In this document: positions 1 through 64,000 of the stretch, one piece after another
Layout: every line of letters begins with the position of its first letter
How positions within the stretch are numbered: the first letter of the stretch is position 1
DNA from: Schmidtea polychroa
Taxonomy: Eukaryota
DNA: 64,000 nucleotides
NCBI GenBank assembly: GCA_044892525.1
Contig: CM097888.1
Coordinates: 75,702,001-75,766,000, forward strand
Direction of reading: 5' to 3'
Notes under the pieces: generated by a model
The model's database searches: none
The model's input: the letters and a program-made list of their open reading frames with translations, nothing else
What the model was told of the DNA's origin: nothing
Translations under genes and position numbers: made by a program

Positions 1-80
1 ATTAAATGATAAAACACATTTTAATTAACTAAGTCAAACAATTCACAATATATATTTTATTATTCACATAAATTTAATTG

Positions 81-3000
81 TTAAAGTGCTTGTTTCGATT
101 TGCATTCATTTCTAGACATAGCAGTTGCAATATGCATTTGGCGAATCTTATAGTGACCGTAGGCATAACTTTCATTACAATTGTACCAATACCTTTTATC
201 GTCCAAACATTGGAGAGCTCGTTTTTCTGTCATGAAAGTATACAACTGATGATTGACACTTCCTATTCTTTTTTGTGAGATGCTCACTGTTCCACCATCA
301 GTATACACTTTTTTATAGGCTTCATGTGTAAGATTAGAGTTTGTAAGTCTTATTCCTTTGGCTTTTAGAGTGTTTTTATCGCCTTGGAGTGAGTAGCACT
401 TGGGTCGAAGAAACACCCATTCTTTATATTGATTTCCTTTATTCTCATCCTTGAATTTCCCGATTACCGAACAAATTTTATCTGAGAACAATGGATCAGT
501 CACTGGATAATTTGAAGTATCTAGGAGCCCATCGGCAATCATTTTTGGATATAGTTGTAAGCGTAAATCTACATTTTTACACTCTAAAAAGAAGGAATCT
601 GTGTCACCGGCTACGATATTAATTTGACAATTGAATTCTTCTCTATAACTCTGTAGTTCTTTATATTGAAACTGGTACATGCGAAGTTTGGATAAATCAA
701 GTACGGTTTGTCCAATATACATTGGTCTATCTAAACACACAATTTCCTTATTGAGTATAACAGCAATGAGATCATCCGCAATCTTGATGCTACGACGAAA
801 CATAGGATTACTACAATAAGTTATCAATCTTTTGCTTTTGCTGCATAATCTCAAATTTATACGTTTCTTCAAGTTTTCCACAGTTTTACCGTATAAACTG
901 TTGTTCTTTAACTTATAATAATCTCGCTGAAACGAATCTGTACTAGCTGCTCTCATTTTGGTATTGTAATCAATATAACCTTTGAAAATAGCCACTTGCT
1001 TGAATTCTACAGCACGATTAACTTTTGTGACTTTTGCGCCGTAACTCAACCACTCTGTCAAAACTCTACCATTAACTACATAGTTTTTCTTAGGCTCATG
1101 AGTTAACAACAGCTTTTCAACTTTACTACCAGGTGGATAACAAAGCTCAGGAGCTATAGGTAAATCATCTAGTTTATCTTGTATACTATCAGGAATGACG
1201 ATGTCAACCTCTAGAACATATCCAAGATCTCCATCAAACTTATCCCCATTTGCACATCTTTCAACAATACCATTCATTTCAGTCTGATCATTTATCCATC
1301 TAAATTCACCAACAGGAAGTTTTTGCGACAGCGCCCATCCATATAAATTATTAACATCTAGGTATGACATTTGTGTTGATTCATCAGCTTCAACATGATG
1401 TTTGTTGATAAATGTCATTCCACCACGAATACCAGCTTCAAATAAACGGTAAAGCTCTGGATCTTGAATAAGTTCTACTGGTTCAGGTAACTGTTTAATA
1501 GCTGATGCCCAACTTAATCCGGGTATGGAAACAAACGATAGAGCCTCAAGTCCATCTTCGTCAAATGTTTTTTCTCTGAAAGCTTCAAAAACATCGGCCA
1601 ACAGAAAAACATCCAACTTGAGATATACTAGCATGTAATCTAGCAGTGTCTCACAGTTGTATTGTCGCCAGATTCGATTTGCATGTATATAATCTTCTTG
1701 ACTAACTCCCTCCCAAATCGGTGGTAATTCTGTTATTGACTGTAAAACATCCATTGATGTAGCCATATCATAAGGAAATATGCCTTTACCAGTTATTAAA
1801 TGCGAATTGAAAATCTTTGAAGTAAGTGGAAGACGTGGCAAGTTTTTTGATAAATTTGCCAAGCTGCTATTTAAAAATTGTAAAGAATCAATGAATCTAA
1901 TTCTTCTGCCTTTCGATGTCGCTGTAAGTGTGAGAAACTTTTCTGTTGATTGAGGAATAAGAATTAAATTCCAATCGGGGAATTTTCCAATTGCATATTT
2001 TAATATATGATGAATGTCATATCCACGAAGATTATGAAATACAACAGGTAAAGACGGATTGATTCTTCTAGCCAAATTACAATCTTGACACGCTGCTCCG
2101 AGATATTGACCGGTAAAATGATCATGATCCCGAACAGGTATATTGATAATCTTTTTACAAAGGTAGCAATGAGTTTGATTCGTAAATTCTTCCTGCTGTT
2201 CCCAAGTGAGTTCCATCATTTCCTTCGATCCATTAATTTTATACCACGGATAAACTATGTCTGTAGCTATATCATCCAATGCTTGTATAAACTGAATGAT
2301 ACAGTTTTTCCCAACAAATGTTTCATTTCGAATCGGACAACCTTGATGAAGAAGCACAAATTCAGATGCAATCGGCTCATGTTTTTGGAAGTGCTTGTCA
2401 TCTAGAGGTAATATTGATTCAAAGTCCGCGTAGACAACAAACTGCTGTTTTATAGTTTTACTCCAGTCTTTAAATTCGATATATTTATTCTCTGGCATTG
2501 AGTATAGAGTCGTCCACTCCACATTCTTCCTACAAAGACCTATATGTCTTTCAAAAGCAGGACGTTTTTGAAACCCATGAAGACACGTATGACACCAATG
2601 TGATTGGATTCTGACTCCTTCTACTCTATCTCTGTAATTGAGCAGTCGATCGAGATTAGTTACAGCCAAAAAATGATAATTTAATTCTAAAATTTAGTTA
2701 ATATTTTTAATGATTAAAAGAAATATTACCTTCTTCAATCAATAAGAGATATAATTGACATCCCGTCGAAGTACTTCTATATACCAAGTCAACGAACGGA
2801 TTCTTGAAAATATCATTAGTTTTTTGTTTAATTGGATCTTTATTATATTTGAGAACATTGATCGCTAGATTAGGATTCATTGCCTCAAATTGGCAAATGT
2901 TAACCAACTTCATTGGAAACCAATCTGATTTCCATTTTAACTCTAAATATATATATATTTTTAGAATGATATAAATATATATTACCACTTAAATTATATT

Positions 3001-4058
3001 TCATTACTCTTTCTCTGTGGTGTTTTATGTCATCATAATGTAATACGGCCAGTATGCTATATAAAAAGCAGAATTGATCATTATTTTGAACATTAACTAA
3101 AGCCTGGCAGTTTTTCAGGTAATTTGGCGTTTTAATGTAACTTGAACCTAAGTAAATATCTTGATTTATATATATAATAATGTAAATAAACTTACCAGAT
3201 ACATGTATTATGTCTGATAATTTAGTTAAAATCATAGTAACTTCTAATATTTTATGAATTCTCCACCCACTACTTTGTTGAGTGTATTTCTCCAACTTTT
3301 CTTTTAATTTTTCAATTCCATCATTAATAAATGAAGATGACATTGTAATTGCTTTATTCGACAAACACCATTTTTTAATTTCACCATCCTCTTTGATAAA
3401 CTCTGCACAAAGTCCAAATTGGATTTTTACTGTACCCATTCGTTGAATATGATCTTCTATTTCTCTGATGAGACAATCTGGAACAACAATGTCAGGAGAA
3501 TTAATTGCAGATACATCGCTTGTCAATTCAACACGAGAACCATTTAAGTCAGACTCCCGACGTGGACACAATTGTATGTTAGAGTCTCCATTTCCGTAAA
3601 ATATTGACTTTCGTTTTGTGGTGCCAGAGTTTTGTCTAACTATATTTATAATTAATATTAAACAACTTAAATAACATAACTTGTAACATATTCTTTAATC
3701 TGCTTAGGATCGTATGATGTATTCATTTTCGGTTGTACTATAAAAAATTAATAATTGTTAATAGTAGAAAGAGTATTACTTTTAGTGATCATCCTGCTCT
3801 TCGTTTCTTCGAATCTTCTAAGATGGTGTCCGTGTTGTCGTACAAACATTAACCACCTACCTGGTGATATAATGAGACATTCCGGACATATGTAACCCGA
3901 TAAGGTAGAGTCATTTATCTTGAAATATGATGATGTAACTGATTTACAGTTCTCCACATCTTCATGACTTTCGGCAATACAAAATTTATATAAACTGCAT
4001 CCGTTCACTAAAAGAAAATAATCATTAATATTAGATAGAGAATAAAAAATTATTCACT
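81..4058 (-). CDS. polB: Protein-primed family B DNA polymerase (Polinton/Maverick type), spliced; left mirror copy, 1236 aa predicted
   Basis: Mirror image (12218-x) of 8160-12137. Introns at 4008-4057, 3738-3779, 3640-3680, 3148-3195, 2943-2985 and 2687-2729. Joins ORFs 3748-4008, 2900-3571, 2707-2988 and 81-2669. The translated ORFs are identical to those of the right copy. Confidence 0.88.
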
Positions 4059-4319
4059 TATATAAGTTAAATTAAAAGTTTAAATGACAAACATTTGAAA
4101 AGTTACTGCTTATATATTACACATGATTAAATTCTGACCAATCAAAATCAAGGAAGGGGTAGGAAAAATAAATATATTCTGACCAATCAAAATCAAGGAA
4201 GGGGTAGGAAAAATAAATGTGTTACAGTATTTTAAAAGTTCAATATATTTTAAAACACATTTTGATGCTAAAGTTGACTTATTTAACATTTTCATAATAA
4301 TTTAATAAAAATAATGTGA

Positions 4320-4790
4320 TGAACCCACAAAGTAATATCATTTTTCATCAAATTGCAAAACAGTAATAACGTTTTCATAAAATTGTAACAAAATAATAAC
4401 ATATTTCAGATAAATTTTCAACAGTTGTAAAATATTTAAACAAATTGTAACAAGATTAGAAAATATTACAACAAAGTAGTAACATATTTCAGAAAATTTC
4501 AACAAAGTTGTAAAATATTTATCAAATTGTAACTAAAATAATAAAAATATTGCAACAAAGTAATAAAATAATGATGTTAATTGGGACAAATCAATACATT
4601 ATTTCGAAGACGGACAACAAATTAAAAAGAATATTGTAATAAATTGTGAAGTCTTTCAGTAAATTACAACAAAGTAATAACATATTTCGGAAATATTTCA
4701 CCAGATGTAAAATATTTAAGCAAAATGTTATAAGATTATAAAAATATTGCAACAAAGTAATAAAATAATACAACATTTTAAACTCTAGAT
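4320..4790. repeat. Degenerate AT-rich tandem repeats (AAATTGTAACAAA / AACATATTTCAG type); mirror at ~7428-7898
   Basis: Recurrent imperfect phrases such as caacaaagtaataa, aacatatttc and gttgtaaaatattt. Confidence 0.7.
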
Positions 4791-5830
4791 CAATCCATTT
4801 TATAGAAAATTAAATTTTATCTCTATAATATATGAATAAATATACAAGGAAATTACGTTAACTGTATGAAAAATACAAATTTATCGTAAAAAACATGTGT
4901 GTATTACACACAACATACAAGACATAATTTTTAATCAAGCTATTTTATAGAAAATTAAATTTTATCTATATATTATATGAATAAAATCCTAAGAAAATTA
5001 CGTTAACTATATGAAAAATACAAATTTATCTTAAAAACATGTGTGTATTACACACAGAACAAGATACATAATTTCTAATCAATCCATTTTATAGAAAATT
5101 AAATTTTATCTCTATAATATATGAATAAATATACAAGGAAATTACGTTAACTGTATGAAAAATACAAATTTATCGTAAAAAACATGTGTGTATTACACAC
5201 AACATACAAGACATAATTTTTAATCAAGCTATTTTATAGAAAATTAAATTTTATCTATATAATATATGAATAAATATTCAAGGAAATTACGTTAACGTAT
5301 AATAAATACAAATTTATCATAAAAACATGTGTGTATTACACAAAAAAAAAACAAGATACATAATTTCTAATCAATCCATTTTATAGAAAATTAAATTTTA
5401 TCTATATAATATATGAATAAAATCCTAAGAAAATTACGTTAACTATATGAAAAATACAAATTTATCTTAAAAACATGTGTGTATTACACACAGAACAAGA
5501 TACATAATTTCTAATCAATCCATTTTATAGAAAATTAAATTTTATCTATATATTATATGAATAAAATCCTAAGAAAATTACGTTAACTGTATGAAAAATA
5601 CAAATTTATCGTAAAAACATGTGTGTATTACACACAAAGCGACAAACTAAAATTGTAATTGAGCCATTTTATAGAAAATTAAATTTTATCTATATAATAT
5701 ATGAATAAAAATCCAAGAAAATTACGTTAACCGCGCGAAAAATACAAATTTATCGTAAAAACATGTGTGTATTACACACAAAGCGACAAACTAAAGTTTT
5801 AATTGAGCCATTTTGTAGAGAATTAAATTC
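4790..5830. repeat. ~145-bp tandem array (7 units plus a partial), left arm
   Basis: The TTTTATAGAAAATT anchor recurs at 4798, 4943, 5087, 5232, 5379, 5523 and 5667, with a variant at 5811. Most units contain the inverted repeat TGTGTGTA-T-TACACACA and all contain ATTACGTTAAC. Confidence 0.95.
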
Positions 5831-5900
5831 TGCCTATACATGGTTACACTTAAATCCCAATCGAACAAAGAGAAAAGAGAGAAAAAGAGAGAGAAAAAAC

Positions 5901-6235
5901 AGTAGAGTAGGGTATTGTGTGGACCCGGGAACAAAGACATATGACGTCATCGATGACGTCACAAAGAAATATGACGTCATACCCCCCTACCCCCCCCCCC
6001 GGGGGAGGGGGGGGGTTTTTAAATTTTTTTTTTTTTAAATTTTTTTTAAAAATTTTTTTTTTAAATTTATATTACGTTGCGGTATTTTAAAATTTATATT
6101 ACGTTGCGGTATTTTAAAATTTATATTACGTTGCGGTATTTTAAAATTTATATTACGTTGCGGTATTTTAAAATTTATATTACGTTGCGGTATTTTAAAA
6201 ATATATTACGTTGCGGTATTTTAAAATTTTAATTA
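5901..6235 (+). mobile_element. End module, copy 1: AGTAGAGTAGGG start, three TGACGTCA, C-run/G-run stem, six 27-bp ACGTTGCGG repeats
   Basis: TGACGTCA at 5942, 5954 and 5972; C-run 5982-6000 followed by G-run 6001-6015; ACGTTGCGG at 6074, 6101, 6128, 6155, 6182 and 6208. Homologous to 44740-44998 (minus) and 63128-64000. Confidence 0.8.
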
Positions 6236-6387
6236 TATTTTATTCACATCATTCGTAAGGTCTTGAAGAGATCTATGCAAAGGTTTCACCCGGGTCCACA
6301 CAATACCCTACTCTACTGTTTTTTCTCTCTCTTTTTCTCTCTTTTCTCTTTGTTCGATTGGGATTTAAGTGTAACCATGTATAGGCA

Positions 6388-7428
6388 GAATTTAATTCTC
6401 TACAAAATGGCTCAATTAAAACTTTAGTTTGTCGCTTTGTGTGTAATACACACATGTTTTTACGATAAATTTGTATTTTTCGCGCGGTTAACGTAATTTT
6501 CTTGGATTTTTATTCATATATTATATAGATAAAATTTAATTTTCTATAAAATGGCTCAATTACAATTTTAGTTTGTCGCTTTGTGTGTAATACACACATG
6601 TTTTTACGATAAATTTGTATTTTTCATACAGTTAACGTAATTTTCTTAGGATTTTATTCATATAATATATAGATAAAATTTAATTTTCTATAAAATGGAT
6701 TGATTAGAAATTATGTATCTTGTTCTGTGTGTAATACACACATGTTTTTAAGATAAATTTGTATTTTTCATATAGTTAACGTAATTTTCTTAGGATTTTA
6801 TTCATATATTATATAGATAAAATTTAATTTTCTATAAAATGGATTGATTAGAAATTATGTATCTTGTTTTTTTTTTGTGTAATACACACATGTTTTTATG
6901 ATAAATTTGTATTTATTATACGTTAACGTAATTTCCTTGAATATTTATTCATATATTATATAGATAAAATTTAATTTTCTATAAAATAGCTTGATTAAAA
7001 ATTATGTCTTGTATGTTGTGTGTAATACACACATGTTTTTTACGATAAATTTGTATTTTTCATACAGTTAACGTAATTTCCTTGTATATTTATTCATATA
7101 TTATAGAGATAAAATTTAATTTTCTATAAAATGGATTGATTAGAAATTATGTATCTTGTTCTGTGTGTAATACACACATGTTTTTAAGATAAATTTGTAT
7201 TTTTCATATAGTTAACGTAATTTTCTTAGGATTTTATTCATATAATATATAGATAAAATTTAATTTTCTATAAAATAGCTTGATTAAAAATTATGTCTTG
7301 TATGTTGTGTGTAATACACACATGTTTTTTACGATAAATTTGTATTTTTCATACAGTTAACGTAATTTCCTTGTATATTTATTCATATATTATAGAGATA
7401 AAATTTAATTTTCTATAAAATGGATTGA
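6388..7428. repeat. ~145-bp tandem array, right arm (mirror copy)
   Basis: Reverse complement of 4790-5830. Confidence 0.95.
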
Positions 7429-7999
7429 TCTAGAGTTTAAAATGTTGTATTATTTTATTACTTTGTTGCAATATTTTTATAATCTTATAACATTTTGCTT
7501 AAATATTTTACATCTGGTGAAATATTTCCGAAATATGTTATTACTTTGTTGTAATTTACTGAAAGACTTCACAATTTATTACAATATTCTTTTTAATTTG
7601 TTGTCCGTCTTCGAAATAATGTATTGATTTGTCCCAATTAACATCATTATTTTATTACTTTGTTGCAATATTTTTATTATTTTAGTTACAATTTGATAAA
7701 TATTTTACAACTTTGTTGAAATTTTCTGAAATATGTTACTACTTTGTTGTAATATTTTCTAATCTTGTTACAATTTGTTTAAATATTTTACAACTGTTGA
7801 AAATTTATCTGAAATATGTTATTATTTTGTTACAATTTTATGAAAACGTTATTACTGTTTTGCAATTTGATGAAAAATGATATTACTTTGTGGGTTCATC
7901 ACATTATTTTTATTAAATTATTATGAAAATGTTAAATAAGTCAACTTTAGCATCAAAATGTGTTTTAAAATATATTGAACTTTTAAAATACTGTAACAC

Positions 8000-8110
8000 A
8001 TTTATTTTTCCTACCCCTTCCTTGATTTTGATTGGTCAGAATATATTTATTTTTCCTACCCCTTCCTTGATTTTGATTGGTCAGAATTTAATCATGTGTA
8101 ATATATAAGC
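8000..8110 (+). promoter_or_regulatory. Putative Pol II promoter of polB: duplicated 45-bp unit with reverse CCAAT boxes, then a TATA-like element (mirror at 4108-4218)
   Basis: ATTTATTTTTCCTACCCCTTCCTTGATTTTGATTGGTCAGAAT at 8000-8042 and 8045-8087; ATTGG at 8031 and 8076; TATATAAG at 8102-8109, about 50 bp before the predicted A|TG. Confidence 0.6.
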
Positions 8111-8159
8111 AGTAACTTTTCAAATGTTTGTCATTTAAACTTTTAATTTAACTTATATA

Positions 8160-11100
8160 AGTGAATAATTTTTTATTCTCTATCTAATATTAATGATTAT
8201 TTTCTTTTAGTGAACGGATGCAGTTTATATAAATTTTGTATTGCCGAAAGTCATGAAGATGTGGAGAACTGTAAATCAGTTACATCATCATATTTCAAGA
8301 TAAATGACTCTACCTTATCGGGTTACATATGTCCGGAATGTCTCATTATATCACCAGGTAGGTGGTTAATGTTTGTACGACAACACGGACACCATCTTAG
8401 AAGATTCGAAGAAACGAAGAGCAGGATGATCACTAAAAGTAATACTCTTTCTACTATTAACAATTATTAATTTTTTATAGTACAACCGAAAATGAATACA
8501 TCATACGATCCTAAGCAGATTAAAGAATATGTTACAAGTTATGTTATTTAAGTTGTTTAATATTAATTATAAATATAGTTAGACAAAACTCTGGCACCAC
8601 AAAACGAAAGTCAATATTTTACGGAAATGGAGACTCTAACATACAATTGTGTCCACGTCGGGAGTCTGACTTAAATGGTTCTCGTGTTGAATTGACAAGC
8701 GATGTATCTGCAATTAATTCTCCTGACATTGTTGTTCCAGATTGTCTCATCAGAGAAATAGAAGATCATATTCAACGAATGGGTACAGTAAAAATCCAAT
8801 TTGGACTTTGTGCAGAGTTTATCAAAGAGGATGGTGAAATTAAAAAATGGTGTTTGTCGAATAAAGCAATTACAATGTCATCTTCATTTATTAATGATGG
8901 AATTGAAAAATTAAAAGAAAAGTTGGAGAAATACACTCAACAAAGTAGTGGGTGGAGAATTCATAAAATATTAGAAGTTACTATGATTTTAACTAAATTA
9001 TCAGACATAATACATGTATCTGGTAAGTTTATTTACATTATTATATATATAAATCAAGATATTTACTTAGGTTCAAGTTACATTAAAACGCCAAATTACC
9101 TGAAAAACTGCCAGGCTTTAGTTAATGTTCAAAATAATGATCAATTCTGCTTTTTATATAGCATACTGGCCGTATTACATTATGATGACATAAAACACCA
9201 CAGAGAAAGAGTAATGAAATATAATTTAAGTGGTAATATATATTTATATCATTCTAAAAATATATATATATTTAGAGTTAAAATGGAAATCAGATTGGTT
9301 TCCAATGAAGTTGGTTAACATTTGCCAATTTGAGGCAATGAATCCTAATCTAGCGATCAATGTTCTCAAATATAATAAAGATCCAATTAAACAAAAAACT
9401 AATGATATTTTCAAGAATCCGTTCGTTGACTTGGTATATAGAAGTACTTCGACGGGATGTCAATTATATCTCTTATTGATTGAAGAAGGTAATATTTCTT
9501 TTAATCATTAAAAATATTAACTAAATTTTAGAATTAAATTATCATTTTTTGGCTGTAACTAATCTCGATCGACTGCTCAATTACAGAGATAGAGTAGAAG
9601 GAGTCAGAATCCAATCACATTGGTGTCATACGTGTCTTCATGGGTTTCAAAAACGTCCTGCTTTTGAAAGACATATAGGTCTTTGTAGGAAGAATGTGGA
9701 GTGGACGACTCTATACTCAATGCCAGAGAATAAATATATCGAATTTAAAGACTGGAGTAAAACTATAAAACAGCAGTTTGTTGTCTACGCGGACTTTGAA
9801 TCAATATTACCTCTAGATGACAAGCACTTCCAAAAACATGAGCCGATTGCATCTGAATTTGTGCTTCTTCATCAAGGTTGTCCGATTCGAAATGAAACAT
9901 TTGTTGGGAAAAACTGTATCATTCAGTTTATACAAGCATTGGATGATATAGCTACAGACATAGTTTATCCGTGGTATAAAATTAATGGATCGAAGGAAAT
10001 GATGGAACTCACTTGGGAACAGCAGGAAGAATTTACGAATCAAACTCATTGCTACCTTTGTAAAAAGATTATCAATATACCTGTTCGGGATCATGATCAT
10101 TTTACCGGTCAATATCTCGGAGCAGCGTGTCAAGATTGTAATTTGGCTAGAAGAATCAATCCGTCTTTACCTGTTGTATTTCATAATCTTCGTGGATATG
10201 ACATTCATCATATATTAAAATATGCAATTGGAAAATTCCCCGATTGGAATTTAATTCTTATTCCTCAATCAACAGAAAAGTTTCTCACACTTACAGCGAC
10301 ATCGAAAGGCAGAAGAATTAGATTCATTGATTCTTTACAATTTTTAAATAGCAGCTTGGCAAATTTATCAAAAAACTTGCCACGTCTTCCACTTACTTCA
10401 AAGATTTTCAATTCGCATTTAATAACTGGTAAAGGCATATTTCCTTATGATATGGCTACATCAATGGATGTTTTACAGTCAATAACAGAATTACCACCGA
10501 TTTGGGAGGGAGTTAGTCAAGAAGATTATATACATGCAAATCGAATCTGGCGACAATACAACTGTGAGACACTGCTAGATTACATGCTAGTATATCTCAA
10601 GTTGGATGTTTTTCTGTTGGCCGATGTTTTTGAAGCTTTCAGAGAAAAAACATTTGACGAAGATGGACTTGAGGCTCTATCGTTTGTTTCCATACCCGGA
10701 TTAAGTTGGGCATCAGCTATTAAACAGTTACCTGAACCAGTAGAACTTATTCAAGATCCAGAGCTTTACCGTTTATTTGAAGCTGGTATTCGTGGTGGAA
10801 TGACATTTATCAACAAACATCATGTTGAAGCTGATGAATCAACACAAATGTCATACCTAGATGTTAATAATTTATATGGATGGGCGCTGTCGCAAAAACT
10901 TCCTGTTGGTGAATTTAGATGGATAAATGATCAGACTGAAATGAATGGTATTGTTGAAAGATGTGCAAATGGGGATAAGTTTGATGGAGATCTTGGATAT
11001 GTTCTAGAGGTTGACATCGTCATTCCTGATAGTATACAAGATAAACTAGATGATTTACCTATAGCTCCTGAGCTTTGTTATCCACCTGGTAGTAAAGTTG

Positions 11101-12137
11101 AAAAGCTGTTGTTAACTCATGAGCCTAAGAAAAACTATGTAGTTAATGGTAGAGTTTTGACAGAGTGGTTGAGTTACGGCGCAAAAGTCACAAAAGTTAA
11201 TCGTGCTGTAGAATTCAAGCAAGTGGCTATTTTCAAAGGTTATATTGATTACAATACCAAAATGAGAGCAGCTAGTACAGATTCGTTTCAGCGAGATTAT
11301 TATAAGTTAAAGAACAACAGTTTATACGGTAAAACTGTGGAAAACTTGAAGAAACGTATAAATTTGAGATTATGCAGCAAAAGCAAAAGATTGATAACTT
11401 ATTGTAGTAATCCTATGTTTCGTCGTAGCATCAAGATTGCGGATGATCTCATTGCTGTTATACTCAATAAGGAAATTGTGTGTTTAGATAGACCAATGTA
11501 TATTGGACAAACCGTACTTGATTTATCCAAACTTCGCATGTACCAGTTTCAATATAAAGAACTACAGAGTTATAGAGAAGAATTCAATTGTCAAATTAAT
11601 ATCGTAGCCGGTGACACAGATTCCTTCTTTTTAGAGTGTAAAAATGTAGATTTACGCTTACAACTATATCCAAAAATGATTGCCGATGGGCTCCTAGATA
11701 CTTCAAATTATCCAGTGACTGATCCATTGTTCTCAGATAAAATTTGTTCGGTAATCGGGAAATTCAAGGATGAGAATAAAGGAAATCAATATAAAGAATG
11801 GGTGTTTCTTCGACCCAAGTGCTACTCACTCCAAGGCGATAAAAACACTCTAAAAGCCAAAGGAATAAGACTTACAAACTCTAATCTTACACATGAAGCC
11901 TATAAAAAAGTGTATACTGATGGTGGAACAGTGAGCATCTCACAAAAAAGAATAGGAAGTGTCAATCATCAGTTGTATACTTTCATGACAGAAAAACGAG
12001 CTCTCCAATGTTTGGACGATAAAAGGTATTGGTACAATTGTAATGAAAGTTATGCCTACGGTCACTATAAGATTCGCCAAATGCATATTGCAACTGCTAT
12101 GTCTAGAAATGAATGCAAATCGAAACAAGCACTTTAA
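8160..12137 (+). CDS. polB: Protein-primed family B DNA polymerase (Polinton/Maverick type), spliced; terminal-protein-like region, vOTU-like protease, Zn finger, exonuclease with HNH/EndoVII insert, polymerase
   Basis: Motifs: ExoI VVYADFES, ExoII FHNLRGYD, ExoIII YLKLDVFLLADVFE, pol A YLDVNNLYGWA, pol B KLKNNSLYGK, pol C AGDTDS, LRPKCY, KAKGI; EndoVII-like CYLC..VRDHDHFTGQYLGAACQDCN; N-terminal SGWRI, GSSYIKTP, NNDQFCFLYSILA and NYHFLAVTNLDRLL. Manual splicing: exons 8160, 8211-8438, 8481-8537, 8579-9022, 9071-9232, 9276-9488, 9532-12137 = 3711 nt, one open frame. The core from 9532 is certain; the upstream exons are inferred from GT-AG sites that keep the frame. Confidence 0.9.
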
Positions 12138-12156
12138 CAATTAAATTTATGTGAAT

Positions 12157-12162
12157 AATAAA
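12157..12162 (+). terminator. Candidate polyadenylation signal of polB
   Basis: AATAAA 20 bp after the TAA at 12135-12137; weak evidence in AT-rich DNA. Confidence 0.35.
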
Positions 12163-12462
12163 ATATATATTGTGAATTGTTTGACTTAGTTAATTAAAAT
12201 GTGTTTTATCATTTAATTATTCATTTGTCCAATTAATTTAGATAATTAGTTTCAAGTAAGAAATATTATTTTTGTGTTTATTTTATTTATTTATTTATTT
12301 TTTCCGAAATATTAATATCCAGTTTATCTAAAATTAACTCAGCGTTTTATTTTATAATAAATTAAATAATTTCTAATTAAAATTTATTCAAATTGAATAA
12401 TTACTAATTAAAATTTTATTCAAATTGAAATATTATCGTTATAATTTACCTCTTGTTAGAAT

Positions 12463-12606
12463 NNNNNNNNNNNNNNNNNNNNNNNNNNNNNNNNNNNNNN
12501 NNNNNNNNNNNNNNNNNNNNNNNNNNNNNNNNNNNNNNNNNNNNNNNNNNNNNNNNNNNNNNNNNNNNNNNNNNNNNNNNNNNNNNNNNNNNNNNNNNNN
12601 NNNNNN
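12463..12606. other. Assembly gap ending the right arm region (other gaps: 13481-13667, 14203-14439, 44355-44525, 57074-57208)
   Basis: Runs of N. Confidence 0.99.
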
Positions 12607-13003
12607 AATAAAATAATTAATTAAGAAAATTAAAAAGAAAAAAAAAATAGAAGTAATTAAATAAAATTAAAAAATAAATAAATTAATTAAAAAAAAAAAA
12701 TAAATAAAATAAAAAAAAAAAAAAATAATAATAATAATAATAATTAAATAGCGTAAGTAATTAAAATAAAATATTAATAAACTAATAAATTAATTAAATG
12801 TAATAAATTAAAATAAAACATAATAAAATAATTAATTAATAAAATTAAAATGAAAAAAAAAAAAAAAAAAAAAAAATTAAAAAGAAGTAATTAAATAAAA
12901 TGTTAATTAAAAAAAAATGATTCGATTGACCTATATTTGATCTGGACATTGGGATGACCTTGAAAGTGTCCTGGAGTCCTTACTATTCACTACTTATATT
13001 ATA

Positions 13004-13480
13004 CTAGCTGAGGCCCCGATATTAGTCAAGATAATTTGATAGTATGTATCTCACCGAAGGGTCAACAATGTCACTGGAATTATTGTCTAGTTAATGATAT
13101 TTTCTGTATTATTAGTTACTTTTACTAAAATATACAGTTGAAATAAATTTATTTTTTCATCACAATGCAGTTTGATATACAATATTTCGAGTTTTACCGT
13201 CAGGAGCAAAAACTTACAAATTCTTCCCAGTTCCTATTCTTGAACACGACACATACAATTGACCATGGGAAAAGCAAGGAGTTCCTAGATTAATACCAGT
13301 AACTTTAAATGATTGACCTTGAGCTTTATTAATAGATATTGCAAAAGCAAGACACATTGGAAACTGAAGACGCTTAAACTCAAACGGCATATCATTAGGA
13401 AACATGGGAATTCTTGGTATAATGCCGTTCTTAATATCGAAATACCTTACTAAAATTGGAGAAAGTTTTATTTTAGTGTG
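13004..13480 (-). mobile_element. Helitron 3' remnant: PIF1-type helicase C-terminus and CTAG end
   Basis: [38 protein letters not shown]...[13 protein letters not shown] matches Helitron helicase motifs. A GC-rich subterminal segment ends CTAG|T at 13004-13007. Confidence 0.85.
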
Positions 13481-13848
13481 NNNNNNNNNNNNNNNNNNNN
13501 NNNNNNNNNNNNNNNNNNNNNNNNNNNNNNNNNNNNNNNNNNNNNNNNNNNNNNNNNNNNNNNNNNNNNNNNNNNNNNNNNNNNNNNNNNNNNNNNNNNN
13601 NNNNNNNNNNNNNNNNNNNNNNNNNNNNNNNNNNNNNNNNNNNNNNNNNNNNNNNNNNNNNNNNNNNTTTCTAGGAGAGCTACATTCACATCCAAAATGT
13701 GTATGCGATACTTACATAATATTTACCTACAATGCAATAAATTCATCACAATAAAACAAATATATGTCAAAATATGGAAAATTAAAGTATATAACTATTT
13801 ATTATAAAAAAATGTAACTTAGGAAATCAAATTTAATGAAAATTATTT

Positions 13849-14202
13849 TTATATAGAACTTTTCGATGTTGATGCTCTACATTGGGTTGAATCCACTAGA
13901 TTTTTGTAGTTTGGGATATAAGTGCTAAGACAACTTCTTAGGCTGGATTCCAAATGGTCATCTGTTAATGTTGCTCGGTACTTTGACTTTATAATTTTCA
14001 TATGTAAAAAAGCAGACTCACATAAATAAGTTGAACCAAAAAATGATACTAAATTTTCGAAGCATTTTTTCAAGATTGAATATTTATCCTCTAAGCATAA
14101 AACAGACATTTTATATAAAATCTAAAGTTATATAAAAAAAATTTTTTTTATGAAGATCTAATAAAAAATCCTTCGCGATCTACCGGTAGATCGCGATCGA
14201 CC
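13849..14202 (-). mobile_element. hAT (SPIN/Charlie/GTF2IRD2-like) transposase C-terminal remnant with subterminal palindrome
   Basis: FGSTYLCESAFLHMKIIKSKYRATLTDDHLESSLR is the hAT dimerisation-domain pattern; palindromic CGCGATCTACCGGTAGATCGCG at ~14175-14196. Confidence 0.8.
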
Positions 14203-14439
14203 NNNNNNNNNNNNNNNNNNNNNNNNNNNNNNNNNNNNNNNNNNNNNNNNNNNNNNNNNNNNNNNNNNNNNNNNNNNNNNNNNNNNNNNNNNNNNNNNNN
14301 NNNNNNNNNNNNNNNNNNNNNNNNNNNNNNNNNNNNNNNNNNNNNNNNNNNNNNNNNNNNNNNNNNNNNNNNNNNNNNNNNNNNNNNNNNNNNNNNNNNN
14401 NNNNNNNNNNNNNNNNNNNNNNNNNNNNNNNNNNNNNNN

Positions 14440-14926
14440 TGATAGCATTTTCTTGCAGTATTCATTAAATAGTATTCATTAGTAGCACAGTCCATGCTGC
14501 GAAAACTTTGATTATGGATTATTGTGTGAAAAGCGAAAGTACCCTCCATAACTGCCAATTTTTTTTCATTAGTTCCAAAAGTATTCCCTTTAAAAAATGT
14601 TGTCAGTTTGGATGTTGACGCTGCTGTGTCATGAGGCGTTTTATGTACTTTAGTTTTAATGTGTGCCGTTATTGCACTACGTCCATGAATTGCAATTGAA
14701 AATTCCCTATTGCAGATTGTGCATTTAACCAAGGAGTCACTGTCAAAATAATTTTAAATATTTAATTAATAAAATTGAAATAAAATAATCTAAAAAAATG
14801 TTTTAGAAATATAAGTGAGTACAAAATTATACAAATGAGTACTTTCAGAGTACAGGATTTGAAAAGAGTACGGTTTGCGAAAAAAAGAGTACAAATCTCA
14901 GTAAATGAGTATAGTTGGTCACCTTA
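14440..14926 (-). mobile_element. hAT-like transposase 5' remnant (Zn finger) with TAAGGTGACCA terminus
   Basis: VKCTICNREFSIAIHGRSAITAHIKTKVH followed by EGTFAFHTIIHNQSFRSMDC; the terminus resembles the TAGGGTGACCA hAT ends. Confidence 0.65.
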
Positions 14927-16963
14927 CTATAAGTTGAGAAATTTAGTTCTATTTCCAGGATAACGAAAGGGGTCTTCGACGTATACTCAGGAGGCAAATA
15001 ATATGGGAGAATTCCAGACCGACTCGGCGACTATTCAACATTACGAAAATGAATTATAATATTAAACCCTATTGTTTATTTAAGTTGTCATTATTTTGTA
15101 ATCATTATTCAAGCAAAATCACATTTCAACAAGTTACTAGTTAAATATAAATCGAAATAAAATATACTTCTGTCATAATTTTACAAAATATAAACTTCTA
15201 CAATATTCTTTTTCATGCACCGACTGCGAATATCTTTATTATCGCTTGCCCAAACTTCCGCCAAAACAAATAAAATATCGAGCCATGCATAAACGAAGAT
15301 TACGGACACAATAATAACATACAACTCTCTTTGACTGTCATCATCATGGCTCATATTTCAAACATCGTATCAACATGATGACAGGTAATTGATTTATTAA
15401 TGTATTTTTCCTTAGTTTTAAAAAATATAATAAAATACTTAGCAATATGACCGAATTGAAGAGGAAGCGAACGTCGTACGAAGGGGGTTATAAATTGAAA
15501 GTTGTTGAGTATGCACAACTTCATGGGAATTCTAATGCAATGCGTGAGTTTGATGTGAATGAAAAGCTTCTACGTAACTGGCGGAAAACAAAGGAGACAT
15601 TTATTGACATGCCAAAGACAAAACGTGCTTGACGTGGGAATGTGTCTTCATTTCCGATATTAGAAGTGGAATTGAATGAGTGGATCCTGTCTCAGTCGTT
15701 ACACGTGATGCCATTCATTTTCGAGCTGCTCAGTTGAAGAAAACCGACAAATACAAGGATATACTCGGTATGGCTACTTTTTTTGCATTGGCGGGATGGT
15801 GTTCCCGCTTCATGGATATTCATTCCTTGACACTGCGGCAGTGAACTAAGATAGTTCAAAACTTGCCAGCAGTGCTAGAAGAAAAGATTGCTTCATTCAA
15901 GCAGAGAAAACAACATGGCTATGCTTTATCAGAGATTGGAAACATGGACTGTGAATCGCCCATTACCTTTGATTTGCCGCCAAATAAAACAGTGAACCTC
16001 TCAGGCACCAAAACTGTTTTAAGACAACAGGCCATGAAAAGACTCGATTCACAGTAGTGCTGGCATGCATGGCTGATGGTACGAAATTAAAACCTGTCGT
16101 CATTTCCAAGCGGAAAACTTTACCAAAAGGTATCAAATTTATATCAGGTTTCATTGTTCAGGCTCACCCCAAAGGCTGGATGGACGAAGCAGAAACGGCT
16201 GCATCATGTTTGGAACACTCGACCTGGAACAATGATGAACAAACGTTCTATGCTTATTTGGGATATGTTCCGTGCTCACGTCACTGAATCTTGAAGTAAA
16301 ACTGCTCGCGATCTACGAACAGACATGGCTGTAATTCCGAGTGGTCTGGCGTCAGTGCTACAACCGCTTGACGTGTGTCTTAACAAACTATTGAAGGACA
16401 GCCTACATAAGATGTGAATAGATGACCTCTGATTCAGCGACTCTCACAAATTGTGGAAATATTATGAAGCCGGTCATCACAGTTGTGTTCAATTGGGTCA
16501 GGGAGGCGTGGGAAGAAATGGTGCGAAAGTCATTCCTGAAATGTGGAATCTCGAACACAATGAACGGCTCACAAGATGATACACTTTACCAAAATTGAGT
16601 TTAAACCGAGACCGAAAGTGATGACGATAATAATGATGCAGAGTTCACAAAAAAACAATATGATGAACTCTTTAACAAAACAAATGATGATAAAGAGTTT
16701 TTAGGATTTTAAATTATATTTTAATTGCATTTTTTTGAATATACTTCCCTTACTTACTATTTTTATACTATACAAACCGGAAGTTATTGATTTGTATTAA
16801 CATGTTGGTATTTTTTTTATTAAAAGTAGATATTAACCTTTTATTTAATAAGTTCGATTTTTTGTTTCGACTTATATTCGGGTCATTGATTTTAGACCCT
16901 ATTTTCTACCAAAAATTACACTTCGACTTATACTTGAATCGACTTATAGTCGAGTATATACTG
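14927..16963 (+). mobile_element. Decayed pogo-family (Tc1/mariner superfamily) DNA transposon
   Basis: Brinker-like DBD KRTSYEGGYKLKVVEYA..GNSNAMREFDVNEKLLRNWRK; DDE_1 fragments IGNMD, LACMADGTKLKPVVI and KGWMD; many stops and frameshifts; 3' end CGACTTATAGTCGAGTATATACTG|TA. The 5' boundary is tentative. Confidence 0.8.
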
Positions 16964-17023
16964 TAATATCCTGTATACGTAAAAAATCTATTAGTAATTA
17001 AAATTATTTATGGTTATTCTTAA

Positions 17024-17095
17024 CCGTTTGCGGACGGTAGGCCAGCAGTACTGGCCTTAAATGGTTTATACGATACGAATTCCGTCCGCAAACGG
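17024..17095. mobile_element. 72-bp piggyBac-type MITE
   Basis: TTAA target sites at 17020-17023 and 17096-17099; 14-bp TIR CCGTTTGCGGACGG. Confidence 0.85.
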
Positions 17096-20000
17096 TTAAT
17101 ATTTTAAGAGGTTTTAAATATTTTAATCGCTACTGCTTGTACAACAAACTTCTAGTTACATTTAGTTTGGTCGACATATCTTATTTCAGGACCATTACAT
17201 CCAACGAGGAATCTGTTTTCTCAAACAATGCCATCGTTTTTACTGTTTCAATCTTTGAATATTGGTTTTGTAAAAAATAATGAATTATTTATTGATAGTT
17301 GTCAATTTGACATTGAAAATTTTATTCCATTTATCATATTAACTCCATTTCTTATCATTGTGAATAATTAATATGATAGTTTGTATAGAATAGTCTTTGA
17401 AACGCTTTACTTATCTGGAAATCTTTATTCCACATTATTTTATACATTTGTTTAACCTCAATCATATTATCACAGCATTCATCGACAAATTTTGAAAAAA
17501 ACGGGACAATGAAAACCTAAGTACATTCAGAGACTTATCAACTTCTACTCGAAGTCAATTTAGGCCACCGATTTTCAAAAGACGTTTAAATTTAAGATAA
17601 ACTATTCAGAGAAGCCAAAATCTACGTAGAGCTAAATTGGTCGTAATCAATTAAACCAATAAAAAGGTTAATTGCCGATTATTCGGATACTATAAATGGA
17701 GTAACCACTGGATGTTTAATCAGTGCCTCGTATAGATGATTTAATTTCAAAAATTGCTTAAAACAAGATCTTTAATAAAATAAATTTCAAAAACATATAT
17801 CGTCAAGTTAGAGTTTGTCTGAAAGACTACAAACTGACTGCTTTTGAGGTTTCCTGTCAATTTCATAAATTCACGAAACAACCCTTTGTAATTATCAATG
17901 CAAATTTTTGTAATACTTGACAGCAATTCAAGATGATTTTAGTCGATAGTTTCCTTAACTCTAATAATTTATATGGTTATTTTACACTAAACGAGCTCTT
18001 GAAATTGGTCAAGTGGGAACAATAACAGTTCCAAATATTTTGTTTCTGCTAAGAAATTACAAAAGAAAGTATTCTGAAGTTGTAGAACTATTACTGCGCA
18101 GGGATAATTAAGAAAAGTGAATAAAATTTTTGATTCTGTTGACATTATTAAATAAATTACATTTATTATCAAAGAAAAAAATCAGCGATTACGTTGATAA
18201 TTTTAATATGAAATACATTCAAATTTCCAATCTATTGTTTTTGGTAAATTACTAAACGTACTGAATCACAAGCAAGAAATATATTTTACATGCAAAATTT
18301 TGACTCTTGATATGGCCAGTATCCAAAAGTTACAGAAAGGGCTATCCGTGCGTTGATTTCATTTGAATGAACATTTTACCGCAAGTCAGACTTTTCTACT
18401 TTAATGCAAATGAAAACTAATAAAGTTGAAAAAAACCTATGTAGTGTCTTGTGAAACACTTCTATGGGCATTCAAAAATTTTCGAAAAAACAACTTTCTC
18501 ATTAATTTTGATATTGTATTTTATTTAAATTTTGTTTGTTGATGTTATAAAATGAGTCTCGCTTTCATTAAAATTTTAAAATCAATAAATATTTTCAATT
18601 CACAAAACTCTTTTATCAAAATATTCCAAGTAAAATATACTAAAATTTTCAGTATTATACCGGTTTACAACGATCTCATTATGAAACGATTTAAATTTAC
18701 AAGTCACCATTCAGACTATTTAAATTTTTTATCCCAATTTTTACTTTACTTTAGACTAGTTATGTGAAAATTTTACAACAGACCAATGATAATTTAGTAA
18801 TTAAAAATGTTTTTTAACATCGGATAACAACTCACAATTTTAAATTTTGTCAATGACCAATGTAAATAAATATTATTTTTCAAAGTCAAATGCTTTTTCA
18901 CAATTAATTAAAAGCAAGCAAATTTAATCATTACATGACTATTTAATTTACCCTATCAAATGAATGATAAATCGACAAAAATGTATTATATTTTATTCAA
19001 TATCTCAAAAATTCTACAAACTAAATAATAAAACATAATTTTCAAGGCACACTACTGAAAATCGTAATGAATGCAATGAAGAGTGTGAAAATATTACTTT
19101 TCACAATCAACACCGACATGCGACATAAAATACTGTAATCATGGTTATCGTGTATAAAAATTTTGGTAAGGCAATAAAATATCACATCAGAACAATTTTT
19201 TTTCATTTATCTTCAAATTCCACGGGTATTCATTAATATGTTTACTTAAAAAGTAATTCTAGAAAGTTATCGGCTAGTTGAACAATATCATTTAACACAA
19301 TAAATACAATGCAAAATATAAATAATATATATTACATAATTTTACTCAATTACCTGAAATGAATTCTGTAATAGTAATCACTTCACCGTTCATTTAATTT
19401 CCATTGTTTTTAAAAATGAGACGAAAGTAAATTCAAATTAATTTTTCACTAATATTTAAACAACTTTATTTTGATCAAATTTACGGTTGAAATTTTTTGT
19501 TGAAAAAAATAATTTTAAGCGGATAATGTACTAGGCATTCAATAATTTTCGAAGAAAAAACTACTTTTTTATTAATTTTGATCTTGTATTCTATTTGAAT
19601 TTCGTGTGTTTATGTTATGAATATAAAATGACTTTCGCTTTCATTCAAATTTTAAAATCAATAAATATTTTCAATTCACAAAACTATTATCACAATATTC
19701 CAAATAACATATACTAAAATTTTTTGGAGCAGAGCTATTCAATTAGATTAAGTCAAGGGCCAAGCTATAGAAATCTGGATATGATGGTGGGCAAGGAGTT
19801 CAGAGGATGGGTTTGAAGAGATGGACTGATGAACACATCCAATAAATTTTTTTAAACGATACATGTGCAATGATGGATTTTTGAAGCTTTTAAAAGTGAA
19901 TTAAAAATTTTAAATGTACATTATAGAAATTTGATCAATGTGGAAAATTGGTTGAAATGTATATTGTTGGGCTGAAACCGAAAATTGAGAGCTTGTTTTA

Positions 20001-22229
20001 ATGGATCGGAAATACCTAACATCAAAACCACACAAAGTTGAATAAAATTTATGATCAAGGTTTAATATAAAATAAAAAAAAATACATAACACATTAAGGA
20101 ATCAATAAAACCCGTATAATAGAACAAAGAAATAAATAAATTTAAAAAAAAATTGAAACTAAAAATTTCGATGGAAAAATAATAAAATGTAAAATAGAAT
20201 TAGTGGAAAATTATTTAAACTATAAAATTTATAAAATTAAATCGTTGAAATAATAAAATTAGTCAACATTATGTAAATTATAGAGTTTATAGAATTAAAT
20301 GGTTAGAATTATATAACTTATGAAATTTATAGAATCAAAGTGTTTAAATTAATAAAAATTAAAATAAAATTAACCAAAATTATTTAAATTATAAAATTTA
20401 TAAAATTGAATTATTAAAATTAATAAAAAATTAAATAATTAATTAATTAAATCAGTTAAATTAAAAAATAAATAATTGCACACACTCATGCATGCAGCAT
20501 GCATGCAAAAGTAATTAAAATTCTACTGCATTCTAATTGGATACAGTTGCAAAAAATGCGTAGGCATATAATCAAAATCGGTATAAATACCGATGAAAAA
20601 TTCAGTTAGAAAGTTAGTTTTCACTTGGAATTAGACTGATTTTCAGACAGTGTAAACACTAGTTTTGACATTCAATATTAGCTCTCAGTTTTGCGGTCTA
20701 TGTCATCGGGTAAGATTGAATTAAATTTGGTAATTTTATGTATTGTAAATTATGTAATGTTATAAGCTAATAAAATTTTATATACAATTTGGTTTAGTTA
20801 ATTGTTAATTTTTGTCTGTTCTTTTTATTATCTACTTCTAAGTTTTAATATTTAATGTTTACACGAATGGTGCTTTATACGACTTTTATATTTTTATCAG
20901 TGCAACCAGATCGGAATACGTTTGTAAACTGTTGGCACTCGTGCTGATGGATAGCGAATATTGAAGAGTTTGGAGCATTGTTTTGAATAGAAATAGCAGA
21001 GGACGGGTTCGTTTCAGTTGGACATAAGTTGGAATTGAAAATACAGGCAGATCCCTGCTCAAATATTTTTGAAGACCAAGTTGAATCTTTACAGGTACTG
21101 CAAAGCATAAGGGATGATATTTATTAACTGGGAAATAAAATGTCTACAAATATTACAGAAAACATGTAATAACTTATAAATGGGAAAATAAAGTCGGATC
21201 CCTGCGTGTAATCTTGGAAGATAACATTAGAAAACATATAGTAACGAGGACCACAATTAAATGAATACATGAAAATACTCTAACAATAGAATAGATAAGG
21301 AATTATGACGTAAGACCTTCTAACGACAGTTTAGAATCCGAAACGAAAATATAATGAGGAGTAGTTTTAGCAATAGAGCTCACCTGCTCATTGTTTTTCA
21401 ACCATTGTGTACAGCACAAACATGTTCGTCGTCATGGGTACACAGATGGCATAAAGATAATAGTCATGAAGGAAGGAGTCAATTCAACATCTATAAATGC
21501 CCTTGACACATTTAAAAATAAAATGACACACCCCTAAGCGACCAACAATATAATAGATATAAAATTCTAATAATTAAAATTCTAATAATTCAAAAACATA
21601 GATTTAAAAAATTCTTAAAACTTTGGCATAAGTCCACGGGTCAGTTATCAGGCCAAATTTGGCCCTTGGGCCACAAATTGTATAGTCAATGTACAGTTAT
21701 CACAAACATAAATTTTAGTTGCAGAAAAAGACTTATTTCATACAATCAGAAGAACTAGGAACGTCTCGATAAGGTTAGGGTAACAATGTTTTCTGGAGTA
21801 CAATCCTGGATATCTGTGTTTGTAATTTTAAAAAAATAGCTTTAAAAATTATTCCTAATGAAACAAATGCTAATACAAAATATTTCTCGACTGAACTTTC
21901 TCACGTGTGTTTAGGATTAACGTAAACAAAAGCAATTGGTGCTTAGGCAAAATGTCATAAGCTAGTAAATAATGATTGAAAGTTGGATGGAGGGGATATT
22001 TGAACTCGGAAAAAACCCGTACCATTTTATCGATTCCCAAATATGAAGACGACATCTAATGTCAATATAAAGTTCTGAAAATCATTCGATCTGTTTGTGA
22101 AAATATAACAAACTAATTTTATATTGCTAGTATACAAATCTCTAAAACCGCGTACATTTTCATGGTATATATATTTGTACGAGAAGTGGAGCTAGAATCC
22201 GGGATGAATGGTCACTCTAGATAATATAT

Positions 22230-23135
22230 CAAATCCGTGGTGGAAAGGTGTCTAGAAGGTAAATATATCGATCCATTACCTGTTATATGATAACATAGAA
22301 CACTTGATGTTCGAATGAACTGAAAATACGAGTGATGGATCCAATGGGTTTACAATATGGCTGAAACTGGAGTGAAAAGAATCTTTTTTTGTGAACCGTA
22401 GAGAATCAGAAAAAACGCCTGAATTTGCGGCTATGCAATTCGGCTTCTAGGCTAATTACATATACATCTAAACTAACGTTTAAAAGGACTTATGAAATTG
22501 ACAATGACTTAGTATCAGTCTTGCTAAATAAGAAAGCTATTTGTTTAGATAGAACCAGCTACATTGGCCAAACGTACTTGATCTATTGAAACTTAGAATG
22601 TATCAGCTGCAGTATGAAGAGTTACAAAAATATTGTAACGAATTCAACTGTAAAATTAATATCGTTGCAGGTGATACGGATTCATTTTTCCTTGAAGTAA
22701 TAATTTGTAAGGTTGATGTTCTTTTACCAGCCATGATCCGGGATAATTTACTAGACACTTCTAATTATGATCCAATTCATCTCTTATACAGTAAGAACCT
22801 TGATTCTGTCGTTGGAAAGTCCAAAGACGAGAATAAAGGACTTAAATATAAGGATTGGGTTTTTCTTAGGCCTAAATATTATAGTTTGTTAGGTGATGAC
22901 GAGAGTAAAAACGCTAAAGGAGTAACATTGAAAGGTAGTGACATAAAACATCAGTCGTACATGGATTGTCATAATACTAACCAAATTTTTTCTATACCGC
23001 AAACTGGAATAACTAGCAAAAATCACCAGCTATTCACCTTAAAAAAATGAAAAACTACACTTATCAACGCAGATGATAAAAGAGTTTGGATGGGGAAAAA
23101 TAAAAGTTATGCATATGGGCATTATATGGGAGGTG
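22230..23135 (+). pseudogene. Decayed, divergent pPolB C-terminal half
   Basis: Fragments KSVVERCLEG; TVENQKKRLNLRLCNSASRLITY..LNKKAICLDRTSYIGQT; KLRMYQLQY..IVAGDTDSFFLE..FLRPKYYSL; DDKRVW..SYAYGHY. All align to the intact polymerase, with frameshifts and an internal deletion. Confidence 0.88.
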
Positions 23136-23689
23136 ACTCATTTGCTGTTTAATAATTCGATCCGGATCCATCATAGTCCCAACTCAAAGAAACAGCTGAA
23201 GATATACCGGATGTTATTTAAATAAATCTTTGTTAAAAAATTTGTTTTTATTGATTTTTTTGAATTAAATGTATAATAAGTTTAACTAATATATTTTGAA
23301 CATTTTTGTCTCAGTTTTCGTAAATTAGTAAAAAAGAGTATTAAGAATAACAGAGAAGAATTAATAATTTAAATATAAACTAAAATAAATTAAATTAAAT
23401 AATAAAATAAAAAAATAAAATTATAATAATTAATTAATTAAATAAAAATAATGAAATTAAATGAAATAATTAATGAAAATATTTGTTAACTTCTGATTAA
23501 TTATTGAGTAATAAGGGGGGTACCAAATTGCTACCTACTGTGAATTTTAAAGATTGTAATAAACCAATTATACGTTGGGTATTGTTATTAGTTATTAGTT
23601 TATAGAACACGAGTAGTCATAGGCACCAACTATTAGGGGTTAATAATTATAAAACCCAACAATTCAAATACCAAATACTCACACAGAAA

Positions 23690-25216
23690 TAATTATTAAA
23701 TGATGAATTGTAAAAAAATTAGTTTATTATTTTCTAACTCAACACATTGTAAAAAGTATTTTAAATTAAAATTTTACTTATAACTATGTAAAATTTAAAT
23801 GAATGGCAAATTTCATTTTATGATAAAACTCAAATAATTTTAAAATTTCTTAACTTTTTTTAAAAGAATTCCTTTTTTTTGATTCATTTAATTTTTATAT
23901 TTTGAAATTTGTGGATTTTTATGTATTATTATTTCTTGATATCAATATTTTATATCATTACATTCCGAACTAACTAGGTAATTTATAATATTAATATTAA
24001 AATATTATAATTATATAGAAATTATAAATGTAATAAAAATTATTTAATTTTAAATTTATTAAAAATACAAATATTAATTTTTTTTCAATTTTAATTGATA
24101 TAATAAAATAATTAAAATAACTAAAATAATAAAATAATTAAATAAAAAAATTAATTAAATGAGTTATTTTATTAAATTTTATTAAATTTCTTTTTGTAAT
24201 AGATTTATATAATTTTAAATTTAATTTATCTTATAATATAAAAATAAAGATATATTAAAATATATACCACTTAAAATGAATTCTTTAAAATGTGATGAGA
24301 TAGCATTATCATTATATATAAAAATTATCAACCGAAAACAAGTATTGTATATCATATATACAAAACCCACCGATCTTAAAACTTCTTTTTTTAAAAAAAT
24401 TGAAAAATTGAAAAAAACGAGATTCACGTTTTAAAGAGGACAATTACCTCTTTCATTATCAACAATTTGGTAAATTCTTTTGTAAGGAAAACGGCTGAGT
24501 TTTCAAATCTCGCGTAATAATAAATTTGAAACCTTTTTCTAAATCAGAATAATAAAAATTATACTTTATTTAGATCAAAATGGCAAATAAGCACCTGACA
24601 CTGTGTGAGATATTATTCTTTCCATTGAGAAGTACACTATTTACAATAATTTTTTTATTTTTAAATGTTTTATTAATAATATTTAAATTATAAATTTAAT
24701 TAAAATTATTTCATTTAAAATTTATTAATAATAATAAAAATATTTAATTATTTTATTGATATAATAAAATAATTAAATTCATTCTACAAATGAATTATCT
24801 TATTTCGTTACATTCCGAACAAACTAGCTAATTTAATTGGATTTATGTTTTAAAATTAACATTAAAATATTATAATTATATAGAAATGAAATTTTTAAGT
24901 GTTTCATTAACAATATTTAAGTTATAAATTTAATAAGAATTATTTAATTTTAAATTTATTAATAAAAATTTTACGTTTTTTCGATTTTATTTGAAATAAT
25001 AAAATAAAATAATTAAATTTATTCTACAAATAAATTATTTTTTTTAAATTAATGATAATTTTATTTTTGTGATAGTTTTGAATAATTTAAAATTTTTTTA
25101 AATTTAATTAAAAGAATTTTAGCCAATAGTATTTATGAAAATTAATAAAATTAAATTGTTAATTTTCAATTTTGGATCATGTTTAATATCAAATTCATCA
25201 AATTAAATATACAAAT
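23690..25216. repeat. Upstream flank of Rpt5 copy A, duplicated (inverted) upstream of copy B at ~49591-50770
   Basis: GCACCTGACACTGTGTGAGATATTATTCTTTCCATTGAGAAGTACACTATTTAC (~24591) has its reverse complement at ~50160-50215; 24210-24420 matches 50244-50430. Confidence 0.85.
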
Positions 25217-26476
25217 ATGAATAACGAACATATGGAAATAGATGAAGAGATCCTCAACTTGTCTCCAAGAGACCTGGAATTCAGATTGCATTTACTCGAC
25301 AACGAAATTAGTGTAATGAATTCTGAAATCAGACAAAACAAATTCAATATGAAAGAAAAACTTGAAAATATAGATTCTATTAAAAAAATGATAGAAAAAC
25401 AAAAAGTTCCTCCATTTCTTGTTTCAACCATTGTGGAAATTCTCAATATTGAACCGGACGAAGAAGAATATGAAGATGGAGCTAATATTAATCTGGACAA
25501 TAAAACTACTGGAAAATCTGTTGTCATCAAAACGACTAATAGGAAAACTGTTTTCCTTCCAAATACAGGCTTGATTGATTCTGACGAATTGAATCCTGGA
25601 GATTTGGTTGCTGTCAATAAAGATTCTTTTATTCTTATAGAGAAATTGCCATCAGAAATCGATCCTCGTGTGAAAGCAATGGAAATTGATGAAAAACCAA
25701 CAGAAAAATATAGCGACATCGGAGGATTAGATTCGCAAATTCAAGAATTAATAGAAGCCGTTGTATTACCAGTTATTCACAAAGAACAATTTAGAGCAAT
25801 TGGCATTCAACCTCCGAAAGGAGTTCTCATGTATGGACCACCTGGAACTGGTAAAACTCTACTAGCTAGAGCTTGCGCTGCACAAACGAAAGCCACATTT
25901 ATCAAATTAGCAGGTCCACAATTAGTTCAAATGTATATTGGTGATGGCGCTAAATTAGTGAGAGACGCCTTTGAATTAGCCAAGCAAAAGGCTCCAACTA
26001 TCATTTTTATTGATGAACTCGATGCTATTGGAACAAAACGGTTTGACAATGAAAAATCTGGTGATCGAGAAGTTCAAAGAACCATGCTTGAATTACTAAA
26101 TCAACTCGATGGTTTCCAACCAAATGATGATATCAAAATAATTGCTGCAACAAACCGAATAGATACGCTTGATCCTGCCTTGTTAAGAAGTGGAAGAATA
26201 GATAGAAAAATCGAATTTCCAGCTCCAAATGAAGAGGCAAGAGCAAGAATTATGCAAATCCATGCAAGAAATATGAATGTATCGAAATTAGTAAATTTTG
26301 AAGAATTGTCAAGATCTACTGAAGATTTCAATGGAGCCCAATGCAAAGCTGTTTGTGTTGAAGCTGGAATGATTGCATTACGAAATGGATCGAAAGAGAT
26401 TGTCCATGAAGACTTTATTGATGCCATTTTAGAAGTACAATCAAAGAAGAAGCCCACTCTCAATTATTTTGGATAA
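25217..26476 (+). CDS. PSMC3: 26S proteasome AAA-ATPase Rpt5 (regulatory subunit 6A), intronless, copy A
   Basis: 419-aa ORF; EDGANINLD, Walker [32 protein letters not shown], Walker [31 protein letters not shown]. Confidence 0.95.
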
Positions 26477-27129
26477 TATTTTGATTAATTTATAATACAA
26501 TTTTTGAATTATATTCTGCTATTTTTTATTTTATATATTTTGAAAATTGATTTGTATAGAATTGTAATTATTAATTGTAATTAATCATAAATAATTATTA
26601 ATAAATAAATGTAAATATAATAAGCACTTACGAATGCATCATTTAATTAAATTTAATAAATCACTTCGCGTGTCAAGTTTGGCACGCTTGCCGTAGGTTG
26701 CTGACCCCTGATCTATATATTCTAGTATTGTAAATTATATGTTTATAAATTTAATTACCAGCGGTTGTTGACTATTATTCTTTAAGTTACGAAGTATTGG
26801 TCTCTGGCCAAAACTAAGAAGAATAAGCCTAAATTTTCATTCATAACCAGAACGGCCCTGACACTAGTGATCCCCATAAAGTCCGATCATTAAAGTAATA
26901 GTTAGTATAAAAATAACAATAAAAATAAAAGTAACATTTTTAACGCGAGTCGAGTGATAATTACAAAATACAAAGATAAAAATAATCAACATAATAACTC
27001 TATTAACAACATGATGCTACTAAGGGGACTTACTAAATGGTGGTAATATTAAGAATATTAATACTGAGAGCGATCCGATAACATATAATCAAGCGAATGT
27101 AACACTTACCGTATTATTTCTTTACACAG

Positions 27130-27690
27130 AAACGATGTAAAAAACGATCTATTTTTAATGATTTAAAAACGATGTAAAACGATTTACATTTTAATGATTT
27201 AAAAACGATTTATATATTAGTGATTTAAAAACGATGTAAAAACGATTTACATTTTAATTATTTAAAAACGATCTAAAAAATGATTTATCATATAATAATA
27301 TCAAAACGATGTAAAAACGATTTGTTTTATAATGATTTAAAAATAATGTAAAAAACGATTTACATTTTAATGATTTAAAAACGATGTGAAAAACAATTTA
27401 TTTTTAATGATTTAACAACGATGTAAAAATCGATTTACATTTTAATGATTTAAAAACGATGTATAAACGATTTACATTTTAATGTGTTAACAATGATGTA
27501 AAAAACGATTTATCATATAATAATATCAAAACGATATAAAAATCGATGTTTTATAATTTAAAAACGATGTAAAATACGATTTACATTTTAATGATTTAAA
27601 AACGATCTAAAAAACAATTTATTATATAATAATATCAAAACGATCTAAAAAACGATTTTCTTTATAATAATTTAAAAACGATTTATATTT
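27130..27690. repeat. Minisatellite, ~38-40 bp unit (AAAAACGATGTAAAAAACGATTTACATTTTAATGATTT), roughly 14 copies
   Basis: AAACGAT recurs about twice per unit across ~560 bp. Confidence 0.9.
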
Positions 27691-28859
27691 TAATGAAATG
27701 AAAATATAATGATAAAGTGACGTTAGCCACTCTATCGGTGGTCATGAACCCAAAGGTGGAAATGCTATAAGTAATGGAGCTCACTGTTTTCTATTTTCAG
27801 AAATTGTATACATTACCAACATGGTTGTTGCTAAGAGATCAAAAATTTTTTCAGCAACCCTAGGACATTTAAACACACTTCTTAAGAGCCAAAAGTTTTT
27901 ATTTTCCAGCACAATTTAGATTAAATCTGGGGCTAGCAAAGATTCAACTGTTATCTAGACAAGTAGTTCTTAAAGTTTCGGTAAACGAATTACTAATCAG
28001 CAGTTCGTGTAAAAGTCAAAAAATTAAATTAAAATATTGAAACAAACCGTGGTTGTAACCTTACGACAATCTTATAAAATATAGATCGTTCTTCTTAGCA
28101 TTCGACCTTAGGTTAGCGGTATGCGATCTCAACAATATCTTAACCGGCTCGTTACATGCAAAACTTTAAGAACCACTGTTTTAGGCAATCCATCACAACC
28201 TATCTGCAAACCACACCATTCACCATTAACCCAGCTATTCCTGAAACTTTTTTTCTTATATTTGATAAGTTTCAAACGTGCTATCGGTACAAAAGCCCAA
28301 TGGCAACTAATAAAAAAATATGTATTGTCATTGTCATACCATCTAGTGTCGCCGTAATCAAAAATTGTATCAAAAATAATGTTTTCATATCATAAAATAT
28401 TTTAATTTGTAACAGATTACCTAACAGATTACATTTTAGACGAACGACCAAGATCATTTTTAGTTTTTGTTTGCTTTTGAACTACTTAATTAATGATATT
28501 GTTTTCCATTTTTACTTCATTGTCTCATTTTAATGATTTTCTACTATTTCCATAACAAATGTATTTGGTGATGCCATTTACCGTCTGCTCATATACGCTT
28601 CCCAAAAAATGTTAATTTTGTTTTATTGTGCTTTTTAATTTTTGCACACAGATTTATGTGCAAACATAATGTTACACCAATCTAGACAACTCCAACAGCA
28701 TAAGATTAAAATGGTAATTCGTAACCAGAACACATAATTTATAAATAATTCTGGCATCTATCGAAATTCAGATAGCTTAGAAATAATACATTTTATTTTA
28801 ATAATCAATTGTAAAAACATTTATATTAAATAAATCTAAATTCAAATAAATCAAATGTG

Positions 28860-31800
28860 CTATCTAGCTACATTAACCATATATAGATGTGATCCATTCT
28901 CGTGTTCAATTTCTATATCTTCCAATATAATCTGGCCTAAAATAACCGTAATATCACCTGGATTACCTCCTAAAAATAATTAGCTAATAGAATTTATTAT
29001 AATATATTTATTAAAACAATCTATTAAAAATGTTAATAACAAAACCAATATTGAAATTTTATTGGTTTTTGTTTTGTTTTATTTTATTTTATAAATACCA
29101 TAAATCAACGAACCGCACTGGGCCTGTGAATACGTCAATAAGTGATTTTGGGCTGAGTTTAAGGAAAAACTTAACCTATTATTAGTAGCTACCTTATACA
29201 TTATCGAATATATCAATGTTAATGTGACTTTCGGTACTTGTTTGGAATTTCACGTCAATAAATCCTTTCAACAGTTTCCATATTTGTGTATAAGTTTTCA
29301 AAAATCATAGTGTATGCGTGTCTGTATTTTTTCTTTGCCTTTCTATACCGGTTCTACTGGTGTAAAAAAATCAATAAATTTTATAATATAGGAAAATCTT
29401 AGTAAACTGGATAACACTTATTGGAGGATTCTAACTTGGTCAGAGGAATAAATTACCTTACACTACGAAATTCTTATAATAAAGGGCTATCAAACAAGTG
29501 ATCAAATTAGTTATTGCGTCCGATAGTAGTCGCTGAAGCATATTTTAACAAGAATATTTTTAAAATAATAAATTTTTAAATTATTTTTAGAATTTAAAAA
29601 ATATTTTCAAAAACCTTATTACCAATAATTAACTTATTTTAATCATTTTTTCATGAAATTTAATGTCTAAAAGACAAAATTATTAAAAAAAAAGTAAATG
29701 TTATTTATAAATTAATTAAAAAATTATAAAGTAAAATAACATGAAAAAATAGCCTATACACAAAAGCGCACAAATTAATGTATAGTAAAGGACAATTAAT
29801 TTATATAAAGAAAAAAACACACTTGAAATAAGGACAAATGTCAAGGACACAGACATAAAAAAACACACAACAACCATAAAAAATGGCACAGAGACAAAAG
29901 CTATGAGCAGTAATCATTTATTACGAGATTTTTTAATTTTAAAAATATGCAATTTTGGGCCTATTTTAGTGCTTTGTCACATTCCTACTTTCCATGATTA
30001 GAAGAGAAGCAAATAAGAACAATATAAATTATAATTTATTTCAAAAATTCAAACTTAAATTTTTTTCGAAATTAAGAAAATGGTAGATTACCGGAAATTA
30101 TGAAAAATATAGGAAAAAAAGCATGGAAAAACGTAATTTACAATTGAAATATTAAATTTCAATTTAATTGTTTTTAAATATTCAGAAATTGATAAAAATA
30201 TTGATCGAAGTCCAAGAACAAGTAGAAAATTAAAAAATCTCGCGAAATTATTTGTAATTGAACACATTTTATAATTGCAATTTAATAGCTCCTACCGTTT
30301 TCAAAAATAAATCATAAATGGGCTGAAATTCATAAATACGAAATTTTAATTTTAGTAAAAATTGTTGGGTATTTTGTGCAAGTCGGTGTTACTGTCTGAC
30401 TCCTTGGTATCCTTTTATTAAGCAAACCGAACAACCCAACACAATAATATTTATTCAAAATTATCACAATTACACTTTTTTTCTATTACACACTTTAATG
30501 AAACAATCTCCGTTTACACAACTTTAAACAACTCTTTTTACTCTGCATACTTCAATTTGAACCTGAATCTTGCGCAGGGATTAATCTTCCAACGGTAGAT
30601 GTCCCTTTCTGGTACGCTGGATTCAAAACGATTTGGTTAGCACTTCGTCTTTGCTTCCTTTCGTTATACTATCGCTTTTCTTTCTTCGACCTACTGATAA
30701 TTATGTTTACTTGCCGGTCGCTTTTAAAACCCGTCTCATAATTTTATTGTCTCCTTGGCTCGAGTTTCCCATTAGCTCAAGTTTTTTACTAGCTAATTTA
30801 TTTTAGTTTTTTGTAATTATTTCCTTCTAGGGACCCCCTTTAACTTTATTTTTATTATATTTGAACTCGTCTCATTGTTCGGCATCCGCCCATACCAGTA
30901 TCCCCGGAAAATATACCTTTTTAATTTTTTTTATTTTTCTACTTTAAATTATTATTGTGAAGTTGTTTTATTAATTTTTATCTCGTTTTTGCGCCTCTCT
31001 CGTCGAACCCCAACAAAATATTATCAACATAAAATGATCAGAATTATGTTAAAAAAAATTTATAAAAATGTAAATTTAATAAAAATATAACTATTAACTT
31101 ACCATCTGCCTATAATATTTGTTTTTGCTGCACAAAATTTATATGCTTTGGTGTAAACCTAAATTAAATCTAGATATGTAATGATTGACAATGGCTCACA
31201 ATACATATTTGTTTATCTAACGGAATCCAGTGTAAATACCGTAATTTATGTTAATGCCCTTAAAATTTTAACCTTATTTCAAGTAGGTGTGTATAAATTT
31301 CTGTATAAATTAATTATGCCTTATACACCAAAAACCACTGAGATGCATTTCCTATAATATAACAAAAAAATCAATAATCTTACATTATAGAAACATACAT
31401 ACTTACTTTGATTTCACGTTGATGTTCTCATTTATAGCTCAATGAGATACATCTTATATTATAGAAATCTGAAAAGTGGAAGGAAAATTAAAAAATGCAC
31501 ACAAGCACAACACAATAAAAAACACATACAAACTTTTGATTCGTAAAATTGTAACGATGAGATACGTTTCTATAATAATTCTATTTTAGACAATTTTTAG
31601 AAAAAAAAGATCGTTGAAAATTTTTTAAATTATATTTTTAATGAAAATATCAAGAGCAGATGAATTTGGTTCAAAATCTTTTTACTCCAGATTTGATTTC
31701 CTTTAAGAATCCCCTCATATTGAGCTCAGAAAAAAAATTACAAAAATTAAAAAAATTATTCTAATCAGCGATTTTTCCCAAAATGTTTTAAAAAAATACA

Positions 31801-34800
31801 TTGATTGATTTATTTATTTAATTAATTATAATTAAAAATATATTGGACTCACATTTTTTCGAAATAATTCCAAAATACTTTAGTAAAAGACATAAAATTC
31901 CTAAAAAGCCTGAAAATTAATTAAAAATAATTTATAATTATATTGTTGATTAAAAGTAATATTTAAGTACTTGAATAATGATCTCATATCTATATGGATC
32001 AAAATTCAAGACTTAAACTTTACTTAAAATTAAATATCTTACCTGAAAGCCATTTCTAAAATGGCTAAAATAAATTTCCAAAAAACATCAAATTCATATT
32101 CAAATTGATGATGATTAATTGGTAAATATAGCCAATCGGTAAATACAGTGAGTGAATTGCTTTACACGCCAACCACCACTATAGAGAATGTATCTCAGTG
32201 GTGTTTGGTGTACACCAAAGTGCAATTGATAATCATTAATGAGACATTGATTTAGAAATGTCAATTGAGCTTTGTTTTAGTTTAAGTTATAATTTAAGTT
32301 TTTATGTTAAAATAATGAATAAAAAAGTAAGATAAATATAAATTTAATTTTTCATAGTTCACCTAAAATATCAAGTTTCTTCAAACATTTAAGGAAGAAT
32401 CTTTTAATATGATTATTCAAATGATTATACTATTTTTCAAATTACTATAATCTGGTTTTCGAAGTTCCTCGTTAACTGCTTGGAATTTTGCAGTAAATCT
32501 GTCTGCTAAATCAAATCAGCCGAAGAAACTTTAGTCCTTACACCATTTATAATTTTGCTCAGAACACTTTCGATCGGGTTCAAAAATGGACTATATGATA
32601 GGCAACTTTTCAATTTGATTATTCAATGAAGATATATTATTGTGGATGGATGCATTATCGTGAATCAAAATGAATCCAGAGCCATCGTTTCATAGTCAAT
32701 TCGGTTAGAAATGACTGATATGATTCCTTTTTAAAAGAGCCAAAAATAATTGGTGAATGGATTTGCTCATCTTTGGATATTGCCAAAACTAGGGAAATAT
32801 TGGGACCTCCATTTGTTGGCATATTGTTAAAATTTGATTGCCTACTCATGATCTACCAATCTCTTGTTCGTTCATGTATTGAAAGAGCATTCATCTATGA
32901 ATTTCTTGAAATGGAATAATCGATTCTGATGAAGCTTCTGAGATATCCTCAAACATTTTTTTTATAATTAATTGTTTTAATATTGAAAATTTTTAGCTAA
33001 TTAAATGTCCGTATGCTAAATCAATGTCCTATTGTGTATTTTTTATTATAGAAATTTTGTGAACCGTGTTTGTGTGATTTATTTATTTTTCTTCCAACAG
33101 CGATTTTTTCTATCTTTCTATAGTGTAATTGCCAATTTAATGCCACAAAGCTAATTCAATGTCACTTCTGGTTACTACACAGACATTTAATTATAGGTAA
33201 GTTAATATTTATATTATAAAAAACCAAATCAAAGTCCATTCGATGATAATCAATTGCTGGTTGGTGTATTATACCTTAATTTACAGCACAACGTATTGTA
33301 ATTTATGCTCTTATGTGTATTGTTATTTATTGATTAAAGAACACAGAAAACCAAAGTATCAAGGCGATTAATATCTGAATTCGAAGATTTTCAAATTTTA
33401 ATGCAATTATCTACGTTAAATAAAAAGTTAACATTTAAAGATTTTTTTTCAACTTCACTTATTTTTATTAGGGAAAACAAATCGATTTACATTCATAATG
33501 AAAATAAATGATTTTATTGATTATATTGAAAGTTTTTCAGTTACTTTAAATCACCCTGGAATTATAAATTGAATGTTTATTTTTGAGAATAAAAGTTTAG
33601 GCTATATCATTTATAATTACGTACATTATTAAGATAGCATAATCCACAATCATGTGATCATTGATTGAGTGAATTCTAAAAATATTTGAAAAAATTTAAC
33701 AGACCTTTCACATCTATTCCGTGAGATCGTGCCTCGCAAGCAAATGGCGTTAAAAAATCAGACATTACAGAACATTTCTGAGCACGGTCTACTAAACGTT
33801 GAGCACAAGCCAGTAATGATTCACGTTTGCGATTCTTTATAAGAATTATATTTTTGATATTTTATTTGACTGCATACTTGAATTAGCGATACTTCCTGAA
33901 GTATCATAGATGTGGGTAAATTATCAAACAGCCCATCCGTTCCAACGACAACGATGTCTCCTTGCTGCATTTGAAATTGATCCTGGAGAGCATCATCAGG
34001 ACTATTATAAATAACTTTTTTTATGTACTTATTTGATTAATTCATTTAAAAAGCTCTTAAATTTCAATTGAAATAAAATGTATCAAAAGTCTGCAAGATT
34101 TCATGTAACAAACTACGTGTGCAAAGTACGTGAGTAGTGAGCAATCAAATCATATTTTATGTAATTTTTAAATTTAAATTTTTTTTCCAAAAAATATTAT
34201 TTTTTAAATCATCCTGTCACTATTTACACTGCATGATTTGTTTTAAAGTATGACTGAAAGTGTAATTTAAATTTCTGAGTCCCGGAATTTTGAATTTGAC
34301 TTTTAAATAAAAAAAATTGATCACTGATAATTGACTTTAAGTATCTGTTACATAAAAATCAGTAACACTTGTGTTAGTTAAAATCATTGAATAAATTGAG
34401 ACCATTTACTGCTTGATGATAGTTGTTGCTATCTTGCAGACCAACAGGTCTAAAACCTTGGATTAAATGCATATTAAATAACTAATAGTGTTATTGTTAG
34501 GATAAATTAAGATAATTTTCACAGAACATAATTAATTAGGGTAATTTTATTTTTCAAATGATCTTGGAAAATATTTACGAGGACAGTACTCCAAGAACAC
34601 TTTCATTTTGAGGGAAGAAATAAATTCGTGAATCTTAATTGTTTTTTAATTGTTGCAATGACATGCTAGTGCCCTCTTACATCTTTTTAGGAGAAAACTG
34701 CTCCTAAAGTATCTAAATTCGCATTGGTGTCTAATATAAATTCTTTTCTGAAATCTGGGAATACCTATACTGGTTTGTTTACAGTGCTTCTTTCATTTCT

Positions 34801-37800
34801 TCAAACACGTCGCGACAAATTCATTCTTTGGAACACATTCAAATTGGGAAATAATTTGGAAAATTCCAGTTTTAATTTGTAACTTTTACAAGCAGAAATA
34901 ATTTGTGCTATTTTAAATAATATTTAATATAAAATAAGGTTTACTATAAAATATGAGAAAACCAGTATCCCTTGCTTTTAACTCAATTGCAGAAAACTTT
35001 TCGAAGTCCCTTATCTTTCATTCACTATTTGAGCTTCTTATTAAACTTTGGTTTGCTAAAGTTTTCCTGGTCTTTCTATTACCTCGTGATAAATTCATTC
35101 TTAGGAATATTTTTAAATTGGAAACAAGGTATTTTTTAGTTAATTTTTTTGAATTTGGCCCCTTGCCAAAAAATCATTGGTTAAAATTATCAGTAACAAA
35201 AAAAATTCAATGAAAAGATTGATTTTTGAATCTTTGCTATTTTTTTCAGAAGTATATTTACAATGTTCGACATTGATTTGAGACAATATAATATTATTAA
35301 ATAGCAAAGAAGTCCAAAATCAAGTATCAAGAAAATATAAAAAAAGAATAATTTCAAATAAAAAATCATTTAATAAGTAAATATAAATAAAATTAAATAA
35401 ACATTCATAATCTATCTATTTTCATTTTATAATAATCAAATATTCCTCAGTCAACATAAAATCCGATTATTGTCATTGGGCGAATGATTAATGATAAGTG
35501 ATGATTAAGTTAGTGGGAAATAAGAGTCAATTATAATAAATTCCGAAATGTTTATATGATAATTATAATATTTAATTTGTAAAAAGATTTGTAAAAACAA
35601 CGTGTCGCAGAATTAAAGGAACAATTAAAAAATACTGATTTAAATATTCTAAATAGAATGATAGTCAGAATATTTAAACAAACTTATTTACGACATTCTT
35701 CTTCTATCATTGTTGAACCGAGACGAAGGAAATATTCTCCTGTTTATTCGTGTGACTGTAGCGTTTGACGTCTCGATTGGTCCCGCTGATGAATCGTTTA
35801 GGGTTTTCGTTTACGCCTGGGTTATACTTATAAATGTCTGATCTTCAACATTAAAAAAAATTTCTAACGAATGATTGTTAACTGGTGGTTCTAGATGTTT
35901 TATTGACAATGTTAATTCTTCATTTTTGATGTTGAATTCTATCGAAGTACAGATAAATGGTATCGTCTTCGAATGATCAATTTTGGCGCTTTTATGTAAC
36001 TTAAATAAGACATTACAATTTGGTTCATATGGGAAATAGAGTAAAAGTTATCAATAAGTCTTTGATTCAGGGACACATAGATAATCAATATTTCCTTCAA
36101 AAAAGTTTTAAACCATGCAGTGGTGCAATGTTTGCATGTCAAACAGAGTAAACATGGTTAAAGTCTGTCAATTATGATTTGGAAATTATAAAAAATTGAA
36201 GATTCGATGATGAAATGCCAAACATGTCAACAAAAATTTGATCTTATTGCCATTAAAAATACTTGGGCGAATTTTTTGCACTTTACAATCAATAATGCAT
36301 TAAAAAATAAATACTACGATGTGACAGTTTTCAAATTTCGTCAAAAGTCTCAAGAATACTACATTTAATCATTATTTACACTATTTTGCATTTTAATGTC
36401 AATAATGCACTTTAAAATCAATACCAAGAAATATACTTCAAAACATGACATCAAAAGTTTCAACAATAATACATGTAAACATTTTTTGCACTTTATTGAA
36501 CATTTAAATCAATATTAAACATGTAGATTTGCAAATATAAAGTACTCGTAAAAATCTCTTTTTTATACTTACAAAAATAAAGTAATATATTGTCTAACTC
36601 AAAAAAAATTTTTTCTTAGATTAAACCAACTTCTGGTGGAGATACAAAAGAGTTGCGGTGAACAAAATTACTCCATTCTATAAGCAAAAAGAAATTTTCA
36701 AAAATCTCCAAGAAAACCCTGCACTTAAGTATTTTATACAACCACCCCGGAGGGGGGTTCTTACAAATTTAAAATATTAGTACACCAATCCCTCGCTAAA
36801 CGAATTAATTCGTTCGGAAAAAATTGAACGTAAATCGAAATTTCGTTATCGAATTTTTATTTTAATTATCGGTAATATAAACCAAGAATTTGGATAAAAA
36901 AAGGTAATTTATAAATAAAAATATCTAATCAATTCATATTATTGAAGAAAACATTTGTAATTCAAAAACAAAAATAATATGTATGTATTTTATTTATTCA
37001 TAACAAAAAAATATATCTATTACATAAATAATTCAAGGAACATTAAACATTTAATTAACTTAGTAAATTCATATTACAGTAAAATCTTTTTTACACAATT
37101 TTGCAGAAAATCATGTAAATAATTAAATTTTTTTTTTAGAATTCGTGTTAAATCAAAAATAACGTGTAAAAAAATTTAAAATTTCTTGTTATTTCAAAAT
37201 CGTGTAAAAAATGATTTTACTATATTCTTATACGTATTATGTTTATGTACTCCTGTTTATGCACTCTAGATCTATGCGCTGGAATCCAAATCTACGTAAG
37301 AATCCAAATTGTTAAAGTTTTTTTTATTAGCAGAACTGTCGAAGCTATTGGTGATAAAAATGAGTCCAACGTTGGTTTTTTTGCCGCATATTTTTTTCTC
37401 TATATATCTGTTTATAACAGTCGATAGCATCGTTGATTACTCGATATACTTTTAAACGGTGTTGCTCGATATGATCTTTCTCGTTTAAAATGCATATGCC
37501 TTCTTCAAAACTCGATAGAGCAGTAGATAAGTCCTTGGTTGTGAGACGTAGCTGAGCTTTTTCAATATTATTTTCGTTTTCTTTCTCATACTCTTCTGGT
37601 GGTAGATTTTGTTCCAGCTATATCAAATCTTCATCTGAAAGACTGTCCATGTTAGCCTCTAACAAGACTGCAATATCAGATTCTCCTAATTCCGTAAACC
37701 CAAGTAGATTTCCAAGTCTAACCACATCTGCGACAATTCCTGAAAGGCCTATAGCATGAACATCAGAACATCATCTGCGTTTACGTTGTCTGGCCAAATA

Positions 37801-40800
37801 TTTTTCCAAACATTTTTCAAGGTGGATGGCTTCATTTCATCACATGCTTTACCAATATTAAGTACAGCATCATGAATGTTATAAGCTTTCTAAAAATGTC
37901 GAATTGGAAATTGTTTGAATGTCCTTCTTAAGTAGTAAGCTTTAAAAGTAGAAATTTCTCCTTGATCTATTGGCTGGATCAAAGCCGTGAAATTGTCAAA
38001 AATATTGGTGAAAACGAAAATGATATTGAATCTGACGTTGAAGACTATGAACCCAGTGCATTCACATCAAAAGTCGTTCACGGGCGACTTGTATTAGGAA
38101 AATTAGGAAACTATTTTCAAGAACATGATCCGAATGTTGAACGAGCTCTCAAATTTCAACGAGATATTAATAAAGTTTTAAGTCAGTATGAAGAAGTCTA
38201 CAAAGATATGACTAAAAATAAAACACAAATGCTTATTTAAGACATTTTTTCCTGAAAAGTCTCAGCAAACTACGACTAAAATCAATACAGCAACTTTAGG
38301 ATAATCTAATGAGATTATGTTATCCAGTGATGAATCTATTTTTTTCTATGAAATAGATTTTTAAAGTTTTTTGAGAAATAAATTTAACTATTTTTATGTT
38401 TTCTATCATTTAAATGATATTTTTATATTTTATTAAGTGTATTAGTCTTATTCTGTGTTCAATAAATGTCTAAAAAAGCTTCTTTATAGTCGTTTTCGTT
38501 TTACGCGGTTTTTCCATATAAAAATGATTTTTTTTCGAATTACACGGTTAATTACACCGTGTAAAACGAGGGATAGGTGTATTTTAACATACTCACATTA
38601 ATTTTTAAATTTACAATATATTTAGTTAAATCAAGACAATTTGAATAAAATTAGTAATAAAAAAATCAGCTCAAACATATCCCCTACAACACAAATTGTT
38701 TAAATAATAAGGAAATCTAATCTATACAAAATATTAATGTTCTACCTATAATATTCAAGTAATCACAACAATAAATACATAATTGGTTTGTTTTATTTTG
38801 TATTCTGTTTCCACTTATATTTAAACTAGCATTAATTTTTTTTCAATGAGAATTAAAGAAATTTAGCATTAATTAAATTGAATGAGCATTAAATTTTTTT
38901 AAATGATCGTTGTTTATATGACTAAAAAATCAAAGTTTTAAATGACTCAATCATAACACGTAGCACATTATTCAAGCGATACTGAAGAAGAGATAGACAA
39001 AACATAAGACAATAAAATCGATTTAATACTTTCGAGATCTTCCGAGCTACAGAATTAGGCAATTGGTCTGTGTCCCTACCAAACAATGGAAAATATGGAA
39101 GAAAAGCACTACATTTGCAAACATGTGGTTGGTATAGCGAGCAGATTAAAGTATTGCAAACCACCACCAGAGGCAAAAAATGCCGATATTGGAAGACCTT
39201 CGAAAGCTAAAACAGCTTTACTAAGACAATGACAATTTTCTAAATAATGTTATGTGGTTTTTCAATTTCAATATAATATTAAATACAGCGGTACCTCGGT
39301 TAACGAGCTTAATTCGTTCCGGAAACGTACTAGTATATCAAAACGATATCCACAACAAAAAAATTATTCAAATAAAATGTTTAATACAAAATAAAAAGAA
39401 TACATATAGGTACATAAAAATAATACACACAACTAATTTGTGTTTGGAACATTGGAATCTTTTTCCTTATCAAGGTACATTTGCTTCTGCCTTCTCTTTA
39501 TAATTATCCGGAAATGTGACATTACATTGTCATTAAAAAGGTTGACTGCTCGCACTGCCACAGCCTTATTTGAGTGGTGTTTTTCCACAACATTCTGGAC
39601 TGTTTCCCATATTTTGCACATGTCTTTATTGTGATTAAATAATAAAATTGTACTTGAAATCTTGATTTGAAATGGATACAATTAATACCAAAAGTTCTGT
39701 GGGTTATATGTTGACCACAATAGTAAATTTTATGAAGCCACAAGAAACATATTATATGGAGGCAGATGTAGAAGATTTTATTATTGAAATTTAAAGACTT
39801 TTGACATGACAAATATTGCCGATGATTACAGAAGCAAATTCATCAAAGTATTTCTCACAATCAATGCCACCAAGAAATATGATTTGATAAATGAAAATCT
39901 TCTTCAGATTAAGGAAAGCATTTGCCAAAAATAGAAGACTTATTGATCTCAATGAAGCACTGAATTATCTTATCAAGGAAATAATTTGTTCAAAAATCGA
40001 AAATATGTCGAAAAATATTTTAAAACATAAACTGGATATATTTAAAGAATTTTTAATGTTTAATTTGCTCGAAGATAAAAAAATAAAAAGGGATCTTAAA
40101 ATGCAGGATTTAAAATCGTTCGATGATTTGAAAGAAAGATTGAAGATTTCGAAAATTTCAGAAAATGGTTGCTGCATTCGATGATGAGAACTAAGATGCC
40201 GGATCAGAGTACCCAACCGAAAATTCTCCAATACACGAGGAGGTGATAGAACCAAAAAATTAAAGGTAATTAATGGTATGCGTAAGAATTGTATGATTGA
40301 AAATGATTCTTATAGTTTGAATGAGAATAATTGTGATTGTGTTTTTTATTATAATATATATGGATGAATTTTTTAAAGAATCAAATAAATTTAATTATTT
40401 AAATATAATAAGTGATTTCAAATGTTAACAAGAAAATGATTTAATATTATATGATAAATTTAGGCAGTGGTGTAGCTAGAAATAGATGGGCTCCCCTATA
40501 CTGCATACACAAGTGAAATAGGTGCGGAGCACGAAAGCGCCACAGAGGGAAAAATTTTGGCCCCCTTTGGAAGCACAACTGAATTAAACCAGGGTTTCCC
40601 AAACTTTTCCTGCGACGGAACACTTCGTAACTCTCAAAATTTTGATGCAACACCTTGTTTATTTTGTACGGCATGAGACCAGTGGCGTAGGCCCACCCAA
40701 GATTTTTTTAAGGGGAGGGGAGAGTGTTAATTGAAAGAAGGGCTTAGTTACAGAGGAGTTTTGCGCCGCAGGCAAAACATTTTTTGGGTCCTCTTTGGAA

Positions 40801-42600
40801 AGACGATTTAATTAAATAATTAGAGCTCAATATACAATATAACAGTATAAATCGTTATAAAATGATAGTAATGTATCAGGGACAAATGTGTATAGCCGAC
40901 AAGCGACCCCCATATGAATGGGCGATTTACTTAGATAACTAAAGGTGCTTGCTTATAAAGTATATTATTAGCGAGGGAGAGGCAGAGGGGATTGCATAAA
41001 TAGGTAAAATGTAGGTAAATAATGTACTTAATGCAATAATACAAAACAGTGGAGCTTTATTACATAAAACCACAAATCGATCATTTGGAGGTCCCTGTTG
41101 ACTGGTGCAGACCGTGCCGTTGTTTGACATTGTTTTCTGAGGAAAATTAAGGAAACTTGGCCCCCCCTTTCTCGTGGGCCCCTATGCAGTGCTTACTCTT
41201 GCTATATGGTTGCTACACCCCTGAATTTTTGGTTTCCAAAACGAATATATCGTATCTGGTATCCGCGGTTATATAATCTCATATCCGTATCCGATATCCG
41301 CGAAAATATGACGATTATTCTTTTAAATTTTAAAAATTGGCTTGGAAAATATGTTTTTATAGCTACCCAATTACGCCACCAGCTGTTCAATGTCGTCCTC
41401 ATTCACTTCCCCAAGGAGACAATTTAATCGAGAACTGGGAGTTCCTCTTTGTGAGTTAACCCCTCACGGTTATCTCCTAGAATGCAGTCAGGCCACAATG
41501 TTCTCCAATCAGAATTCAGCGTTCTCTTGGTGACCCCATTTCAAGCTTTATCGATGATTTTGAGACACTTCACGAGAATTCTCAAGTTACTCGTGTTACA
41601 TAACTTAGCTCGTTTATCAAGTTAAAATTTATTTTAAAAATTTGCTGGTCTTGCAAAATACTCACAAACAAAATTACTCGCAATCCAAGGTTTTACGGTG
41701 TCATGGTCTTTTTTGCAAAGCGAGGGATTGGTGTATATATTTTTAAATAACTTCATAAAGTAATAACTCATTACCCAATTAAATTTATTTGTTTGTTTTA
41801 ACTACTTTGCATTTTTTTTAAATAACTTCATTATATTCGTTATTTAGATAAAAAAAAACCGTTGAGAAAATTAACGAATCAACCAACTTGTCTTCGTGAA
41901 ATCGAGGCTGCTGTGATGGGGGTAAGAGAGCGATTTGAAACGGAGTATTAAAAGAATGCTTTTGATTTACGGATTTAGCAATTAATTGTTTATTTCTAAT
42001 AACTAGATATCCACTGTCACCGAGATTTGCTGAATAGAGTTTACCGGTATTTCTACACAGTGACAGAAGGCAAAATGTAGCACTTCCTTAAAATTGGTAA
42101 AATCAATTAACTTTTTCCAACTGTTATTTATATATTAAATACCTAAAACAGGCGCTTTCAAATTTAATACATCATAATATGCTGATTTAGCCAAATTTAA
42201 AGGATTATCAGAAGTATAGCAACCATTTTCTACTGTTCTACAACACATTTTCATAAAGCTAGTTGAAAACAAACTTGGATTAATGCCATATGATCTCCAT
42301 CCACCGACACCATCGGCTACTCCTTTATATTAAATAAAGTAATTTTAAATGCTTTATTTATGTATTACCTATTACAAAACAATCGGAATTTTTGGCGATA
42401 AAACATGAGTCATCTCCATACTTCCATTTAGAATTTATTTTGTTTTTATATTGAGTATTCTTGTTATCATATCCAAACACGGCAGTTTGAAATGAGAATT
42501 TCTGGCAAAATGACCCGGAAGTCCATTCTCGTGAATCAATATTAAAAAATGTGCTGAAAGCCCTGATTGCTATTCGGAAATTTTGAAGTAAAAGACTCAT
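28860..42600 (-). CDS. PPTC7: PP2C-family phosphatase PTC7 homolog, six exons, 324 aa predicted
   Basis: Exons 42369-42600, 42143-42322, 41888-42086, 33878-34001, 33705-33834, 28860-28969 (975 nt, GT-AG, frame kept). Motifs YGDDSCF, GVADGVGGW, NLGDSGYL, HSFNTPFQ, GTDGLFDN, TPFACEA, GGNPGDITV. The N-terminus resembles a mitochondrial presequence. Confidence 0.88.
32450..32960 (-). mobile_element. Tc1/IS630-like DDE transposase remnant in PPTC7 intron 5
   Basis: DEA..., GPNISLVLAI..FGSFKKESYQSFLTEL, DNASIH and FLNPIESV fragments with stops and frameshifts. Confidence 0.7.
37270..38580. mobile_element. Tigger/pogo transposase C-terminal remnants in both orientations (minus ~37270-37850; plus ~37960-38240 with 3' end ~38580)
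   Basis: Minus: VVRLGNLLGFTELGESDIAVLLEANMDSLSDEDLI. Plus: YFQEHDPNVERALKFQRDINKVLSQYEEVY. Terminal-like CCGTGTAAAACGAGGGATAGGTGTA. Confidence 0.7.
39286..39830 (-). mobile_element. Tigger1-like 3' remnant with TIR
   Basis: TA|CAGCGGTACCTCGG terminus at 39284-39299; WETVQNVVEKHHSNKAVAVRAVNLFNDNVMSHFRIIIKRRQKQ. Confidence 0.8.
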
Positions 42601-43249
42601 TTAATGATTAACAATTAAAAAAATTTAAACTAAGTAACATCACGGTATGAAGCATTATCATTTTTAAAATTTCTAATATTAATATTATAAAATTGTCTTA
42701 TTTAAACATAATATGGATTTTGTGTAATCAATTATAAAGTTAAGCAAAAATTTCAGTTTACGACTAAAATAAGAGAAATACTAAAACTGAAATTTTTGTA
42801 ACATTTAGAAAAATATTTCATTTTCATAATTTTTTAGTTATTAGCGATTTGTTGAAGTCAATTGAAAATCGAATTGTATTACAAAAAAATGGCTTGTTAA
42901 CCCAACTTCAACAAATAGTCCAACAAAATTCATTCTTGGTTTTGCTTTTTCCTTCTGTGTGAAGAATCTGCAGTCATAGTTGAATCAGAAATAGAATTGG
43001 CTGAAGAATTAAATTCATATATTTCAAAATCGTCCGACATTCAAGAGGTAGGAATATCAAATGATAACATCACTTTAAAATAAGAATTCAACATCTTTAA
43101 GAAACGATCTATCAGAACAAAAAATATTGAATTGCTTTATATGGCATTGAAAATCACCACTAACTAACTACCCAGCGTATATTTGAATCACAAAAATATA
43201 TTGCTCTTGACACAAAATAATCAATAACCAAAGTTTTACGAGTTTGACC

Positions 43250-46200
43250 GATTCTCCGCTAAGTGTTGATGCCTTTACAAAAGATAATATTCACCTTTTT
43301 ATTCCCCAGCTTTTTTGACAAACTCTTTCCTTTTCTATTCGATTTAATTCTTTTCCACTTTTTACGTATCTCCTGGTTCTATATTTTCTTTTCCCTAAAC
43401 TTCCTAATTCATCTTTTCTTACACTCGTTCTCTTCGAATCCCTAGCTGAGGTTAAATGCCGGTTTGCTCTGATTTTCCCCATGCCTTATATACTCTTTGA
43501 AATCGGGATGAACAAAGGTTATTGCTAAGCCAATCTCTCTCCTGACATTTGACTCCACATATCTGCTACGGCTGTCAGCCAAACCTCTCTGGACGCCCTA
43601 TCTTTTTCTTGGTCTTCTCACATTAATCATTGTGATAAGATGGGCCTAAATTTTTCTTCTGTTTTCTTTTCTCTTTGTTTACCCAACTCGGAATTTCTTT
43701 CTACCTGCTAATTAATTAATTAATTGTATTTTCTTATTTTTCAACTTTTATATACTTTTTCGCTTTCTTCCTAACACTTTCTGAAAATTCCGTTATCACC
43801 ATGTTATTCCTTGCTACTTGCTCCACCCATAACCAATTTTCCAGACTCTAATTCGAATTTATGAATCTTTTATCGATTTTCCACAGTTCACATTTTTGTG
43901 CTTTTCCCTTATACTGATGTACCTTCTCGAGCCTTTCTATCCATTTTATTTCTTCGCATTGTCACCTCTCTCTCTGACCAATCTTACACTTCAATCATTC
44001 CTTTAATTACAAATATAATTCAATTTTACTTTTAATTAGTCTATAACCCCAACAAAATTAATATTTGACAAAACTATATATTAGACTTTATAGTACGGGT
44101 GATTACAAGATGAATGATGTAATAATATGTTTGTATACATATAGAAAATATAATAACACTTGTGAGCCATAATACACCTAATTACGAAAATCTAATCTAA
44201 AAAATCTAAAAAATCTAAAAAAATCAATAAATATATATTATAGGAACACACAAACTTACCTGTGTGTAAAAGTTTAATGCTTCGAAAGTTAACATATTTA
44301 TTATAGGAGTCGTAAAAGTGACAGAAAAGTAATTAAACGTACAAACACAAAACANNNNNNNNNNNNNNNNNNNNNNNNNNNNNNNNNNNNNNNNNNNNNN
44401 NNNNNNNNNNNNNNNNNNNNNNNNNNNNNNNNNNNNNNNNNNNNNNNNNNNNNNNNNNNNNNNNNNNNNNNNNNNNNNNNNNNNNNNNNNNNNNNNNNNN
44501 NNNNNNNNNNNNNNNNNNNNNNNNNATGTTAAAGTTTTGCCTTGAATATTTTTAGCAGTACTTTGTGAGCAGTACCTTTGTGAGTAGTACCTTTGTGACC
44601 ATTACCCTTAGGGGGACAGAATATCTTGTCGGATAGACTCAGACTATATATGATAATGCAAAGTATGTGTAAAGTATGTGCAATAATTTTATTCTGTCAA
44701 CTTTAGCGTCAAAATAAGTTTTAAAAATAAATTTTAATTTTAAAATACCGCAACGTAATATATTTAATAATTAAAATATAATTAAATTTTAAAATACCGC
44801 GACGTAATATATTTAAAAAGTATGATGAGTCATGTGTCTTTGTTAAAATGTCTTTGTTACGTTCTTTTTTTAAAAAAATTAAAAAAATTTTTTTTTAATT
44901 AAAAAAACACCCCTGCGGGGGGTATGACATAATTTCCTTTGTGACGTCATCGATTACATAACAGTTCTTTGTTCCCGGGTCCACAAATTATCCTACTTTC
45001 ACCATTCTCTAATTTACACCTATCCCGTTTCCAGTATCAATTTTGATAACATTTCACTTTATTCTACTTCCTCAGATTTGGGCATTTTTCTATTTCGTGT
45101 CTGGTTGTACCCTTTGTAGTTCTCTTTTTGGCATATCTTTCTTTTCCATTACTTTTCTACTTGACCGCCATTTTCTGTCGTTCAATTTCGGTTTTCCTTT
45201 TACTCGAAACTATTCAATTTAACATAATTTAATAATTTACTTTTACAACCTCAACATTCCTATTAATATTGTTATACTTATTATTGTTGTTGGTATCATC
45301 CTCACCATAGTAATTACTATCATCAGCATTATCGTGGGTATCACTACCCTTCTTATCATAAATAAGTATCTCCCCTTATTGTCATCGCTACTACTCTTTT
45401 CTTTGTTACCACTATTAGTTATTTATCATTAGTATTATTACTATATTTATTATAGATAAAATTATTATCATCTTTATTATTACTAGTGTTGGGTTTAAGG
45501 TAATTTAAGTCGGTAAACTCTGACTCCTCGTGTCCCTTTTAATCAAAACAATAAACTACCCAACGTATATTTCAATAACAAAAATATATTCTTTTCTCAA
45601 CAATAAACAATCAATAATCAAAGTCAAGTTTGACCGATTCGGCGTTCGGTGTTACATCCAAAAGATAATTTTCACCTTTTTATTTCTTCAGCTTCTCTCG
45701 ACCAACGTTTGCTTTTGCTATTTGGTTAGATTCATTTTTCCATTTTGTATCTCCTATTCTATATTTTCTTTTTCCCTAATCTCCTTATTTCGTCTTACCG
45801 TTTGCCTATTCTCGTTTCTTCTTACCCTAACTGAGGCAAAATGCCGATTATTTTGAATTTCGACTTTGCTTTTATACTGGAATAATCACTTTGATTAATC
45901 CGTTTTTGACCTGTTTGCTTCTATCTGACAATGGTTTGACAACCGGCTCCTTGAACGTTGTTTGCACCATATCATGATTAATTGGCTCCCTTTGCTATTC
46001 CTTCGTAATAGTCCTAACTTTGTTTGTCTCCATTCATCATGCTGTCATGATAATGGTCTTCCGAGATTCCCATTTTGTTTACTTTTCCTGTTAATCGAGC
46101 TCGGGTTTCCTTCATCTCTCGGGTTCTCCATTGGCTCGGGTTTCCTATTAGCTCGGGTTTCCTATTAGCCAATTAATTAATTAATTAACGATTTTCTGCT

Positions 46201-46900
46201 TTAACACATTCGAATGCTTTTCGACCCTTTCTAACCATTTTCTGATAAATCCCTAATCATCATCTTGTTGACCATCAGCTAATCTATACCTGTCCCGTTT
46301 TCCCAATTCAATTTCGATAACTTTACAATTTATTGGATTGTTCTCGGATTTCAGGATTCTTGCCTTTCGCAAATGCTTTTGCCATTTTCTAATACTGCTT
46401 CCATCATACTTTCCTTTACTATCAATTCTGTGCATGATCACGCTATTATTTGTCTTTTTTCTTCACCTACTTTTTATTTAAATTTTCAACCTAAATTTAT
46501 TTAAATTAATTTTAATTTACTGACCTCAACACTAGTATTATCGTTATTATTATCCTTATCCCTACCATCGTTAATACTATTAGTGTTATTATAGTTAATT
46601 CGGTGGTTATTATTACTATCTTTACCATTACGGGTATTATGATTACTATATTGAATAGTATTTGACCAATCCTCATTATCATCAATGTCATCATAACGTC
46701 CTTGTGTCTATTAATTACTAACGCTATTATAACTATAGTCCCCCTCTCTATTACTATTATAATCAGAAATATTCTTGTTGCGGATATTATGTTTATTGTT
46801 GATATTGCCATTACTGTCCGCATTTAAGTTGAAATTGTTAAAGACGTCGTGTTCCGCACTACAGGTACTTTCTCCGTAACAATTGTAACCGTTATTATTG
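43250..46900 (-). repeat. Diverged ~1.4-kb repeat family in tandem (units ~46900-45500, 45500-45000 truncated, ~44050-43250)
   Basis: Shared blocks AGTTTGACCGATTC..CAAAAGATAAT(A/T)TTCACCTTTTT at ~43240-43300 and ~45626-45680; CTAATTAATTAATTAATT / CCAATTAATTAATTAATT at ~43709 and ~46169; Asn/Asp-coding low complexity at 45250-45500 and 46520-46900. Confidence 0.7.
44740..44998 (-). mobile_element. End module, copy 2 (degenerate)
   Basis: Reverse complement reads AGTAGGATAATTTGTGGACCCGGGAACAAAGA..TCGATGACGTCACAAAG..CCCCCCCGCAGGGG..poly-T, then two ACGT(T/C)GCGGTATTTT units. Confidence 0.8.
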
Positions 46901-48330
46901 TGGGCCTTCGGAAATCAATTTAGTTGGCAGATTTCCATCGCATTAACATTCAATTAAAACTGGGTTAAGCAACACGGAACAATTTATAATAGAGTAGTAT
47001 TTGATGCGATATGATTCCCTTGTGCCATTCTAATTAATTGAATATATTCGACCCAGTATATAGTATCGATGCCCTTAACTTTACGATAGTAGGTGAATTA
47101 CTAAAATAAGCGACATTCCCCAAGTGAGTGCAACTATGATGATGTCATCGCTTCGCTGGCATTGCAAAAACCCGGGCTCGCCTGTCCGCGTATGTTCATC
47201 GTGTGTGAGTTATGATTATCATGTCTTAATTTTATATTGCTATTAGGGTGGCATTAACCGATGTACCTTTATGGAAAATCGTTCGTCATTTAAGTTGATT
47301 TCACCGTTGTAATTTTTCGATCTTGTCAAAGTCGTCAGTCGGATGTTAGATTGATTCATTCTGAGTATTCGCTGAATTTGTGTCAAGTGAGATTTTTGGG
47401 ATATACCTTTCAAAGAATCGTCGTTTCTCTGTAGTCTTTGCTCTATACAAAAAACGGAATAAAAAGAAAAAAACAGTATCTATAAATACCCATGTATTTT
47501 GCATAAAGGTATATAAATTCTCTATGGATTATGTTAAATGTTTTCTCAAACAACATTATAATTCTAACAATTATACATAAATTACCTGAAATTGTTAATT
47601 AGTTCCTAAAATAGTCATACAGTATTTCACAAAGATATATGATTGACCTATGAATTTTTATTTGATACTACACCCAATTAATCATATACCATATTTATTT
47701 TCTTATAATACACACCTTTAATAATTTTCTGTTTGATATATGAAAATTAAAACCGTACATTCAAATTACGGAAAGCTAGAATGTTTATTCAAAATATTGA
47801 TCAGGCAGATAAATGCTGTTATTTGGAATCTTGAATGCCCTTGAATTGAACGTATTGAACGATAATATTAAAGCCTGTGTGTTATAAGAAAATAAATACG
47901 GTATTAATAATTTTAAATTGACAGTAACATCAACTATGCCAAATAAGCAAATATAGTGTCATCATTAAACTTTTTATCATAGTATAGATAAGTGATTCTC
48001 AAATTACATATTGAAAGAAAATATTTAAAATTGGTAAAGTTTCAATCGAAATTTTAAAAAACACTAAATATATTATTAATTATTAAATAATATTAATTAT
48101 TAAATAATATAATCAAATTAATTATATGATATAACTAAGAGATATGTTAAAATAGGCTTCATAGACTGGAACACTGAGTATGAGTTTCCTCGCAATTGGC
48201 AATCAACATGATAATAATTAGAATTCTATACAAATGTATTTTCGAAATATACAAAATTCAATTAAAATATCAAAAACAAAAGAATAGCAGAATAAATTTC
48301 AAAGATTTTATTATAAATTATTTAAAAACA

Positions 48331-49590
48331 TTATCCAAAATAATTGAGAGTGGGCTTCTTCTTTGATTGTACTTCTAAAATGGCATCAATAAAGTCTTCA
48401 TGAACAATCTCTTTCGATCCATTTCGTAATGCAATCATTCCAGCTTCAACACAAACAGCTTTGCATTGGGCTCCATTGAAATCTTCAGTAGATCTTGACA
48501 ATTCTTCAAAATTTACTAATTTCGATACATTCATATTTCTTGCATGGATTTGCATAATTCTTGCTCTTGCCTCTTCATTTGGAGCTGGAAATTCGATTTT
48601 TCTATCTATTCTTCCACTTCTTAACAAGGCAGGATCAAGCGTATCTATTCGGTTTGTTGCAGCAATTATTTTGATATCATCATTTGGTTGGAAACCATCG
48701 AGTTGATTTAGTAATTCAAGCATGGTTCTTTGAACTTCTCGATCACCAGATTTTTCATTGTCAAACCGTTTTGTTCCAATAGCATCGAGTTCATCAATAA
48801 AAATGATAGTTGGAGCCTTTTGCTTGGCTAATTCAAAGGCGTCTCTCACTAATTTAGCGCCATCGCCAATATACATTTGAACTAATTGTGGACCTGCTAA
48901 TTTGATAAATGTGGCTTTCGTTTGTGCAGCGCAAGCTCTAGCTAGTAGAGTTTTACCAGTTCCAGGTGGTCCATACATGAGAACTCCTTTCGGAGGTTGA
49001 ATGCCAATTGCTTTAAATTGGTCTTTGTGAATAACTGGTAATACAACGGCTTCTATTAATTCTTGAATTTGCGAATCTAATCCTCCGATGTCGCTATATT
49101 TTTCTGTTGGTTTTTCATCAATTTCCATTGCTTTCACACGAGGATCGATTTCTGATGGCAATTTCTCTATAAGAATAAAAGAATCCTTATTGACAGCAAC
49201 CAAATCTCCAGGATTCAATTCGTCAGAATCAATCAAGCCTGTATTTGGAAGAAAAACAGTTTTCCTATTAGTCGTTTTGATGACAACAGATTTTCCAGTA
49301 GTTTTATTGTCCAGATTAATATTAGCTCCATCTTCATATTCTTCTTCGTCCGGTTCAATATTGAGAATTTCCACAATGGTTGAAACAAGAAATGGAGGAA
49401 CTTTTTGTTTTTCTATCATTTTTTTAATAGAATCTATATTTTTAAGTTTTTCTTTCATATTGAATTTGTTTTGTCTGATTTCAGAATTCATTACACTAAT
49501 TTCGTTGTCGAGTAAATGCAATCTGAATTCCAGGTCTCTTGGAGACAAGTTTAGGATCTCTTCATCTATTTCCATATGTTCGTTATTCAT
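48331..49590 (-). CDS. PSMC3: Rpt5, intronless, copy B
   Basis: 419-aa ORF; differs from copies A and C at three residues (KLKNID; HKDQFKA). Confidence 0.95.
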
Positions 49591-52500
49591 ATTTGTATAT
49601 TTAATTTGATGAATTTGATATTAAACATGATCCAAAATTGAAAATTAACAGTTTAATTTTATTAATTTTCATAAATACCATTGGCTAAAATTCTTTTAAT
49701 TAAATTTAATAAAATTTTAAATTATTCAAAGCTATCACAAAAATAAAATTATCATTAATTAAAAAAAAATTATTTATTTGTAGAATAAATTTAATTATTT
49801 TATTTTATTATTTCAAATAAAATCGAAAAAACGTAAAATTTTTATTAATAAATTTAAAATTAAATAATTCTTATTAAATTTATAACTTAAATATTGTTAA
49901 TGAAACACTTAAAAATTTTATTTCTATATAATTATATTTTAATGTTAATATTAAAACATAAATACAATTAAATTAGCTAGTTTGTTCGGAATGTAACGAA
50001 ATAAGATAATTCATTTGTAGAATGAATTTAATTATTTTATTATATCAATAAAATAATTAAATATTTTTATTATTATTAATAAATTTTAAATGAAATAATT
50101 TTTATTAAATTTATAATTTAAATATTATTAATAAAACATTTAAAAATAAAAAAATTATTGTAAATAGTGTACTTCTCAATGGAAAGAATAATATCTCACA
50201 CAGTGTCAGGTGCTTATTTGCCATTTTGATCTAAATTTTTTTTTTGATCTCGTTTTTTTCAATTTTTCAATTTTTTTACAACAATTGTTATCGTTTGATA
50301 ATTTTTATATATAATGATAATGATATCGCCTTACATTTTAACGAATTCATTTTAAGTGATATAAATTTTAATATATCTTTATTTTTATATTATAAGATAA
50401 ATAAAATTTTAAATTATTTAAAGCTATTATAAAAAGAAATTTATCATTCATTTTAAATAAAATAACTCATTTGTAGAATGCATTTAATTTTTTTATTATA
50501 TTAATTAAAATCGTAAAAAGTAAATATTTTTATTTGTAATAAATTTAAAATTAAATAACTTTTATTAAATTTATAATTTCTATATAATTGTAATATTTTA
50601 ATATTAATGATTAAAACGATTCAAGATTTATCATAAAATGATATTTGCCATTCATTTAAATATTTAAAAATTAAATTTACAATACTTTTTATGTTGTATG
50701 GAGTTTCAACAAAATTAAATTATTTTATAAGATTAATTATTTAAATATTATTTCCATATCAGTATTTGTTTATTGAATGTCACAAAATTTGATTAAACAT
50801 CTTTTAGAAATCAATGTCCTTTGTGATTAATGAAACTGAAATGAAAATAAATAAATTTTTACTTATAAAACAATTTTAAATGAAATAATATTATAAAATT
50901 AAAATTAGCTGAATTAATTTCGTTTCAATAGAGTAAGAACATTTAAATTAATCTTTTGAAATTTAAAGAAAAGTAATGGTTTAAAATATGACAAATTGAA
51001 TATTTTTTAATTAAGAATTAAAAATAAACGCACACTCATTCAATTAAATTATTTCAGAAACAAAGAAATAGTAGAATTTTTTAATTTATTATTTATTTTT
51101 TAATGAATTTATAAGTTCGAAACTTCCTTTTAAATTATAATTCTTTGTTAAATTTTTCAATTTATTACACTAGTTTTATGTTTAAATATTTCTACATAAT
51201 TATATAAAATTTTTTTTAAATTTATTTCCTAAAATTATTTTAATTTCTTAATTTCCTATAATTTTTAAAATTTAAAATATTAAATTTAAATGATGCGAGC
51301 AGTTTAGAATTAGTTGTGGCATTGGTGATAAATTGCAATGCCGTGAATGAATACTGCTAACAATTTTTGCCAAGGATATCGTGTTGTCTGTGAACCTTAT
51401 TCATGGGTCAGAAATACGTAGTAACAATTGAAAGCTTAATCAACTTAGAATCTTGCATCCGAGTACTTAAGTAGACATATTATTACTAATGTTTGTTTGG
51501 ATTTTTGTTTTTTTTGATTTAAATTTATCTTTTATTTTCCTTTTCGCTAATTCTATCTTTTGACTTTAATTTTTCCTTGTTAATCCTACTGTATATTTCT
51601 TCATCCATACCTGAGACAAAATGCTGGTTGTTTCTGAATTTAAGCTCCCTTATATAGTTAAAATAATCGCATTGGTTAATGGTAGTAAAATCAATTTGCA
51701 TCTAACAATTTCTATGTCAAATTTCTGTGTTAATTAATTATTTTTATGTTTTACTTTATCATTTTTTGTTTATATTAGTTGAAGTTTGTAAAAATTTAAT
51801 TTTTTAATTTGTAAGTTAAAAACTTTGGTGAAATGGATGTAAAATGTGTGAAAATGAAGATATGTTAAATTTATCTAAAGTAAAATTGGATTTAAAACAA
51901 ATAGAATGCACGGAGGAAATTTCTAGACGTGTTGTTTAAAAATTTTAATTTCCAAAATACAAGTTTAGATGATGAGTCTTCTGCCTCTTTATTTGAGATA
52001 ATTGAATTTTATCAAATATTTTGTTTAATTTAAAAATGCAGTACTTGTTCAAAAATATTAAACAGCTCATTACACTTGGCTTATCAAGTTCAAGTTGGTT
52101 ATTTTTGTTTCGAGTCATTCGGAAAATTATAAAGTCGCGCAGAGAAAACAAAAATGATGCCCAAAAATAAAATACAAAATCAATGACACGCAATAAACTA
52201 TGAATAATTGCTAAAGGCTCCGTAAAATGTTTAACTGGCATGGATGTAAAGGAGCAATTGTATATTAACCCGCTTCAATTAATAATGAAAATTTAGTAAA
52301 AGGGCAAAGTGTGAAAATGTACATGAAGAAGGAAATGTATGAATCAAAGATATTATAATCACAAATAAATTAATTAATTAACTAATGATACTCAATTATT
52401 AAAATCTAATAATAATTAATAATAATAAACAATAATAAATATTAATTTTAAATATAACATTTATTGATACATTTTAGAGACAAATGAAAACCATTAGACA

Positions 52501-52721
52501 ACAAATAGAAAAATGTTGTAACATTGTTTTATATTCGTTTTTAATATGATTTTCACGACTTATGGAATAGTATAATGTACAATATAATTTATTATTTTTT
52601 CTTTATTATATTTTATTATTGTATTTTATGTATATTTGATGAAAATATATTTTGTGAAATAATAAATAAATAATAAACAAATAAATTTCAAACATTTTAT
52701 GAAATATTAGAAATAGCATCT

Positions 52722-52895
52722 AGAATAATTAAGAGTGGTCTTCTTCTTTAATCGTACTTCTTAAATGTAATCGACAAAAATTTCATGGACAATCTCTTTA
52801 GATTCATTTCGTAATGCAGTCATTCGAACTTCAACACAAACATTCATATTTCTTGCTCTTGCCTCTTCATTTGGAGCTGCAAATTCTGTTTTTAT
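52722..52895 (-). pseudogene. PSMC3: Rpt5 C-terminal fragment with internal deletions (copy D)
   Basis: Collinear with 53372-53640: AAGAGTGG-CTTCTTCTTT..TTCATGGACAATCTCTTT..TTCAACACAAAC|ATTCATATTTCTTGC|TCTTGCCTCTTCATTTGGAGCTG. Confidence 0.85.
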
Positions 52896-53361
52896 CTATT
52901 TTTACGAATTCGGCCATTGGCAGAATCTCTAATGCAACAGAAACATTGCATAAATTTAATTTAAATTATTTTTATATAAATAAATTAAAAAATTTTTCTC
53001 GTTCAAAATTTTAGGAAAAACAATATTCTACGCATGAAATATCTTTTTAGCATCTTCAGTTAGTTTGTTTTCCAAACCCTCGCATCAAATTTTGAATTTC
53101 CATTCGGTATCTGTGGACTGTAAATACAGTTATAATTATGATCAGTGATTGAATAAACACCCACTCCCAACATAAAAAAATTGTAAGACAATTTTTAAAC
53201 TCTCCCCGATGGATCGTTATGTAAATTGTAAACAGCCCCTCGTATCGGAATTGACAGTCTACATGTTAATAATTACTATTGTATAAAATTCAATTAAAAT
53301 TTTAAAAATAAAGAATAGCAGAATAAATTTCAAAGATTTTATTATAAATTATTTAAAAGCA

Positions 53362-54621
53362 TTATCCAAAATAATTGAGAGTGGGCTTCTTCTTTGATTG
53401 TACTTCTAAAATGGCATCAATAAAGTCTTCATGGACAATCTCTTTCGATCCATTTCGTAATGCAATCATTCCAGCTTCAACACAAACAGCTTTGCATTGG
53501 GCTCCATTGAAATCTTCAGTAGATCTTGACAATTCTTCAAAATTTACTAATTTCGATACATTCATATTTCTTGCATGGATTTGCATAATTCTTGCTCTTG
53601 CCTCTTCATTTGGAGCTGGAAATTCGATTTTTCTATCTATTCTTCCACTTCTTAACAAGGCAGGATCAAGCGTATCTATTCGGTTTGTTGCAGCAATTAT
53701 TTTGATATCATCATTTGGTTGGAAACCATCGAGTTGATTTAGTAATTCAAGCATGGTTCTTTGAACTTCTCGATCACCAGATTTTTCATTGTCAAACCGT
53801 TTTGTTCCAATAGCATCGAGTTCATCAATAAAAATGATAGTTGGAGCCTTTTGCTTGGCTAATTCAAAGGCGTCTCTCACTAATTTAGCGCCATCACCAA
53901 TATACATTTGAACTAATTGTGGACCTGCTAATTTGATAAATGTGGCTTTCGTTTGTGCAGCGCAAGCTCTAGCTAGTAGAGTTTTACCAGTTCCAGGTGG
54001 TCCATACATGAGAACTCCTTTCGGAGGTTGAATGCCAATTGCTCTAAATTGTTCTTTGTGAATAACTGGTAATACAACGGCTTCTATTAATTCTTGAATT
54101 TGCGAATCTAATCCTCCGATGTCGCTATATTTTTCTGTTGGTTTTTCATCAATTTCCATTGCTTTCACACGAGGATCGATTTCTGATGGCAATTTCTCTA
54201 TAAGAATAAAAGAATCTTTATTGACAGCAACCAAATCTCCAGGATTCAATTCGTCAGAATCAATCAAGCCTGTATTTGGAAGAAAAACAGTTTTCCTATT
54301 AGTCGTTTTGATGACAACAGATTTTCCAGTAGTTTTATTGTCCAGATTAATATTAGCTCCATCTTCATATTCTTCCTCGTCCGGTTCAATATTGAGAATT
54401 TCCACAATGGTTGAAACAAGAAATGGAGGAACTTTTTGTTTTTCTATCATTTTTTTAATAGAATCTATATTTTCAAGTTTTTCTTTCATATTGAATTTGT
54501 TTTGTCTGATTTCAGAATTCATTACACTAATTTCGTTGTCGAGTAAATGCAATCTGAATTCCAGGTCTCTTGGAGACAAGTTGAGGATCTCTTCATCTAT
54601 TTCCATATGTTCGTTATTCAT
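53362..54621 (-). CDS. PSMC3: Rpt5, intronless, copy C
   Basis: 419-aa ORF; protein identical to copy A in the ORF track. Confidence 0.95.
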
Positions 54622-56330
54622 ATTTGTATATTTAATTTGATGAATTTGATATTAAACATGATCCAAAATTGAAAATTAACAGTTTAATTTTATTAATTTT
54701 CATAAATACGATTGGCTAAAATTCTTCTAATTTAAATTAACTAAATAAGTTTTTTGATTATTAAAATCTTATTATTTCAAAAAATTTAAATAATTAAATT
54801 TTAATTAAAAAAAATAATTTTCATTTTAATGAAAAAAACAATTAAATATTTTAATTTAAATATTTGTGAAAAATTCTTAAATTTTATTTTATTTTAGTTA
54901 ATATTTTCTAATGTGTAAATAGAAAATAATTTAGCTTTTATATTTGTAAATATTCTTTATAATTAAATTTATTTATTTGTGTAATAAAAATTGTAATCAA
55001 AAATCTTACAATCTTGGACATTGACCTAGTTAGCTCATTATTTTGTCTTAATTTTAAGAAGCAGTCTGTAGAGAATTTTCTGCCTTTTTCAAATTGTTAT
55101 AAAAAGTTTTACTTTTTATTTTCCTTGAACTTTTTTTTATCTAAAAATTTCCTACTTCTGTATAAAATAACCATGTTTCGTTATTGTTTGTTCTACTAAA
55201 GGTCTAAATTATTATTTCAACCAGTTTCTCACTTTTCAGTAATAAAATAATGAATAATTATGAAACAATTGAGAATAAATAAAGATCTTTTTATATATTT
55301 TTTATTTTATATCAATAATTTTGTTTTATGTTTGATAGTCTCTATCTATTTATATTATATAAATATTATATAAATTTGATAAATAGAATTTATTTTAATT
55401 TAATTATTTGATATAAAACTCAATTTACAGATAACATCGGATATTTTATTTACATTCTTTATATTAAAAATAAATTGTTCTCAAAAATTTTTATGTATTT
55501 TAAAATCCCAAATAAATTAAAACTAAATTTTTAAATTTGAAAATTTTTTTAAATTCTATTTATAGCATCCACAATTGTCCAACTTTGTGAGTATTATTTA
55601 GAGTCAATTTTGTCCGTAATTTATTTCCTCCTCCTGTCCAGTAAAAATTGTTTTGTAACTTTTTTGCTTTGTTTGGGAGGATTTTTGAAATGTGTTTAAA
55701 ATTTTTTTAAATTACTGTTTGTAATTATGTGAAATAGCTAGAATTTGGTCTAGTTACCCAAAGCAGAAAAATGTATTATCTTCTGATCTAAAAAATACAT
55801 AAATCCAAAACCATGAAAATTGTAGTTTTATACGATTCAATGGAACACTGAATTTAATTGATAATTTTGAAGAAATTTCCACAATATTTCTCTTTTACAT
55901 GTAGTTTTTACATGATAGATTATTCCGATAAACGAATATTAAAAATGCACAAATAAAGAGAAATTATTATTTCAATAATTTATTAATTTATTGTTTACTT
56001 TAATAAATAAAATTTATGAAATAAAATTTATAATAATTTTTAATAAAATATATAAAATAAGAACAGACTAATAAATTTTAATTTGTATGTAAACTATTTG
56101 GATAAAAATATAATTTTTTTTAAAAATTGACAAAAAATATTTAATAAATTTTTAAATTTTAATTATTAATTAATAGTTTTAATTGATAATAAAATAAAAT
56201 TTATAAAATGTGAACAGATTTATTAAATTTATATAATAATTCAATAACGATAAATTTTTGAAGTCCATAGATGTTCACAATTTCCACTAGTTAAAACTCT
56301 TTGGAGGGTGGGCATTACGCACTTCATTAA

Positions 56331-56562
56331 CACTAGATTTACGGGTAAAATAGCCGCAAAAATAGGTATACCTAATTCGATAAACGAAATGAGGGAGCGG
56401 GTAGAAACGAGTAATTAATATTTACCTATATTTCATGACATATCTAAAAACCAACATATGTATTCAAAAAATAATAAATCAGTATTATATATATGTAGCA
56501 ATAGAATTTAATAGATATGAAATTTGAAACCCGTCAAATTGACGGGTTTCGTAAATCTAGTG
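56331..56562. mobile_element. 232-bp piggyBac-type MITE
   Basis: TTAA|CACTAGATTTACG ... CGTAAATCTAGTG|TTAA; internal hairpin AAACCCGTCAAATTGACGGGTTT. Confidence 0.85.
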
Positions 56563-56867
56563 TTAAGTCACAGATGTTTATGTGCAATTGTATTTTAAAT
56601 TCATATACAGAAGCTATTCAACGTGTGTGGAATAAAACTTTTACCTCAACTCTCTATAATCGACTTTATTCGTCCATCATCTCACGCATATTTTATTTTT
56701 AGGCTACCATGAATCGACATCCAAGAGCATCGACATCCAAGCATCATGCGCTCAAATCTACCCCCAATGAAGCTATTTCGGAAGAAGAGGACAACATCAT
56801 ACCTAATGATGTATTGGATGATGATGTGCCATTTAGTAATGAATAATAAATTTATAATTCATTTTAA

Positions 56868-57052
56868 CCGTTTGCGGACGGTAGGCCAGCACCGCTTGCC
56901 ACGAATTTTGTTCCAGGCGTTCAACAATGTATAATGGCCAGCTGTGTTGGCCAAACTTTAAACAAATCATTCCACGATATCGGGCATTCGTATACTAAAA
57001 ATGTTTATGCTAAAAAATACTACTTATTAAAATTAATTCCGTCCGCAAACGG
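56868..57052. mobile_element. 185-bp piggyBac-type MITE, same family as 17024-17095
   Basis: TTAA|CCGTTTGCGGACGGTAGGCCAGCA ... AATTCCGTCCGCAAACGG|TTAA. Confidence 0.88.
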
Positions 57053-58574
57053 TTAAATAACATAATTCATTTGNNNNNNNNNNNNNNNNNNNNNNNNNNN
57101 NNNNNNNNNNNNNNNNNNNNNNNNNNNNNNNNNNNNNNNNNNNNNNNNNNNNNNNNNNNNNNNNNNNNNNNNNNNNNNNNNNNNNNNNNNNNNNNNNNNN
57201 NNNNNNNNCGTCTGTCTTTTTAATTATTTTTATTTTAAATATATTTGTGAGAATCTTTTTTTTTGTGAGAACATTTTTTTATAGTGATAGCAGCAATAAC
57301 AAAACATTAGTTTGATGTGCGTATTTTTTGTATAATAGTATATACCTATGTCACTGCTAGTATACCTTTTTGGTACCCTTCCTTACTACTTTTTTAAATA
57401 ACAGTGACTAATAAATATATATAATAAATATAAATATATAACTCTTTATATATATGACTAAATAAAGCGGGAAGGGCTATATAAATTATTGGGTTCAGAA
57501 ATAATTTAGCCTTGGTAATATTTTAATTAAGTATTTTTTAAATTAATTTTCATTTTATTAATTAATTATTTATTTTTAATATAAATTCATTTTTTGTATA
57601 TAATGATATTAACTATTATTTATTAAAAATTTATTACACAAACATAATACTGTCATCATTGAGTAAAAACGATATAGATTTTAAATTGGTTATTAGGACA
57701 ATTTAAAAAAGTAAGTTTAAATAAATTTTAAATTTTTTAATTTAAATTTTATATAACTAAGATCCGAACACGATTTAAGGAGGATTAGAAATCCATTAAT
57801 AACCACAAAGTAATAGTGAAACTCAGAGACAATCTTAAAATATAGAACATACAACCGTTTTTTGAACATCTTTGTATAAACCATATTTCACTTTAAATAT
57901 CACAATACAAACACAAACAAACAATTTTTTTTACTAATATTAATCAATTAATTCAGTCTCCAGTGATCAAGAACTTGAAAACGAAGATGACGGTAATGCT
58001 TCACTTGATGCTTCACTATTCAACTGACTTAGGTCTCTGTGGTTATTAACTTTTTCAAAATAAAATGTTTCGCTAAAATTACGAAGATGTTTTAATATAA
58101 CTGATATACAACCTAATGTGAGACAACTACTAAACAACATTCATGCTTCCAGAAAAGGGAAATCTGCTGAAGTTAGTTTATTATTGAACAAAGTGGTGGG
58201 TTACAGGTAAACATATATTTTACCTATTCGTCCTGTTTCCAGCGTAACCCAGAATACAAACGATTGCTTTCTCCGTTTGATACCCGTTGAGCTATCAACG
58301 TTGGTACTGTCTCATGAGGGTGAGTGCTCGCAAGAAGTGAGCGCACTACGTGCACTATAATTGTCGGGCACTCTTCGGGTTCACGGACTATCGATAGAAG
58401 ATATGCGTCCGATTTGCTCTGGTCCCTTAACTTGATTGTGTTTTCAAATAACTCTTTCGTTATTTCATCAACCAGACATCAAACATACCGGAATTTACAC
58501 AATTTATCAAATTCTTTATTTCATACATGTGTTGAGGTTTTAAAAGTAAATTATTAAATAATATAGTTCAGATT

Positions 58575-59170
58575 AAAAGGAAAACCGAAATTGAATGGCG
58601 GTCAAGCAGAGAAGCAATGACAAAGAAAGATATGATAAAAACAGAACTATAAAAGGGTACAATCAGACATGAAATGGGAAAATTCGCAAACCTGAGGAAG
58701 TGGAATAAAGTGAAAACTTATCGAAATTGCAGCTGGAAAACGGGAGAGGGGTAGATTAGGGGATGGTGAAGAAGACAGTGAGCAAGAAATTGTTAGAAAA
58801 TGTTTAGAAAGAGTCGTAAAACAGACAAATGTGAAAAAACGAAAAATATTAATTAATTAATTAATTGGCTAATGGGAAACCCGAGCAATGAAGAAAACCC
58901 GAGCACGGCAATTTGGAAGGGTAAACAATCGAGGAATTCAGAGGGCAATTATCCAAACAACCGGATAAACGAGGGTAAACAAAGGAAGGGGAATTACGAA
59001 GAGGGTCAACAGAAATAGCTAATTAGGGAAAGGGGCAATTACAATGATTATGGGAGTATATAAGGAAACTCAAAATTCACATAATCGGCGGTAGCCTTAG
59101 GTAGGGAAGAAGAAACCGACAGTAGGAATTGAGGAATAGAATAAAAGAAGAAAAAGAATTATAAGAAAAA
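58575..59170 (+). repeat. Dispersed copy of the ~1.4-kb repeat family
   Basis: AAAAGGAAAACCGAAATTGAA..GGCGGTCAAG..AAAGGGTACAA matches the reverse complement of 45000-45205; ATTAATTAATTAATTGGCTAATGGGAAACCCGAGC matches the reverse complement of ~46150-46185. Confidence 0.75.
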
Positions 59171-59192
59171 CTGAAGAGTTAAACAAGGAGTG

Positions 59193-59549
59193 TTAAAAGA
59201 GATTGGATTTGGGTTTACTAGTCTGAGCCGGTGGATAGATTTCAGCCAACTCGGTTGGCAGAGGTCGGATCCGTTCAGTCAGCGCCATGTCGATGACCCG
59301 CTGGTTGAGTTGGGTTTCTAGAGCGCGCACTTGGATCTTTAGGGCGCGAATTTTCGTCTGGTCCTGGGCTGCTTGGGATTGAAGTTGTTGAATGAGCGCC
59401 AATCGTTTCTTTATTTCGGCAGGGCTGAACCAGGTGCTTTCAAGCTCCCAGCACCGCTCTTTGAATTTCGAAATCCTGGCCTGGAGTCTTTCCACTTGCT
59501 GTTGGGCTTGCTCCCGATCGTTCCGCAAATTTTCTAGGAGTCGGAACAC
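59193..59549 (-). CDS. Hypothetical coiled-coil protein exon or ORF, function unknown
   Basis: 118-codon stop-free frame, GC-richer than its surroundings, heptad-like Q/E/L/R composition. It begins right after a TTTTTAG acceptor-like site and has no true ATG, so it is probably an internal or last exon. Confidence 0.4.
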   Translation of the reverse strand: MFRLLENLRNDREQAQQQVERLQARISKFKERCWELESTWFSPAEIKKRLALIQQLQSQAAQDQTKIRALKIQVRALETQLNQRVIDMALTERIRPLPTELAEIYPPAQTSKPKSNLF

Positions 59550-61439
59550 TAAAAATACAATAACGACATAAAGTTCATATTTGGAAATCTGAACTCTCTC
59601 TTGTTAGAAAGAAGAGTGAATTTTATGAAAAGTATTGACTTTGACGGGTGCGCGTGTTCCCTTTGATTTTACTGTCCGTGAAATTCTCCCTGCTACTGCA
59701 TTTCGATTAAGAATCACCCTGGTATTTTAAATCCTTGGTCCTGAGGTAACGCCCACCCCAGCCAGTAACCCTTGTCTACTCCAACTCTAACCCGTGGTCG
59801 CGGATCTCGAGCATTAATGTGTCAAGCCAGATGAAACTTACCAACTATTGAAATTGTAATTAAAACAAATAAAATCATTGTATCTAGGAAATCAAGTCAT
59901 TTTATTGTCGATTACAACTCAAAAAACGAAGAAAAATTTTTTTTCACAATGTCACAATGATTTTTGTTTATTCTAACAATTAATAAAGTAAATAAAACTT
60001 TGTTTCTTATGTAAAATGGGATCGGCCCAAATTCAAAAAGCGATGGAATCCTCCGACAACGTTGATTTAAACAATAAAATTGAGGGTTTCTGCATTTTTC
60101 TTAATACTTAACATGATTTAATTTATTTTCAAATGTAATCTTGAAATTTACTTATAATTATTCGGATTATAAACAAACATTTCCAAGCTTACGATTTATT
60201 GACACATGCTTTTCTCATCAATGAAACTTATAATTCTAATCTGACTGAATTATTATTGTTGATTTTGTCAAATAACAAACATAAGGCCACGCAAACTTGA
60301 CTACGATTCCCCGACTCCATCACAAATATTCAAAGGAAACTATAAACTTTTATGGGTGTTTTTGGTTAAAGACTGGTCTGTGTTGAGGTTGTTAATTGAA
60401 ATAGAAACGCATTTGATCTCGTCCTTCATTCTAAATTGATAAATAAATAAGCCCAATTACACAAATATGTATTTCATGACATTATATTTTCAAACCAAAG
60501 TTTCGAGTAGGGCTTATAATTTCCCGCAATTTTCAAATCCCGGGATAAATTTTTTTATATTCCCGGGATACCGGAATCCCGGAATTTTTTTATGAGCACA
60601 AATTAAAAAAAAATTATCTTATAAATAGAAAAATAATGTACCATCTGTTTTCAAACAAAAAAATTTATTTTAATTTATTTTTTTTTAATTATTTTAAATA
60701 ATTTCTGTATGTTCTTGAATATACATTTTTTTAAATTACTATGTCAATGAACATTTTTAAGAGAGCATCTATTAAAGACACTTCTTAAGAAGGGGAGGGA
60801 GCCTTCACAAGTGAAATAACAGGGAGGGGTGAAAGTGCCTAGGACATCCCAAGTAGTACTTTCAGTTAGATTCTACATTTTCATTAAAATCCGCATGTAA
60901 TATTCCAGACTATCAATTACCAAATATAACTTTTTAATATTTTCTATTTGAAATTTATGTAATACCCAACACCCATGTTCTTTGAATATTACTTTCTCAA
61001 TTCACCTTAGTAGAGTTTCAGACTACAACGCATTACCTTTTTTATTTAAATTATACATCTCAATAAGGGTTTATTTCTGCAGTCCGACTGATCTCCAACT
61101 TTTTACTAAAATATCTTTTATATTTTCAGATCACCGTAGGAATACGAGTAATTTACTAATTAAGACAGATATTTATCTTTATATATAATTTTATTCTTAA
61201 AAAATGGGTGCTTCCATATTTCTAGTGTCTAGAATGCACGAAAAGAATTATATTTGCATCAATCGCACGCTTCATTTAGCCAGGAAAACGGACCTATCAG
61301 TAACGTACGTAAATTTGTGCAACCAGTGTATAATTTTCAATTTAGCGACAATAAAGTGGAATAATGGCGCGTTGAATGGTATCGTGTCGCTAGCGACGCC
61401 ACTCATGTAGACAATGACCTTTTTTGTCAATTGTAGATT

Positions 61440-61970
61440 GTAGGCGAAGCATATACTGTGTATGGAAAAAATAGCTCATAACGACTCAGATTCAGTTTCC
61501 AACGCGTTAAACTCTGTGTTCTTAGATCGAGACTCCGTAGTTGAGATTCTATTAGACGATCGGTCGAGTTTTCGCTCTCAAGAATTCAGAAATTTTGTGG
61601 ATATGTAGAACGTTAAGGTTAAATATCGTTGCGCCTATAGATCAGAAGGGAATGGCATAGCACAAAGAAACCACAGAACCATAAAGCGAATAGTTGCATG
61701 ATCAGGCTGCAACCCTCATATCATTGTTTTCTTCAATAATATTACGCCACACTCAGGTTTAGACAGTGACCCGTCCTATTAAAGGTGCACTTCGGTAGAG
61801 AATGGAGAAGCTTGAAATATCTTTTTGCCGATTCCACGCCCGAGAGTTGCGATGACCATGATTATAGTCACTTTATCGTTGGTAGCCATGTGTTTTTCTA
61901 ACCACCAAACGCGAAGTGCAACACCCAATGGACGATCGGTGCGGTCATGCAACATTGAAATCAACACTTC
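61440..61970 (+). mobile_element. Gypsy-type LTR retrotransposon integrase remnant
   Basis: VEILLDDRSSFRSQEFRNFV..VKVKYRCAYRSEGNGIAQRNHRTIKRIVA (rve core), then VGSHVF*PPNAKCNTQWTIGAV; contains stops. Confidence 0.8.
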
Positions 61971-63127
61971 GTAGTGCAGTATATTACGTTGCGGTAATTT
62001 CAATAGATATATTGTTTTGTGTGATTAATAAAGTGCATGCTCAAATTACTTCGTCTCCTTCATTGCGACAATTAACCATGGAACAAGAACACCTTGCTTT
62101 TTTATTGTTGTTTGGATCAATAAATTAAAGTAAAATATGTTGAGCTGAAAAAATAGCTAAAAACCAAATCCGTGTCAGGAAACAGCTTAGCATGTACAGA
62201 TTGAATATAAAAGTGCATGAAATGACGCGGAAAGTTCAGAAAAAGGAAATCTTTAATGAAACACATTTGAGTATTTCATTGGGAATGTAATTGATCGGGC
62301 TGATTGAAAATGAATGGGGATTATCAGGGTTGAAGAACATTTTGAGTAATTGAATTTTAATTAAATCTTAATAAAATGATGTGGAAAGCATAATAAATTA
62401 ATTGATTAAAGAAAACTCAATTTGGGAAAACAACAATGTAAAGAAATAGCAAATTTGGAAACGATTATTATTGATAGAAGTCAGTAAAAATGGTTATCGC
62501 GAGGAAGGCGTAAAAGAAAGTAATTAATTATTTTATATACCCTTACAATATGCAAGGAAGCTTTAAAGAGAGATTGTTTAAGGATTATAAAATATGGTTT
62601 AAAATTATTAATTTGACGTATTTTTTTGCAGTATAATGAAAGTGAGAACCACTAACAATCTACGTTACTGTCTTAGATAAATATTATCGAAGGAATTGAG
62701 GGTAAGGTTAAAGAGGTTTGGCAATTTAAATTTTTTTAATTAGGGCTAGTAAAGATGAATTGCTTCGAAGAATAGTAATTGAAGGTGAATATTATTTCAA
62801 GGAATTCAAAATGAATTGGAAGTGATTGATTAAAAGTAATTTTCATTATTACACTGTGCAAAGTTCCCACACCAACTTATTCATTGTGCGTATAGACAGA
62901 TTATTTGTAAAATTAATTTTATTCAGAGGACTTTGGGGAGGGGTAGTTATTTATTGAAATTGAATGTTTATTTATTTATTAATTAAAACCAGCATTACAG
63001 ATTACATCAATATCAGAATTAATATACAAAGTAATCTGTTGAATCCATTACCATATTTCGGATAGTGCCGAGTGCATCAAACACATTTAGGGATCTGTGA
63101 AGTATGTGTGACCGTTTGGATGTCTTC

Positions 63128-64000
63128 AGTTATTTAGGGTAATGTGTGGAACCGGGAACAAAGACATATGACGTCATCGATGACGTCACAAAGACATATA
63201 ACGTCATACCCCCAGGGAGGGTTTTTTTTTAATTTAAAAAAAAAATTTTTTTTTAATTTTAAAAAAAAAATTTTTTTTTTTAATTTTTAAATATTTCAAA
63301 TATATTACGTTGCGGTATTTTAAATATATTACGTTGCGGAATTTAAAATTTAAAATACCGCAACGTAATCTATTTAAAATACCGCAACGTAATATATTTA
63401 ATAATTAAAATTCCGCAACGTAATATATTTAAAATATATTACGTTGCGGTATTTTAATTATTAAATATTTTACGTTGCGGTATTTTAAATATATTACGTT
63501 GCGGTATTTTAATTATTAAATATTTTACGTTGCGGTATTTTAAATATATTACGTTGCGGTATTTTAATTATTAAATATTTTACGTTGCGGTATTTTAAAT
63601 ATATTACGTTGCGGAATTTTAATTATTAAATATATTACGTTGCGGTATTTTAAATAGATTACGTTGCGGTATTTTAAATTTTAAATTCCGCAACGTAACA
63701 TATTTAAAATACCGCAACGTAATATATTTAATAATTAAAGTACCGCAACGTAATATATTTAAAATACCGCAACGTAATATATTTAATAATTAAAGTACCG
63801 CAACGTAAAATATTTAAAATACCGCAACGTAATATATTTAATAATTAAAATTCCGCAACGTAATATATTTAAAATACCGCAACGTAAAATATTTAATATT
63901 TAAAATACCTCAACGTAAAATATTTAATAATTAAAATTCCGCAACGTAATATATTTAAAATACCGCAACGTAAAATATTTAATAATTAAAATACCGCAAC
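63128..64000 (+). mobile_element. End module, copy 3, with an expanded ACGTTGCGG minisatellite in alternating orientations
   Basis: AGTTATTTAGGGTAATGTGTGGAACCGGGAACAAAGACATATGACGTCATCGATGACGTCACAAAGA, then CCCCCAGGGAGGG, poly-T/A and >20 units of ATATTACGTTGCGGTATTTT or its reverse complement up to the window edge. Confidence 0.88.

What the first reader, a model, noticed from the sequence alone, without database searches (positions are those of the whole stretch)
1..12217. Perfect 12-kb head-to-head palindrome carrying two divergent pPolB genes around a 359-bp loop
Seen: arms of at least 5.9 kb that look identical, even in homopolymer length and in the variant order of the tandem array, joined at CCCGGG around a unique spacer. 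Inference: this A-loop-A' geometry is what fold-back self-priming of a free 3' end produces. It could therefore be an integrated or episomal hairpin/inverted-dimer replication product of a pPolB element, a very recent inverted duplication, or a fold-back chimera from amplification or sequencing. Polinton-type elements are modelled as protein-primed linear replicons, so a real inverted dimer would point to a second, hairpin-primed replication route.
Basis: partly seen in the sequence, partly recalled or inferred. Interest (0 to 1): 0.8.

Follow-up and report, generated by a model that had tools for sequence, protein, structure and literature searches.

The report
Fold-back palindrome duplicating a Polinton-type polymerase
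A 12-kb mirror-image duplication of one virus-type DNA polymerase gene is really in this sequence, but it folds back inside a non-coding repeat found elsewhere without that gene and looks more like a template-switch or assembly product than a new way for such elements to replicate.

Summary
The palindrome is confirmed: arms 1-5929 and 6289-12217 have 0 mismatches in 5,929 bp around a 359-bp loop. The loop is not unique. 313 bp of it continue, across the arm border, the end of a non-coding foldback-like repeat family also found at 63135 and 44995, with unrelated flanks. pPolB lies outside that end, about 2 kb away. The gene is longer than reported: about 8210-12137, with five 41-48-nt GT-AG introns, a PRD1-like terminal-protein fold and all catalytic motifs. 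No integrase, ATPase or capsid gene was found nearby. The new joint is 6288/6289. Its 359-nt spacer and possible 6-nt overlap resemble phi29 amplification chimeras, and the palindrome fills almost all of a gap-bounded contig. Best reading: a fold-back made during amplification or assembly (0.48). A real host-made inverted duplication (0.32) is not excluded. A hairpin-primed pPolB dimer is unlikely (0.12), but two clusters of close relatives show contig lengths near 6.7 and 12.6 kb. Reads are needed to decide.

The parts
1..5929 (-). Left arm, exact reverse complement of the right arm; cut by the window edge 80 bp past the pPolB stop
81..4008 (-). Mirror copy of the intron-bearing pPolB gene
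   Evidence: mirror of 8210-12137
4789..5829 (.). 144-bp tandem array, 7.2 copies (left arm)
5908..6242 (+). End of a non-coding foldback-like repeat family: terminal motif, three TGACGTCA sites, C/G run, T tract, 27-bp array; spans the left-arm/loop border
5930..6288 (.). 359-bp loop (non-mirrored spacer)
6058..6229 (+). 27-bp tandem array, 6.4 copies, 96% matches
6243..6288 (.). 46 bp found nowhere else in the window; ends at the novel joint 6288/6289; no vector-like match
6289..6310 (-). Mirrored first 22 bp of the repeat end, starting at CCCGGG (candidate priming overlap)
6289..12217 (+). Right arm
6389..7429 (.). 144-bp tandem array, 7.2 copies (right arm)
7455..7866 (.). Degenerate AT-rich 31/83/197-bp repeats
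7940..7997 (+). 59-bp relic 83% identical to 44696-44754, the inner part of the family copy at 45 kb
8000..8087 (+). Perfect 45-bp duplication with CCAAT-like boxes, probable pPolB promoter (inferred)
8210..12137 (+). Polinton-type pPolB gene in six or more exons; start codon not located
8439..8480 (+). Intron 1, 42 nt, GT-AG
8538..8578 (+). Intron 2, 41 nt, GT-AG (only candidate with the needed phase; least certain)
8632..9021 (+). Terminal-protein (LF/PAD-like) domain
   Evidence: compare
9023..9070 (+). Intron 3, 48 nt, in frame; equals a 16-residue gap against P0003
9233..9275 (+). Intron 4, 43 nt; matches the frame 1 to 2 change
9489..9531 (+). Intron 5, 43 nt; matches the frame 2 to 3 change
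9532..12137 (+). Last exon: exonuclease, EndoVII-like insert, polymerase motifs A/B/C and KxY
12218..12462 (.). AT-rich run-on of the right arm up to the scaffold gap (12463-12606)
22395..23140 (+). Second, decayed pPolB (C-terminal part only; frame change near 22580, stop at 23050)
44688..44995 (-). Second copy of the repeat-family end
63135..64000 (+). Third copy of the repeat-family end, followed by arrays in both orientations that form an imperfect palindrome centred at 63678

Best explanation
One genomic segment (a lone, intron-bearing Polinton-type pPolB gene, its upstream arrays and the end of a foldback-like repeat) has been written twice by a fold-back. A strand ran through the repeat end to about 6288, switched back onto its own complement at the CCCGGG 359 nt upstream, and copied the upstream sequence in reverse. 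Shown: the geometry, the position of the joint, and that the fold is inside a repeat end found elsewhere without pPolB. Inferred: the template switch, priming at CCCGGG, and that it happened outside the cell, either as a strand-displacement amplification or library chimera or as an assembler walking one collapsed arm twice. pPolB is a passenger.
For: 0 of 5,929 positions differ, while other duplications in the window differ by 3-33%. The palindrome fills 12,217 of the 12,462 bases before the first N gap, and the window edge falls only 245 bp short of the mirror of that gap, as expected if position 1 is a scaffold end (inference). Repeat-family homology crosses 5929/5930 unbroken but is cut 22 bp into the end at 6288/6289. 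A transposase would join at the tip of the end, not 22 bp inside it (recalled). phi29 chimeras peak at 250-300 nt distance and 6 nt overlap (PMC4595205, passages); here the spacer is 359 nt and the possible overlap 6 nt. In yeast, fork-switch inversions prefer 40-80 bp spacing (PMC10766183, passages). Amplification palindromes do reach assemblies as inverted duplications (PMC6218980, passages). 0 of 61 related loci show a near-perfect head-to-head palindrome; 18 of these extend far enough upstream to show one.
Against: No reads, depth or library information were available, and it is not known that position 1 is a scaffold end. The overlap length at the joint cannot be measured from one copy. 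The same repeat family forms a palindrome with mismatched arms at 63.3-64.0 kb (85% over 300 bp), and the Rpt5 copies form diverged inverted duplications nearby, so real inversions occur in this region. A 6-kb inverted pair with a 280-bp spacer is stable in wild-type yeast (PMC7999016, passages), so the structure could persist in vivo. The assembly placed a 922-bp exact repeat twice without a gap, so it had some long-range information. No other long perfect fold-back is seen in the window. The 61 related loci are only 25-39% identical and form a separate clade, so they are a weak control.
Confidence: 0.48

Rival explanations
1. A real chromosomal inverted duplication made by host repair or replication. 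A break in or near the foldback-like repeat was resected, the 3' end folded back at CCCGGG and was extended. Alternatively, a larger central palindrome like the one at 63.3-64.0 kb lost most of one half by asymmetric deletion. The arms are very young, converted, or collapsed by the assembler.
For: The family's arrays switch orientation three times at 63.3-63.7 kb and form an imperfect palindrome. Three Rpt5 copies, 96-97% identical, lie in inverted and direct orientation nearby. Fold-back priming at short repeats yields large palindromes, and long spacers are tolerated (PMC7999016). Diverged inverted pPolB-integrase arms exist in related loci L046, L036 and L053/L061 (88-98%).
Against: No arm difference at all, even in homopolymers and a variable array. 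The palindrome coincides with a gap-bounded contig. The natural pairs in related loci are tail-to-tail, diverged and about 6 kb apart.
Confidence: 0.32
2. A genuine head-to-head dimer of a pPolB-only replicon of about 6 kb. The motif-and-array segment would be its end or hairpin, and it would replicate by fold-back priming alongside or instead of protein priming.
For: The polymerase looks intact and has no companion genes. Two clusters of relatives (P0007, 58% identical; P0028, 52%) show contig lengths in two modes, 4.1-7.3 kb and 11.3-12.6 kb, including the pairs 6,653/12,568 and 6,673/12,578. The window's arm plus loop is 6,533 bp, and the palindrome would be 12,707 bp if symmetric to the gap. 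Single-gene PolB segments with shared inverted ends exist in Vesanto virus (PMC8363768, passages), and mobile replicase modules have been proposed (10.64898/2026.10.13.758929, section 13).
Against: The central end occurs twice more with unrelated flanks and no pPolB. A terminal-protein fold is present. The DNA of the 12.6-kb contigs was not seen, and they may simply be ordinary full-length genomes; the P0018 cluster spreads over 5.8-16.3 kb and the P0031 cluster has no long mode. The loop's centroid fold shows little fixed structure beyond a small hairpin.
Confidence: 0.12
3. The true locus holds a roughly 400-bp MITE-like derivative with 22-bp terminal inverted repeats (5908-6310) and a different right flank. 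An assembler, gap filler or polymerase used the 22-bp repeat to exit back into the left flank.
For: The arms' inner 22 bp are exactly the family's terminal motif, preceded by TA in 3 of 3 independent ends.
Against: All 3 independent ends are of the long type, and no short end with a different flank was seen. 22 bp is below usual k-mer sizes (recalled), and this assembly resolved 184-bp and 922-bp exact repeats.
Confidence: 0.08

Closest known systems
phi29/MDA inverted chimeras and other fold-back sequencing or assembly palindromes (PMC4595205, PMC6218980, PMC9484634)
   Same: A-spacer-A' geometry, identical arms, spacer of a few hundred nt, possible 6-nt overlap, position beside a contig end
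   Different: Whether the library was amplified is unknown; no reads were seen
Polintons/Mavericks/adintoviruses (pPolB with TP-vOTU-EXO-PALM order; 10.1101/2024.03.18.585575, 10.1101/2023.08.22.554363, PMC8502044)
   Same: pPolB with a PRD1-like terminal-protein fold, all exonuclease and polymerase motifs and an endonuclease insert; more distant relatives sit beside rve integrase, A32 ATPase and capsid genes
   Different: Lone gene with five small introns; no integrase, ATPase, capsid or protease gene found; no terminal repeats enclosing the gene
Foldback-type non-autonomous DNA transposons (FB, Tetris; PMC4079207)
   Same: Non-coding end followed by internal tandem arrays that meet in opposite orientation (copy at 63.1-64 kb)
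   Different: Both ends and a target-site duplication were not seen for any copy; superfamily not assigned
In vivo fold-back and ODIRA inverted duplications (PMC10766183, PMC7999016)
   Same: Large palindrome with an interrupted centre and short homology at the joint
   Different: The 359-bp spacer exceeds the 40-80 bp preferred in ODIRA; no evidence that this joint exists in cells
Segmented bidna-like viruses (Vesanto virus; PMC8363768)
   Same: PolB on its own unit of similar size (segments are 3.3-5.8 kb); units share terminal sequence
   Different: There the inverted repeats flank the gene; here the gene itself is in the arms and sits in a host scaffold

Membership tests
Polinton/Maverick | Protein-primed PolB with intact exonuclease and polymerase motifs | tested here: met
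   DNA_pol_B_2 E 7.5e-31; Exo I-III, Pol A-C and KxY patterns found (patterns recalled)
Polinton/Maverick | N-terminal PRD1-like terminal-protein domain | tested here: met
   Model pLDDT 93.9; top match 4ir1_F, Z 8.2, rmsd 3.5, 100 aligned, with seven more Y-family polymerase chains in the top eight rows or close behind; adintovirus and MELD PolB top the viral library; same signature as in the paper. Z is only moderate.
Polinton/Maverick | vOTU protease domain after TP | tested here: inconclusive
   Conserved Cys and His columns lie in the expected region, but the domain was not folded and has no Pfam hit
Polinton/Maverick | rve integrase gene | tested here: not met
   0 of 143 ORFs of 58 aa or more hit rve; tblastn with 612 ORFs from 61 related loci hit only the two pPolB regions. 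Highly decayed or finely spliced genes could be missed.
Polinton/Maverick | Capsid, packaging ATPase and protease genes | tested here: not met
   same caveat, and the left flank lies outside the window
Polinton/Maverick | 100-1500-bp terminal inverted repeats enclosing the genes, with 5-8-bp TSD | tested here: not met
   The only terminus-like segment faces away from pPolB; no partner end downstream of the gene
Foldback-type transposon (central repeat) | Long ends with internal tandem arrays | tested here: met
Foldback-type transposon (central repeat) | Two inverted ends per element | tested here: inconclusive
   The copy at 63135 is symmetric about 63678, but its far end would fall near 64222, outside the window
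Foldback-type transposon (central repeat) | Target-site duplication | not testable with these tools
   No copy has both flanks in the window; TA precedes 3 of 3 ends
Amplification or assembly fold-back artefact | Identical arms, spacer of hundreds of nt, short overlap | tested here: met
   the overlap length is only a candidate
Amplification or assembly fold-back artefact | Single-copy depth; joint absent from unamplified reads | not testable with these tools
   No read data
Hairpin-primed linear replicon dimer | Symmetry centre at the replicon's own terminus | tested here: inconclusive
   The centre lies in a repeat end shared with two pPolB-free loci, though a 59-bp family relic also abuts the pPolB promoter
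Hairpin-primed linear replicon dimer | Same dimer in relatives | tested here: inconclusive
   0 of 61 distant loci; contig-length doubling in 2 of the 4 largest clusters tabulated; DNA not seen

The most novel reading that the evidence does not exclude
A clade of capsid-less, integrase-less, pPolB-only elements of about 6 kb exists as head-to-head palindromic dimers of about 12.5 kb, joined through an array-rich end and replicated by fold-back priming while keeping a terminal protein. The window holds an intron-bearing animal member, and the 6.7/12.6-kb contig pairs of the P0007 and P0028 clusters are its relatives.
Probability: 0.12. Interest if true: 0.8.

Novelty: new member of a known kind. 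Interest (0 to 1): 0.33.

Why it matters
If technical, it is a caution: perfect palindromes beside scaffold gaps can mimic replication intermediates of mobile elements and double a gene count. If it is a real host duplication, it shows a foldback-like repeat seeding a multi-kilobase palindrome in an invertebrate germline. Either way, the single-copy content has modest interest of its own: an apparently intact Polinton-type polymerase that carries five host-sized introns where close relatives read through, with no other Polinton gene beside it, which suggests long nuclear residence or domestication. If the dimer reading held, it would add a hairpin-primed route and a minimal replicon to a group modelled as protein-primed, and the relatives' contigs make that directly testable.

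Tried and rejected
Adapter or vector at the joint: 6200-6330 against plasmids gave only 3 weak matches, E 0.1-0.3, none over the joint; it does not resemble common library adapters (recalled). Known RNA in 5700-12500: 0 Rfam matches. Phage relatives of pPolB: none. Other Polinton genes in the window: none in Pfam (143 ORFs) or by tblastn (612 ORFs); Pfam found only pogo-like pieces, a PP2C piece and coiled-coil noise. Frameshifts instead of introns: rejected, because intron lengths match the frame changes and the 16-residue gap, and 70 of 73 full-length relatives match both the frame-1 and frame-3 exons within one protein. The central end as the pPolB element's own terminal repeat: disfavoured by orientation and unrelated flanks. 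DNA similarity of the centre or arrays to 61 related loci: none. A link between the 31-bp degenerate repeats and the 27-bp unit: 3 hits against a shuffle mean of 0.02, but the motif was written after seeing those repeats, so it is not counted. Instability as an argument against a real palindrome: rejected. Tree: quick method only, careful search unfinished, L006 dropped by the length filter. No solved terminal-protein structure appeared among the fold matches. Literature searches listed no title or abstract opening that describes a head-to-head pPolB dimer; most hits were seen only as listings, and no supplements were read.
Full report
Observation. Self-alignment gives one long inverted match, 1-5929 against 12217-6289, at 100%. 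A direct count gives 0 mismatches in 5,929 bp, and the match ends abruptly at the loop. The loop is 5930-6288 (359 bp). The longest other exact repeat from 5930 onward is 922 bp, between two Rpt5 copies; other duplications in the window are 67-97% identical. The window has five N runs of 135-237 bases, and the first begins at 12463. The palindrome therefore covers 12,217 of the first 12,462 bases, and the window edge falls 245 bp short of the mirror of that gap. That fits a scaffold end, but I cannot show that position 1 is one.

Host context. The window is 28% G+C and carries pogo-like pieces and a PP2C piece, PPTC7-like exons (name recalled) and three intronless Rpt5 copies. Their best named relatives are flatworms and other invertebrates at about 70%, so the host is an AT-rich invertebrate, not placed more closely.

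The centre is a repeat end, not unique sequence. 5908-6242 matches 63135-63472 and 44997-44730. The three copies begin at the same point, after TA, with a shared terminal motif, TGACGTCA sites, a C/G run, a T tract and arrays of a 24-31-bp unit. Their outer flanks are unrelated apart from one 29-bp weak match. The homology crosses the left-arm/loop border, so 5929/5930 is original sequence and 6288/6289 is the new joint; it cuts the end 22 bp in, at CCCGGG. Only 46 bp before the joint are unique, and they match no plasmid or Rfam family. In the copy at 63 kb the arrays switch orientation three times and form an imperfect palindrome about 63678, the layout of foldback-type elements (PMC4079207, passages). 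pPolB lies on the outer side of this end, behind a 144-bp array, degenerate AT-rich repeats and a 45-bp duplication. A 59-bp relic of the same family also sits next to the promoter region, which leaves a link between the family and the gene possible.

The gene. The 870-aa ORF hits DNA_pol_B_2 and weakly Endonuclease_7. Relatives reach 58-64% identity and 1,100-1,300 aa. They align upstream in frames 2, 1 and 2 before the long frame-3 exon. Five AT-rich GT-AG introns of 42, 41, 48, 43 and 43 nt account for the frame changes and for a 16-residue gap, and each exon is stop-free in its frame; PPTC7 has small introns of similar size. 70 of 73 full-length relatives match both the frame-1 and frame-3 exons within one protein. 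Some lie on contigs of 10-19 kb, so they are unlikely all to be spliced transcripts (inference). Splicing itself is not shown. Exonuclease and polymerase motifs are present (patterns recalled). Exon sequence 8632-9021 folds confidently (pLDDT 93.9) and matches the little-finger domain of Pol IV best (4ir1_F, Z 8.2, rmsd 3.5), the signature reported for PRD1-like terminal proteins of polinton pPolBs (10.1101/2024.03.18.585575, section 7). Adintovirus and MELD-virus PolB head the viral matches. The enzyme is thus built for protein priming. No integrase, ATPase, capsid or protease gene was found among 143 ORFs or by tblastn with 612 ORFs of related loci. A second, decayed pPolB lies at 22395-23140.

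Related loci. One scan of the genome collection gave 62 loci at 25-39% identity, 61 of which were analysed. None has a near-perfect head-to-head palindrome; 18 of the 61 reach far enough upstream to show one. Of 18 loci whose neighbours were scanned (120 hand-picked ORFs), 14 carry rve integrase or an A32 ATPase and one a double-jelly-roll capsid, so they are ordinary Polinton-like elements. They form a clade apart from the window's nearest relatives (quick tree), so they are a weak control. Against a purely technical view, L046, L036 and L053/L061 show natural, diverged (88-98%), tail-to-tail inverted arms around about 6-kb spacers; the arms carry integrase in all three, and a second pPolB is seen on the L053/L061 contig. 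For the nearest relatives only contig lengths were visible. The P0007 and P0028 clusters show modes at 4.1-7.3 kb and 11.3-12.6 kb, while the P0031 and P0018 clusters do not show this doubling; the other 16 clusters looked up were small and were not tabulated. This is suggestive numerology, not evidence of structure.

Mechanism. The shown facts are an A-loop-A' structure with one new joint inside a repeat end. The inferred mechanism is a template switch onto the strand's own complement, probably primed at CCCGGG. Where it happened cannot be settled without reads. A technical origin is favoured by perfect identity, coincidence with a gap-bounded contig, and resemblance to phi29 chimeras (peak distance 250-300 nt, peak overlap 6 nt; PMC4595205, passages; see also PMC6218980 and PMC9484634, passages), while fork-switch inversions in yeast prefer 40-80 bp (PMC10766183, passages). 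A real duplication is favoured by the family's own mismatched palindrome, the inverted Rpt5 copies, and the stability of a 6-kb pair with a 280-bp spacer in yeast (PMC7999016, passages). I give 0.48 to technical, 0.32 to host-made, 0.12 to an element dimer and 0.08 to mis-exit through a 22-bp terminal repeat.

Comparison with what is known. The gene works like a polinton pPolB. The locus fails membership as a Polinton: no integrase, no morphogenesis genes, no enclosing terminal repeats (features from 10.1101/2023.08.22.554363, PMC8502044 and PMC4196379, passages). Introns in polinton-like elements are known from dinoflagellates (PMC11957031, passages). PolB-only segments are known from Vesanto virus (PMC8363768, passages; PMC11071296, passages), and mobile replicase modules have been proposed (10.64898/2026.10.13.758929, passages and section 13). 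Six searches listed no paper whose title or abstract opening describes a head-to-head pPolB dimer; the library lacks most subscription journals and no supplements were read.

Verdict. The palindrome is in the sequence, but the case for a second, hairpin-primed replication route is weak. Interest 0.33. The bold reading keeps 0.12 and could be settled by self-aligning four contigs and checking read depth.

Noticed in passing
window 24568-26573, 48212-50236, 53266-54858: Three intronless, open Rpt5/PSMC3 copies, 96-97% identical, in inverted and direct orientation with very AT-rich flanks; two share 922 bp exactly.
   Followed up: partly
window 8210-12137: Lone, apparently intact pPolB with five 41-48-nt introns, all in its 5' third, where close relatives read through; possible domestication.
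   Followed up: yes
window 22395-23140: Second, decayed pPolB (68% DNA identity to the first), also followed by an A-rich tract and without other Polinton genes.
   Followed up: partly
window 63135-64000: Repeat-family end followed by arrays that switch orientation three times and form an imperfect, nearly spacerless palindrome at 63678; the far end would lie near 64222.
   Followed up: partly
window 44550-44615: A 15-bp unit array ending in a short motif that resembles the reverse of the family's terminal bases; possibly a related end.
   Followed up: no
window 27130-27704: Unrelated 38/75-bp degenerate tandem array.
   Followed up: no
window 43166-43494 and 45554-45878: Two 73%-identical purine-skewed segments with no Pfam hit, probably relics of another mobile element.
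   Followed up: no
window 13214-16290: Helitron-helicase-like, hAT-like and pogo-like (BrkDBD, DDE_1) fragments; only the pogo domains were confirmed by Pfam, the other names are recalled.
   Followed up: partly
L046 12786-22597; L036 12729-21772; L053 with L061: Three contigs of one bin show diverged tail-to-tail inverted integrase-bearing arms next to pPolB, around about 6-kb spacers that share sequence; on the L053/L061 contig pPolB is in both arms. Possibly a two-armed Polinton derivative.
   Followed up: partly
L015 11223-20727: 4.76-kb direct repeat at 99.6% containing the pPolB 3' half and integrase.
   Followed up: no
protein clusters of P0007 and P0028 (no window coordinates): Contig lengths fall near 5.7-7.3 kb and 11.3-12.6 kb, close to the window's arm-plus-loop and full palindrome sizes; DNA not seen.
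   Followed up: partly
P0006; P0008 and P0312-P0314 (no window coordinates): P0006 is 96% identical to part of the window's polymerase, from another contig.
   Followed up: no

What the first reader, a model, noticed from the sequence alone, without database searches (positions are those of the whole stretch)
5901..6317. The palindrome loop is a mobile end module; its first 29 bp recur inverted 360 bp inward
Seen: the module starts AGTAGAGTAGGGTATTGTGTGGACCCGGG (5901-5929). The other two copies (63128 plus, ~44998 minus) share sequence from about this point but have unrelated flanks, which marks it as an element boundary. The same 29 bp occur inverted at 6289-6317. Established: Polinton termini typically begin 5'-AG, often AGT-type repeats. 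Inference, model 1: 5901 is a true element end whose 3' strand folds onto 6289-6317 and primes synthesis, creating the left arm. Model 2: the module sat beside the pPolB upstream region and fold-back used only the CCCGGG microhomology. Model 1 would be a self-priming telomere for a pPolB element.
Basis: partly seen in the sequence, partly recalled or inferred. Interest (0 to 1): 0.75.

Follow-up and report, generated by a model that had tools for sequence, protein, structure and literature searches.

The report
Fold-back end of a Polinton palindrome
The end of a high-copy, virus-like mobile element carries an internal mirror copy of its own first 24 bases, and here the element appears to have folded back on that copy to make a giant DNA palindrome with a polymerase gene in each arm, a possible snapshot of how palindromic Polintons arise.

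Summary
The inverted 29-mer is real, but it is only the inner tip of a perfect palindrome (arms 1-5929 and 6289-12217, loop 359 bp) with a protein-primed polymerase gene in each arm. The element end is 5906 (AGTAGG), not 5901. An in-window empty-site paralog breaks there, and 41 and 38 contigs from two independent studies carry unrelated flanks at 5906. The relevant repeat is therefore 24 bp (5906-5929 / 6289-6312). The loop-to-arm junction occurs in two studies; the arm-to-end junction is supported only indirectly in two, at about half the arm depth in one. A one-off artefact is unlikely. Best model (0.45): the 3' end of a Polinton-type element folded onto the internal repeat and was extended into an inverted dimer that then spread. 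Rivals: insertion followed by CCCGGG fold-back (0.25), or flip/flop hairpin ends merged by the assembler (0.12). The polymerase keeps terminal-protein and OTU-type regions, so hairpin priming would add to protein priming. Integrase, far end and target-site duplication could not be seen. The scan noted palindromic Polinton derivatives earlier on other DNA (unchecked).

The parts
5906..5929 (+). Terminal 24 bp of the element end (starts AGTAGG, ends CCCGGG)
   Evidence: Boundary from paralog comparison and loose ends at 5906 in X1 and X3
5901..5905 (+). AGTAG doubling; mirror of 6313-6317, belongs to the arm
   Evidence: chance of this 5-mer at an arbitrary junction about 1e-3
5930..6016 (+). 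End-module head: three TGACGTCA motifs, a 20-bp palindrome (5942-5961) and a C/G hairpin (5989-6016)
   Evidence: shared with the 63135 and 44997 copies
6058..6229 (+). 27-bp minisatellite, 6.4 copies
6246..6288 (+). Loop tail, unique in the window; joined to the repeat in public contigs
6289..6312 (-). Internal inverted copy of the terminal 24 bp (candidate fold-back priming site)
   Evidence: fold of 5906-6330 minus strand pairs the 3' end with it, z -7.83, 0 of 100 shuffles
5930..6288 (.). 359-bp non-palindromic loop
1..5929 (-). Left palindrome arm (runs off the window start)
   Evidence: 100% over 5929 bp
6289..12217 (+). Right palindrome arm (visible part)
6389..7429 (+). 144-bp tandem array, 7.2 copies, 88% matches
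7940..8007 (-). Diverged inverted relic of the module's inner end inside the arm
   Evidence: Score 67 against the 44997 copy, best of 200 shuffles 39; against the loop only 44 vs 43
8000..8087 (+). 45-bp doublet with CCAAT-type boxes upstream of pPolB
   Evidence: 77% match upstream of the pPolB relative in L002
8234..12137 (+). Polinton-type pPolB, N-terminal part split by short candidate introns (9023-9070, 9233-9275, 9489-9531); main ORF 9525-12137 open; mirror copy in the left arm
   Evidence: PF03175 E 7.5e-31; homology blocks; intron candidates and motifs; no RNA data
44696..44997 (-). Second end-module copy, inserted into another repeat with its boundary at the 5906 equivalent
63135..64000 (+). 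Third end-module copy; minisatellite array with fold-back centres at 63348 (51-bp arms) and 63678 (247-bp arms)
22380..23137 (+). Second, degenerate pPolB fragment of the same family
   Evidence: 50-65% identity to relatives

Best explanation
5906 is the left end of a high-copy Polinton-type element whose pPolB gene reads inward. The element carries an inverted copy of its terminal 24 bp, 359 bp inside. When the minus strand was single-stranded (strand-displacement replication, inferred), its 3' end paired with that copy and a polymerase extended it along the element. Second-strand synthesis gave an inverted dimer: arm, 359-bp loop, arm. Such a dimer would carry the far terminus at both outer ends, so it could still be protein-primed and integrated, and spread as a palindromic family. 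Shown: boundary, repeat, palindrome, loop-to-arm junction in two studies. Indirect: arm-to-end junction in two studies. Inferred: order of events, the enzyme, the outer ends.
For: Boundary at 5906 with many unrelated flanks. Contigs continue from the repeat into the loop tail in X1 (11) and X3 (5); their loose letters match the reverse complement of 6259-6288 at 29 of 30 and 22 of 30. In X9 the arm contig ends exactly at 5929, the predicted branch point. All 8 fitting depth solutions need an unlisted contig starting at 5900 and running past 5929, in the simplest at depth 24.5 against 46.6 for the arm. X1 record 4 (5847-5935, 3 other letters, 1 gap) ends where a contig entering a 5906 terminus should end, and the tail would cost at least 4 mismatches. 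The arm holds an old inverted relic of the module, so module and arm share descent. The AGTAG doubling at the junction (p about 1e-3) is odd for a random insertion. Relatives L011 and L018 begin GTAGTAGT with pPolB reading inward. [quoted passage not shown]
Against: No non-palindromic parent (flank, end, loop, repeat, arm on one molecule) was seen. Neither of the 2 other window copies shows the tail or the internal repeat, though one is cut by the window edge and one lies near an N gap. The arm-to-end junction does not meet the tool's bridging rule of 31 letters on each side (only 6 and an inferred 8 letters beyond 5929), and the X9 contig is deduced from depth arithmetic, not listed. Junction data fit the microhomology and flip/flop models equally. 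No integrase, capsid gene or outer terminus is visible: 0 hits outside pPolB from 283 ORFs of 20 related loci. The 100% arm identity may be assembler collapse and does not date the event.
Confidence: 0.45

Rival explanations
1. Insertion then microhomology fold-back. An element end inserted into the pPolB upstream region at 5905|5906. A later break near 6294 folded back on CCCGGG at 5924-5929 and copied the arm. The 24-bp repeat is a by-product, and the palindrome then multiplied.
For: The symmetry ends exactly at a self-complementary CCCGGG on both sides. The module inserts at many sites. The tail is unique in the window and absent from the 2 other copies. The family folds back readily in its minisatellite.
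Against: Needs two rare events. The five bases before the insertion repeat the element's own first five (p about 1e-3). A CCCGGG within 400 bp has p about 0.003 by composition. The arm already contains module-related sequence, and the inward pPolB layout matches relatives' ends.
Confidence: 0.25
2. Programmed hairpin end with flip/flop isomers. Monomers carry the loop in either orientation between the two 24-bp repeats, as after parvovirus-style hairpin transfer. The palindrome is a replication intermediate, or an assembler path through both isomers.
For: Gives the same two junctions and the same 2:1 depth ratio seen in X9. The 3' end folds stably onto the internal repeat. Hairpin priming has been proposed for terminal palindromes of virophages and PLVs (10.64898/2026.07.28.741278, passages).
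Against: Both other window copies are in the same orientation (2 of 2). No nickase or Rep domain was found in the arm ORFs scanned. The polymerase family keeps protein-priming domains. Flop ends would put only 24 letters on the stretch laid, so probably could not show them.
Confidence: 0.12
3. The 407-bp unit 5906-6312 is an independent MITE with 24-bp terminal repeats, moved by another transposase, which merely seeded a palindrome beside a pPolB gene.
For: Perfect 24-bp inverted ends around a gene-less core; many insertion sites.
Against: The 44997 copy continues past the minisatellite into arm-related sequence, with no right repeat in view. The tail side is joined to the arm side in 11 and 5 contigs. 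The end motif resembles those of pPolB relatives.
Confidence: 0.07
4. One-off artefact of whole-genome amplification, a fold-back long read or assembly; the palindrome does not exist in the organism.
For: Arms are 100% identical and start at window position 1. Amplification is known to make palindromic chimeras (PMC6218980, passages).
Against: The same base-exact junctions recur in runs of separate studies and in diverged variants (X1, X3, X9). Random chimeras would not.
Confidence: 0.06

Closest known systems
Polinton/Maverick elements (PMC8097293, PMC11161782, PMC6431247; passages read)
   Same: pPolB with TP-like and OTU-like N-terminal regions, 5'-AG terminus, integration at many sites; relatives at about 31-34% identity sit beside rve integrase and A32 ATPase genes.
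   Different: An element end sits in the centre of a palindrome, with an internal inverted copy of the terminal 24 bp. pPolB has short candidate introns. Integrase, capsid genes, far end and TSD are not visible in the window.
Tetrahymena rDNA palindrome formation at M-repeats (PMC5182062, passages read)
   Same: A short inverted repeat pair near a free end, with a non-palindromic spacer, at the centre of a giant palindrome.
   Different: There 42-bp repeats and a 28-bp spacer in programmed host rearrangement; here 24 bp and 359 bp, one repeat is the terminus itself, and the carrier is a mobile element. No programmed role is shown.
Terminal palindromes of Halocafeteria virophages and PLVs (bioRxiv 10.64898/2026.07.28.741278, passages read)
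   Same: Hairpin priming proposed at the ends of Polinton-related elements.
   Different: There compact palindromes (52 nt in one subtype), mostly in elements with non-pPolB replication genes, and no dimer product in the passages read. Here a long-loop repeat in a pPolB element, with the fold-back product present.
Hairpin and inverted-dimer derivatives of protein-primed replicons: short helper-dependent adenovirus vectors (PMC4189039, passages read), kalilo (reference title only), pGKL1 F1/F2 (recalled, no call)
   Same: Linear protein-primed genomes give hairpins and inverted dimers.
   Different: As recalled, the plasmid cases are deletion derivatives that fold at internal breaks and do not integrate. 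Here the fold is at the terminus, so no sequence need be lost.
Bidnaviridae pPolB (PMC4061559, passages read; L017)
   Same: Related pPolB (28% to L017; bidnavirus-like hits head the fold search).
   Different: Bidnavirus ITRs do not form hairpins and their vOTU is inactivated. Cys and His motifs are present here, and the element is integrated at many sites.

Membership tests
Polinton/Maverick | Protein-primed PolB with TP and vOTU regions | tested here: met
   PF03175. Model of relative P0003 (61% identical; mean pLDDT 52.8, N-terminal part about 80): residues 55-164 match little-finger domains (4ir1, Z 8.4, rmsd 2.4, 92 aligned), residues 178-312 match OTU domains (Z up to 6.9, rmsd 3.5, 95 aligned); Z values are middling. 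These regions align to window 8578-9487. Cys and His motifs lie at 9139 and 9543 and in 11 of 12 relatives.
Polinton/Maverick | Terminus beginning 5'-AG with a sharp boundary | tested here: met
   AGTAGG at 5906; matches 5 of 6 letters of the (AGT)2 motif quoted in PMC8097293.
Polinton/Maverick | Paired terminal inverted repeats at both element ends | not testable with these tools
   No whole genome held; the right arm meets an N run at 12463.
Polinton/Maverick | 6-bp target-site duplication | not testable with these tools
   No copy has both ends inside the window.
Polinton/Maverick | rve integrase, packaging ATPase, protease and capsid genes | tested here: inconclusive
   0 tblastn hits outside pPolB from 283 ORFs of 20 loci, which include rve, A32 and capsid ORFs; the element is cut off by the window and a gap.
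Inverted-repeat-seeded palindrome (Tetrahymena type) | Short inverted repeat at a DNA end flanking a non-palindromic spacer | tested here: met
   24-bp pair, one at the mapped terminus, 359-bp loop.
Inverted-repeat-seeded palindrome (Tetrahymena type) | Non-palindromic precursor that already has the repeat | not testable with these tools
   Needs molecules of more than 450 bp spanning flank to arm; only short contigs were laid.
Parvovirus-type rolling-hairpin end | Flip and flop isomers | tested here: inconclusive
   2 of 2 other window copies share one orientation; X9 depths fit isomers or palindromes.
Parvovirus-type rolling-hairpin end | HUH Rep nickase | tested here: inconclusive
   No such Pfam hit in the 4 arm ORFs scanned; the rest of the element is not seen.
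MITE | Copies bounded by both terminal repeats, with host DNA on each side | tested here: inconclusive
Bidnaviridae | Inactivated vOTU catalytic residues | tested here: not met
   Cys and His motifs present; criterion from PMC11161782. Residues were assigned by motif, not by a structure of the window protein.

The most novel reading that the evidence does not exclude
The internal 24-bp repeat is a selected, built-in hairpin primer. This pPolB element would replicate with one hairpin-primed end and one protein-primed end, so that the palindromic dimer (or a flip/flop pair) is its normal genome form. The arm-to-junction depth ratio of about 2:1 in X9 would mean nearly all copies take this form. 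This would bridge Polinton and parvovirus replication and explain the recurring palindromic Polintons.
Probability: 0.15. Interest if true: 0.85.

Novelty: new variant of a known kind. Interest (0 to 1): 0.55.

Why it matters
How Polintons start replication is still a model, and palindromic derivatives keep turning up in this scan's unchecked notes without a known origin. Here the fold-back point coincides with a mapped element end and a 24-bp internal repeat, in a high-copy family whose main polymerase ORF is open. That gives a concrete, testable route from a linear element to an integrated inverted dimer, and one set of long reads could separate accident from programmed hairpin priming. If it is an accident, it is still a clear example of a polymerase-bearing palindromic Polinton.

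Tried and rejected
No whole genome is held, so no genome-wide census or TSD test was possible. Module patterns found nothing in metagenome contigs or viral contigs. The single hit in prokaryote genomes (L021) shares only the 20-mer and is chance. pPolB scans of viral contigs with the window protein, P0008 and alignment A2 gave no loci; A1 gave 13 distant loci. Metagenome loci L001-L007 are 1.1-3.4 kb and show no inverted repeats. Run X14 (organism B) covered only the C/G tract 5982-6015, which is uninformative. No RNA holder was listed, so the introns are untested. Rfam gave two weak hits below gathering scores, rejected. Plasmid tblastn and PDB sequence search were blank. The host could not be placed: the proteasome ATPase N-terminus is only about 46-62% identical to any listed hit (exact look-up blank). 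Look-ups of earlier findings by sequence, nearby place and relatives, and one word search, were blank. The reading '5901 is the end, repeat is 29 bp' was rejected. The 100% arm identity was rejected as evidence of recency. Nine literature searches listed no paper describing a pPolB-bearing Polinton inverted dimer centred on its own terminus; the library lacks most subscription papers and Repbase, and no supplements were read.

Full report
OBSERVATION. The 29 bases at 5901-5929 do recur inverted at 6289-6317. They are the inner tip of a much larger structure: 1-5929 and 6289-12217 are 100% complementary over 5929 bp, up to the window edge, around a 359-bp loop (5930-6288) where the symmetry fails at once. 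Symmetry alone therefore gives no boundary at 5901 or 6317. The loop holds a head with three TGACGTCA motifs and a C/G hairpin, a 27-bp minisatellite in 6.4 copies and a tail that is unique in the window. Each arm holds a 144-bp array and a pPolB gene reading away from the loop (PF03175, E 7.5e-31).

WHERE THE END IS. Two more head-plus-minisatellite copies lie at 63135+ and 44997-; they align to the loop copy from 5908 and 5906. The DNA next to the 44997 copy matches two paralogous repeats up to exactly 44998, and the better paralog continues with unrelated sequence, which fixes the insertion boundary at the 5906 equivalent. I laid Logan contigs of 4 of the 24 listed runs (X1, X3, X9, X14; four studies) on 5830-6015. 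Loose ends with unrelated AT-rich flanks are grouped at 5906 in 41 of 3691 laid contigs in X1 and 38 of 985 in X3 (agreement 0.43 and 0.41). A variant group at 5918 (11 and 15 contigs) has loose letters ending in a 12-base variant of the same start, which again places the end at 5906. The table showed 16 rows and withheld 143; none shown is at 5901. Listed flank-bearing pieces start at 5906, 5904, 5906, 5906 and 5910. The end is thus AGTAGG at 5906, and the repeat pair is 24 bp (5906-5929 / 6289-6312). Vertebrate Mavericks end in (AG)3 or (AGT)2 (PMC8097293, passages), and two distant relatives, L011 and L018, begin GTAGTAGT with pPolB reading inward.

IS THE PALINDROME REAL? The junction from the repeat into the loop tail is present in X1 (11 contigs, agreement 0.84) and X3 (5 contigs, 0.95). 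Their loose letters match the reverse complement of 6259-6288 at 29 of 30 and 22 of 30. These records are not listed singly, so how far they reach into the arm is inferred. The opposite junction (arm into head) has indirect support only. In X9 the arm contig ends exactly at 5929 with no differences, which is the branch point expected if both junctions exist. Subtracting the 8 listed X9 records leaves depth that starts in 5900-5906 and ends at 5937. All 8 fitting solutions with up to three unlisted contigs (assumed to end at 5937) include one starting at 5900; the simplest has depth 24.5 against 46.6 for the arm. X1 record 4 spans 5847-5935 with 3 other letters and 1 gap; the tail would need at least 4 mismatches there. 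With that caveat, a ratio near 2:1 is what arm-loop-arm predicts, and an X3 arm contig at depth 5700 against flank-bearing contigs at 20-46 suggests a copy number in the hundreds. Amplification artefacts make palindromes (PMC6218980, passages), but not the same base-exact junction in separate studies. The perfect arm identity may reflect assembler collapse. X14 was uninformative.

THE POLYMERASE. The main ORF 9525-12137 is open and has exonuclease and polymerase motifs. Upstream blocks align to the N-termini of unnamed relatives that are 55-63% identical in the main ORF, separated by AT-rich GT-AG intron candidates of 43-48 nt (no RNA test). A model of relative P0003 is poor overall (pLDDT 52.8) but good at the N-terminus. 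There it matches little-finger domains (Z 8.4, rmsd 2.4, 92 aligned) and OTU domains (Z up to 6.9), the signatures of the terminal protein and vOTU of Polinton pPolB (PMC11161782, passages). Cys and His motifs are present in the window and in 11 of 12 relatives. Protein priming is therefore probably retained. Distant relatives lie beside rve integrase, A32 ATPase or virophage capsid genes, but none of 283 ORFs from 20 loci hits the window outside pPolB, and the arm meets an N run at 12463.

MECHANISM. Best model (0.45): the minus strand's 3' end pairs with 6289-6312, as its predicted fold allows (z -7.83), and is extended; copying yields an inverted dimer whose outer ends would both be the far terminus. 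In X9 head-region depth is 61-79, against about 74 expected for two outer ends plus one inner end; this fits but non-autonomous copies could give the same. Three things favour this model over insertion plus CCCGGG fold-back (0.25): the AGTAG doubling at the junction (p about 1e-3), the old inverted module relic at 7940-8007 (score 67, best of 200 shuffles 39), and the inward pPolB layout. Against it: no precursor molecule was seen, 0 of 2 other window copies show the tail or internal repeat, and the family folds back readily in its minisatellite (centres 63348 and 63678), which makes accidents plausible. A third reading (0.12) is flip/flop monomers from hairpin transfer, which give identical junctions and which an assembler could merge. 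An independent MITE (0.07) and a one-off artefact (0.06) fit worse.

COMPARISON. It works like the Tetrahymena M-repeat palindrome (PMC5182062, passages), but at a mobile-element end. Hairpin priming has been proposed for terminal palindromes of virophages and PLVs, mostly those without pPolB (10.64898/2026.07.28.741278, passages; supplements closed). Short adenovirus vectors form inverted dimers (PMC4189039, passages). A kalilo hairpin derivative was seen as a reference title only, and the pGKL1 case is recalled. Bidnavirus ends do not form hairpins (PMC4061559, passages). PMC6431247, PMC13556262 and 10.64898/2026.10.13.758929 were read as passages and added no precedent. Polinton membership is likely, but rests on the polymerase and the end motif; paired ends, TSD and integrase are untested or inconclusive. 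Earlier scan notes describe palindromic Polinton derivatives on other DNA; they are unchecked, share no sequence with this locus in the look-ups, and one of them prompted the integrable-dimer idea. Nine literature searches listed no description of a pPolB-bearing inverted dimer centred on its own terminus.

VERDICT. Observation partly confirmed, with the boundary corrected to 5906 and the repeat to 24 bp. Interpretation partly supported. New variant of a known kind; interest 0.55. The programmed hairpin-primed reading has probability 0.15 and would merit 0.85.

Noticed in passing
window 25187-26476+, 48331-49620-, 53362-54651-: Three 96-97% identical intronless genes for a divergent 26S proteasome ATPase subunit 6A-like protein, one inverted relative to the others.
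   Followed up: partly
window 63285-64000: Minisatellite units run 2 plus, 3 minus, 9 plus, 12 minus, with fold-back centres at 63348 and 63678; repeated snap-back or an assembly tangle.
   Followed up: partly
window 8021-8081 and L002 48-105: The CCAAT-type doublet upstream of pPolB matches the upstream region of a relative that is only 56% identical in protein (77% over 61 bp), a possibly conserved promoter element.
   Followed up: no
window 9023-9070, 9233-9275, 9489-9531: Short AT-rich intron candidates confined to the N-terminal part of pPolB; close metagenomic relatives are single long ORFs.
   Followed up: partly
window 22380-23137: Second degenerate pPolB fragment; like the first gene it is followed within about 500 bp by an A-rich low-complexity tract.
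   Followed up: partly
window 5968: The window's A is a rare variant; C carries nearly all depth in X1, X3 and X9.
   Followed up: no
window 5864-5884: Common arm variants in X1 and X3 (a substitution at 5864 and alternative purine-rich continuations at 5866 and 5884) show several arm subfamilies.
   Followed up: no
window 12463-12606, 13481-13667, 14203-14439, 44355-44525, 57074-57208: Five N runs of 135-237 bases; the first hides the continuation of the right arm.
   Followed up: no
window 13214-16287: Transposon-like fragments with weak Pfam hits (helicase C-terminus, BED finger, DDE_1), all below curated cut-offs.
   Followed up: partly
window 27130-27704: 38/75-bp tandem array, unrelated to the module.
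   Followed up: no
L017 1-6543: Complete 6543-nt segment with 272-bp terminal inverted repeats and a pPolB 28% identical to the window's; resembles a bidensovirus segment (label recalled).
   Followed up: no

Follow-up and report, generated by a model that had tools for sequence, protein, structure and literature searches.

Introduction

The closest described counterparts of the element reported here are the Polinton/Maverick elements, in particular the group whose polymerase combines a terminal protein, a vOTU, an exonuclease and a palm, together with the adintoviruses. Polinton core genes are described as intronless, as the sequence-only reading of this DNA had stated, and the accessible parts of two reports bear this out: intact vertebrate Mavericks are given there as lacking introns (PMC8097293), and the core genes of nematode Mavericks as intronless (10.1101/2022.07.12.499685). 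The available text of a third report puts Polinton inverted repeats at 100-1500 bp and their target duplications at 5-8 bp (10.1101/2023.08.22.554363). Spliceosomal-type introns inside an element have a precedent in dinoflagellate Polinton-like elements that carry introners; these introns are described as copies of intron-making transposons, mostly gained after integration (10.1101/2025.03.18.643946). Duplication of one end of a linear replicon as an inverted repeat is likewise on record, both for the snap-back (self-complementary) subgenomes of AAV (accessible part of PMC8235507) and for a hairpin deletion derivative of the kalilo linear plasmid, which we know from a title cited in PMC11161782.

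Here we analyse a stretch of 64,000 nucleotides from Schmidtea polychroa (assembly GCA_044892525.1, contig CM097888.1, positions 75,702,001 to 75,766,000), called the window below, whose own numbering is used throughout. It contains a palindromic element with a gene for a protein-primed DNA polymerase (pPolB) in each arm, and that gene is interrupted by six introns. In adenovirus E2B, too, the gene for a protein-primed polymerase is expressed in the nucleus through splicing and has a very small first coding exon, but there the terminal protein and the polymerase are separate ORFs with a common leader; in the window gene, by contrast, the two are fused, and the introns, 41-50 nt long and host-like, lie inside the frame. 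In common with Polintons and adintoviruses, the window element has a PF03175 pPolB with terminal-protein and vOTU regions, as described in the accessible part of PMC11161782, as well as inverted ends and a 6-bp target duplication that falls inside the range available from 10.1101/2023.08.22.554363. It departs from what these sources report in having six introns in pPolB rather than intronless core genes and arms of about 6.7 kb, with a gene in each, rather than repeats of 100-1500 bp; it further differs from autonomous Polintons/Mavericks in that we found in it neither an integrase gene nor genes for an ATPase or a capsid. The introns resemble those of the dinoflagellate elements in being of spliceosomal type and inside the element (10.1101/2025.03.18.643946, available portion), but they show no family sequence, sit at codons common to diverged lineages and are all in phase 1. 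Unlike the AAV and kalilo molecules, the window element is chromosomal, occurs in many dispersed copies with target duplications and keeps an intact polymerase in each arm. In a search of the accessible literature, we found no description of spliceosomal introns in an animal pPolB, nor of polymerase-only foldback Polintons; PMC6431247, PMC12220804, PMC8502044 and PMC8532177 contributed nothing on either point.

Results

Six GT..AG segments of 41-50 nt, located exactly at the coordinates that the sequence-only reading had assigned to them, are best explained as real U2-type introns in a protein-primed DNA polymerase gene of a Polinton lineage. Their removal yields a frame of 3711 nt, or 1236 codons plus a stop, and the remaining structural claims of that reading (the intron lengths, the common phase, the exon sizes, the length of the frame and an in-frame TAA upstream of it) were all confirmed on the sequence. 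On the forward strand, exon 1 (8133-8160) would consist of the 5' UTR and the first base of the start codon, given the predicted transcription start; intron 1 (8161-8210; 50 nt, phase 1) lies within the start codon and is unspliced in one contig of run X1. Exon 2 (8211-8438) encodes a Cys/His-rich N-terminal region and is followed by intron 2 (8439-8480; 42 nt, phase 1), the 57-nt linker exon 3 (8481-8537) and intron 3 (8538-8578; 41 nt, phase 1). Exon 4 (8579-9022) is modelled as the whole of a little-finger/PAD-like terminal-protein domain, and intron 4 (9023-9070; 48 nt, phase 1) separates it from exon 5 (9071-9232), the first part of the vOTU with its predicted catalytic Cys. Intron 5 (9233-9275; 43 nt, phase 1) is found in no relative outside the palindromic element's own family; exon 6 (9276-9488) carries the middle of the vOTU, and the exons flanking intron 6 (9489-9531; 43 nt, phase 1) are joined in one X1 contig. 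Exon 7 (9532-12137) encodes the vOTU His strand, the exonuclease and the polymerase (PF03175, E 7.5e-31), whose catalytic motifs are intact, and an AATAAA polyadenylation-like signal follows at 12157-12162.

The internal exons (228, 57, 444, 162 and 213 nt) are each a multiple of three without an in-frame stop. Retention of any of five of the six introns brings in a stop or a frameshift, and retention of intron 4 adds 16 residues in frame. The introns are 83-91% A+T, and the exons have a G+C content of 30-37%. A host gene of the window, whose motifs suggest that it is PP2C/PPTC7-like, has three short introns, 46, 56 and 43 nt long, in agreement with the size match pointed out earlier; together, the GT-AG ends and the host-like size and composition support the view of a Polinton-type pPolB with host-type spliceosomal introns.

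Upstream of the gene, a Pol II-type promoter is predicted at 8000-8137 on the forward strand, with a 45-nt duplicated unit carrying reverse CCAAT boxes, a TATA at 8102-8109 and an initiator-like TCATTT whose A, at 8133, lies 31 nt after the TATA; the roles of these CCAAT, TATA and initiator sequences are presumed from consensus patterns. A TATA arrangement similar to that of the window lies upstream of pPolB in L117-L119, L122 and L140. Transcription of pPolB likely starts near 8133. The proposal that intron 1 splits the start codon as A|TG fits this arrangement: the only ATGs in 8100-8230 are those at 8124, 8193 and 8218, of which the first is upstream of the predicted start site and closed by the upstream TAA and the other two are out of frame, and the homologs P0002, P0010 and P0025 begin with M-N at the place of the split codon.

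When frame-keeping GT-AG pairs were enumerated within 30 nt of either end of each junction, junctions 2 and 3 each had a single solution, and junctions 4, 5 and 6 had 3, 5 and 2, among which homology prefers the splice sites given above. Among the 120 homologs listed, 67 have at least 1090 aa, and each of the 67 continues across junctions 4, 5 and 6 in one uninterrupted ORF, without a gap within 8 residues of the junction in 44, 8 and 41 of them, respectively. Junctions 2 and 3 fall in a poorly conserved linker that 15 long homologs span (gap-free in 3 and 6), so that support there comes from frame and composition. The spliced read-through, written with an X per junction, aligns over nearly its full length to homologs without interruption (e.g., residues 4-1214 to P0002 at 56%); with many of the 67 long homologs the alignment begins no earlier than residue 100, and these may have spliced leaders as well. 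The spliced frame is collinear with unbroken homologs at the start and across junctions 4-6 (67/67 long homologs), and weakly so across the linker junctions 2-3.

The genomic copies of the gene also distinguish introns from exons. In 30 genomic arms, chosen for best core identity, the twelve splice dinucleotides are all kept in 30/30; indels of 1-2 nt occur in introns only, and the sole exonic indel is of 3 nt. Substitutions per base give no separation in these young arms (0.011 in introns vs 0.009 in exons). In a copy from a sister subfamily, the exons are 94-100% identical, intron 4 is 66% identical with intron ends kept, and intron 5 has been expanded by (TA)n to about 150 nt. Indels and divergence among copies are thus concentrated in introns and not in exons.

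Contigs from sequencing runs bear mainly on intron 6. Four of 14 listed runs were compared, all of them as contigs and on the guess that the runs are RNA; expression level, strand and ends cannot be read from contigs of this kind, and parts uncovered in X2 and X3 carry no weight. In one X1 contig, the 13 letters of a loose end before 9530 are identical to the last letters of exon 6, so that this contig joins exon 6 to exon 7, with just 15 letters on the short side. The exon 6/7 flanks occur in the genome in 0 copies with a gap of 0-30 nt and in 674 copies with a gap of 31-60 nt; since no genomic copy has them less than 31 nt apart, spliced RNA is the simplest source of this contig, unless the sample's genome differs, and we take it as weak support for the removal of intron 6 from RNA. 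The longest listed contigs read through introns 1, 2 and 3 unspliced, and among the contig joints listed (a further 49 joints and 493 loose ends lie beyond these), none coincides with an intron and none is an exon-skipping junction. Splicing of introns 1-5 is what we infer.

Removal of all six introns would give one polyprotein that runs from a Cys/His-rich head through a linker, terminal protein, vOTU protease and exonuclease to the polymerase. A Pfam search of exons 2, 4, 5 and 6 gave no match; judging by its residues, the Cys/His-rich region of exon 2 may bind zinc. Exon 4 alone has a predicted fold with a pLDDT of 88.7, and the best structural match of this model is the Pol IV little finger 4IR1 (Z 8.2, rmsd 2.4, 92 aligned residues), a structure with which Polinton terminal proteins are compared in the accessible part of PMC11161782. 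Eight of the top nine structure matches include Y-family polymerases or their little finger, the exception being rank 4, and exon 4 also matches an adintovirus protein (E 1.2e-5); according to the model, then, exon 4 is one whole terminal-protein domain. The vOTU Cys and His of the window protein were located by alignment to a model of the homolog P0001, and a catalytic role of the Cys is described in the available text of PMC11161782. On the P0001 model, junction 4 maps to the linker that connects the terminal protein with the vOTU, in which cleavage has been proposed (PMC11161782, same portion), junction 5 in a vOTU loop and junction 6 in the turn preceding the catalytic His strand. Skipping of exon 4 would, on these models, cleanly remove the terminal protein, and skipping of exon 5 or 6 would leave a broken protease. 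Of the suggestion that symmetric exons allow in-frame skipping, the arithmetic stands for exons 3-6; a skip of exon 2, however, loses the start, and exons 5 and 6 cut through the vOTU.

The sequence-only reading had proposed a survey of homologous pPolBs for conserved intron positions and phases, and relatives do share the phase and some of the positions. All 28 complete introns of eight pPolB lineages are in phase 1 (6 in the window, 4 in L122, 3 in L135, 3 in L140, 4 in L129, 1 in L130, 3 in host family B and 4 in host family C), with the proviso that the relatives' introns were read by eye and checked by script afterwards, a procedure that may be biased towards tidy solutions. Two controls show other phases: in L139, a gene next to the polymerase and of a different kind has introns in phases 2 and 0, and the three introns of the PP2C/PPTC7-like host gene are in phases 1, 1 and 0. 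The close relatives comprise 26 metagenome loci, and intron positions 2, 4 and 6 recur in proteins that are only 45-57% identical. The same Gly codon that intron 4 splits is split in L122, L130 and host subfamilies, and the same or a neighbouring codon to that of intron 6 is interrupted in L122, L138 and L142. L122 (45-57% identical by segment, and without the Cys/His head) has four introns, one in the intron-4 Gly codon and one within one codon of intron 6; in L130, intron 4 alone is present, and L138 and L142 start inside the intron-6 equivalent. Between head and terminal protein, L135, L140 and L129 have 3, 3 and 4 introns, the first in L135 and in L140 being at the place of window intron 2; L135 is the same as L126, a full element that carries genes for an ATPase, an integrase and a capsid. 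L117, L118, L119 and L127 have zero introns from the start codon onward. In host families B and C, the main ORF alone is unbroken, and the leader is interrupted by 3 and 4 introns, respectively.

Among distant loci (about 26-36% identity), 54 of 61 reach the N-terminal part, 38 in a single frame and 16 with stops or shifts. Quick trees mix the forms that have introns with those that lack them, at modest support, and the window branch, placed by this quick method, has a support of only 89 in both trees and different sisters in each. On our reading, a pPolB clade has had these introns for a long time and shares them patchily, and they are not an adaptation of the window copy.

Two features of the sequences bear on how a common phase could arise. 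In L129, two adjacent 66-nt exons are identical at 53/66 positions (0 of 10,000 shuffles), and when a symmetric exon is duplicated along with its intron, the phase is passed on to the new intron without selection; in families B and C, the same AATG precedes 5 of 7 donors, and the small exons of the window gene, compared with each other, gave no convincing duplicate pair. For exons ending in G, as those before introns 4-6 do, codon make-up gives phase 1 a chance of 0.46-0.58 at each site; after A, which precedes three introns of the window, the chance is about 0.3. The leader and linker introns would have multiplied by duplication of symmetric exon-plus-intron units with the phase kept, and a few insertions would have entered conserved sequence after the G of GNN codons, a setting in which A+T-rich coding sequence favours phase 1. 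These two sources, unit duplication and insertion after G, are the most likely origin of the common phase, and exon-intron duplication with codon make-up explains its uniformity at least partly. For 6-10 independent origins at 0.46-0.58, the chance that all are in phase 1 is 0.04-0.0004, so that some selection, e.g., for module exchange, is possible.

The gene belongs to a palindromic (foldback) Polinton derivative of 13,770 bp that covers 1-12994 of the window, its left end lying 776 bp before window base 1 (G000:C4:75701225). Its termini read AGTAGTGAAT...ATTCACTACT, and a 6-bp target duplication, TATATT, flanks both sides. The arms, about 6.7 kb each, place the polymerase genes head to head: the right arm (6289-12994, forward strand) is over 6289-12217 an inverted copy of the left arm, and window 1-5929 mirrors that interval with zero mismatches. 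A second pPolB copy with the same six introns lies in the left arm at 81-4058 on the reverse strand, each mirror position being 12218 minus the position. Between the arms, a central segment (5901-6317) consists of 29-nt inverted AGTAGAGTAGGG... ends on either side of a 359-nt non-palindromic spacer that contains a 27-nt tandem repeat; in other element copies this segment measures 279-442 nt, and it has 99+99 exact matches. A tandem array of 7.2 units of 144 nt (6389-7429) lies upstream of the promoter. Within the element there is no long ORF except the pPolB pieces and one antisense frame, and no tRNA genes were found in the window. An assembly artefact from a foldback read is ruled out by the two ends, which have different unique flanks and 6-bp duplications in 11/11 pairs. 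Among the other genomes scanned, no window resembling this one was found.

The 6-bp target duplication is present in all 11 arm pairs, two of which share flanks, leaving ten independent sites; one of the 11 duplications extends to 9 bp within a microsatellite. In the genome searched (781 Mb, A+T-rich), the exact 25-nt terminus of the element occurs 79+82 times, corresponding to about 80 such elements, and the polymerase core has at least 52 copies at 99-100% identity. The 674 copies of the junction-6 flanks imply further subfamilies, and many decayed copies of the polymerase family are present as well. Queries for integrase (of family B or D), ATPase and capsid, not including the maturation protease, gave no match in 20/20 further stretches (arms or deletion forms) and none in 8/8 samples upstream of unpaired copies; among about 43 assigned of the 48 forward termini listed, none belonged to a full-length parent of the family. 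Full Polintons do exist in the same genome (families B, C and D); they carry genes for integrase, ATPase and capsid, and their ends are of the AGTAG type. In family B the polymerase lies near the right end and points outwards, and polymerase-only palindromes occur too, so that this family, as both full Polinton and palindrome, shows a possible origin of the foldback form. Arms of the same element differ by 0-5 changes per 4.4 kb (mean 1.1) and arms of different elements by a mean of 6.6 (10 pairs); arms are thus closer within than between elements, which argues that one arm derives from its partner, either in the course of replication or through conversion. We file the window element as a mobile, non-autonomous Polinton derivative, with Polinton-type ends, fresh target duplications, and integrase and capsid genes not found.

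Discussion

The structure of this polymerase gene is real and unusual and is inherited in a mobile element; it is neither a case of domestication nor a demonstrated control device. To the reading as a whole, in which the introns are old in the clade, their phase stems from duplication and codon bias, expression is nuclear and by host Pol II, and the foldback moves with a borrowed integrase, we assign a probability of about 0.7. The polymerase-bearing end of a Polinton would have been duplicated as an inverted repeat, with loss of the integrase and capsid genes, as a snap-back product; one arm would template its partner during copying, probably via the element's own polymerase; and integration would proceed with integrase borrowed from full Polintons of the same genome. 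The absent gene, and the resemblance of the element's ends to the AGTAG-type ends found in families B and C, suggest a helper integrase, and the replication route of the palindrome is one that we infer. Several observations count against this reading: exon duplication was seen in one relative only (L129), the phase excess goes beyond duplication and codon bias, a single contig is spliced and the longest listed contigs are unspliced at introns 1-3. Furthermore, gene conversion once the element had inserted could likewise account for the identity of the arms, and a full-length parent could hide among the 61 of 161 termini outside those listed.

Selection may instead have kept phase 1 if families swap N-terminal modules via recombination in the A+T-rich introns, where only introns of the same phase give in-frame chimeras. 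Exon 4, a whole domain between phase-1 introns, has the look of such a module, as does the Cys/His head, which forms its own exon in the window, is absent from L122 and, in families B and C, stands behind a phase-1 intron as part of the main ORF; introns 4 and 6 occur patchily in close relatives (L130 is without intron 6, which its sister L142 has), and a phase excess is left over after codon bias. However, introns 5 and 6 lie within a folded domain, the divergent patches in contigs sit within exons (9192; 10376-10439), and the patchiness equally fits intron loss via cDNA. Module swapping could act together with duplication and codon bias, but we consider it unlikely. That splicing is regulated, with exon 4 skipped to make a polymerase without terminal protein or introns retained as an off switch in some cells, seems to us quite improbable: exons 3-6 are symmetric, exon 4 is the terminal protein, unspliced contigs exist and the start codon depends on splicing, yet no skipped junction appears among the contig joints listed, and unspliced contigs are what DNA, or the hundreds of copies in the genome, would be expected to yield. 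A skip of exon 2 would moreover lose the start and a skip of exon 5 or 6 break the vOTU, and the close relatives L117, L118, L119 and L127 are intron-free from the start codon. Doubtful is a broader picture in which, across a clade of animal Polintons, the N-terminal third of the polymerase has become a set of phase-1 exon modules and the terminal protein a cassette that families may swap, or that may be skipped to leave a polymerase lacking its primer protein, with polymerase-only foldbacks as self-templating satellites trading polymerase for the integrase of full Polintons.

The idea that pPolB is undergoing domestication as a host gene, raised by the sequence-only reading, has a host-type promoter, host-type introns and intact catalytic motifs in its favour, but is contradicted by a young, dispersed, mobile family: its insertions carry target duplications, the at least 52 near-identical cores and 674 junction-6 copies stand beside many decayed ones, and similar introns occur in capsid-encoding Polintons. 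We regard domestication as very improbable. Hardly tenable, too, is the view that the segments are A+T-rich insertions of a dead element or recent introner copies. Most contigs are unspliced, and introners are reported in dinoflagellate Polinton-like elements (10.1101/2025.03.18.643946, available portion); against this, the GT-AG ends are kept in 30/30 arms, the same codons are interrupted in proteins 45-57% identical, and the family is still spreading. The six introns, moreover, form no sequence family (for the best of 15 pairs, 2/300 shuffles reached its score or more) and, compared with each other, have no evident inverted ends or flanking duplications.

Preferring old clade introns carried by a foldback element has consequences for how such elements are sought. 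Polinton surveys often demand long intronless ORFs and a full gene set, by which polymerases such as this one would be missed or truncated and treated as decayed. Intron positions can serve as dated markers of intron gain, intron loss and exon duplication in genes that are intron-free elsewhere, and the polymerase-only palindrome with its matched arms offers a natural test of hairpin, protein-primed Polinton copying and of integrase acting in trans. Intron positions held in common point to long nuclear, spliceosome-dependent expression in a virus-like lineage.

Discussion

Foldback formation is not confined to the element studied here but occurs in several families, as a large foldback elsewhere in the host genome shows (L066-L068, G000:C3:134877000-134906999), built from the portion of a distant Polinton family that carries the capsid and integrase genes. 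A complete Polinton of that family is itself nested within a decayed copy of the palindromic element (L059-L061, G000:C2:131647000-131672999); its polymerase belongs to a distant group (28% identity), and its genes encode a capsid, an integrase with a PLA2-like domain and an ATPase.

At the centre of the palindrome, window 5901-6317 resembles a miniature element bounded by its own AGTAGAGT ends, and no target duplication is found at this site. The centre has 99+99 exact matches in the genome, and similar AGTAGAGT units are present within the inverted repeats of family C, a full Polinton family of the same genome. Palindromic arrays of a second unit, TACCGCAACGTAA, lie at 63274-64000 and 44726-44826; this unit also makes up the 27-nt repeat of the element's central spacer, and the arrays may represent a gene-less relative. 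In the right arm, a run of N at 12463-12606, within the A-rich 3' region, breaks the arm-to-arm comparison at that point.

Within the polymerase gene, contigs of three sequencing runs (X1-X3) are densely divergent across an exonic 64-nt patch (10376-10439) and change over to other sequence at 9192, again within an exon, together suggesting mosaic subfamilies. Downstream of the pPolB of L139, a close metagenome locus, lies a spliced gene (L139:996-2190) whose N-terminus is similar to the Cys/His-rich head of the polymerase, the remainder being different; its introns 1 and 2 are in phases 2 and 0.

Three near-identical, unbroken proteasomal AAA ATPase frames of 429 aa (PF00004, PF16450) occupy 25187-26476 (+), 48331-49620 (-) and 53362-54651 (-), and sequence resembling them also occurs to the left of the window; they may be retrocopies or cargo of a repeat. 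The PP2C/PPTC7-like host gene (33835-42376, -), whose motif-bearing parts are separated by one several-kb gap, has short introns of 46, 56 and 43 nt.
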